A program made the position numbers and the translations under genes. 32,000 nt of DNA, taken from Telmatocola sphagniphila (GTDB taxonomy: Bacteria; Planctomycetota; Planctomycetia; Gemmatales; Gemmataceae). The stretch's first letter is position 1, and every line of letters begins with the position of its first letter. This document shows positions 1-32,000 of this stretch, piece by piece. The notes beneath the pieces were generated by a model. That model was not told the origin of the DNA and did no database searches. It worked only from the letters and a program-made list of their open reading frames with translations. Where the stretch lies: the NCBI RefSeq assembly GCF_018398935.1, contig NZ_CP074694.1, forward strand, positions 570,001 through 602,000, read 5' to 3'.

Positions 1-671
1 ACTATGGATTCCGGATGCAAAATCATATCGATCTGCTCGGCCTTCAGATCGAATAGCCATTTGGCTTCGATCATTTCAAGAGCCTTGTTCATGAGAGTGG
101 CCGAGTCGATCGTGATCTTTCGTCCCATTCTCCAGGTCGGATGATTCAGAGCGTCTTCCACGCTCACCGAGGATAACTCATTTCGGTGTCTGCCTCGAAA
201 CGGCCCGCCACTGGCAGTCAGAACCACCCTTTCGATATCCCTGGTGCGATTTCCCTGGATCGCCTGAAAGATCGCACTATGTTCGCTGTCGATCGGCAGG
301 AGCTTTGCACCGCTCTTTTGAAGGGTTCGAACGGCCAGATCTCCGGCCACGACTAATGATTCCTTATTGGCCAGGGCGACGGTCTTTCCCGCTTCCAGGG
401 CCGCCAGGGTACTTCTGAGCCCCGCCGAGCCGACTATGGCGTTTACTACTAGATCGACTTCCGGCCGCTGCAGGCGATCAACTAGGCCCTCTAGCTGGTC
501 TCCGGTGCCGTGCCAGGCCGGTTGCCAACGCTCGACCTGTTGCTGGAGGAGTTCCCGGTTACGGTGCCCGGTCAGTCCGATTACTCGAAATTGATCCGGG
601 AACGCGGCCAGCACATCCAGGGTATTCACCCCGATTGAGCCGGTGGAGCCGAGAATAACGATGCCCTTCAT
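1..671 (-). CDS. dxr: 1-deoxy-D-xylulose 5-phosphate reductoisomerase (partial; C-terminus lies beyond the window start)
   Basis: The gene is absent from the ORF track because it runs off the window edge. Minus-strand translation from the ATG at 671-669 reads MKGIVILGSTGSIGVNTLDVL...ALANKESLVVAGD...IDSEHSAIFQ...LTASGGPFR...NHPTWRMGRKITIDSATLMNKALE. These are the hallmark Dxr motifs: the GSTGSIG NADPH loop, DSEHSAIFQ and HP.W.MG.KI..DSAT. Confidence 0.9.
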   Translation of the reverse strand, partial: MKGIVILGSTGSIGVNTLDVLAAFPDQFRVIGLTGHRNRELLQQQVERWQPAWHGTGDQLEGLVDRLQRPEVDLVVNAIVGSAGLRSTLAALEAGKTVALANKESLVVAGDLAVRTLQKSGAKLLPIDSEHSAIFQAIQGNRTRDIERVVLTASGGPFRGRHRNELSSVSVEDALNHPTWRMGRKITIDSATLMNKALEMIEAKWLFDLKAEQIDMILHPESI

Positions 672-744
672 AATGGCAATTCGCTCATAACAATAAGAAC
701 TTGAGATATTTATAGTGCGAGAGAACGCGATAGAGAGGCTCAAT

Positions 745-767
745 AAAAAAAGCCCGCCGAAGCGGGC
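745..767 (-). terminator. Rho-independent terminator downstream of the kinase-like gene 788-2413
   Basis: On the minus strand the sequence is GCCCGC-TTCG-GCGGGC, a 6-bp GC stem with a UUCG tetraloop. It is followed directly by TTTTTTT and lies 21 nt after the stop codon at 788. Confidence 0.75.
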
Positions 768-787
768 TCATTATTTGTCTGGGTTAA

Positions 788-2413
788 TCAGGTCTTTGGT
801 AGGAAGTTTTTGCCCATGTAAAGAACTAGCAGTGCAACCGCTGCTGCAATGCCCAACACTAACAAAACTCCCAGAATGCTGAATTTCCTCGGCTCTTCTG
901 GTACCCAACCCGGGGTGGTGTTGTAATGCGAATCTCGTGCCGAGGGTGGACGGCTGGTGTTGAAACTCGAACCGGGATGGAATCCGGCGTTAGAACCGGT
1001 GTTGACCGCCGGTAAACCAGCGTTGCTGCCATATCCGACGGGGTTCGCTACCGGGGCCGGCGTGGGAGCCCGCATTCCGGAAGGCGGCGGGTTCGGCGTC
1101 CGCATATCGGGGGAAGTCGCACCCCAGCTTTGCTTGGCCCCCGGATTGTGCGGAGAGGCCGGACTGGCGGTTGGAATCGCCGTTCCCATGTGACTCTTGG
1201 GCCCACTGGTGGCGACTTCCGGGATGCTCGGCATGGAAGACCGGGAGTTTCGGGAATCGTACTGCGCACGCGGGGCGTTATAGCTGTTCGAACGACGCGG
1301 CAGAGCCGTTTCGTTGGCGAAGGGCTGAAGGCTCTCCACGATTTCATCCGCATCGCCGAATCGCGATTCGGGTGCCTTTTGCATCAGCTTTTCGACTACG
1401 TCCACCACAGGTTGCGGGACGGTGTTATCGATGGTGTGGATGGAAGGTGGCTGTTTGAATTGATGAGCCATCATCTTCTCAACCGCGGTACCATCCGGGA
1501 ACGGATACTGGCCCGCCAAGCAATAGTACAGTACACAACCGAGGCTGTACTGGTCGCCCGCCGGCGTCCGGTTGGTCGGTTCCATGATGCTTTCCGGGCT
1601 GCAGCAATCCAAGCCGCTGGTCAGGGTGTTGGCGGTCGACATGGTGTCGACAAGCGATTCCCCTTCATTTTCCACCAGCAACGAACCGATGCCGAAGTCC
1701 AGAACGCGGGCCTGACCATCTCGGCCAATCATAATATTCGAAGGTTTCAGCAAGCCGTGGAAGATGCCGTTCTGATGGCAGACGGCAAGACCCTGAGCCA
1801 CCTGGAGGCCTACCTGGGCGGCCTGTCCTGGCGTCAGTTTGCCTTCGCGGGCAATCTTCGCTTCCAGAGTTTCCCCTTCAACCAGGGGCCAGGCCAAATA
1901 ATGCTGGCCACCGGAAGTTCCCACATCGACGAAAGGAACGACTGCCGGGTGATTGACCTGACTGAAGGCTCGGACCTGTCGTCGAGCCAGACGCACGTTC
2001 CACATGCTCCGCCGGGGAAGGACCTTGATCGCGTAGAGCTGATTATCGCTCTTGGAGGACGCCTTGTAGACCTGGCCCATGCTCCCTTGGCCAATGGCAT
2101 CGATCAGGACGTAGGGCCCCAGAACCAATCCTTGGGATTTGCCGGAAAGAATTCTCTCCGACTGAAAAGCCGTCAGGACTTGCTGCTGAATCAGGAAGTC
2201 TGCCAGTGCGGGTGGCTCAGCGCGTGGATTTCGGCGTAGGAAATCCCCCACAATTTGATCCAGCTGACCTCGATCAATCAGGCCGCTCCGGCGTAGGTCC
2301 CATACGAACCATTCGCAAGCGCCTAAATCACTCGTTACCATGTAAGAACCACCCTTAGGGAATGGGATGAAGTCCCCAAAGTGCATCCATGCTCGGATCG
2401 GGGCTTGAGTCAA
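788..2413 (-). CDS. Hanks-type Ser/Thr protein kinase-like protein, a predicted pseudokinase, with a low-complexity P/S/G/N-rich region and a C-terminal TM anchor
   Basis: The 541-aa ORF carries a G-loop (GQGSMGQVYKA), YAIKVL, DFG (VLDFGIG) and SPE. The catalytic loop reads FHGLLKPSN instead of HRDLKPxN. The C-terminus has a hydrophobic helix, FSILGVLLVLGIAAAVALLVLYM. The codon at 2413 is TTG, and an in-frame ATG at 2386 is an alternative start. Confidence 0.85.
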   Translation of the reverse strand: MTQAPIRAWMHFGDFIPFPKGGSYMVTSDLGACEWFVWDLRRSGLIDRGQLDQIVGDFLRRNPRAEPPALADFLIQQQVLTAFQSERILSGKSQGLVLGPYVLIDAIGQGSMGQVYKASSKSDNQLYAIKVLPRRSMWNVRLARRQVRAFSQVNHPAVVPFVDVGTSGGQHYLAWPLVEGETLEAKIAREGKLTPGQAAQVGLQVAQGLAVCHQNGIFHGLLKPSNIMIGRDGQARVLDFGIGSLLVENEGESLVDTMSTANTLTSGLDCCSPESIMEPTNRTPAGDQYSLGCVLYYCLAGQYPFPDGTAVEKMMAHQFKQPPSIHTIDNTVPQPVVDVVEKLMQKAPESRFGDADEIVESLQPFANETALPRRSNSYNAPRAQYDSRNSRSSMPSIPEVATSGPKSHMGTAIPTASPASPHNPGAKQSWGATSPDMRTPNPPPSGMRAPTPAPVANPVGYGSNAGLPAVNTGSNAGFHPGSSFNTSRPPSARDSHYNTTPGWVPEEPRKFSILGVLLVLGIAAAVALLVLYMGKNFLPKT

Positions 2414-2636
2414 TTATCTATAAGTAAACTGCAATTGTGACAGAATTATGCCACGACCGTTACTTTCAGCTTAATTTCCGTTTTCAGCATGTCAACCATG
2501 TTGTTGGTGGTTTTCCTACTGATCCGTTTCCGTAATTTGTAGGGATTGCACGATTGCGTCGGCTGGGTAAGAAGTTTCGATTAGGGGAATTACTCCCAGA
2601 TTTCCTAGCAAGACTGGTCGTAACAGGATTAACAAC

Positions 2637-4730
2637 ATGAAGTTCGAACCGTACATGCTCTGCCCGTGCGGCAGCGGAAAAGGCCTCAAATGGTGCTGCG
2701 GAGATACATATCCTCAATTTTTCAAAGCCATTGGAATGATCGAATCTGGTCAGCCAGAGTCGGGAATTCGCCTAGTTGAGGAGCTCTTGAAGAAGCACCC
2801 CAACGATCCTCGAGTAAAAATTTATGCGGCCCGGGCTTATTATTACGTTCAGAACTTAATTCGCAGTGAAGAGTTGACGGTCGATGCCCTGAAAATCGCT
2901 CCTAAACTTCCCAGCGCTCTCCTCATGAAGGCGATGATGCTGTCGCGCCAGCAGAAACTGGCGGAAGCGATCGAAGTCCTTCACGAAGCGGCGGACTACT
3001 TTCCGGAAAAACAAAGCGACTCTCTTAAGATCGTTTGGGGGATGATTGCCGATTTCGAATATCATCGCGCCAATTTTCCGGCGGCCAAGCTCGCCTTCAT
3101 AAAGCAACTGGAGCATGACCCTCTGGATGAAAAACGGAAGGAAACTTTCGAAGCTTATTTCGTCAATGAAGAGGGCGTGCCTCAGTTCGTGCTGGCCGAC
3201 TATTCCTACCAGCCGGGCACCATTGCACCCCCATCGACCAATAAATTGCTTTCCGCGGAGAATCTGTTTGCGAAACATCTCGAACAGAATCCGAACGATC
3301 AGGCCGCAAGATTCAATCTGGCTTTGACGCGACTCTGGCTGGGGAAATGCGCCGAGGCGATCCGGGAATTTGAAATTTATCAGGATCTCGAGTCCGATCC
3401 GGTTCGCGCCGCGGAGGCCGGTTGCTTGCGAGAAGTCGCCTCGGAAGTATTTGGGTTTGAAGACTACTGCGATCACTTAAGCTACATCTACCATTACCAG
3501 ATAGTGGATGGCGAGAAACTCGGACAAACGGTTCAGAAACTGCTGGCCGAGAACCGGCTGGGAGTAGTGGGCCGTTCGGAGGAATCCGGAGCTGTTGCCC
3601 TGACTTATTTCCGACCCGAAACCATCATCGATCCTGCCCACCCTCCCAAATCGCGTCTGCCTTTCTGCAATATTCATCTGGTTCCGGGGCAGGTAATCCT
3701 CGAGCATATGAATCGCGAGAACGTCGAAACGACAAAAAAAGAACTGGATGCGATACTCGGCTTTTCAGTTGAGAAGCCTGAATTCGAACAGCGATTCGAT
3801 CGATGGCAGAATACGTTCAATCAACTAATTCCCGTCACCAATGAAAATCTTCCGCCGTCGGAATTTGTCATCCTCGTCCGGGACAGTCTCATCAAGTATC
3901 TGGAAGAGCAATGGTATCATAAGCCGCTGAAATCCCTGGGCGGTCTGTCGCCGGAGCAGGCGCAACAAGATCCCAAAAAGAAGAATCGGCTGGAAGGATT
4001 GGTGCAATATCTCGAGTATGTGGCGATCGTGACTTTTTTCAACACCAATCGACTGATTCGGGACGTGGCTTTGGAGCGCCTGCCGTACGATTTCAATCGA
4101 CTCCGACGAAAATTGGGCATTACCCACAAACAGATCATCGCTTCGGGCGATCAAGCCACCGAGATTGAGACTCTCGATTTAGGCGCCGTGACAGAACTGG
4201 CTAAATCAGAGACCGTTCCTTCCCGGTTGGTAAAACTGTTCGACAGCGCCATCCGCTTTCAGGATTTTGATCTCGCGGGCCGTCTGGGAGAAAAGATTAT
4301 CGCACTCCCTCCCGAGCAGGAACCCCGAGACCGCTCGAATTATTACATCTCGATAATGAACGCTGCCTTCCGGCAGCAGAAGTTTGAAGAGGCCGTTCGC
4401 TGGGCCGAGGAAGGTCAAAAGCATGTGGCGATTGTGGCCGATCCATCCACTCAAATAGATTTCATGACGCGAAAGCTGAAATGCCAGCTGATGATGAAGA
4501 AAAAAGAGGGCATCGACGAGGAGATGCAATCTTACGATGCCGAATGGCCGCAGCACCTCGAACTGCTGGCGGGTGTTACGGAGACTCTGTTATCGAACGG
4601 AGCCCCCGATTTGGCATTGAAATACGCCGAGTATGGGACTCGTCTCGCCCAGAAGGCTTTGAAGCGGAGTCTGGAGAACGGCTTCCAGGAGATGGCGGCT
4701 GAGGCTCGTAAACAATTGGCCAAGAGCTAG
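2637..4730 (+). CDS. SEC-C motif / TPR-like repeat protein
   Basis: The 697-aa ORF starts at an ATG. Its N-terminus reads CPCGSGKGLKWCCG, the SecA C-terminal-type zinc-binding SEC-C motif. The rest is helical-repeat-rich and TPR-like (for example AARFNLALTRLWLGKCAEAIREFE). Confidence 0.7.
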   Translation: MKFEPYMLCPCGSGKGLKWCCGDTYPQFFKAIGMIESGQPESGIRLVEELLKKHPNDPRVKIYAARAYYYVQNLIRSEELTVDALKIAPKLPSALLMKAMMLSRQQKLAEAIEVLHEAADYFPEKQSDSLKIVWGMIADFEYHRANFPAAKLAFIKQLEHDPLDEKRKETFEAYFVNEEGVPQFVLADYSYQPGTIAPPSTNKLLSAENLFAKHLEQNPNDQAARFNLALTRLWLGKCAEAIREFEIYQDLESDPVRAAEAGCLREVASEVFGFEDYCDHLSYIYHYQIVDGEKLGQTVQKLLAENRLGVVGRSEESGAVALTYFRPETIIDPAHPPKSRLPFCNIHLVPGQVILEHMNRENVETTKKELDAILGFSVEKPEFEQRFDRWQNTFNQLIPVTNENLPPSEFVILVRDSLIKYLEEQWYHKPLKSLGGLSPEQAQQDPKKKNRLEGLVQYLEYVAIVTFFNTNRLIRDVALERLPYDFNRLRRKLGITHKQIIASGDQATEIETLDLGAVTELAKSETVPSRLVKLFDSAIRFQDFDLAGRLGEKIIALPPEQEPRDRSNYYISIMNAAFRQQKFEEAVRWAEEGQKHVAIVADPSTQIDFMTRKLKCQLMMKKKEGIDEEMQSYDAEWPQHLELLAGVTETLLSNGAPDLALKYAEYGTRLAQKALKRSLENGFQEMAAEARKQLAKS

Positions 4731-5041
4731 AATTCCAGTTCTTCTTGCCAGGCCAGCGGCACCACGAAAATCTTGCCATCCCCGATTCGCCCTGTTCGGG
4801 CGATCTCTTGGATTTTGGATAGCGTCTCGGGATTCAATTCCCGATTCGCCCAAAGCGAGATTTCCACTTTGGGTAAGAACGCCAGACTATATTCGCTGCC
4901 GACGTAGCGTTCCAGATACCCTTTTTGTCGGCTATAGCCTTTCGCTTCGTGAACGATCCAGGAATCGATACCTAAGTCCACCAGAGCTTCCAGAACTGCC
5001 TGAGCCACGAAAGGCCGGACGATCATTGTGAATTGTCGCAT
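4727..5041 (-). CDS. P-II family nitrogen-regulatory protein
   Basis: The sequence MRQFTMIVRPF...HEAKGYSRQKGYLERYVGSEYSLAFLPKVEISL...ARTGRIGDGKIFVVPL matches the P-II T-loop (G.GRQKG...Y.G.EY) and the C-terminal TG.IGDGKIFV signature. The track start at 5053 is a TTG. The ATG at 5041 gives the canonical N-terminus and lies 2 nt after the upstream SDR stop. Confidence 0.85.
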   Translation of the reverse strand: MRQFTMIVRPFVAQAVLEALVDLGIDSWIVHEAKGYSRQKGYLERYVGSEYSLAFLPKVEISLWANRELNPETLSKIQEIARTGRIGDGKIFVVPLAWQEELEF

Positions 5042-5043
5042 GA

Positions 5044-5802
5044 CTAAAACCAACCCCCGGTTATCGGCAGGACCTGACCGGTAATGTACTCCGTCTCTTC
5101 ACTGGCCAGGAACAGCACGGCATTGGCCACATCTTGAGGCAGCCCCAATCGACCCATCGGAATTTGCTTCTCGTATTCGGCCCGGACCTCGGGTTTGATG
5201 CTTTCGATCATGGAGGTTTGGATGACGCCGGGGGCGACGGCATTCACGGTAATTTTCCGACGGGCCAGTTCCTTGGCTAATACCTTTGTCAAAGCGATGA
5301 CGCCGGCTTTTGCGGCGGCGTAGTTCGATTGACCGTGAAAGGGAAACAAACCGGCAATCGAGGCAATATTCACAATTCGGCCATGATCGCGCAGAATGGT
5401 GTTGGCCGTTTTGCAGCAATGAAACACGCCATTCAAATTGGTGTCGAGGACGAATTGCCAGTCGTCGAGAGTAAGATTCTTCAGAGTTTTGTCTCGAAGC
5501 ACCCCGGCGTTATTCACCAGAATATCCAGTCCCCCATCCTTCTGCTGAATTTCGGTCATGATGGCTTGCATGTCCTCGGGCTTTCGAACGTCCCCCGACA
5601 CGACTCGTACCGTACAACCGGCCGAATGGAGACGGTTAGCCAGAACTTCCGCATCCCGGAAGTTCGCGCCTTCCGGGTCATTCCAGTAGTGCAACCAGAC
5701 GTGAGCACCGGCCTGCGCGAAGGCTTCCAGAATGCAAGCCCCCATGCCGCGCGAGCTCCCGGTTATCAGCACGTTTTTAGATTTGAAGTTGTAGTTGATC
5801 AC
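5044..5802 (-). CDS. Short-chain dehydrogenase/reductase, FabG-like 3-oxoacyl reductase family
   Basis: The 252-aa ORF has the TGSSRGMG cofactor loop, NNAG, a catalytic S...YAAAK, NAVAPGVIQT and a C-terminal YITGQVLPITGG. These are classical SDR motifs. Confidence 0.85.
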   Translation of the reverse strand: MINYNFKSKNVLITGSSRGMGACILEAFAQAGAHVWLHYWNDPEGANFRDAEVLANRLHSAGCTVRVVSGDVRKPEDMQAIMTEIQQKDGGLDILVNNAGVLRDKTLKNLTLDDWQFVLDTNLNGVFHCCKTANTILRDHGRIVNIASIAGLFPFHGQSNYAAAKAGVIALTKVLAKELARRKITVNAVAPGVIQTSMIESIKPEVRAEYEKQIPMGRLGLPQDVANAVLFLASEETEYITGQVLPITGGWF

Positions 5803-5823
5803 TTATTGCTCCTAAAATAGGAG

Positions 5824-5849
5824 AATGTTCGGAAGATTCGAAGAACATT
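5824..5849. promoter_or_regulatory. Inverted repeat (candidate operator) in the divergent SDR / phosphoesterase intergenic region
   Basis: The repeat is AATGTTC-(12 nt)-GAACATT, with perfect 7-bp arms. It sits between the divergent starts at 5802 and 5916. There is no other support. Confidence 0.2.
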
Positions 5850-5915
5850 TTATGAGTTTGCCAACTACGCCTTGCAATCCCGATCAGATCTTGGCAAGAA
5901 TCCCCTTATGCAAGG

Positions 5916-6932
5916 ATGCAACTGATGAGTGATGTCTCGACTCCTTGCAGTCTTGAAACTCAACCTGCAAGAACGCGGATCATGCAAGGACACAACTACA
6001 TACGGATTGCTCATTTCAGCGATATCCATGTCCAGTGCGATGTGAAGTGGAACCTGCGGGACTACTTCTCGAAGCACACCACGGGATGGTTCAATTACAA
6101 AATTCTGGGTCGCGGCTCCCGATTCAGGCGTAATGACGAAATTCTCGCAGCCTTACGCCGTGAGCTGGAAACGAATGCTTTCGATCAGGTCGTGATGACC
6201 GGTGACGTTTCTTCTTTCGGTCTGCGGGAAGAATTCGCGGCTGCCGCCGAGAATCTGCCATTGCAACTACCCGGCGTGATCACTCCGGGAAATCACGATT
6301 ATTACACCAAAGCATCCCGGGTGGGAGGCAATTTTGAGAAGACTTTCCGCAACTGGCAGGAAGGGGAACGCATTGAAGCCGCTCTCTATCCATTTGCTAA
6401 GAAAGTTGGAGATTTCTGGATAGTCGCTGTCTGTTCCGCGACCGAAAACCGGGGCTTCTGGGACGCTCGCGGCCGTGTGGGCGATGAACAACTGGCCAGG
6501 TTCGATAAATTGTGCGAACGCTTGGAAGGGCCGAAAATTCTGGCAACGCACTATCCCATGCTTCTTCGCAAGGGGCAACCCGAGCATCCCGGCCGGCAGT
6601 TGCGGGATGCCGACAAGCTGGCGAAACTCGTCAAAAAGCACAAATTTCTGGCCTGGTTGCACGGGCACCGGCACCGCAGCTTTTGGTACACACCCACGCC
6701 CAAACATCCTTATGCGATGATCTGTAGTGGTAGCGTCACCCATAAAAAGCGGTGGATGTATCTCGACATTCTGGTGAGCCCGCATTCGATCGAGCTGAAC
6801 CGTCGCATGTATTCTCCCAAAACGCAATCTTTCTACACGATCGATGTCATCACCATTCCGCTGCACGCAAATTTGAACGAATCGGAGTGTAATACGGAAG
6901 GGAGTTTGTTATCATCTTCGGCGACGGTCTAA
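5916..6932 (+). CDS. Metallophosphoesterase (calcineurin-like phosphoesterase family)
   Basis: The five metallophosphoesterase motifs occur in order: IAHFSDIHV, MTGDVSSFG, GNHDYY, ATHYP and LHGHRH. The ATG at 5982 (MQGHNYIRIAHFSDIH) is a plausible alternative start. Confidence 0.8.
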   Translation: MQLMSDVSTPCSLETQPARTRIMQGHNYIRIAHFSDIHVQCDVKWNLRDYFSKHTTGWFNYKILGRGSRFRRNDEILAALRRELETNAFDQVVMTGDVSSFGLREEFAAAAENLPLQLPGVITPGNHDYYTKASRVGGNFEKTFRNWQEGERIEAALYPFAKKVGDFWIVAVCSATENRGFWDARGRVGDEQLARFDKLCERLEGPKILATHYPMLLRKGQPEHPGRQLRDADKLAKLVKKHKFLAWLHGHRHRSFWYTPTPKHPYAMICSGSVTHKKRWMYLDILVSPHSIELNRRMYSPKTQSFYTIDVITIPLHANLNESECNTEGSLLSSSATV

Positions 6933-6953
6933 TTTCTCTCCGAGGATTCGCTG

Positions 6954-9900
6954 ATGAGTTTCTCCATTCGGTCGTGCCTGGCCATCTTCTGCGCATTTTG
7001 TCTGGTTTCCGAGAGTTACGCCCAACGAGAATACGGTTTCGATAACACCAAGTCGACAGGCCAACCCTATCTCAAACCTCAGGAGTCGCTTTCCCGAATG
7101 AAGGTGGCCGACGGCTTTGAAGTGAAGCTCTTTGCCGCCGAGCCGGATGTGATCAATCCCATTGCCATGACGGTGGATGAGAGAGGCCGGATCTGGGTGA
7201 TCGAGTGCTACGAATACCCCAAGCGCACGGCCAAAGGGAAGATGCCGCGCGATCGGATCAAGATCCTCGAATCGACCAAAGGGGACGGCGTCTGCGATAA
7301 AGTAACAATCTTTGCCGAAGGGAAAGACTTTCCGGTGCCCTTCGATCTCGCCAGCGGTATCGAAGTAGGTAATGGCGGGGTTTACGTTGGAGCGCCGCCG
7401 TATCTGTTTTTCATCGAAAACAAAAATGACAAGCCGGGCAAATTCGAAATCCTGTTGAAAGGATTCGGCAGCCAGGACACGCACGAAACTTTGAATACTT
7501 TTCAGTGGGGGCCGGATGGCTGGCTCTATGGTCTGCAGGGAGTTTTTACTCACTCGGATGTGAAGCCTGGCCAGGCGGACGGTGTGGCCACCCGCTTGAA
7601 TGCGGGCATCTGGCGCTACCATCCGACCACGAAGAAATTCGAAATTTTTGCGGAAGGAACCAGTAACCCCTGGGGAATGGACTATCGCAACAGCGATGGC
7701 CAGTTCATTCTGTGCTGTTGCGTCATTCCCCACCTGTTTCACATTACCGAAGGCGGCAGTTTCAAGCGACAGGCCGGGGCGAGTTTTAATCCCAACGTCT
7801 ATTCCTACATCCCGGAAATCTGCGATCACATTTTTCACAAGGAAAGCGGTTGGGCGCATGCCGGGCTGGTGTCGCTGGATACGCCCTTGATGCCGGAGAA
7901 ATATCGCAACAGCGTGATATTCGGCAGCATTCACGGCTCTTCGCTGAAGCAAAATATCCTGGCGCCGAACGGGGCCACCTTTAAAGCGACTCGAGGAGAT
8001 GATTTTCTGGTCAGTGGCGACAAGAACTTCCGGCCAATCAATCTCCGTTGGGGTCCAAATGGAGAAATTTATTGCATCGACTGGCACGACCAGAACCCCT
8101 GCCATCAGGCGGCTGCGGATGCCTGGGATTACGAACGTGGTCGGATCTTTTCGATTCAGACCAAGGGATTGAAAACGCAAGTCGCGGAGGATCTCGGAAA
8201 ATGGGATCTGACAAAACTTACTAACGAATTAATTCGAGCTGATAATCCTTATCGATGGCGGACGGCGTTGCGAATGCTTTATGAGAAGAGGCGGAGCTCC
8301 GCTAAGCCGGACGACAAGGAGATTGATCAACTAGTACAGGATTTGCTCAAAAAACTGAGTGAGGAATCCGAATTGCCTTCAACTAAATTACGCATGTTGT
8401 TTGGGTTGGAAGCACTTCGTCATGGGGATCTGTTAGAAGCAGTCAAGATCCCCGCGCTTCAGCACAACGAGTTACTCAAGAGTTGGTTGATTCGGTTGAT
8501 CGGAACCCGAAGTGATCAGAACATTAATTCAGATAAGGTTCAACCGTTAACTTCGAATTTGAAAGACCCCAATGTTCGATTGCAACTGGCAATTCTTGCT
8601 CGCAAAAGTCACGATATCAATTTACTGCATCAACTTTTGGAAACGAGTTCCGATCCGAACCAGATCGCGGAAAATCAACAACTTTGGTTGGCAATAAATC
8701 AGGAACTCGAGGATCCCGAAGCAAGAAGGCAGATTTTGAGTTGGTTACAGGAATTTAGTAGGAAAGCTTCATCGAATTCAGGTTTTTTATTGTCTCAAAC
8801 TATTCGTAAGTTTGCATCATCAGGTAAACCGAATGATGTAGATGCAGCTATCCGGATTATTGAAACAGTAGCGAGTCAAAATCTGGGCGCGAAGGTTAAC
8901 TCCAATCTTTATAAACAGCTCCTGGAAAGTTTGATTGCTGGCTTGCCCGAGAAAAGCCAGAGTACCCCGACAGCTTGGAGGAGCACGCGTTTCTATTTGT
9001 TGTCGGAGGATAATAAAGATCTCCAGAAGCTGATTTTCAAGCTGGATCTCTTATTTAAGGATCCGGAAATCTTAAATAAAGCAAGAAAAATCGCCCGCGA
9101 CACGTCTGCCTCCGAGTCAGATCGGATCGATGCCATCAAAGGAATGGCCTCGGATACTTCGGAGAATACGAGAATAGAGCTCGAACTTCTGATTATGGCC
9201 AGTAATCCCACGAAAATTCGCGTTGCGGCCGTGCAAGCTTTAGGGAGTATTAAAGATCTAGAAAAATCGCTAGCTATCTTGAATCTTTGGGCAGACTATC
9301 CCAAGGAAGTCCGAAGCGAACTACTTCAACTATTCAGCTCGCGAAAGCCACTCGCAAAAGCACTCCTTCAGGCCGTGGAAAAGAAAAAGATCCTTCCCAC
9401 CGATCTCAACGACAACCTGATCTTAAAAATGCAGGCCTTCAAGGATAAGGAGATAGACACGATGATCTCCAAATCCTGGGGCAAAATTCGTTCGACCCCA
9501 GCCGAGCTCAATGCCGTCATCGAAAAGATGCGCGGCGAGTTGAACAGCGGCGGCGGCGATTTTGCCAAAGGCCGGCTGGTATTCGAAAATCATTGCTCCA
9601 AGTGCCACGTTTTTGAAGGAAAAGGGCGTCAGGTGGGCCCATTACTCGAGGGAGCGGACCGCGGGATAGAGTATCTGCTGGTTAACGTGCTCGATCCCAA
9701 CCGGGTGGTGGGGGCTCCGTATTACATGCGGACTATCAACTTCCAGGATGGCAAAGTCGAAACGGGAATTCTGGAAAGCGAAGACGACAAAAATATCTCG
9801 CTGAAGGGCGAGAATGGCGTCATCAAGAAGTTTTCAAAAGCGGATATCGAAGAGATCAAGGTTTCCGAAAAATCGCTGATGCCTGAAGGCTTAGGCTACA

Positions 9901-10331
9901 ACATGACGCCGCAGGATTTTCGCAATCTGGTCCGATATGTGATGCGTGATCCCTATGTGGGAAAAGTGTCTCTCCAACTGCCGCAGCACAAGGAGAATGA
10001 ATCCCTTTCCGTGGATGTTCCGGTAACCGGGCGGATAACTCTCCCGGAAGCCATAACGAAACAACTGGTCACCGTCCGAGCCTCGGTCGATTCGCCTGCA
10101 GCCCTGAAAACCACGCTACTGTTGGGAGTGGGGCACGATGCCCACGTTCGCCTGAATGGTCGGGCGACTCGCTTTGTGGGTAACAAATCAACGGTGCGGC
10201 CCGATGCGTTGCGCTGGGAGGTGGAGCTGAAGCAGGGAGCGAATGAATTGACGGTTACCTTCGAGTACGAAGGAAAGCAGGAGGAGGTCTACATTCGATT
10301 TCTGGATCCGGAGCGAAAATTGACAAAGTGA
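6954..10331 (+). CDS. PVC-type heme-binding CxxCH protein with an N-terminal membrane-bound-dehydrogenase-like domain and central HEAT-like repeats
   Basis: The 1125-aa ORF has an N-terminal signal peptide (MSFSIRSCLAIFCAFCLVSESYA). It also has DGFEVKLFAAEPDVINPIAMTVDERGRIWVIE, typical of the planctomycete/verrucomicrobial dehydrogenase-like domain. A single cytochrome c motif, CSKCH, lies at nt 9594-9608, with SLMPEGL downstream. Confidence 0.8.
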   Translation: MSFSIRSCLAIFCAFCLVSESYAQREYGFDNTKSTGQPYLKPQESLSRMKVADGFEVKLFAAEPDVINPIAMTVDERGRIWVIECYEYPKRTAKGKMPRDRIKILESTKGDGVCDKVTIFAEGKDFPVPFDLASGIEVGNGGVYVGAPPYLFFIENKNDKPGKFEILLKGFGSQDTHETLNTFQWGPDGWLYGLQGVFTHSDVKPGQADGVATRLNAGIWRYHPTTKKFEIFAEGTSNPWGMDYRNSDGQFILCCCVIPHLFHITEGGSFKRQAGASFNPNVYSYIPEICDHIFHKESGWAHAGLVSLDTPLMPEKYRNSVIFGSIHGSSLKQNILAPNGATFKATRGDDFLVSGDKNFRPINLRWGPNGEIYCIDWHDQNPCHQAAADAWDYERGRIFSIQTKGLKTQVAEDLGKWDLTKLTNELIRADNPYRWRTALRMLYEKRRSSAKPDDKEIDQLVQDLLKKLSEESELPSTKLRMLFGLEALRHGDLLEAVKIPALQHNELLKSWLIRLIGTRSDQNINSDKVQPLTSNLKDPNVRLQLAILARKSHDINLLHQLLETSSDPNQIAENQQLWLAINQELEDPEARRQILSWLQEFSRKASSNSGFLLSQTIRKFASSGKPNDVDAAIRIIETVASQNLGAKVNSNLYKQLLESLIAGLPEKSQSTPTAWRSTRFYLLSEDNKDLQKLIFKLDLLFKDPEILNKARKIARDTSASESDRIDAIKGMASDTSENTRIELELLIMASNPTKIRVAAVQALGSIKDLEKSLAILNLWADYPKEVRSELLQLFSSRKPLAKALLQAVEKKKILPTDLNDNLILKMQAFKDKEIDTMISKSWGKIRSTPAELNAVIEKMRGELNSGGGDFAKGRLVFENHCSKCHVFEGKGRQVGPLLEGADRGIEYLLVNVLDPNRVVGAPYYMRTINFQDGKVETGILESEDDKNISLKGENGVIKKFSKADIEEIKVSEKSLMPEGLGYNMTPQDFRNLVRYVMRDPYVGKVSLQLPQHKENESLSVDVPVTGRITLPEAITKQLVTVRASVDSPAALKTTLLLGVGHDAHVRLNGRATRFVGNKSTVRPDALRWEVELKQGANELTVTFEYEGKQEEVYIRFLDPERKLTK

Positions 10332-10343
10332 GGCGGGCAAGAA

Positions 10344-10368
10344 GGGGAGCCAAGCTCCCCGATTTTTT
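10344..10368 (+). terminator. Rho-independent terminator after 6954-10331
   Basis: The hairpin GGGGAGC-CAA-GCTCCCC is followed by GATTTTTT and begins 13 nt after the stop codon. Confidence 0.7.
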
Positions 10369-10978
10369 ACTTGGCCAGATTCTTGAATTTGATGTTCTTG
10401 AAAATCACTTCCATAGGATTGCCCGCATGGATTTGCAGGGCGATCACACCGGCGGGAGGTAATACTTCAAATTCCTGATCGACGGTGGTGACGCCGTTGA
10501 TTTTGATGGTCACTTTTTTGCCGACCACTTTGATGTAGTAATCGTTGAAGTCATCCGGCTTGAGCACTGTACTCACATCGTCCCATTTCGAAGCCTTCAG
10601 CATACCTTCCTTCATGCCTTCTCCATACAGGCTACCCCAATAGCGGTCGCCCATATCGCATTGAGGACCTTTGACTTTGAATTTTTCTTTGTCGAAAATT
10701 TCGCTGCGAATCTGCACGCCGCTGTTGCCGGTCCACTTGGTACCCGTGAGTTTCACATCGAAATGCAATTCAAAATCGGTGTACTTGGTTTTCGAGCAGA
10801 AAAAGGTGTTGAAGCCGGGGTTGGCGTCGGTTTTCCCGATGATGCTCGAGCCTTCGAACTTCCAATATTTTTCCAGACCTTCCCAGTTGTCCTTGCTCAG
10901 GAAATCGGGATCGGCCGCTTTCGCAAAAGCGCCCAGCAGGCCGAACAGAGCCAGGGAGCAGAGCAATTTCAATTTCAT
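10367..10978 (-). CDS. DUF1080 (3-keto-disaccharide hydrolase-like) domain protein, secreted
   Basis: The signal peptide is MKLKLLCSLALFGLLGAFAKA. The body contains FELHFDVKL...NSGVQIRS...GVIALQIHAGNPMEVIFKNIKFKNL, as in DUF1080 lectin-fold proteins. I chose the ATG at 10978, preceded by GAGGA; the track start is 11008. Confidence 0.7.
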   Translation of the reverse strand: MKLKLLCSLALFGLLGAFAKAADPDFLSKDNWEGLEKYWKFEGSSIIGKTDANPGFNTFFCSKTKYTDFELHFDVKLTGTKWTGNSGVQIRSEIFDKEKFKVKGPQCDMGDRYWGSLYGEGMKEGMLKASKWDDVSTVLKPDDFNDYYIKVVGKKVTIKINGVTTVDQEFEVLPPAGVIALQIHAGNPMEVIFKNIKFKNLAK

Positions 10979-11134
10979 AGGAGATCCTCGGAGAGTGACA
11001 TTCAGCAAAAGGGCGATAGTCTTGGGTATAGCGGTGCGGTTTGCAATTGGCTAATCCCCTTTTAGCCGATCGGCGGCGATCAGAAATTCACCGACGAAAA
11101 AGTCGAAGGGGAGAAGCAGACAATTTCCAGGGCG

Positions 11135-11887
11135 TCACGCTTCAATTTTGGAGCCGTGAAAGAATTCGGGCGGTCGAACCAGATCGAGGAGAATCGCTTC
11201 ATTTTCGCCGAAGTATAATGCGATTTTCTGCTGTTTGGCGAGTTCCAGCAATGCCAGAAAGAAGCCGATCAAACGCATTTTGGTGCGGGGCGTTTCAAAG
11301 ATCGATTCGAATGAAATCGGCGCCTGTCGATTCAGTCTGGTCAGGATACTATCCTCAAAAAAAGCTTGCGGCATCTCGTCGACGATAGTCTGAGATTCAT
11401 TTTTTTCCTCCCACTCGCGAATGAGCTTCCCGAACGAGTTCAGGAGATCCCAGATCTCCACTTTTTGAAGTGAGGTGGACGCTTCCAGGGATTCTTCCTC
11501 GGGGATCGCCTGGCGGGCGAGTTTTTTGCTTTGCTGCGAGGAAATAATTTCCAGGAGGCTCGCTGCTTTCTTGATGCGACGATATTCGATGAGTTGCTGA
11601 ACCAGAGAGTGCTTTTCCTCCTCGATCGGGCTATCTTCCGTCGATTCGCCGCGCGGCAGCAGTTGCCGACTTTTAATTTCCATCAGGGTGGCGGCAACGA
11701 CCAGAAAGTCTCCCGCCAGTTCGAAATCGAGCCATTTGAGTATGCGGATATGCTCGAAGAATTGATTGGCGATCCCGGCGATCGAGACCTCCCGCAGATC
11801 GATCTCATTCCGCTTCACCAGGTGAAGCAGCAGGTCGAACGGTCCGGTGAAGGTCTGGAGCCGAATTTGAAAATCCGTCGAGTCCAT
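11135..11887 (-). CDS. scpA: Segregation and condensation protein A (SMC-complex kleisin)
   Basis: The 250-aa ORF has the typical ScpA N-terminus, FTGPFDLLLHLVKRNEIDLREVSIAGIANQF. Its ATG lies 18 nt after the stop of the upstream kinase-tubulin-like gene. Confidence 0.8.
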   Translation of the reverse strand: MDSTDFQIRLQTFTGPFDLLLHLVKRNEIDLREVSIAGIANQFFEHIRILKWLDFELAGDFLVVAATLMEIKSRQLLPRGESTEDSPIEEEKHSLVQQLIEYRRIKKAASLLEIISSQQSKKLARQAIPEEESLEASTSLQKVEIWDLLNSFGKLIREWEEKNESQTIVDEMPQAFFEDSILTRLNRQAPISFESIFETPRTKMRLIGFFLALLELAKQQKIALYFGENEAILLDLVRPPEFFHGSKIEA

Positions 11888-11905
11888 GAGGACTTTATAC
11901 GGTTA

Positions 11906-14900
11906 TCATTCGTGAACGTACTCTGCGGAGGATTCGATATCCTCCCACTGCAGAACGTCAAACCGGCAATGCGGATTGGTGCCCATGTGCAGGGAGTTCA
12001 AATAGGCATCCTCCGCAAATGGTCCCGCCTGCGGCAGATAGCGGATAGGTATGCCCGAATATTCCCGGTAGACGTATACCTCGTCTCGCGAAGTCGCGTA
12101 AGCGAAATTCGCCGTCGGAAGTTTGATTTCCCCTTGATCCAGCAGGGCACTCTGAAGTGACTCCGGCATCCCGACGATGCAGACTTCCTGGCCGGTGCAT
12201 ACGGTCACCCGATATTCCGGTTCGGCCTGGAAGAAAAGTTCCTGAAGCGATTCCGATAACGATCCGAAATCCGGAAACTTCTGAGCGTAAATATCCGAGA
12301 AGTCGACCTGGTTCAGCTTCATCAAAATGAACTGACGTGCTTGTTCCTCGACGATTTCCTGTAAAGAAGTCTCCAGCTGCTTATTCTTCTTGGCCGAATC
12401 GACGGCGAGATTGAACTGCTTTTCGATCTTCAACTGCATCTTCTGATCGACTTCCCTCATGTCCTCCGGACTCAACATATCCTTGAAGATATCTATGGCA
12501 TCCTGAAGGGAACCCGCACCAAAGGGCAGCAGCAGCGATCGCGTTTCCGGCAACGTCCCGACGGCATTCTGACGCATCTGACGCAGCAGATCCATCAATT
12601 GCTTGCGGCTGTAGCAAAGTTCCTGATGCTGGGTCAGCAGGCTGCGTTCCGCGCATCGGTAAATTTGAATCATGCTTTGACAGTACATGTACTGCAACCA
12701 ACTGCGAACGTACGTATTCAATGCATCCATCAGCGTCGACGAACGGGTTTTCGTCTGCTCGGAAGTGCTGACGACATTCAGGAAGCGCAGCGCCTGGTTA
12801 GCCCGGGCAAATTGATCGTTCTTCGTTTCGTCCAGCTTGCCACAAATCTGGTTCAGAGTCTGGTGCATCATCTCATTGGCGACGATCGCTCCCGCGAGGC
12901 GGAAATCATATTCGTCCGTCATGCTGGAGGAGATTCCCACGACTTTAGGGGTGAGATCTTTCACCAATAGATCGGTGCGATATTGAATCGCTTTTTCGGT
13001 CTTGGAAAGGCTTGTGGAAACTTGCTTGTCTTCCGGGTTTCCGAAGGCCGAGCGGATTCGAGAAACGACTTCCCAAACCGTCATGGGGTCGGGATCGCGG
13101 GAGAACCAGCCCTTGCTTTGCAGTACGCTGGTTTCCTCTTCCAAAAACTGGCTGATCTGTTTGCCGAGAAGCTTGACAATTTCCGCTTCCAGAACCGCGG
13201 ACAGGTTATCCACGGAAAGCTCGAATTCCGACCAGCGCTGCGAGATTCTCGAGCGTACTTTATCTTCCAATATTCCCGAATCGTTGGAGATCCAGCGGGC
13301 GATGACCGTCTGAGCCAGCCAATCGGACAAATGCTGATGGACCAGTTTGCGAGGCCAGTTGTGGGAAGCTTTTTCGAGCGTCGTGAAGCAGGTGTCGGTG
13401 TTCGTCGTGTCGGTTGTTCGCTGCCGTTGGCGATCGAGATGACGGCCGAAGGGCGAGAACGCATCGTTCATCAAAAGATCGACAATCGATTCCGTACCGG
13501 TCACTTTCAGATCGAGAGAATCGTTCGAATTGCCAGAGATGGAGTTTCCATAGGGGAAACAGTAAAAGCGATCGTAGGGGCTGTGAGTCGGCTTGACGAC
13601 GGAATCGCGTTCGTCGAAGATCGCCGAATAGTTTTCCGGTTTTTGCGTGTAGTGATGCAGTTCCCGAAGGCTGGCATAGCTGTTGGACAGCGCGGTGCCA
13701 TCCAGTTTTTCCCGATCGACGTTCGGAACCTGGAATAAGCCCACGACTTCGGAATCCGGCAGACCCATTTTTTTCAGCTTGTGCTTCACGGCATAGGCAG
13801 CATCGATGAACATGCCACTACCGGTGCCACCGCCCAGACCGGTGGCGATGTAGATTCGCGGCCGATTCGTGCGCAGGCCTAACTGAGTGTGCTTGGCAGC
13901 CTTGGCGAGCGCATCCGGATGGATCGCCTTCAGGATGAAATTCTCAATTTTATCGACGATTGAGCGGTAATGATCGATGAAGGCTACGCGACCAAAGGCC
14001 CGGATCCCCAGCGTTCGAGGCTGACGCGGCAATTTGTAAAGTAATTGCGGATCGAACCAGCCTTCAATAATCGTGCGGCCGTGGCGTCTCGGTTTGAGAT
14101 AGTAGCTGGAACGGTGCAGTTTGGCGTGGATAATCTCCTCTTTGCGGAGATATGGGTAATAGCCTTCGTCTCGGATTTGCTCCATCAGATTCGGATCGGT
14201 GTCCAGAAAGAGCATACGAATATTGGGCAAATTATTCGGAAGGCCATATTCCGAAATCATCTGCTTGCGGAACTCTTTCATGATCTTGAGGCCCGTGCCT
14301 CCCAGGCCGATCATGATGATCGGTCGAATGCAACCATCGCCGGTGATCTCAGGAATGACGATGGGGGACCGGATCATCGAATTGACTTGATCGCCGAAAT
14401 GATCGGTATTGCGAAGATTCGACGCCGGGAAAGGAGTTTCGGAGGTACCCCGCGCGAGTTCACCGAATTTGCAGGATTCTTCTACCTTTTCCTCGGACAG
14501 CAACGCGTGCGGCACAAATTCAACCGGTTCGCCGCGAATGTTCGACAGAGCCTGGATCAGTTCCTTGCAACTGTTGAACCGATTTTCGGGTATTTTTGAG
14601 AGCGCTCGGCCAATGATGGCCCGCTCGTTTGACGGCAACGCGGACAAATTGGGGATGCCGTGCGTATGCATCAGCACCAGCTGCTGAGGATTGACGCCTT
14701 CGAAAGGGCGCGTACCCGTCAGTAATTCCTGGTAAACAATTGCGAGACTGTACTGGTCGCAATACGGGGTGACCATGCCGCGAAGTGTTTCCGGCGCGGC
14801 ATAGACGGGAGTGACGCCACCCGTCACGGCCGATTGCAAACCCTCGAGTTCTTTGACTAACCCGAAGTCGGCCACCTTAACGTGGTTGTGCAGAAGAAAG

Positions 14901-15364
14901 AGGTTTTGCGGCTTTACGTCCAAATGCTGCAACTGATGATTCACATACATCAGGTCCAGAACCTCGGCGGCCTCCGCGAGGTAATTCAACAACTCTTTTC
15001 GCGGGATGCCGGGTTGCTGTTTACCCCGGTACAGTCGATAGTGCTCCCAGAGGTTGCAGTCGGCCAGTTCCATGACGATGAACAGCCGGTTTTCGATAAT
15101 GTCGTAGCGTTCGAGCGAGAGCAGGTAAGGGTGGCGAATCGACTGGATACGTCGAAGCGCTTTCAGTTCCTGCTCGGCATGCCGCAGACTGTTTTGGTCT
15201 TCGAAAGCCGAGGTAGCGATGAGGTTGCCATAAATGATCTTTATGGCTTTATGCAAACCGCCAGGCGCTTCCGCTTTCCAGACTTCGCCGAAACCACCGC
15301 TACCAATGCGCTGGATCAAGCGATAACCGGGTATGGGTTCCGCGTTTTGCTCAATCCTAAGCAT
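11906..15364 (-). CDS. Ser/Thr protein kinase fused to a tubulin/FtsZ-like GTPase domain (paralogue A)
   Basis: The ORF is 1152 aa. The kinase domain (about nt 14540-15325) has GSGGFGEVW, AIKII, HLDVKPQN, DFG and YAAPE. The tubulin-like module (about nt 13565-14329) has IIMIGLGGTG (14291-14308), LFLDTD and IYIATGLGGGTGSGMFID, with GGGTGSG at 13814-13834. This matches the tubulin signature [SAG]GGTG[SA]G. The remaining 550 aa or so have no motif I recognise. Confidence 0.85.
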   Translation of the reverse strand: MLRIEQNAEPIPGYRLIQRIGSGGFGEVWKAEAPGGLHKAIKIIYGNLIATSAFEDQNSLRHAEQELKALRRIQSIRHPYLLSLERYDIIENRLFIVMELADCNLWEHYRLYRGKQQPGIPRKELLNYLAEAAEVLDLMYVNHQLQHLDVKPQNLFLLHNHVKVADFGLVKELEGLQSAVTGGVTPVYAAPETLRGMVTPYCDQYSLAIVYQELLTGTRPFEGVNPQQLVLMHTHGIPNLSALPSNERAIIGRALSKIPENRFNSCKELIQALSNIRGEPVEFVPHALLSEEKVEESCKFGELARGTSETPFPASNLRNTDHFGDQVNSMIRSPIVIPEITGDGCIRPIIMIGLGGTGLKIMKEFRKQMISEYGLPNNLPNIRMLFLDTDPNLMEQIRDEGYYPYLRKEEIIHAKLHRSSYYLKPRRHGRTIIEGWFDPQLLYKLPRQPRTLGIRAFGRVAFIDHYRSIVDKIENFILKAIHPDALAKAAKHTQLGLRTNRPRIYIATGLGGGTGSGMFIDAAYAVKHKLKKMGLPDSEVVGLFQVPNVDREKLDGTALSNSYASLRELHHYTQKPENYSAIFDERDSVVKPTHSPYDRFYCFPYGNSISGNSNDSLDLKVTGTESIVDLLMNDAFSPFGRHLDRQRQRTTDTTNTDTCFTTLEKASHNWPRKLVHQHLSDWLAQTVIARWISNDSGILEDKVRSRISQRWSEFELSVDNLSAVLEAEIVKLLGKQISQFLEEETSVLQSKGWFSRDPDPMTVWEVVSRIRSAFGNPEDKQVSTSLSKTEKAIQYRTDLLVKDLTPKVVGISSSMTDEYDFRLAGAIVANEMMHQTLNQICGKLDETKNDQFARANQALRFLNVVSTSEQTKTRSSTLMDALNTYVRSWLQYMYCQSMIQIYRCAERSLLTQHQELCYSRKQLMDLLRQMRQNAVGTLPETRSLLLPFGAGSLQDAIDIFKDMLSPEDMREVDQKMQLKIEKQFNLAVDSAKKNKQLETSLQEIVEEQARQFILMKLNQVDFSDIYAQKFPDFGSLSESLQELFFQAEPEYRVTVCTGQEVCIVGMPESLQSALLDQGEIKLPTANFAYATSRDEVYVYREYSGIPIRYLPQAGPFAEDAYLNSLHMGTNPHCRFDVLQWEDIESSAEYVHE

Positions 15365-15425
15365 ACGACACCAGGGGGATTAATATGGTCACGTAAACTT
15401 TCACCGGGGGACAAACAAATTTAGA

Positions 15426-18400
15426 CTATGAAAGCGATTCTGCAAATAATTCGGGCGAGCTACCTTCGCCGTTTCTAGGATCGTCAAAACCCTTAAACCA
15501 GGCAAAGTCCGTGCGACTGAACAAAAATTTATCCTGGGGCAGTATTCGAGAAGGATTATTTTCCCAGTATCCAAAATAAAGCCGGCCCGCCGCGAATTTT
15601 TGTTCGCAGGAAAGAACGATATCGTGTTCCGACGGATAATCAGTCCAATGAACTTCCGAAATCACATCGGCTAACAGGGCCTGAAAATTCGCTTTCGAGG
15701 GGGAGTTCGGTAAGCCCAGGAAGTGCATGGTGGTGCCTTCGGGTAATCTTCCGGTCAACATTGTCTGCGAGAGCTCGTCGAAAGCCCTCTGAATTTCCCG
15801 GTGGAGCAGTTGGGGATCGCGGCCCTCGCTCAGGAACATTTCCACGGAAGAGCTGACCGGCAGGCGCGTTTCGGCCAGGGCGAGCAGTTCTTCGCGAATC
15901 AGTTTCAGGAAGCGATCCTTGTATTGCATTTTCTGCAGGCAGACCTTTACCAGCGCGGAGCATTCCCGGCGGATGCGAACCTGCAAACGCTCATCGAGAG
16001 CGTCCCAATCGTTCTCAGAGATGGATTGGATAACGGAATCGGAGGCTTCCTCGATTTCCTTCGATTTACCCGGCAGGATGTGCAATTCCAGAAATTGTCT
16101 GGTTTCAGGCGGTTTAGAGGCTTTCCGGATCTCTTCCAGCATCTCGCGAGATTGCTCTTTGCAGAAGTTGATGTCTCGGGTGAATTCCGGCAGAATCCCT
16201 TTCCAGCTTTGCAGTACGCACTGAAGGGCATACTCTCTCTGGCTTTCCAGTCGAGTATTTACATAGGTGGAAATCAGCTCGCGAAGTTCCGAACGCGGGT
16301 CGCTGCGGCGTACGCTCAACTTGGGCCCGATGTTATCCAGATTGCCGATAAAATTCAGCATGCGATCGTAGCGGCTCTCCAGCTCGGAAGCGTTTTTGTG
16401 CAGTAACTGCTTGATTTGTTCGATCGTTTCGGTGAGTTCCTGATCGATTCGCTTGAGGAATTTCAAGGAAAACCCAAATCGCTTCGAAGGCATTTCGACC
16501 AGTTGAACGACCATTTCCGACAATCGCTTCTCGGTTTCTTTGGCCAGTTCCTTGAAACATTCCGCAAAGGCACGCTTGCTGGGATGGTCGTCGCCCGAAC
16601 CGGGGGAGCCCACGATTTGAACCAGAGGTTCAATCAGGTTGCAGCATTCGATTTGACTGATTTGTCCGCGTCCTTCGCCGATCGCCTTTTCCGTCTCAAT
16701 CAATTTGTCGAAGATCGAGTATCCCAGTCGGACAGTCAGTTTTTCATCGAGTTGTTTGCGCAGCGAATCGTTATCGAGCCGCTTTTTCTGCAGAAATTCT
16801 TTGGTGAATTGAATCACTTCGGTGCTGTCGGAGCTGGATTCGGTTTCGATCCAGCGATTCTGCAATTGCAGCGTCAGCCGGCCGAGGGAATCCTGAAGTA
16901 ATCTCTGACGGGGCCAAGTCAGCCGGACCGAGGCGACATTGCGGTAAGGATTCGGCACGTCGCGCTTGCGCAGCTCGCCTTCAAACCGGGATTTCCCGAG
17001 GTTGGTAAAACCTTCCTGAATGAGAGTTTCGGAGAGTACTTCGAGGTGTCGAGTCGTCGCACTCTTCACTCCGGTTTTTTCCACCGGATGGAGAGTGATC
17101 GAATCGAACGGCCGCTCGCTGTCGGTAAAAGGCTCTTCCTTCAGCGAATATACCGCCCGGAAAGTCTCTTTGCCGGACATGAAAGTGTCGATTTCCCTCA
17201 GTGCAATCAACGGTTTTTCGAGTTGCAAAGAGTTTTCGTTGGACCAGAGCGAACGCGGCAGGAAGAAGTGGGCCGACACGCGATTCGGGTCGTAACCGAC
17301 CTTCCGCAGCTCCTGCTTCAGCATATACGCCAGATCGAGGGCAATCCCGCTACCGGTTCCCCCCATCAGCGAGCCGACGATGTAAACCCGCGGGAATGTA
17401 CTTCGCAGTCCCAGGCCTTTCGCGCCGGAGATATCGCCGCCTTCGGTATCCCGCATCACCTTTTTCAGCATGCGGCCGAATTTCAACTTCACGGCTGCCT
17501 GATGATCGAGAAGACTCAGTCGGCCCAGAGCCCGGACGCCCATGGTCCCGCCATCGCGGGGAATCTTGTAAAGCAATTCGGGATCGTGCCATTGCTCGAC
17601 AGGCGGAAGTAGAGTCTGCTTAAGGTAGTGGGCCGGGCGATGCAGGCTTAAATGCAGCGTTTCTTCCTTGGAAAGCTGAGTATCCGAGCGATAGGAAGAA
17701 CTGGCATCGATCTCCTGAGAATCGGTGTCGAGAAGCAGATATTGAACGTTTGGCAGCTTCTCGTCCGGGAATTTCTCGCCCAGTTGCTTCTTGATCTGTC
17801 GAATCGAAGCCGCACCGTAACCCCCAATGCCGATGATCAGCATCGGGAACAGAATCCCTTTATCTCTTTTCTCGCTCAACGCCCGCAATTGACCCAGGTT
17901 CTGTGAAGAGGGGGGTAGCGAGGGAGAAGGAGGGGATAGGCTCTGCGAATCCTCCGGTTTGCGTTGTACCGGCGTTTTGAGCTTGGGAACCAGCCGCAAG
18001 GTTTGAGAACGGATCGGCTGCAAGGTCAAAGCAGAAGCGGTCGAGGGAGGTGGTTCCAGTTCGCCCGGCTTGGAGGAGTCGCGTGTTGGAGTGTCGCCGC
18101 TGGGAACCAGGGAGATTTTCGGGGCAACCTCGGGAAGCGAATTTCGCTTGGCCGACTTTAAAGCGCGTACCAGGTCCCGACAAGTGGGATAGCGATCATC
18201 CGGTGTTTTCGAGAGGGCCCTCAGAATGATGGGTCTCTCTTCTTCCGAAAGGCTACTGACGTTGGGAACGGCCGACAAATGCTGCATCATGAGATTGCGA
18301 ACATTCGTTCCACTGAAAGGCCTTTCACCGGTCAATAATTCTTGATAAACAATCGCCATGCTGTACTGGTCGCAAAAGCGGCTGACCCAGCCTTCGAACG

Positions 18401-18968
18401 TTTCCGGAGCGGCGTACAATGGCGTGACGCCGCCGGTCATGGTCGCGCGAATTCCCTGGAGGTCCTTGGCCAAGCCGAAATCGGCCACCTTGATGTGATT
18501 ATAAACCAGAAACAGGTTTTGCGGTTTAATGTCGAGATGCTGCAGTTGGTACTGCTCGTTCATCAAATCGAGAGCCTCGGCCGTTTCCTCCATGTAGGCA
18601 ATGAGTTCATCCCGGGGAATCCCCCGTAACTCCTGTTTGCGGCATTCCTGATAGCGATCCCAGAGATTGCGATCGGCCAACTCCATCACGATCAGCAACT
18701 GACCTTCGACGATATCGAATCGTTCCAGAGAAAGTACGAACGGATGCCGGATGGTCTTGACGCGGTTGAGCGCTTTTAATTCCTGCTCGGCCGACTTATC
18801 CTCGGAACAGGCATTTTCTATGTCCCCATAAACGAATTTAATTGCCTTGAGAATTCCACCGGGGGCCTCGCATTTCCAAACTTCCCCGTATCCGCCTCGG
18901 CCAATTCGCTCAATGAGGCGGTATCCCGGAATAGGTTCGCCGGCATTTATGCTGGGTGAAGCCGCCAT
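15426..18968 (-). CDS. Ser/Thr protein kinase fused to a tubulin/FtsZ-like GTPase domain (paralogue B)
   Basis: The ORF is 1180 aa and collinear with paralogue A. The kinase domain (about nt 18159-18926) has GRGGYGEVW, AIKFV, HLDIKPQN, DFG and YAAPE. A Pro/Ser-rich linker follows (about nt 17853-18158). The tubulin-like module has LIIGIGGYG (17814-17831), LLLDTD and VYIVGSLMGGTGSGIALD, with GGTGSG at 17346-17363. Confidence 0.85.
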   Translation of the reverse strand: MAASPSINAGEPIPGYRLIERIGRGGYGEVWKCEAPGGILKAIKFVYGDIENACSEDKSAEQELKALNRVKTIRHPFVLSLERFDIVEGQLLIVMELADRNLWDRYQECRKQELRGIPRDELIAYMEETAEALDLMNEQYQLQHLDIKPQNLFLVYNHIKVADFGLAKDLQGIRATMTGGVTPLYAAPETFEGWVSRFCDQYSMAIVYQELLTGERPFSGTNVRNLMMQHLSAVPNVSSLSEEERPIILRALSKTPDDRYPTCRDLVRALKSAKRNSLPEVAPKISLVPSGDTPTRDSSKPGELEPPPSTASALTLQPIRSQTLRLVPKLKTPVQRKPEDSQSLSPPSPSLPPSSQNLGQLRALSEKRDKGILFPMLIIGIGGYGAASIRQIKKQLGEKFPDEKLPNVQYLLLDTDSQEIDASSSYRSDTQLSKEETLHLSLHRPAHYLKQTLLPPVEQWHDPELLYKIPRDGGTMGVRALGRLSLLDHQAAVKLKFGRMLKKVMRDTEGGDISGAKGLGLRSTFPRVYIVGSLMGGTGSGIALDLAYMLKQELRKVGYDPNRVSAHFFLPRSLWSNENSLQLEKPLIALREIDTFMSGKETFRAVYSLKEEPFTDSERPFDSITLHPVEKTGVKSATTRHLEVLSETLIQEGFTNLGKSRFEGELRKRDVPNPYRNVASVRLTWPRQRLLQDSLGRLTLQLQNRWIETESSSDSTEVIQFTKEFLQKKRLDNDSLRKQLDEKLTVRLGYSIFDKLIETEKAIGEGRGQISQIECCNLIEPLVQIVGSPGSGDDHPSKRAFAECFKELAKETEKRLSEMVVQLVEMPSKRFGFSLKFLKRIDQELTETIEQIKQLLHKNASELESRYDRMLNFIGNLDNIGPKLSVRRSDPRSELRELISTYVNTRLESQREYALQCVLQSWKGILPEFTRDINFCKEQSREMLEEIRKASKPPETRQFLELHILPGKSKEIEEASDSVIQSISENDWDALDERLQVRIRRECSALVKVCLQKMQYKDRFLKLIREELLALAETRLPVSSSVEMFLSEGRDPQLLHREIQRAFDELSQTMLTGRLPEGTTMHFLGLPNSPSKANFQALLADVISEVHWTDYPSEHDIVLSCEQKFAAGRLYFGYWENNPSRILPQDKFLFSRTDFAWFKGFDDPRNGEGSSPELFAESLS

Positions 18969-19514
18969 TTCTAATGATCCCTGAACGTACAGCCATCCAG
19001 GAACGCGGGCTGCGACTATCCCGGATGATTCCTAAATATAGATCACGAATTATAATCGGGACTGAACGAGCAGTAGAAATCCGCTAAAAGGGAGTTTACT
19101 CCGGAGATAATTTTGGCTTTATAAAAATGCCGGTCCCATCTCCTTCGCTCTGCCCTGGGGCGCAAATTTCATCCCAGATCAAAACGGTCAGGTTATCTGA
19201 GTGGTCATCGGGGATACTTGGTAGAACTTTGGATCCTAGATTTCTCGAGGCGACCCCGGAGAAAGAATAAGAGGTCGGATTCACACGATAGCCTTGCCAC
19301 GCTATCCCTTTCACATGGACATTTTGGGAACACTTCGCTTAGGGTGATTGTCCGTAACAACATCCTCGCTCGCTGCGAAGGCCGTTTGAAAAGCATTCTG
19401 TTCAATCCGGTTTTAAACGACGCGGAAGGATGGTTTTGTTTTCCAGACTCCGAAATTCCTTTCGTTTCACCGATATAAAAAGAATGGGAGTTTCTTCGAA
19501 GTCCGAGACGATTC

Positions 19515-20204
19515 ATGAAGCCGAAAACGATCCAACTGCTGGTCAGCGTGCAAAATGCTGAAGAAGCCGCACTGGTTATGGACTTGGGGGTCGATTGCAT
19601 CGATATTAAAAATCCAAGCGTGGGTTCGTTGGGGCGACCTACTTTCGAAGTCGTGGACGAGGTGGTTAATCTCGTTGCCGATAAGGTGCCCTTAAGCGCC
19701 GCACTGGGAGAGTTCTCCGAAGAACACGATACTCTGGATGTTCGGTTACTGAAATTGCCACTGCGTTATTTGAAGTGGGGCTTGAGCAAACTCGGCTGGC
19801 CAATGCCTTTTGTCAATCACGTTCGCGAGGTGAACGGCTTTGGGCGGATGATCGGGGCCGCATACGCGGATGCTAAAATCTGCGATGCTCCCTCCTTGCC
19901 TAAAGTCGCCTGTCTGGCCAGCCGGTTGAATGCCCCGGTGTTCCTGATCGATACTTTTCAGAAGGATGGTCGATCGCTTTTCGCCCATGTATCTGTGGCG
20001 GAGATCGAACACCTTCGCGAAATGGCTTTCTGGGGAGATATGGAACTGGCCTTGGCCGGCTCCGTGAAGTGGGAAGAACTGCCCGAGATCAAACGAATTC
20101 GTCCCAATTGGCTGGCCGTGCGAGGATTAGTCTGCCAGGAGGGGGATCGCAGAAAGCCAATTGACCCGGAACGGGTAAAACGCTTGAAGCAACTTCTCAA
20201 TTGA
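19515..20204 (+). CDS. mfnB: (5-formylfuran-3-yl)methyl phosphate synthase-like protein (MfnB/DUF556 family, methanofuran biosynthesis)
   Basis: The 229-aa ORF has LLVSVQNAEEA...GVDCIDIKNPSVGSLG, YLKWGL, AAYADA, LIDTFQKDGRSLF, ALAGSVKWEELP and VRGLVCQEGDR. This parallels the archaeal MfnB layout as I recall it, including the D.KNP Schiff-base lysine context. Confidence 0.7.
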   Translation: MKPKTIQLLVSVQNAEEAALVMDLGVDCIDIKNPSVGSLGRPTFEVVDEVVNLVADKVPLSAALGEFSEEHDTLDVRLLKLPLRYLKWGLSKLGWPMPFVNHVREVNGFGRMIGAAYADAKICDAPSLPKVACLASRLNAPVFLIDTFQKDGRSLFAHVSVAEIEHLREMAFWGDMELALAGSVKWEELPEIKRIRPNWLAVRGLVCQEGDRRKPIDPERVKRLKQLLN

Positions 20205-20207
20205 TGC

Positions 20208-20858
20208 CTAGGACTTCTGATAGCCTGCAAGCTGCATCCAGCCTCGAAAATTCAGACACTCCAGCGATAAGGTCGTTTCCGCCGCGATTGTGGGGAAATG
20301 CCCATCGACATAGCCTTCCCGGGCTGCTTTTAGCCAGTTTCCGTCGAATGGGAAGTCCCGAGATTTCAGAAGTACCACTCGGGAAGCACCCAGTTGCCCA
20401 CCAGCCCGCACGGCTATGCTATCGGTCGTGACCGACCAGGATTTGGGAAGGGCCCCGGTGTTTTTCTCATCCCATTCCAGAAAACGGTGACCATCCAGAA
20501 CCAGGATTCGTTCCTGGGGAAGCGACGGCTCAAATTCTTCGAGTAAAGGTTTGCCTGGCAGGATCTGAGCCAGCATCCGAGCGGAAATTCCCAAGGCCCG
20601 CACGGCCAGCCAGTGGGAATCGACATCGTTCAGATGGTGAAGCGGCTGATATTTTCTTAAGGCTTCCACAAAATCGCCGCCGCCCGCCAGCAACAGAATT
20701 TGGCCCTCTGACTGTTGCGCTAACCAGTGTTCGATTGCAATTCCCAGAGTGGGGAGATCGAACAGGCTGCCGCCCACTTTGACAAGCAACAAACTCACCG
20801 AGATTAACTCCCTTAGTGTTTGAAGTGCACGAGCAGTTGAGTGATTGCCCAGGCGCAA
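20208..20858 (-). CDS. Amino acid kinase (aspartate/glutamate/uridylate kinase) family protein, possibly MfnE-like
   Basis: It has the N-terminal LLLVKVGGSLFD motif typical of the amino acid kinase fold, and it sits in the cofactor cluster. The track start overlaps the upstream gene by 46 nt. An in-frame GTG at 20798 (VSLLLVKVGGS) lies just after that gene's TAA and a GGGAG, and is a likely true start. Confidence 0.6.
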   Translation of the reverse strand: MRLGNHSTARALQTLRELISVSLLLVKVGGSLFDLPTLGIAIEHWLAQQSEGQILLLAGGGDFVEALRKYQPLHHLNDVDSHWLAVRALGISARMLAQILPGKPLLEEFEPSLPQERILVLDGHRFLEWDEKNTGALPKSWSVTTDSIAVRAGGQLGASRVVLLKSRDFPFDGNWLKAAREGYVDGHFPTIAAETTLSLECLNFRGWMQLAGYQKS

Positions 20859-21814
20859 GCGGCCGAGGAAAGCTCTTGATCCAAAAGTTGCGATAAAGAA
20901 ACGAAATCAGTCTGGGGCAGACGCTGATTAAATTCGGAATGCCGGGCCAATTCGCGGATCAGAAATTCACCCGACCCGGAGAGGATCGTCCGTGTAAAGC
21001 CGGCTTTATGTCGAGCCAGAACTTTCTCAATTCCCTGCAGAATCCCTTCGGCCTGTAATTGGTAAAACCGCTGAGCCGTGGCAGCGATTTTTTTGTCGGA
21101 GATTGTCGATAAATCCCCACCGAGTGTATGAGCAATTCTAGACTTGGCCTCCCTCTTCGTGGCCGGTTGTCCATCGGCGGTGTTGAAGTTGTCCGGATCC
21201 TCCTCGATATGTTCCAGGACGAGATGCAGATCGAGGGTGGTGGCGAAAACTTCCCGGCAGATACCTTGGCCATCCAGCATCGGAAGCGGAGTTCGGCCTA
21301 CACCGATATAGACTAATTCGTCGGATTGAAGTCGCTCAAAATCGGTTTTACCCCGGCTGGCTGGTTTACCTTTGAGGATAGGAATAATATCGGTGGTGGT
21401 GGAACCGATATCGATCAGCAAGCTGCGATCGTCGGAATAGATCAGTCCGCAATAACTGGCCAGGGCGTGCCAATTGGAGGAGGCCGTTTTCAAATAGTCG
21501 ATACGGGCACTTTCGATCGTCTGAAAACCCTGGTCCACCTGCCAGATTTGCAATTCCTCTTCGGGAAATATTTTTAATACTTCATCGAGTATGCGATTAA
21601 CGCCTTCCTGTTTGGTCGAATAGCAGTCGCAGGATTCGCCGGTCATGCAGATGCCGACCAGATCGTATTTGGGCATCTGCCTGGCAGCTTTTTTTAGCAG
21701 TTTGTGCAACTTTTTGGGGGACTTCCAGAGTGCGAAAGGCAAGGTGAAAGCTCTGCCTTTACTGTGGGCGATTTTTATGTTCGCCCCCCCAATATCCAGA
21801 CCGAGATAGTTCAT
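20813..21814 (-). CDS. Hydantoinase/ASKHA-fold protein of the H4MPT-linked C1-transfer pathway family (possibly MfnF-like)
   Basis: The 333-aa ORF has the N-terminal ASKHA phosphate-1 motif MNYLGLDIGGANIKIAH and a second motif, LLIDIGSTTTDIIP. It is adjacent to mfnB. The family link to H4MPT/methanofuran genes is recalled, not searched. Confidence 0.6.
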   Translation of the reverse strand: MNYLGLDIGGANIKIAHSKGRAFTLPFALWKSPKKLHKLLKKAARQMPKYDLVGICMTGESCDCYSTKQEGVNRILDEVLKIFPEEELQIWQVDQGFQTIESARIDYLKTASSNWHALASYCGLIYSDDRSLLIDIGSTTTDIIPILKGKPASRGKTDFERLQSDELVYIGVGRTPLPMLDGQGICREVFATTLDLHLVLEHIEEDPDNFNTADGQPATKREAKSRIAHTLGGDLSTISDKKIAATAQRFYQLQAEGILQGIEKVLARHKAGFTRTILSGSGEFLIRELARHSEFNQRLPQTDFVSLSQLLDQELSSAACAWAITQLLVHFKH

Positions 21815-21872
21815 TCGGAGAGTCCCATATAATACAGAGATTCTGAGATGTCTTAGGGAATCGGGAAGACTG

Positions 21873-24647
21873 ATGAGCCGTTATCTAGTCGGAATCGACT
21901 TGGGAACCACCAATTCCGCGCTTGCCTACATCGATCTTCAGAGTAAATCCCGTAAAGGCGTAACCATTCAGCACTTTCGGGTTCCTCAGTTGGTGGGTAT
22001 CTCGCAAGTTGTCGAACGGCCTCTTCTTCCTTCCTTTCTCTACATCCCAGGGGAATTCGATCTGCCGCCGGGCGCACTCAATCTGCCTTGGACGAACGAG
22101 CAGAAATTCGCCATTGGCGAATTTGCCCGGGATCATGGCTCGAAGGTGGCAGGACGACTGATTTCCTCCGCCAAGTCCTGGCTCTGCCATCCGGGTGTCG
22201 ACCGAACGGCCCCGCTACTTCCCTGGGGAGCCCCGCCGGACATCCAACGATTTTCTCCGCAGGAAGTTTCTCGCAGATATCTTCGGCATTTTGTCGATGC
22301 CTGGAATAGTACAGTTGCCAAATCGGACGTGGAGAAACTGGAAGAGCAGCAAGTCGTCATTACCGTACCGGCCTCTTTCGACGACGTCGCCCGAAACATC
22401 ACACTGGAAGCCGCCAAACAGGCCGGCTTCAAAAATATCCGGCTGCTGGAAGAGCCGCAGGCCGCTTTTTACTGCTGGATGGGGATGTCTTCACCGTTGG
22501 AAATTCAACGGGTCGGCCCGGGCATGCAATGTGTAGTAGTGGATGTCGGCGGCGGCACTACCGATTTTAGTCTCATTCGGGCCGGGGAGGATACTGGAGA
22601 GCTCTCCTTCCAGAGAGAAGCCGTGGGGGACCACTTACTGCTGGGCGGCGATAACATGGACTTGGCTTTGGCTCGGGAGGTCGAGCCGACGCTCACTGGA
22701 TCGAGTAAGCTGGATGCAACCCAGTTCGCCATGCTCATTCAGGCCTGCCGTAAAGCCAAGGAAACGCTTCTTTCGGAAAATCCCCCAGAGAGTGTCCCCG
22801 TCACAGTGATTGGCCGTGGCCGTTCCGTAATTGGTGGCACGTTGACTGCTCAGTTGAAGAAAGAGCAGTTGCAAAAGTCTTTACTCGATGGCTTTTTCCC
22901 TGCTGTGCCAGTTGATGCAGAACCCGTCAAATCGAATCGGCACGGCATCCAGGAAATGGGTCTGCCCTACGTTCAGGATCCGGCAGTCACCAAGCATCTG
23001 GCCAGCTTTCTGAAAAAACATCTCCCCGAAAATACTCGCCCCGAGGCCATTCTCTTCAACGGCGGCGTCTTCACGGCCGGCGTCCTGCGAGATCGACTTG
23101 TGGAAGTCATGAAGGGCTGGTACGGAGAAGAGTGGAATCCGATTCAGCTCTCTACACCTTCGCTGGATCTTGCAGTCGCTTACGGAGCCGCCTATTCCGC
23201 CTGGCTGCTGCACACCGGTGGTAAGCGTATCGGGGGCGGTATCCCGCGTTCTTACTACCTCGGGATCGAAACCGATCAATCGATTGAAGAAAATCAGGCC
23301 AAATCGGTCCTTTGCGTCATTCCCCGTCGAATGCAGGAAGGGGAGACCATCGAACTGACAGAACCGGTCCTGGAGTTGTCCCTCGGCCAGCCCGTGCTGT
23401 TCCCCTTGTACAGCTCAACTGTTCGTGGAAAGGACAAAGCTGGGCAAATTGTCAAAATCAAGCCGGACCAACTCCTTCAATTACCACCGGTGCATACTCA
23501 GTTGCGCGGCGGCAAACGCAGCGGAGTGAAACAGGTTCCGGTAACTCTGGCGGCTCGCTGCACGGAGATCGGTACGCTCGAGCTATTCTGTATCGGCAAG
23601 GAAAAGGAAAATCGCTGGCGGCTGGAGTTCAATGTTCGCGATGCCGGTTTTAACAACGAGGAAGAGGCCGAGGAGAAGACTACTGCGGAATTCTCCGAAG
23701 TCCTTCCCGAAACTGTAGTTGCAGGCGCCATGGACACCGTCACCGAGACGTTTTCGAATCCGGAAATTGATGCTCGCGAATTGACCAAGAAACTCGAAAC
23801 GGTTCTGGGAGAATCCCGATCCGATTGGGCGATGCCGGTCTGTCGGCGCATCTGGGGGAAGCTGGAAGAGCTGGCCAACAGTCGATTCCTATCGCCCCAG
23901 CATGCTTCCCGCTGGTACAACTTGGCGGGCTTTTGCTTGCGGCCTGGCTTTGGCGATCCTCTGGATCGCTATCGGGTGGAATCTTTGTGGAAAATCGCGA
24001 CCACGCCCTCCGCACAAGGGGCGGTTTTCGATTCCGGCGCTGATTTCTGGATTATGATGCGGCGGGTGGCCGGGGGATTACCTTCGGGACTTCAGTTGAC
24101 GCTCTGGAATCGGTTGCGGCCGGTGCTGATCGCTTCCAAGGGGAAATCTCAGCCCAAACCGGCGGCGAACGAACTGGTGGAAATGTATCGAACGGCCGGT
24201 AGCCTGGAACGACTCGATACGAAGGTGAAGGATCAACTTGGTTCGAGTATTCTGGGACAGCTTTCCAAGGCCAGTTCGAGCGGGCATTTGCTGTGGGCGC
24301 TGACTCGTCTGGGAGCCCGTCAGTTGCTTTATGGTCCGATCAACTCGGTTTTGCACCCTCAGATTGTCGAAAAATGGGTCGAGCAATTGCTCCTGCTACA
24401 ACCGAAGAACGATGCGGAGAAGGTGAACTGGGCCTTCTGTCTGGCTCAATGGGGCCGGCGAACGGGGCAGCGGTCGATCGATCTTTCCGAGGATACGCGA
24501 AACAACATCCTGGCGGTCTTGCGGGATATGAAGATTCCCGAGCACTGGATTCAGATGGTGGAGGAAGTGTCGGTTCTGGACTCGGCGGAAAAATCTCAAC
24601 TGTTTGGGGAGTCGCTGCCGATCGGGCTGAAGCTGGCGGGGGGATAA
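21873..24647 (+). CDS. Atypical Hsp70-family ATPase with a long C-terminal extension
   Basis: The 924-aa ORF has these Hsp70 NBD motifs: VGIDLGTTNSALAY, VITVPASFDDVARNITLEAAKQAGF, RLLEEPQAAF, VVVDVGGGTTDFSLI, LGGDNMDLAL and ILFNGGV. After a beta-rich middle region, about 300 C-terminal residues match nothing I recognise. Confidence 0.8.
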   Translation: MSRYLVGIDLGTTNSALAYIDLQSKSRKGVTIQHFRVPQLVGISQVVERPLLPSFLYIPGEFDLPPGALNLPWTNEQKFAIGEFARDHGSKVAGRLISSAKSWLCHPGVDRTAPLLPWGAPPDIQRFSPQEVSRRYLRHFVDAWNSTVAKSDVEKLEEQQVVITVPASFDDVARNITLEAAKQAGFKNIRLLEEPQAAFYCWMGMSSPLEIQRVGPGMQCVVVDVGGGTTDFSLIRAGEDTGELSFQREAVGDHLLLGGDNMDLALAREVEPTLTGSSKLDATQFAMLIQACRKAKETLLSENPPESVPVTVIGRGRSVIGGTLTAQLKKEQLQKSLLDGFFPAVPVDAEPVKSNRHGIQEMGLPYVQDPAVTKHLASFLKKHLPENTRPEAILFNGGVFTAGVLRDRLVEVMKGWYGEEWNPIQLSTPSLDLAVAYGAAYSAWLLHTGGKRIGGGIPRSYYLGIETDQSIEENQAKSVLCVIPRRMQEGETIELTEPVLELSLGQPVLFPLYSSTVRGKDKAGQIVKIKPDQLLQLPPVHTQLRGGKRSGVKQVPVTLAARCTEIGTLELFCIGKEKENRWRLEFNVRDAGFNNEEEAEEKTTAEFSEVLPETVVAGAMDTVTETFSNPEIDARELTKKLETVLGESRSDWAMPVCRRIWGKLEELANSRFLSPQHASRWYNLAGFCLRPGFGDPLDRYRVESLWKIATTPSAQGAVFDSGADFWIMMRRVAGGLPSGLQLTLWNRLRPVLIASKGKSQPKPAANELVEMYRTAGSLERLDTKVKDQLGSSILGQLSKASSSGHLLWALTRLGARQLLYGPINSVLHPQIVEKWVEQLLLLQPKNDAEKVNWAFCLAQWGRRTGQRSIDLSEDTRNNILAVLRDMKIPEHWIQMVEEVSVLDSAEKSQLFGESLPIGLKLAGG

Positions 24648-24824
24648 CTCCCTGGATTTCTTCTTGTCTCGAGGATTTTTACGGTTCAAATTGCCCGACC
24701 AGCTTGGCCTGTTGAAGGCTAACAAAGGAATTCAGCGGATTTGACTCTTGTGTGAACTGATTCTCGTGCAAAAGCTCAAACTGGATCTGAATTCGAACCT
24801 CGTCACTAGCTAGAGTGTCTGCAA

Positions 24825-25982
24825 ATGAATCACTTTTTCTCCCTCGCATTTCTTTTTGTGCTACCCGCGTTTGCGTTTGAAGGACAGGATAAAACCCAAA
24901 GTGAAATAGAGGCCTTGGTTCAGAAGTTGGGTTCGAAGGCGTTTCGAGAACGGGAAAAATCGCAGCAAGAACTATTAGTGCTTAAAGAAGAATCCATTCC
25001 CCATCTCCGAAAGTTAGCCTCTCAGGCGACAGAGCCCGAAGTAAAAGGGCGGTTGAACCAGATTATTGAGACCCTTATCGGGAACTTTGCCAAGGAAACT
25101 CAGAAGTTTTCCGTGGAAGAAAAATCCCCTATTTACTCCATAGCCCTTTCGCCCGATGCGAAGTCCCTCTTTGCCGTTTATGGCAATAAATTGATACGTC
25201 GCTGGGATGTTGACAAGCAAAAGAGCACTGAGCTGAAATGCGATTTTGATCTTAGTTCGGTCCGTTGCTCACCAGACGGAAAATTTATCGCGGTAGCAGG
25301 TATCGCTAACTCAATTCTGATCTACGATTCCGCTGAACTGAAAAAGATCGGAGAAATTAAGTGCCCGAACGCTGAAGTTTTCGAAGCAGTCTGGTCGCCG
25401 AACAGTAAAAATCTGGTTTCGGTAGGCGGAGACAAATTTGCTCGACTGTGGGATTTGGAATCCGGAAAGTGCATCAAGGAACTTGAACTTGCCCGCTATA
25501 CATCCTCAGTTTGCTTCTCGCCGGACGGTAAGAAAATTGCCGCCGGTTCCGCGGTGGGAGATGTCTCCATCTGGGATGCCGAAAGTGGCGGCGAACTTTT
25601 GAGAATCCAAAAACATCCCCGATTGGTGAAGTCGATGCAATTTTCACCCGACGGGAAGCAACTTGTGACCGCTTGTTTTGATGGGACTGTGAGGCTCTTT
25701 GATGCCAATTCCGGCAAGCCAATAGCGAGTTTCGAAAGCCATTTCGGGAAGTTGTTTTCTGTTCGTTTTTCGCCCTCGGGTGACAAAATTGCCTGTGCGG
25801 GAAGTGATGGCTCGATAGGCCTATGGGAAATCGAATCTCACAAACCATTGCACACTTATACTGGTCACAAAGAACAGGTAATGGAGTTGCGTTTCAAACC
25901 CGACGGGAAAACCATCCTATCCGGAAGTTTTGATGGAACTCTCCGTTTCTGGCATGTTCCGATTACCTCCGAATCGCACTGA
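24825..25982 (+). CDS. Secreted WD40 repeat (beta-propeller) protein
   Basis: The signal peptide is MNHFFSLAFLFVLPAFAFEG. Seven repeats of the SPDGK...(W/F)D type follow: RRWDV, LIYDS, RLWDL, SIWDA, RLFDA, GLWEI and RFWHV. Confidence 0.85.
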   Translation: MNHFFSLAFLFVLPAFAFEGQDKTQSEIEALVQKLGSKAFREREKSQQELLVLKEESIPHLRKLASQATEPEVKGRLNQIIETLIGNFAKETQKFSVEEKSPIYSIALSPDAKSLFAVYGNKLIRRWDVDKQKSTELKCDFDLSSVRCSPDGKFIAVAGIANSILIYDSAELKKIGEIKCPNAEVFEAVWSPNSKNLVSVGGDKFARLWDLESGKCIKELELARYTSSVCFSPDGKKIAAGSAVGDVSIWDAESGGELLRIQKHPRLVKSMQFSPDGKQLVTACFDGTVRLFDANSGKPIASFESHFGKLFSVRFSPSGDKIACAGSDGSIGLWEIESHKPLHTYTGHKEQVMELRFKPDGKTILSGSFDGTLRFWHVPITSESH

Positions 25983-26120
25983 TCGGATATTTGAATTCTC
26001 TTTTCGGATAGGGTAAATCTACTACGCCGGTCGACTCGTCAAATCTCGGTACCCAGCGATGCTGAAAATTTGCCAAGTTCAGCGTGGCAATTGGCAAACT
26101 TCATTTCCCAGAGATCGACT

Positions 26121-26645
26121 ATGTACCGGTCCTTTATGTTGCTTTGTGTTGGTTTGCTGACTGCGGATTTATCATTGGATCAGAATTGTCTCCAGGCACA
26201 GCGGCCGCAGGGATATGAAGAAACAGTTCGCAAACAGTTGGTGGAAATCAAAAAGCAGTTCGAGTCCGACAAAAAAGAGGCCGAAGTCATTGCGGAAGTT
26301 CGCGTTCTGAGCGTCGTTTGCACCGAAGCTTCGGGCCAGGATCCGATGGAGCGTCTATTCGAGCTGAACATCTGCCTGCAAGTTCTGAAAGTCGAGAAAG
26401 GGAGTATCAGGAAGAACGACCTCGTCGTGGTTTCCCGTTCCGTCACGACGATACTTCATCCCTACGCCGATACCACTTTCTACCACAAATTTCCTGTGAA
26501 TCCCGGTGTGAAGGAAAATGTCGCGCTGAAGTGGGATGTCCAAGCCCGCCGGTATGGCATCGTTAGTGGTTGGGTCGCCGAACCCTTTAGTAGCGGACTG
26601 AACTTTCCCCGGGAAGTGGGCAAAGCGATCTCGGCCAAGGAGTAA
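26121..26645 (+). CDS. Hypothetical exported protein
   Basis: The ORF has a hydrophobic N-terminus, MYRSFMLLCVGLLTADLSL, when started at the ATG at 26121 (track start 26070). I recognise no family motif. The call rests on length, position and the signal-like N-terminus only. Confidence 0.5.
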   Translation: MYRSFMLLCVGLLTADLSLDQNCLQAQRPQGYEETVRKQLVEIKKQFESDKKEAEVIAEVRVLSVVCTEASGQDPMERLFELNICLQVLKVEKGSIRKNDLVVVSRSVTTILHPYADTTFYHKFPVNPGVKENVALKWDVQARRYGIVSGWVAEPFSSGLNFPREVGKAISAKE

Positions 26646-26703
26646 GGAAATAGCTCGTATTGATGGTTGTTCACGATTCGAAGGGTTGAAGAACGCAGCG
26701 CAT

Positions 26704-26735
26704 AAAAAAAGCCGGATTGCTTGGAGCAATCCGGC
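26704..26735 (-). terminator. Strong rho-independent terminator (minus-strand polarity)
   Basis: A perfect 10-bp stem, GCCGGATTGC / GCAATCCGGC (26711-26720 / 26726-26735), encloses a 5-nt loop. On the minus strand it is followed by TTTTTTT (26704-26710). On the plus strand only TTCTGG follows. Confidence 0.75.
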
Positions 26736-27001
26736 TTCTGGAACCAGACTAACTGATGGGTCCCGTCCATCCCTTCGGCAGCCTGGCTGTCTGATAAACA
26801 CCCCCCTCGGCATCTATCAGACCCACAGCTTTGCGCCCCCGCCTCGCGACGAGTTTGCCCTTAACGAGGAAGGTGTGGTACCTTCACGGTGAACTTGTCG
26901 TTCACGAGGAAAACCTAGCTCAGCACTGCAGTGATGCAAACCACAAAATCACTTTTTTCCCCACTTCTTTCCTGGCCTGATTTTTTCCTACGGGACGCGA
27001 A

Positions 27002-27478
27002 TCAGCTTAAAACCTTGGGTTTGGTTTCCAGCCAGTCCGAAGGAATCGGCCGACGAGCTTCTTCATCCCGGTAGTTCCAGAACTGGACCTGTTCTTCCGG
27101 GGGTTGCCAGGTGAAGTAAGCTGGGCGGTTGTTAATGTTCGTGGGGAAACCAATCCGGCTGTGCGTATCGTCCACCACCGAGATTCCCAATTGCTTGAGC
27201 TCTTGCATGGCGGATTTCATTTCGCTATCGCAGGTGCCGAGTTCCTCGACGATGCGATACCGGCGGCTTCGCGATTCCCAAGTCAGTTCCCGCCGGAATG
27301 CATCCAACTGGTTGAGTTCCCGTTGAAGCTTGCAGCGGCGAAGGCTGTTAGCCGACATATCCTGGGCAATTTGTTTAACCAGCGGTAACATCCGGTTAGC
27401 CGTCTGGATGTCGAATTCCGCCGTCTTCCTATTCTTGTTTGAGAACGACCCGAAGGTTCGTTGTGATGGATTTTTCAT
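27002..27478 (-). CDS. DUF2203-like protein
   Basis: The 158-aa ORF matches the DUF2203 pattern as I recall it: FDIQTANRMLPLVKQIAQD, a coiled region, then LKQLGISVVD...IGFP...AYFTWQPPEEQVQFWNY...RRPIP. Confidence 0.55.
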   Translation of the reverse strand: MKNPSQRTFGSFSNKNRKTAEFDIQTANRMLPLVKQIAQDMSANSLRRCKLQRELNQLDAFRRELTWESRSRRYRIVEELGTCDSEMKSAMQELKQLGISVVDDTHSRIGFPTNINNRPAYFTWQPPEEQVQFWNYRDEEARRPIPSDWLETKPKVLS

Positions 27479-27631
27479 ATGTGCCTCACGGGCTAGAGTA
27501 AGGGAGTTTTTTCCTCCCTATTTTGATCATACGTCGTGGTTCAAGGAAAAATGGGGGAATTTTTCGGTTTAATCCTTAGATAACGATAAGACCCCCAGAA
27601 TCTCCCTCTCTTTAAGAAAATACCGACCGAA

Positions 27632-29500
27632 TCAGGCGTCCTTCCATCGTACGAACGCTTCCATGGCATAATATTCGGGCAATCCAAACTGGTCGTACAG
27701 TTGGGCGGTCTGGGTGTTCCGCCATTCCGCTCGCTGCCAGAATTCCCGCTTGTCCGCACTGCCGGGAAACATAGCCCGATCTTTTTGAGACTGATGCCGG
27801 AATATGGCTTCTTTTTTGCGGTCCAGAACGTCCGAACTCAGCGGAACGGCCATTTCGATTTGATGCGGTTCCCACTCCTCCCAGGCGCCACGGTACAGCC
27901 AGACATCGAAGTCCTGCTTCTTCGCACGAACCCGGCGGACAGCCTCATAAATGGCCTCTGCACAGAGTCGATGCGTGCCGTGCGGGTCGGAGAGTTCCCC
28001 GGCGACATAGATCTGATAAGGTTTCAATCTTTCGAATAAGTTCACAATATCAGTTATGTCCTGCGGGTGAATAGGATTTTTTGCAATCGTGCCCGTTCTG
28101 TAGAATCGAAGGTCCATAAATTCGAGCTGTTCCGGAGGAATTCCGCAGGCCAGCGCGGCCGCCCGGGCTTCCGTCTCCCGAATCAGAGCTTTAATTTTCA
28201 GAACATCGTCCGTGTCGGGCTGGCCCGGTTTCTTGTTCTTCAGGAACTCCGTCACCCGCTTTTTGACTTCCGAGGTATTCTGCTGGTCGAGCTGGAATAT
28301 GCGGTGGAAAGATTCCACGAAGTCGGTGAATCTCAAAGCATCGTGGTCGAATACCGCGATATTCCCGTTCGTCATGTAGGCGATGTGAACTTTATGCCCC
28401 TGTTCCACCAGGCGAATAATCGTTCCTCCCATGCTGATGACATCGTCATCCGGATGAGGGCTGAAAACCAAAATGGTTCGCTTCGGATCATTTCCCGCCG
28501 GGTGATTGATAATGGTCTGGAACCGATCCTGGAAGACTCGGTAGCCCAAATTCTCGGCCGGGCCATGCTCCCGTAGCAGTTCGTAGAGGTGATGTTCCCG
28601 GAAATCATTATCCGAAAGTTTCAATAATCCTTTGTGTACCTTCAAACTGAGCCAGATGACCGCCTGTCGGATTAATTCGGGTTTCCAGACCACCGGGCCG
28701 ATTTCCCAGGGACGGCGATATAGCGTCAAATCGCTGGCGGCGGCGGCATCGAGAATGAAAGTCGAATCCGAATGCTCCTGCAGGAAGCTGGCCGCAATCG
28801 ATTCCGAAGGTGGATTTTCGACCGCTTTCTGAACGGTTGGGGCCTTGTGCTCGCCGAAGGCCATCAGGATGACTTTGCGAGCTTCGAGAATGGTGGCCGT
28901 GCCCATTGTGATGGCCTGCTGGGGGACGTTCTCTTCCCCGAAGAAACCCGAAGCCGCATCGCGTTTGGTCACCGGATCCAAGGTGACGAGTCGCGTTCGC
29001 GCCGTTTTGGGAGAACCTGGCTCGTTGAAGCCGATGTGTCCGGTTCGGCCGATTCCCAGGATTTGGATGTCGATCCCGCCCGCTTTGCGGATTGCTTCTT
29101 CATAGCGTTCGCAGTGATCGGCCACGGCCCCCGGTTTCACGGTGCCATCGGGGATATGGACATTTTCCGGCTTGATATTGATGTGCGAGAAGAGCGTTTC
29201 CTGCATCCAGCGGTTGTAGGAGTGAGAATCGTCCTTCGGCATCGGGAAGTATTCGTCCAGATTGAAGGTTACCACCCGCGAGAAATCGAGGTTCTCTTCC
29301 TTATGCATGCGGATTAGTTCGCGGTAGAGCCCCACCGGCGTCGAACCGGTGGCCAACCCCAGAACAGTGGGAACGCCCGAAGCATTGTTTTCGCGAATCA
29401 TCTTGGCCATCAGAGTGGCCACATGCCGCGCAGCATCGGTACTGGTCGGAAATATCAATGTGGGCATCCGGGTCGAAGGTGCTACCGTAGGATTCATCAT
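27632..29500 (-). CDS. nagB: Glucosamine-6-phosphate deaminase (NagB) fused to an LmbE/PIG-L-type deacetylase domain
   Basis: The N-terminal half has the NagB motifs LGLATGSTPVGLY, FNLDEY and LGIGRTGHIGFNEPGS. The C-terminal half has ILVFSPHPDDDVISMGGTI, the PIG-L/LmbE HPDD motif. I chose the ATG at 29500, preceded by AAGGAAAAG; the track start is 29548. Confidence 0.8.
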   Translation of the reverse strand: MMNPTVAPSTRMPTLIFPTSTDAARHVATLMAKMIRENNASGVPTVLGLATGSTPVGLYRELIRMHKEENLDFSRVVTFNLDEYFPMPKDDSHSYNRWMQETLFSHINIKPENVHIPDGTVKPGAVADHCERYEEAIRKAGGIDIQILGIGRTGHIGFNEPGSPKTARTRLVTLDPVTKRDAASGFFGEENVPQQAITMGTATILEARKVILMAFGEHKAPTVQKAVENPPSESIAASFLQEHSDSTFILDAAAASDLTLYRRPWEIGPVVWKPELIRQAVIWLSLKVHKGLLKLSDNDFREHHLYELLREHGPAENLGYRVFQDRFQTIINHPAGNDPKRTILVFSPHPDDDVISMGGTIIRLVEQGHKVHIAYMTNGNIAVFDHDALRFTDFVESFHRIFQLDQQNTSEVKKRVTEFLKNKKPGQPDTDDVLKIKALIRETEARAAALACGIPPEQLEFMDLRFYRTGTIAKNPIHPQDITDIVNLFERLKPYQIYVAGELSDPHGTHRLCAEAIYEAVRRVRAKKQDFDVWLYRGAWEEWEPHQIEMAVPLSSDVLDRKKEAIFRHQSQKDRAMFPGSADKREFWQRAEWRNTQTAQLYDQFGLPEYYAMEAFVRWKDA

Positions 29501-29741
29501 CACTTTTCCTTTACAGGACAGTCTTAAGTGAATGGATATTTGTAGCAATTGACCTGAAGAGGGCGAGGGAACTGCGGCCCCGGCAAAAAACTGTGATCAA
29601 AAAATATTTCAGTGGCCTCGAACCGGGCGGTTTTTCACAGGTTATTGCATCTTTTCGCTCCGTTTTGGTGCTGCCGAATAAAATTAAGTTCAACGGCAGA
29701 CTGGATCGAAGTCGCCGCTAGTTTCCAATTGCGAAGGCAAA

Positions 29742-30767
29742 ATGCAAATACGTCTTAACGAAACCGTTCGCCAACTCTCCGAGAAAACCACGGTTGAGCA
29801 ACTGCTTCAGGAACTGGGTCACGATTCGAAAAGGGTCGCTGTCGAGTTGAACCGCGAGGTCCTGCCGCGGGAAGTACACCCCAGCACTCAATTGAAGGAA
29901 AACGATCAGGTGGAAATTGTCACCTTGGTCGGGGGCGGTTCGGATCCGCTGAAAGATAAACCTCTGAAGGTGGGTAAGTTTACCTTCCAAAGCCGACTCT
30001 TCACCGGGACCGGCAAATATGCCAATTACGGCCTGATGAAGGAGAGTCTGGAGCTAAGCGGATGCGAAGTGACTACAGTAGCTGTGCGCCGCGAACGGCT
30101 GATAGACACTCAAGGCCGCAACTTGTTGGATTACCTCGATCTGTCTCGCTACACGATCCTGCCGAATACCGCGGGCTGCTTCAATGCCGAGGATGCCATC
30201 CGGCACGCCCGGCTGGCTCGCGAGTTGTTGAAGAATCTGGAAAACCCGGGAGCCGATTGGGTGAAGCTGGAATGCCTGGGTGACAAAAAAACTCTGCTGC
30301 CCGACCCGATTGATACACTCAAAGCCACAGAACAACTGGTCAAAGAAGGCTTTCAGGTTCTCGTCTACACCAGCGACGATGTGATGCTGGCAAAGAGACT
30401 GAAGGAAGCCGGGGCGGTCAGCGTAATGCCGGCCGGGAGTCCGATCGGTAGCGGGCAGGGGATTCTGAACCCCAATAGCATCCGCATTATTCTCGAGTAT
30501 TTGAAAGAGAACGACCCCGATTATCCTGTGATCGTCGATGCCGGGGTAGGCACGGCCAGTGATGTCGCTTTTGCCATGGAACTGGGTTGCGATGGCGTGC
30601 TGCTCAACACTTCTATTGCCTCGGCGGAGAATCCCCTGCGAATGGCTCATGCCATGCGTTGGGCCACCGAAGCGGGACGGCAAGCGTATCTGGCCGGTCG
30701 GATTCCCCGGAAAATGTATGCGACCGCCAGCAGCCCCATGGAGGGGCGAATCTCCGCCAGCAAGTAG
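29742..30767 (+). CDS. thiG: ThiS-ThiG fusion (sulfur-carrier protein fused to thiazole synthase)
   Basis: Residues 1-66 end in [10 protein letters not shown], a ThiS-like ubiquitin-fold C-terminal GG. A short linker follows, then the ThiG motifs [42 protein letters not shown] and [10 protein letters not shown]. There is no stop codon between the two parts. Confidence 0.9.
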
Positions 30768-30789
30768 TGCCCAAAAGAACTCCGAACGT

Positions 30790-31977
30790 TTAAGCCTTAG
30801 CTTCCTGAAGCGCCCCGGGCAGGATTTTCAGAAGAGCTTCGATCTCGTCTTCGGTGTTATAAAAATGGGTGGAGAATCGAATAATTAGGCGGTCGGGGCG
30901 TTCGACAATGGGGATTTCGATGCGGTGTTTCCAGATCGCTTCCCGCAATTTCACCGGGTGAATTCCTTCCGGTAAATTAAAAGCGGTCAGTGAGCCGCAA
31001 CTGCGCCGATCCGCCGGGGTCGCCGGTTTGAGAGCGACTGTCTCTCGCATTCGCCGCCGGACGTAATTCGACAATTCTTCAATTTTGCTTCTAATCGCCT
31101 GCCAGCCAATTTCGGTTTGAAATCGAATCGCTTCCGGGCACGCCAGCCACGGGCAGATATCGCGGGTACCGTTGAATTCCAAGTGCCGGATGCGCCGGGT
31201 GGATCCGAACTCATCGGGGGCATCGAGATCGGTTCGCGGATAATGGTAGCCCCAGCTGACCTCCAGTGGCTGCAGGCGATCCTCATTTCCAGAGCCTATT
31301 GCCAGAAAGCCTGCTCCGCAGGGAGCCAGCAGCCATTTATGAAGATTGGCCGCGTAGAAATCGGCTCGGATATCATCGACGTTGAGTGGAATCATGGCCG
31401 GGGCATGGGCTCCATCCACGACGGTCAGGATTCCGCGCTTGCGAGCCTCGGTACAGAGTTCCTTGGCCGGCAAAACCAACCCAGTTGGTGACAGGACGTG
31501 GCTGAAAAAGAAGACCCGGGTACGCGCGGTCATGGCCGCGCAAGCCGCATCCACGATTTCTTGAGGGTCTTCCGGCATCGTCGGCAGCGGAAAAGTTCTT
31601 AGTGTCAGGCCGAGGCGTTTGGCCGCGCGTTCCCAGCACCAGTGCATGGCGCCATACTCATGATCGGTGAGCAATATCTCGCCCGGGGACGAGATCGTCA
31701 GCCCCGAGGCGACGAAATTGATCGAAGAGGAAACGTTATTGGTGAAGACCAGCTTTTCCGGCGTCGTTCCGAGAAACTTCGCCGTTTCTCTACGCGCTTC
31801 CCAGAGCAAAGGAGGCGCTTGCCTGACGTAAAAGTGCGTCGGCTCGGCCGCCAGCATTTGGCGGAAGCGGACTGCCGCTTCATAAACCGGGATAGGTTGC
31901 GGGCCGAAGGAGCCCGTATTGAGGTTGATGATGTCGGGGTCGAGCATCATCCGCGAACGATGATATTTCCAGTCCAT
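30790..31977 (-). CDS. Class V aminotransferase-fold PLP enzyme (cysteine desulfurase / isopenicillin-N epimerase-like)
   Basis: The 395-aa ORF has FSHVLSPTG, VDGAHA and the PLP-lysine context ANLHKWLLAPCGAGFL, which are typical of the class V fold. Confidence 0.8.
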   Translation of the reverse strand: MDWKYHRSRMMLDPDIINLNTGSFGPQPIPVYEAAVRFRQMLAAEPTHFYVRQAPPLLWEARRETAKFLGTTPEKLVFTNNVSSSINFVASGLTISSPGEILLTDHEYGAMHWCWERAAKRLGLTLRTFPLPTMPEDPQEIVDAACAAMTARTRVFFFSHVLSPTGLVLPAKELCTEARKRGILTVVDGAHAPAMIPLNVDDIRADFYAANLHKWLLAPCGAGFLAIGSGNEDRLQPLEVSWGYHYPRTDLDAPDEFGSTRRIRHLEFNGTRDICPWLACPEAIRFQTEIGWQAIRSKIEELSNYVRRRMRETVALKPATPADRRSCGSLTAFNLPEGIHPVKLREAIWKHRIEIPIVERPDRLIIRFSTHFYNTEDEIEALLKILPGALQEAKA

Positions 31978-32000
31978 GAACGATATGTTACGGGCTGACG

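Follow-up and report, generated by a model that had tools for sequence, protein, structure and literature searches.

The 32,000-nt stretch analysed here comes from the genome of Telmatocola sphagniphila, a planctomycete of the family Gemmataceae (GCF_018398935.1, NZ_CP074694.1:570001-602000; hereafter the window, with positions counted from its first letter), and carries two giant genes, B and A, each of which encodes a fusion of a Ser/Thr kinase with an FtsZl1/Tubulin_2 domain (kinase-tubulin, KT), followed by scpA. A sequence-only reading had placed the three genes on the minus strand, 61 and 18 nt apart, and re-derivation of the ORFs gave the same arrangement. The features of the locus are as follows.

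15426-18968, minus strand: gene B, Ser/Thr kinase and FtsZl1/Tubulin_2 fusion of 1180 aa, first gene of the probable operon
15365-15425, minus strand: B-A gap, 61 nt
11906-15364, minus strand: gene A, Ser/Thr kinase and FtsZl1/Tubulin_2 fusion of 1152 aa
11923-11953, minus strand: hairpin in the last codons of A, a strong RNA fold without a T-tract
11888-11905, minus strand: A-scpA gap, 18 nt, sequence read directly
11135-11887, minus strand: scpA, 250 aa, the sole kleisin of Smc-ScpAB in the genome
11009-11134, minus strand: scpA-DUF1080 gap, 126 nt, without a canonical terminator (fold z = -1.0)
10367-11008, minus strand: DUF1080 (3-keto-disaccharide-hydrolase-like) gene, 213 aa, PF06439 3.3e-28
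10344-10360, no strand assigned: GC-rich hairpin between the convergent DUF7133 and DUF1080 genes
18969-19514, no strand assigned: region upstream of B, 546 nt, presumed promoter region
19432-19506, plus strand: remnant of an ASCH-domain gene (its last 25 codons) inside the region upstream of B
19515-20204, plus strand: mfnB (4-HFC-P synthase), PF04476 2.6e-52, divergent neighbour of B

The kinase-FtsZl1 fusion family has been known since 2010 (Makarova & Koonin 2010, PMC2875224) and corresponds to Pfam Tubulin_2 (PF13809). According to Odelgard et al. 2024 (PMC11032199), cytoplasmic Ser/Thr kinases of Planctomycetota are combined with a tubulin-like domain more often than with any other, and relatives of A and B bear the NCBI name 'tubulin-like domain-containing protein'. 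In both proteins, an N-terminal protein kinase is followed by a match to the Tubulin_2 profile (Pkinase 4.2e-33, 115 bits, and Tubulin_2 1.8e-44, 153 bits, in A; 1.4e-34, 120 bits, and 7.1e-34, 118 bits, in B). The catalytic lysine and the HLD-K-P-x-N, DFG, and APE motifs are all intact in the kinase of B. The nucleotide-binding T4 loop has the canonical sequence GGGTGSG in A and reads MGGTGSG in B; it is degenerate in a third KT paralogue, C, and in the KT protein of a genus with reduced genomes (g62). Neither the catalytic residues of the kinase nor the GTP-binding signature vary across 47 homologues, and the same is true of G512, G515, and D521. The kinase, the FtsZ-like GTPase core, and this loop are shared by A and B with the planctomycete kinase subgroup of FtsZl1. 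The long coiled-coil/helical region and the C-terminal domain expected of that subgroup are also present in the predicted structure of A. The AlphaFold model of A (pLDDT 85.9; residues 335-1152 at 88.3) is composed of the kinase (1-275), a disordered linker (281-330), a Rossmann-type GTPase domain, an all-helical region (672-1046) with predicted helices of 46 and 60 residues (822-867 and 875-934), and, C-terminal to it, a small alpha/beta end domain (1059-1126). For the GTPase core, a sequence search of the PDB gave no match. Foldseek with residues 335-1152 retrieved gamma-tubulin, tubulin, and FtsZ (E 7e-6 to 5e-4, probability 1.0, target TM 0.35-0.51), and the model thus supports a tubulin/FtsZ fold for the GTPase core of A.

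The scpA gene encodes the single canonical kleisin of Smc-ScpAB. ScpA matches PF02616 (SMC_ScpA; 7e-30, 105 bits) over positions 1-218 of 232, as well as ScpA structures in the PDB (3w6j, 5e-23; 3zgx, 2e-19; 4i98, 7e-18), and it matches the NCBIfam ScpA models at up to 1e-46, yet below their equivalog cut-offs. The gene is present in a single copy in the whole 6.59-Mb genome, which also encodes the partner subunits: one Smc at 4.32 Mb (an SMC hinge protein in a 1216-aa frame) and two ScpB copies at approximately 0.185 and 1.136 Mb (187 and 142 bits), 0.4-0.55 Mb from scpA. In these respects the system resembles the canonical Smc-ScpAB of, for example, Bacillus subtilis. It differs in that the genes are dispersed and the two scpB genes are unlinked; the scpA-scpB operon, which is typical but not defining, is not found here. 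The earlier remark that no scpB follows scpA is true of this locus but describes nothing peculiar to it, since scpA and scpB are unlinked throughout the sampled Planctomycetota: scpB adjoins scpA at none of approximately 74 planctomycete loci (it does so at four outgroup loci), and two unlinked scpB paralogues per genome accompany one scpA across the class. Among 94 planctomycete scpA genes, 58 have a same-strand gene upstream, 34 of them within 60 nt, and the partners include trpS (10 loci), DUF1559, GlgC, a MetE-like gene, DUF1501, and SucD. At least 10 loci of Pirellulales, Phycisphaerae, and Omnitrophota have trpS ahead of scpA. The present locus is like these trpS-scpA(-scpB) loci in that scpA is short and lies a few to tens of nucleotides behind an unrelated same-strand gene. 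In contrast to them, its upstream partner is a kinase-FtsZl1 pair and was encountered only in the genome's own family; scpB follows in the trpS-scpA-scpB order only at non-planctomycete loci.

The B, A, and scpA genes share a strand, are separated by short gaps, and have no intervening terminator. A terminator scan detected no hairpin followed by a T-tract in either the B-A or the A-scpA gap, and folding of the gaps (z = +0.31 for the B-A junction) revealed nothing terminator-like, so that the earlier observation of terminator-free gaps and operon-like geometry was borne out. The absence is informative because the window does contain clear hairpin-plus-T terminators at the ends of other genes (750-769, 10344-10360, and 24637-24654). 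The fold of 11860-11960 on the minus strand is strong (-36.5 kcal/mol, z = -4.07; none of 200 shuffles was as stable), and the hairpin at 11923-11953 in the last codons of A lacks a T-run and is not a canonical terminator. The stability of this hairpin is nevertheless an observation that counts against a single B-A-scpA transcript. Downstream, the hairpin at 10344-10360 (GGGGAGC-CAA-GCTCCCC) is followed by TTTTTT on the plus strand and by a weaker T-run (TTCTT) on the minus strand; it is likely the end of the minus-strand unit, whose last gene is possibly the DUF1080 gene. Judged by this geometry, B, A, and scpA are likely co-transcribed, and the two KT genes together with the only scpA of the genome probably form an operon.

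The junction between the KT gene and scpA measures -4 to 37 nt in seven genomes (this one and six others). In four relatives it extends to 96-590 nt and contains long palindromes (G016 and L051), a 7-nt repeat in tandem (G001), or the remains of a kinase gene (G013), which would allow separate transcription there. The B-A gaps of relatives span 100-340 nt.

In a sample consisting mostly of one genome per genus, a KT gene lies upstream of scpA in 30 of 78 informative Gemmataceae genomes (8/21 and 22/57, approximately 38%), or in roughly 40% of the genera of the family. The same adjacency was observed in five of seven g62 genomes, which are small, and in five of seven metagenomic contigs. It was found in none of 15 sister-family genomes, though KT genes exist there, and at no planctomycete locus sampled outside Gemmataceae. 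Genomes with the adjacency occur in each of the three major subclades of the ScpA tree, and the tree implies 19 changes, at least five of which are forced. These distributions indicate that the Gemmataceae ancestor already had a KT gene upstream of scpA and that the adjacency was then lost many times (no fewer than 5 and as many as 19 changes) while both genes persisted. The KT family itself is vertically inherited, with two to four paralogues in stable clades in 39 of 41 relatives. In the KT tree, B falls within the B clade, scpA follows 8 of 13 A-clade orthologues, and paralogue C is never near scpA. In one genome (G001), A has been lost and the B-type gene retains scpA behind it; in g62, a single, highly diverged KT gene lies 4-13 nt ahead of scpA. 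Across the approximately 30 genera that keep the adjacency, protein identity is approximately 35% for A/B and 40-45% for ScpA.

The other neighbours of the locus show comparable persistence. The mfnB gene divergently adjoins a KT gene in nine genomes of the first sample and in six of seven metagenomic contigs; it was inherited within the same syntenic block and served as an internal control. In 12 other Gemmatales genomes, two of which belong to the sister family, scpA is followed within 1.5 kb by a co-directional DUF1080 orthologue (55-65% identity), and the two genes share 4 nt in L168, the closest relative. The gene downstream of scpA is indeed a DUF1080 gene 126 nt away, as first described, but it is a recurrent, conserved neighbour rather than a random one. 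Both neighbours are kept about as often as KT-scpA. In a 40-relative sample, with the same relatives used throughout, two arbitrary tight co-directional pairs of the window were kept together in 14 of 28 relatives and in 15 of 29, compared with 8 of 36 for KT/scpA, although the control pairs may be functional operons themselves. The KT-scpA order is kept across many Gemmataceae genera, a point in favour of the earlier proposal, but it is not conserved beyond ordinary neighbours. The partners typical of FtsZl1 operons (a vWA protein, a P-loop GTPase, and an OmpA-like protein) are absent here, where mfnB, scpA, and DUF1080 take their place, and none was seen in the loci of relatives either. No mention of an scpA neighbourhood of FtsZl1 genes was found in the literature searched.

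We consider it somewhat more probable than any competing account that B, A, and scpA are an inherited co-directional cluster, most likely a single transcription unit, that requires no biochemical link to condensin. In the Gemmataceae ancestor, scpA would have come to sit behind a kinase-FtsZl1 gene beside mfnB, and this gene would later have been duplicated in tandem to give B and A. Planctomycete scpA is usually a short distal gene just behind an unrelated gene, such as trpS (in Pirellulales and Phycisphaerae), sucD, glgC, and others. One transcript starting in the region upstream of B may cover B, A, scpA, and perhaps DUF1080 as far as the hairpin at 10344-10360, and the arrangement would yield the presumed co-expression of B, A, and scpA. 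Ordinary inheritance of gene order appears to fit the evidence better than a proven chromosome-segregation link does, and we infer that the KT proteins and condensin are not functionally linked.

An unlikely alternative is that the three genes share synteny only, with scpA transcribed from a promoter within the 3' end of A or the gap, and A perhaps from a promoter in the 61-nt gap. The wide, repeat-bearing KT-scpA gaps and the long B-A gaps of relatives are in line with such an arrangement, and so is the stable hairpin (z = -4.1) that closes A just ahead of scpA. In addition, scpA has been relocated many times and still functions, suggesting that it can acquire or carry a promoter, and an internal promoter is possible because the promoter scan was for sigma-70 and planctomycete promoters lie outside its scope. 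However, with only 18 nt between the genes, a promoter would have to lie within the coding sequence of A, and the junction is similarly short in the six other genomes. The hairpin in A has no T-run, and neither gap has a hairpin with a T-tract, though the organism uses such terminators elsewhere.

It seems quite unlikely that the KT proteins act on or with Smc-ScpAB and that the operon exists for their co-expression with the kleisin. In such a module, the KT proteins might modify ScpA, ScpB, or Smc by phosphorylation, or they might build a GTP-dependent scaffold and thereby position condensin or the nucleoid of these FtsZ-less, budding cells; phospho-regulation of Smc-ScpAB or a nucleoid-positioning filament, as raised by the sequence-only reading, is conjecture. 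The same-strand adjacency persists in approximately 38% of family genomes despite deep divergence, and neither the duplication in tandem, nor the disappearance of A from G001, nor the genome reduction of g62 has broken it up; such retention would still fit selection for a genuine functional link. The invariant catalytic and GTP-binding residues and the predicted tubulin/FtsZ fold also speak for such a module, as does the lack of FtsZ in Planctomycetota (PMC11032199). Mycobacterial Ser/Thr kinases phosphorylate the segregation protein ParB, a precedent for kinase control of segregation proteins, although the target there is ParB rather than a kleisin or Smc, and the evidence for phosphorylation of segregation proteins is called limited (review PMC7174722). 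On the other hand, the suggested coupling to the condensation and segregation machinery keeps its conserved adjacency but not its specificity, as scpA is not singled out relative to mfnB, DUF1080, or the control pairs. The repeated losses, the absence of the adjacency from the sister family and from sampled loci outside Gemmataceae, and the position of paralogue C also argue against a module. No residue or linker feature distinguished KT-adjacent ScpA proteins in our ScpA comparison, and our literature search found no paper linking ScpA to Ser/Thr kinases or FtsZl1. A role in membrane remodelling has been proposed for FtsZl1, and whether the family forms filaments by GTP-dependent polymerisation is itself uncertain (PMC2875224).

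That the KT pair is an anti-phage defence or mobile island lying beside scpA by chance is most implausible, since the PADLOC and NCBIfam matches to the defence kinases mad6, PD-T4-6, and PglW span only the generic kinase domain (residues ~10-285), the KT family is inherited vertically, housekeeping genes flank the pair, and there is no compositional anomaly.

A trace of a further gene survives in the region upstream of B. With the ASCH proteins encoded between mfnB and B in L168, L172, and L174 as queries, tblastn detected the remnant at 19432-19506 (60% identity over 25 aa, E 8e-7), in a frame that differs from that of the sole ORF of this region.

The open reading frames confirmed that the two kinase-tubulin genes, B and A, and the kleisin gene scpA all lie on the minus strand, with gaps of 61 nt (B/A) and 18 nt (A/scpA); a further 126 nt separate scpA from a DUF1080 gene. 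The features are listed here in window coordinates, except those marked G000, the own genome, with C1 its contig.

15426-18968, minus strand: B, 1180 aa, Hanks-type protein kinase plus Pfam Tubulin_2
11906-15364, minus strand: A, 1152 aa, Hanks-type protein kinase plus Pfam Tubulin_2
11135-11887, minus strand: scpA, 250 aa, SMC_ScpA match
10367-11008, minus strand: DUF1080 (PF06439) gene
21873-24647, plus strand: Hsp70-like protein, 924 aa, with a C-terminal DUF3731 ("DnaK-related") domain
G000:C1:184429-185331 and C1:1135740-1136447, both plus strand: scpB paralogues (about 142 and 187 bits), mutually unlinked and outside the window
G000:C1:1803864-1807352: C, a third kinase-Tubulin_2 paralogue, 1162 aa, with a degenerate GTP-binding loop (GGSS-G)

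The scpA product covers almost the entire SMC_ScpA profile and also matches solved ScpA structures. The window spans positions 570001-602000 of the host genome, which is complete in a single contig of 6.59 Mb. The condensin genes of this genome comprise one scpA (the window copy), a lone smc at 4.32 Mb, and scpB homologues at two places, about 0.185 and 1.136 Mb. The reported absence of scpB after scpA is therefore real, both copies being far off in the genome.

A terminator scan with folding bore out the statement of the sequence-only reading that neither the B-A gap nor the A-scpA gap contains a hairpin plus T-tract, and neither gap showed unusual folding. The missing terminators carry some weight because clean hairpin-plus-T terminators are present at other gene ends in the window (750-769, 10344-10360, and 24637-24654). 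The 18-nt terminator-free gap makes it likely, as a prediction from sequence, that A and scpA are co-transcribed; co-transcription of all three genes is predicted with less assurance, although we still judge it probable. The unit may also take in the DUF1080 gene and reach the GC-rich hairpin at 10344-10360, and its promoter would presumably lie in the 546 nt upstream of B. This unusually long "non-coding" stretch (18969-19514), which separates B from its divergent neighbour mfnB, contains a decayed, frameshifted remnant of an ASCH-domain gene at 19432-19506 (plus strand), whose last 25 codons are 60% identical to the gene of relatives and whose faint N-terminal piece lies in a different frame. 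The ASCH gene is intact just upstream of mfnB in three fetched loci (L168, L172, and L174) and one related genome (G022).

We consider it rather unlikely that scpA is instead transcribed independently from a promoter inside the end of A. A sigma-70 promoter scan, with counts at or below the shuffle expectation, carries no weight either way. The end of A does carry a very stable hairpin in its last codons (11923-11953, minus strand; CUGC..GGAGGAU-AUCGA-AUCCUCC-GCAG), about 15 nt ahead of the stop, and a 101-nt stretch there folds at z = -4.07. The hairpin is followed by no T-tract; it might serve in RNA processing or stability, or attenuate scpA.

The missing scpB had looked striking but is not an oddity of this locus. 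We examined 80 scpA loci with 10-kb flanks from named genomes of Gemmatales, Planctomycetales, Pirellulales, Phycisphaerae, Brocadiia, and unclassified groups. In this sample, scpB directly follows scpA only in four loci, labelled Bacillota, Verrucomicrobiia, Omnitrophota, and Nitrospira, and in none of the approximately 74 planctomycete loci. Dispersal of the condensin genes is thus a trait of the phylum. Two unlinked scpB paralogues to one scpA are the rule in the class: among 41 genomes representing eight families, 34 have exactly two scpB matches; of the rest, five have three or more, one has one, and one has none. The ScpB "kite" is ordinarily a homodimer, and these counts suggest a heterodimeric kite in its place in Planctomycetia.

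The distribution of the gene order was examined in 40 relatives, mostly one per genus; kinase-tubulin genes are present in 39 of 41 genomes. Among the informative genomes of the family Gemmataceae, 8 of 21 have such a gene immediately ahead of scpA in the same orientation, compared with 0 of 15 in the sister family and 0 of 1 in a third family. A second sample, mostly of further genera, added 22 positives among 57 informative genomes, and the pooled frequency is 30/78 (38%). These counts were scored by tblastn matches or forced ORFs, so that small intervening genes may escape (450-1600 nt separate the matches in four second-sample positives), and many of the relatives are fragmented MAGs. Contigs carrying A homologues from metagenomes and other assemblies were positive in five of seven cases, and two of them (L168 and L171) copy the window order exactly: mfnB divergent, then B, A, scpA, and DUF1080. 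In the phylum-wide locus sample, the sole positives were L051 (= G082) and L057, both from Gemmataceae. In the genomes and loci sampled, the B-A-scpA order is thus partly conserved, and within this family only. L057, from an unclassified Planctomycetota MAG, was considered as an independent origin and rejected; it belongs to g62, a genus of small genomes whose single, very diverged kinase-tubulin gene precedes scpA in five of seven cases. Since g62 lies inside Gemmataceae and L057 keeps the same mfnB block, its arrangement is the ancestral one.

In a tree of 62 kinase-tubulin proteins, tandem duplication within Gemmataceae accounts for an A clade and a B clade, and some genera have a single A/B-like gene; C is a single-copy gene in both families and never adjoins scpA. 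Eight of the 13 A-clade orthologues are followed by scpA, and in one genome (G001) A has been lost and the B-type gene still has scpA. In a ScpA tree of 105 sequences, the adjacency is present in all three major subclades of the family. It requires 19 changes on this poorly resolved tree (21 of 101 branches well supported), at least five of them forced by well-supported branches, against a mean of 31 after shuffling. Repeated independent re-creation is improbable, and a single ancestral arrangement followed by many losses is therefore the simplest reading. The junction measures -4 to 37 nt in seven genomes and 96-590 nt in G016, L051, G001, and G013. The longer junctions contain part of a kinase-domain coding sequence left over from another copy (G013; L018, 3412-4003), a tandem CCACTGA repeat (G001; L008), or 30-bp perfect palindromes (L051 and G016, the latter in L021).

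Three controls show that this conservation is not distinctive. The first concerns unrelated neighbours in the same block, which are retained at a similar frequency. The gene mfnB, which functions in methanofuran biosynthesis, adjoins a kinase-tubulin gene, often with the small ASCH gene, in nine first-sample genomes and six of seven metagenomic contigs; the association is kept where scpA has left (G006, G017, and G019) and on the scpA-less contigs L173 and L174. On the other side, 12 other Gemmatales genomes, including two from the sister family, have a DUF1080 orthologue (55-65% identical) less than 1.5 kb after scpA and in the same orientation (loci with the gene include L168:9111-9716, L170, L171, L009, L014, L030, and L033). 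It is better conserved than ScpA, and in L168 the two genes overlap by 4 nt. Planctomycete Ser/Thr kinases, coincidentally, have DUF1080 as their commonest periplasmic partner domain (PMC11032199). A 265-aa gene of unassigned family stands between scpA and DUF1080 in G002 and G008. The Hsp70-like/DUF3731 gene is a member of the same loosely conserved neighbourhood as the scpA block, and its orthologue (55-56% identity) is found near that block in G001 and G023.

In the second control, a small one, the 40 relatives were also scored for two arbitrary tight co-directional pairs of the window. NagB/PIG-L followed by DUF2203 is kept in 14/28 and SDR followed by a P-II-like gene in 15/29, compared with 8/36 for the kinase-tubulin gene followed by scpA; the control pairs may themselves be real operons. 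These values provide a calibrated gene-order baseline for Gemmatales, with about 50% retention of tight co-directional pairs. The third control was the context of scpA itself. A same-strand gene lies upstream of 58 of 94 planctomycete scpA genes, within 60 nt in 34 of these; the partners include trpS (10 loci, in Pirellulales and Phycisphaerae), DUF1559, GlgC, MetE-like, DUF1501, and SucD. The placement of scpA behind an unrelated gene is thus a common planctomycete pattern, as with trpS. The gene trpS (tRNA-synt_1b) stands ahead of scpA in the Omnitrophota outgroup locus as well, and is probably the older context of scpA (trpS-scpA loci: L054, L059, L065, L067, L073, L076, L082, L083, L089, L104, L106, L111, and L125). 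Furthermore, no diagnostic residue was found in the ScpA proteins that follow a kinase-tubulin gene; the best column (G in 14/37 versus 1/45) is phylogenetically clustered. The central linker of ScpA has the same length and Ser/Thr content with or without such a gene upstream.

We therefore lean, by a modest balance of probability, towards an inherited operon whose housekeeping kleisin gene would owe its expression to read-through from the kinase-FtsZl1 genes; the outcome would be co-expression without a demonstrated biochemical tie. Phylum-wide scattering of the condensin genes and ordinary retention of an inherited block explain the missing scpB and the conserved order. The sequence-only reading had proposed from the gene coupling that the kinase-tubulin proteins act on or with the chromosome condensation and segregation machinery. 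The recurrent order (30/78) speaks for this proposal, but given the three controls the order no longer demands a functional link, and a genuine kinase/GTPase-condensin module is unlikely. Still less probable is its specific form, in which the pair would serve the single Smc-ScpAB as its own regulator or scaffold: A and B would join in a heteromeric GTPase/kinase assembly able to phosphorylate the kleisin complex or to set its position, and the operon would keep their expression matched to it. If true, the FtsZl1 family would gain its first assigned function, and bacterial condensin a new kind of control. A defence island has a negligible probability, and the identity of the pair as a defence system was rejected; the PADLOC matches are confined to the kinase domain.

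The analysis thus lowers expectations of a functional link. The recurrent neighbourhood nevertheless appears to be unreported: in the literature searched, no paper tied ScpA to Ser/Thr kinases or to FtsZl1, operon data from Gemmataceae were not found for this locus, and none of these proteins appears in the Tuwongella proteome paper. Planctomycete division proceeds without FtsZ, and Gemmataceae bud. To our knowledge, no function has been assigned to the kinase-fused planctomycete FtsZl1 proteins. The neighbourhood is a legitimate but weak lead to it and so far the sole genomic-context hint, and therefore merits a simple test in cultured Gemmataceae. Planctomycetota lack FtsZ (PMC11032199), and Odelgard et al. 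(2024, PMC11032199) found that the cytoplasmic Ser/Thr kinases of the phylum are most often partnered by the tubulin-like domain. Makarova and Koonin, who defined the FtsZl1 family in 2010, described its GTPase core as FtsZ-like with a GGGTG(S/T)G loop, accompanied by an extended coiled-coil and a C-terminal domain of helices; in four planctomycete members they noted an additional N-terminal protein kinase (PMC2875224). The usual context of the family is vWA, GTPase, and OmpA (PMC2875224), from which the neighbourhood with scpA in Gemmataceae differs.

The kinase fusion in A and B belongs to this already known family, and homologues of A are named "tubulin-like domain-containing protein" (Gemmataceae bacterium or Fimbriiglobus sp.). 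The closest homologue of A among 5.8 billion proteins is only 46% identical, which places the genome on a long branch. The G-loop, the AIK lysine, the alpha-C glutamate, H-L-D-x-K-P-x-N, DFG, and APE do not vary across 47 homologues, and by these catalytic residues the kinase domains are predicted to be of the non-RD type. The T4 loop reads GGGTGSG in A and MGGTGSG in B and is degenerate in C. In the AlphaFold model of A (pLDDT 85.9), which has five parts, a disordered linker of 50 residues joins the kinase to a Rossmann-type domain; long helices (about 370 residues) come next, and a small alpha/beta domain closes the protein. Because kinases swamped the fold search with the full-length model, A without its kinase was modelled separately (pLDDT 88.3), and its fold matched gamma-tubulin, tubulin, and FtsZ (E 7e-6 to 5e-4, TM 0.35-0.51). 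Searched by sequence, the PDB gave no solved relative for either the tubulin-like or the C-terminal part of A. Three A homologues with Tubulin_2 and C-terminal parts, P0014 (804 aa), P0025 (826 aa), and P0059 (986 aa), have no recorded kinase domain and may be kinase-less members or truncated gene calls. C forms one well-supported clade present in most sampled genomes of both Gemmatales families (loci L128-L167), and a conserved convergent gene (neighbour cluster c17) often follows it.

Follow-up and report, generated by a model that had tools for sequence, protein, structure and literature searches.

Two adjacent genes of the planctomycete Telmatocola sphagniphila (Gemmataceae) each encode a protein that couples a Ser/Thr kinase to a tubulin-like module, which raises the question of what such a pair is and what it does in the cell. 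We analysed a window of 32,000 nucleotides around them. Since both genes lie on the minus strand, B (15426..18968; 1180 aa, RefSeq WP_213497714.1) is the upstream and A (11906..15364; 1152 aa, RefSeq WP_213497713.1) the downstream member. B was identified by its ORF, Pfam matches and an exact database match, and A by its ORF, Pfam matches and a 100% match to P0001. Two collinear paralogous ORFs of these lengths, 61 nt apart, had been predicted from the sequence; the ORF calls and BLASTP (32% identity over ~1,000 residues, E 4e-170) agree, with the strand now corrected to minus. The spacer between B and A (15365..15425, minus strand) holds no convincing terminator, and the terminator scan found 9 compared to 12 expected in shuffled sequence, i.e. 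not above expectation. The syntenic scpA gene, coding for the SMC kleisin (11135..11887; Pfam SMC_ScpA, E 7e-30), follows A on the same strand after 18 nt. Because the spacings are 61 and 18 nt and no convincing terminator separates B from A, the three genes are probably co-transcribed. The presumed promoter region of this unit is the 546-nt divergent intergenic region (18969..19514) that, on the ORF map, separates B from the 4-HFC-P synthase gene.

Both proteins begin with a Hanks-type Ser/Thr kinase of the non-RD (HLD) type, encoded on the minus strand at 14525..15325 for A (residues 14-280; Pfam Pkinase, E 4e-33) and 18123..18923 for B (residues 16-282; E about 1.4e-34). Each carries the G-loop, AIK, HLD.KPQN, DFG and APE. 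None of the catalytic residues K42, E66, H-L-D149, K151 and N154, nor DFG or APE, varies in any of three clades of the family, A-like (n = 36), B-like (n = 27) and single-copy (n = 24), and all the corresponding residues of the B kinase are kept in 27/27 B-like orthologues. Non-RD kinases are usually regulated otherwise than by activation-loop phosphorylation. The kinase is followed by a linker with no Pfam match, at residues 281-343 of A (14336..14524, minus strand) and residues 283-372 of B (17853..18122, minus strand). The B linker is rich in Ser, Thr and Pro (39% S+T+P) and is a candidate autophosphorylation region.

We next consider the second module. A carries the motifs IIMIGLGGTG, FLDTD and IYIATGLGGGTGSG, and B carries LIIGIGGYG, LLDTD and VYIVGSLMGGTGSG; every motif string quoted in the original prediction, for the kinases, Gly loops, TD and GGTG motifs alike, was found again. 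Pfam PF13809 (Tubulin_2; cut-off 27 bits) matches A at residues 350-688 (E 1.8e-44, 152.9 bits) and B at residues 377-660 (E 7e-34, 118 bits), and PF00091 reaches 32.2 bits in A and 21.3 bits in B, both under its gathering score of 33 bits. Judged by sequence, this agreement of motifs and Pfam matches in A and B is far beyond chance. The domain in A, delimited by an AF2 model, Foldseek and conservation, spans residues 344-671 (13352..14335, minus strand) and comprises, in order, S1-T1 (G353-G358), T2 (D388-T-D390), a T3-like T451-x-G-x-R-x-x-G-R459, a family-specific helical insert, S4-T4 (G512-G517) and a conserved block G640-R-x-x-D644-x-x-R647. In B it spans residues 373-700 (16869..17852, minus strand), as placed by Pfam and by T1 GIGGYG, T2 LDTD and T4 GGTGSG. 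Conservation of the Gly loop and GGTGSG among orthologues, on which the prediction depended, was borne out: G355, G358, D388-T-D390 and G512-G-T-G-[S/G]-G517 (A numbering) are near-invariant across 121 family members, and the T1, T2, T3-like and T4 loops are invariant in the same three clades. The domain is thus predicted to bind GTP via its conserved T1-T4 loops.

A and B belong to FtsZl1, in its kinase-fused planctomycete branch. PF13809 is the FtsZl1 family that Makarova & Koonin described by computation in 2010, with planctomycete "Ser/Thr kinase" members from Gemmata (two copies), Pirellula, Rhodopirellula and Blastopirellula in the supplementary list (PMC2875224), and a 2023 paper mentions the N-terminal kinase fusion (PMC9871819). 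Since RefSeq also names both A and B "tubulin-like domain-containing protein", the system cannot be called undescribed, as had been supposed. In the literature searched we found no biochemical work on any FtsZl1 protein. To our knowledge, three points are new within that literature: that Gemmataceae keep A and B as a tandem duplicate, that a housekeeping synteny block surrounds the pair, and that a structural model confirms the assignment. A and B share with the family the PF13809 score, the T1-T4 loops, family-specific inserts that separate T1 from T4, an extended helical C-terminus replacing FtsZ_C/Tubulin_C and the association with a Ser/Thr kinase. However, the kinase is fused in A and B and operonic in the usual FtsZl1 systems, where separate Ser/Thr kinases are often encoded (PMC2875224), and the usual partners (a vWA protein, a P-loop GTPase and an OmpA-like protein) are absent beside the pair.

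The fold supports this assignment. An AF2 model of A residues 335-1152 (pLDDT 91.7, pTM 0.83) gave 84 Foldseek matches to the PDB at E <= 1e-3, and the 50 listed are all CetZ, tubulin, gamma-tubulin or FtsZ; top matches are to CetZ1/2, tubulins and FtsZ (E down to 3.8e-6, probability 1.0, about 350 aligned columns). In the viral library, phage FtsZ and tubulin alone match at E <= 1e-3. Together with PF13809 and the invariant kinase residues, these matches, among those listed to the tubulin superfamily alone, support the proposal that the central modules are tubulin/FtsZ-superfamily domains fused to kinases. A and B have in common with FtsZ, CetZ and tubulin (PF00091) the N-terminal GTPase fold, the GGGTG[SG]G T4 signature, a Gly-rich T1 and the (N/D)TD T2 loop, but identity is 11-16% and target-normalised TM only 0.4-0.5. 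They differ further in a ~60-residue helical insert before S4, in the added kinase and tail, and in having no recognisable C-terminal activation domain: neither FtsZ_C nor Tubulin_C was found in A or B by Pfam, or in the tail by structure search. The T7 loop was not mappable by sequence, as a profile search of PDB sequences aligned S2-T2 and S4-T4-H4 only (E about 1-2), and hhalign against E. coli FtsZ aligned S1-T2 only, with 22% probability. A conserved helix-loop-helix block, G640-R-x-x-[D/E]644-x-x-R647, lies where H7-T7-H8 would be and is a candidate T7-like element. Because neither a T7 loop nor an FtsZ/tubulin C-terminal domain was identified, we treat hydrolysis of GTP, and longitudinal assembly in the manner of tubulin, as putative.

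The C-terminal tail of A consists in AF2 models of a family-specific, all-helical stalk or bundle (residues 672-1046; 12227..13351, minus strand) with helices up to 60 residues long, and a small alpha/beta cap (11909..12226, minus strand) of beta-alpha-beta-beta-alpha structure, in which the family alignment shows R1100, E1101, Y1121, H1132, R1134, D1136 and W1140 to be invariant. The C-terminal region of B (residues 701-1180; 15429..16868, minus strand) is homologous to both parts, by BLASTP to ~residue 1027 of B and by the family alignment. Modelled separately, the A tail (about 480-485 aa) again forms a long helical bundle (pLDDT 89.5), with no PDB fold match at E <= 1e-3. In these models the bundle is compatible with an oligomerisation stalk. 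No TM segment and no obvious amphipathic membrane anchor were found in A or B.

The best explanation, to which we give an even chance, is that A and B form a kinase scaffold that is gated by GTP, associates with itself and serves a housekeeping role. Each would be a soluble cytoplasmic protein made of an active non-RD kinase, a flexible linker, a divergent tubulin/FtsZ-fold domain, a ~375-residue helical stalk and the small cap. GTP binding by the tubulin-like domain would promote self-association into large homo- or hetero-oligomeric assemblies, assisted by the stalk. Clustering would bring the kinase domains close together for trans-autophosphorylation, the linker being a likely target, and the clustered kinases would then phosphorylate substrates. 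We infer oligomerisation and kinase activation by clustering; since GTP-driven clustering would bring the kinases together, the scaffold would be nucleotide-gated and assembly-coupled. Candidate processes that it might serve are membrane or envelope organisation, budding and nucleoid handling. Roco/LRRK2 offers an analogy, with a nucleotide-binding domain covalently tied to a Ser/Thr kinase and oligomerisation-dependent regulation. The domain there is a Ras-like Roc-COR rather than a tubulin/FtsZ fold and homology is limited to the kinase, so that the likeness is one of working and not of membership.

A homologue from another genus, not assigned to the A or B type, has been seen at the protein level. 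VTR99911.1 of Tuwongella immobilis (PF00069;PF13809, 133 kDa, no TM) turned up in the Triton-insoluble, SDS-soluble fraction alone, at a high LFQ intensity of about 1.2-1.3e9 (PMC8567305 Table S3). Since SDS-only solubility is common to many Tuwongella Ser/Thr kinases, this could mean envelope association and not self-assembly. Its presence in the non-Tris, non-Triton fraction would also suit the general FtsZl1 proposal of a membrane-remodelling machine (Makarova & Koonin 2010), here assembling on the cytoplasmic membrane and shaping the invaginations of Gemmataceae, whose membranes are described as heavily invaginated (PMC8567305). That proposal was drawn from operons with vWA, OmpA-like and membrane proteins and was questioned by reviewers of the 2010 paper (PMC2875224). 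We consider it highly doubtful for A and B, as vWA, GTPase and OmpA partners are absent from the window and the conserved block, and the proteins have neither TM segment nor obvious amphipathic anchor.

Descent further informs the role of the pair. A and B arose by an ancient duplication and are vertically inherited in Gemmataceae, which marks a core-genome function without mobile-defence character. In an NJ tree, A-like and B-like clades have sub-topologies that mirror each other across genera, sister lineages have one copy only, and about 60% of loci carry A and B in tandem. A recurrent block, HSP70/DUF3731-HydA-AAK-HFCP-B-A-ScpA-3kdh, is kept at ~37% protein identity, its HSP70/DUF3731 gene lying 3 kb from the pair. 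The divergent HFCP neighbour is kept in 14/19 B-like loci. Of all neighbours, an unrelated C1-metabolism gene is the most constant. ScpA adjacency was found in 5/28 A-like and 4/20 single-copy loci, with scpA at the same position in L001, L003, L004, L020, L024, L032, L041, L075 and L081. No clade-specific loss of a catalytic residue was seen between A-like and B-like proteins; the two clades differ by fixed residues at just five positions, of which four lie in the kinase. Because every kinase and GTP-loop residue is kept in both clades, there is no alpha/beta-type asymmetry. The suggested resemblance to alpha/beta-tubulin or BtubA/BtubB stands in part: tree and synteny show a real, old and conserved pair of adjacent, co-directional, paralogous tubulin-superfamily genes. 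The analogy itself is weak, since PF00091 scores under its cut-off, Tubulin_C/FtsZ_C are missing, both proteins keep all conserved residues including the candidate T7-like block, and single-copy lineages exist; A and B are not bona fide tubulins.

The original prediction put forward a kinase-coupled cytomotive filament as a candidate division or segregation system. These data also bear on whether A and B co-polymerise in a GTP-dependent, kinase-tuned manner into a cytomotive filament that drives budding, constriction or nucleoid segregation, possibly with SMC-ScpA. The absence of ftsZ from all planctomycetes, whose division machinery is unknown (PMC12673574), speaks for such a filament, as do the fold with its intact GTP loops, the vertically inherited paired paralogues of the core genome, scpA directly downstream of A here and in several distant relatives, the block at the expected H7-T7-H8 site and the abundant, detergent-insoluble Tuwongella homologue. 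However, most bacteria and archaea with FtsZl1 have FtsZ too, and the discoverers of the family considered it unlikely to act directly in division and were unsure whether it forms filaments (PMC2875224). With ScpA adjacency in a minority of loci, a C1-metabolism gene as the steadiest neighbour, the T7-like block only a candidate, no FtsZ/tubulin C-terminal domain found and no asymmetry between clades whose sister lineages are single-copy, we regard a filament as quite unlikely.

An NTP-dependent conflict or anti-phage component, akin to tubulin-containing GTPase-centric systems or kinase-based defence, is extremely improbable. Tubulin homologues with a C-terminal helical/coiled-coil extension occur in DO-GTPase/GAP1-N2 systems, some with kinases and HSP70 (Kaur et al. 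2020; PMC7159879), HSP70/DUF3731 belongs to the conserved block, and the PADLOC kinase models mad6 and PD-T4-6 match the kinase domain. However, the PADLOC and NCBIfam matches span the generic kinase domain only, with NCBIfam scores far under cut-offs, and those systems were reported from Firmicutes and Actinobacteria (PMC7159879). Annotation of the genes in the 32-kb window revealed no vWA, DO-GTPase, GAP1 or effector gene, and the locus has no FNIII. Its housekeeping synteny is conserved and descent is vertical across genera; tblastn against 50,697 phage records gave no match, and a plasmid search returned five distant megaplasmid FtsZl1 matches only.

The self-associating scaffold overlaps with a GTP-regulated kinase switch, from which oligomer size is the sole difference. 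In such a switch, analogous to Roco/LRRK2, kinase activity would be set by the tubulin-fold domain, serving as a nucleotide sensor within one chain or in a dimer, with no higher-order polymer, and the tail would bind partners or substrates. We consider this unlikely: all characterised tubulin/FtsZ-superfamily proteins have been argued to polymerise (PMC2875224), and large assemblies would fit better with the long helical stalk and with the Tuwongella homologue, found in the SDS fraction alone. On the other side, hundreds of orthologues couple an intact kinase covalently to the nucleotide-binding domain, the kinase is of the non-RD type and no T7 loop or C-terminal polymerisation domain was identified. 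In Pirellulales, FHA-domain genes adjoin the homologues, which points to phospho-signalling.

Genes B (15426-18968; 1180 aa; RefSeq WP_213497714.1) and A (11906-15364; 1152 aa; RefSeq WP_213497713.1) are ORFs on the minus strand, with A lying 61 nt downstream of B. The ORF map of the window agreed with the original prediction in the coordinates, lengths and motif strings of both. The pair is also co-directional as described; its strand, left implicit there, is minus, which places B upstream. The two are paralogous to each other (32% identity over ~1,000 residues, E 4e-170), and their RefSeq names already read "protein kinase" / "tubulin-like doman-containing protein". Both match the Pfam Pkinase model (E 4e-33 for A, 1e-34 for B), and the complete catalytic core of each, with G-loop, VAIK Lys, alphaC Glu, HxD...N, DFG and APE, predicts Hanks-type (eukaryotic-like) Ser/Thr protein kinases. 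An N-terminal kinase fusion is seen in A, in B and in almost every one of the 120 closest homologues. Elsewhere in the window, 788-2413 (minus strand) encodes another, stand-alone Hanks-type Ser/Thr kinase of 541 aa, matching the known kinase expansion in Planctomycetes.

We observed strong matches of the central modules to PF13809 ("Tubulin_2 / Tubulin like"), at A 350-688 (E 1.8e-44; 152.9 bits, model positions 1-355 of 356) and at B 377-660 (E 7e-34; 118 bits, model positions 1-298 of 356), the gathering cut-off being 27 bits. The Tubulin/FtsZ model PF00091 scored 32.2 bits for A and 21.3 bits for B, below its cut-off of 33. An AlphaFold2 (AF2) model of A 335-1152, built from a 97-sequence alignment, had a mean pLDDT of 91.7 and a pTM of 0.83. 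When this model was compared to the PDB using Foldseek, 84 matches were obtained at E <= 1e-3, the best being 4b46 (E 3.8e-6, probability 1.0). The 50 of these 84 that were listed are exclusively CetZ1/2, alpha-, beta- or gamma-tubulin and FtsZ, with no non-tubulin fold among them; about 350 columns align at 11-16% identity, with a target-normalised TM of 0.4-0.5. Among predicted viral structures, only phage FtsZ and tubulin were matched at E <= 1e-3. As modelled, the module has the Rossmann-like GTPase fold of the tubulin/FtsZ superfamily and is superimposable on FtsZ and tubulin, which bears out the tubulin-like character originally proposed.

The sequence link to FtsZ and tubulin is far weaker than this structural link. 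A single-sequence phmmer search of PDB sequences with the tubulin-like domain of A returned nothing relevant, and a 16-sequence family profile searched against PDB chains matched only FtsZ and CetZ at E ~1-2, covering just the S2-T2 and S4-T4-H4 segments of strands, helices and loops. An hhalign comparison with E. coli FtsZ aligned only S1-T2 at 22% probability and is too weak to map the T7 loop. Set against the structure matches, these weak sequence matches indicate that the fold assignment holds and that this is a very divergent branch, with no member of solved structure.

Loss of the Gly-loop or GGTGSG motif among orthologues had been fixed beforehand as grounds for rejecting the original prediction; both are conserved across 121 family members. 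In T1, G355 and G358 (A numbering, as below) are present in 121/121. In T4, G512 is likewise present in 121/121, followed by G513 in 119, T514 in 118, G515 in 118, Ser or Gly at position 516 in 120 and G517 in 119. D388-T-D390 in T2, the counterpart of the FtsZ NTD, is essentially invariant, as is a T3-like motif, T451-x-G-x-R-x-x-G-R459. The AF2 model also contains a family-specific insert, with helices at model positions 105-159 between S3 and S4.

Following the GTPase domain, the AF2 model shows ~375 residues that are all helix (model positions 338-712), with individual helices of up to 60 residues, and the tail closes with a small beta-alpha-beta-beta-alpha cap, several of whose residues are invariant. 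Modelled alone (A 668-1152, 485 residues), the tail reached a pLDDT of 89.5 and had no PDB match at E <= 1e-3, the best being alpha-pore-forming toxins (E 0.03, TM < 0.25). Matches of the tail to alpha-pore-forming toxins and dynamin stalks were rejected as generic long-helix similarity. A Pfam search of A and B found neither FtsZ_C nor Tubulin_C. The canonical C-terminal (activation) domain is missing and a long helical region stands in its place, as in the FtsZl1 family. In this the proteins match the first account of FtsZl1, whose authors could not identify the T6-H7 region or the C-terminal domain and left the question of filaments open (PMC2875224).

PF13809 is equivalent to FtsZl1 of Makarova and Koonin (2010; PMC2875224), and planctomycete proteins labelled Ser/Thr kinases already figure in the supplementary list of that study: Gemmata obscuriglobus contributes two, the others being Psta_0486, RB10367 and one Blastopirellula marina protein (PMC2875224). 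The system is in this respect not undescribed, as had been suggested. A and B have in common with FtsZl1 the above-threshold PF13809 match, the T1-T4 inserts, the long helical tail and the Ser/Thr kinase association. FtsZl1 genes occur in operons with vWA, divergent P-loop GTPase and/or OmpA-like proteins, whereas the A/B locus is without these; the planctomycete members listed in 2010 also lack such partners, and the Pirellulales members have FHA-domain neighbours (PMC2875224). FtsZl1 has further been counted among the "cell-division related" genes of Gemmata massiliana (PMC4672568). An exhaustive search with the tubulin-like domain of A returned 3,088 clusters (50% identity) at E <= 1e-3 and 230 at E <= 1e-30; in most of the closest 150 the domain is located at residues ~330-400 and the protein is ~1,100-1,300 residues long, as expected of the kinase-fused architecture. 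The best-supported assignment places A and B in the kinase-fused planctomycete branch of FtsZl1, a family catalogued since 2010, with the phyletic spread beyond Gemmatales resting on the 2010 supplement (PMC2875224). Our literature search turned up no experimental study of an FtsZl1 protein. The present analysis adds confirmation of the fold by a model, a conserved paralogue pair with its synteny, and a hint from the proteome of a related genus.

We built a neighbour-joining tree of the homologues at 79 reference-genome loci, nearly all of them from Gemmatales; it has three clades: B-like, A-like and single-copy-at-locus. Sub-topologies of the A-like and B-like clades mirror each other, with genera grouped alike in both, which indicates that a single ancient duplication preceded vertical descent. 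The B-then-A tandem is present in 16/27 A-like loci with enough flank, and A-like and B-like genes are unlinked in other genomes, for example at loci L011 and L057 of one MAG. In one reference locus (L024, 8933-16343), both tandem copies belong to the single-copy clade, which indicates an independent recent duplication. Two copies with three small ORFs between them are found in another (L080, 2971-11525), and a third, very divergent copy lies on the opposite strand in L043 (16451-20071, minus strand).

Kinase catalytic and GTP-loop residues are invariant within each clade: K42, E66, H147-L-D149, K151, N154, D166-F-G and P191-E192 of the kinase are shared by all three, and T1 and T4 are equally conserved in each. 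This conservation points to strong purifying selection on the GTP-binding and kinase residues of both paralogues. Fixed differences between A-like and B-like proteins are limited to five positions (81, 93, 135, 170 and 815), four of them in the kinase, and a candidate T7-like block, G640-R-x-x-D644-x-x-R647, is kept in both clades. A heterodimer of the alpha/beta-tubulin or BtubA/B type would be expected to keep the catalytic residue in one paralogue and to lose it in the other, while both clades here keep all conserved GTP-loop and candidate T7-like residues; bona fide tubulins also combine PF00091 with Tubulin_C, whereas A and B fall below the PF00091 cut-off and lack Tubulin_C. Because the residues are kept in both clades, nothing resembles the alpha/beta-tubulin division of labour. 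The likeness to alpha/beta-tubulin or BtubA/BtubB raised originally is thus not upheld, and an alpha/beta-type model is excluded by this analysis; an A:B heteromer is possible but not indicated. At position 644 of G-R-x-x-[D/E]-x-x-R, where 115/121 members have Asp or Glu, B of T. sphagniphila has Phe (B ~640-650, window ~17020-17050). Most other B-like orthologues keep Asp, so the Phe reflects either a deviation peculiar to this species or a shift in the local alignment.

The pair lies in a block with the order HSP70/DUF3731, hydantoinase_A-like, AA-kinase-like, 4-HFC-P synthase (divergent), B, A, ScpA and 3-keto-disaccharide hydrolase. Relatives with an A orthologue of only ~37% identity (L003, L004, L024 and L081) show the same block. 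A/B genes are core and vertically inherited, in a conserved housekeeping context outside any defence island. The scpA gene starts 18 nt after A; when adjacency to ScpA was counted over loci with sufficient flank, it held in 5/28 A-like and 4/20 single-copy loci, and we accordingly downgraded the linkage as evidence for a segregation role. The adjacency looks like an ancestral synteny that has often been lost, and argues only weakly for a shared function. A promoter and terminator scan was not above shuffled expectation and was uninformative.

A role in defence or conflict was considered since tubulin homologues and HSP70 have been linked in GTPase-centric systems (Kaur et al. 2020, PMC7159879). 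Those systems have an adjacent DO-GTPase and GAP1, FNIII/vWA and variable effectors (PMC7159879), none of which is in the window. No vWA, DO-GTPase, GAP1 or OmpA gene was found by Pfam in the 32 kb, nor any vWA, P-loop GTPase or OmpA-like gene in the relatives' block. A search of 50,697 phage records gave no homologue, and megaplasmids gave five matches only, all distant FtsZl1 genes. PADLOC/NCBIfam matches (mad6, PD-T4-6, PknB and others) were rejected as defence evidence as they reflect the generic kinase domain only, the NCBIfam matches of the A/B kinase being far below cut-offs, and HSP70/DUF3731 was rejected as a link for want of a DO-GTPase or GAP1. Together with the housekeeping synteny, these results do not fit a conflict system, and defence is less likely here.

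In Tuwongella immobilis, the PF00069;PF13809 protein VTR99911.1 (133 kDa, no TM helix) was recovered exclusively in the Triton-insoluble, SDS-soluble fraction, at an LFQ of ~1.2-1.3e9, like abundant housekeeping proteins (PMC8567305 Table S3). This shows that kinase-fused FtsZl1 proteins are expressed and that the Tuwongella homologue is abundant and detergent-insoluble in vivo. SDS-only fractionation is compatible with large assemblies or with tight envelope association, and gives the sole indirect hint of GTP-dependent polymerisation; many Tuwongella kinases, however, share this fractionation (PMC8567305). A and B contain no TM segments, and membrane remodelling by them is less likely here.

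All planctomycetes lack FtsZ according to a phylum-wide review from 2025, in which tubulin-like proteins are not brought up (PMC12673574). On the best-supported reading, A and B probably bind GTP through the tubulin-like domain. They would probably self-associate via this domain and the helical stalk, with self-assembly probably coupled to kinase activation, and such an assembly-coupled kinase is probably part of a housekeeping function in Gemmataceae. By analogy to Roco proteins, a non-polymerising, GTP-regulated kinase switch is a serious rival. To our knowledge, kinase-fused FtsZl1 proteins are the only tubulin-superfamily proteins that planctomycetes encode. The modelled fold, purifying selection, core vertical inheritance and abundant detergent-insoluble homologue place the candidate on firmer footing. 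A cytomotive division or segregation filament of A and B nevertheless seems unlikely, as expectations are tempered by the missing C-domain, the unverified T7 loop, the lack of alpha/beta-type asymmetry, the partial ScpA linkage and the wide occurrence of FtsZl1 in organisms having FtsZ. We similarly regard it as improbable that A and B together form a polymer that depends on GTP, is controlled by phosphorylation through its built-in kinase, and serves budding division without FtsZ and/or nucleoid segregation linked to SMC-ScpA in Gemmataceae. If true, an A/B polymer of this kind would supply part of the missing explanation for division in the only free-living bacteria without FtsZ. If nucleotide-dependent assemblies gate their own kinase, this would represent a regulatory design new to the tubulin superfamily.

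Other genes of the window were also noted. The HSP70-like gene with a C-terminal DUF3731 ("DnaK-related") domain (21873-24647, plus strand) is followed by a WD40 beta-propeller gene (24825-25982, plus strand); HSP70/DUF3731 is also in the A/B block of L003, L041 and L081, and three unrelated genes separate it from the pair. These occupy 19515-21814: 4-HFC-P synthase (MfnB-like, plus strand), the most stable B-like neighbour (14/19 loci), and amino-acid-kinase-like and hydantoinase_A-like genes (minus strand, 46-nt overlap). The cluster looks like a planctomycete H4MPT/methanofuran-type C1-transfer gene set. Pfam also identified ThiS and ThiG (thiazole synthase) fused in one ORF (29742-30767, plus strand). 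A 638-aa protein combines glucosamine-6-P isomerase / 6-phosphogluconolactonase and PIG-L (GlcNAc-PI de-N-acetylase) domains (27632-29548, minus strand). Finally, a 1125-aa protein (6954-10331, plus strand) has an N-terminal DUF7133 and a C-terminal cytochrome c motif region, a layout typical of large secreted or periplasmic proteins in planctomycetes.
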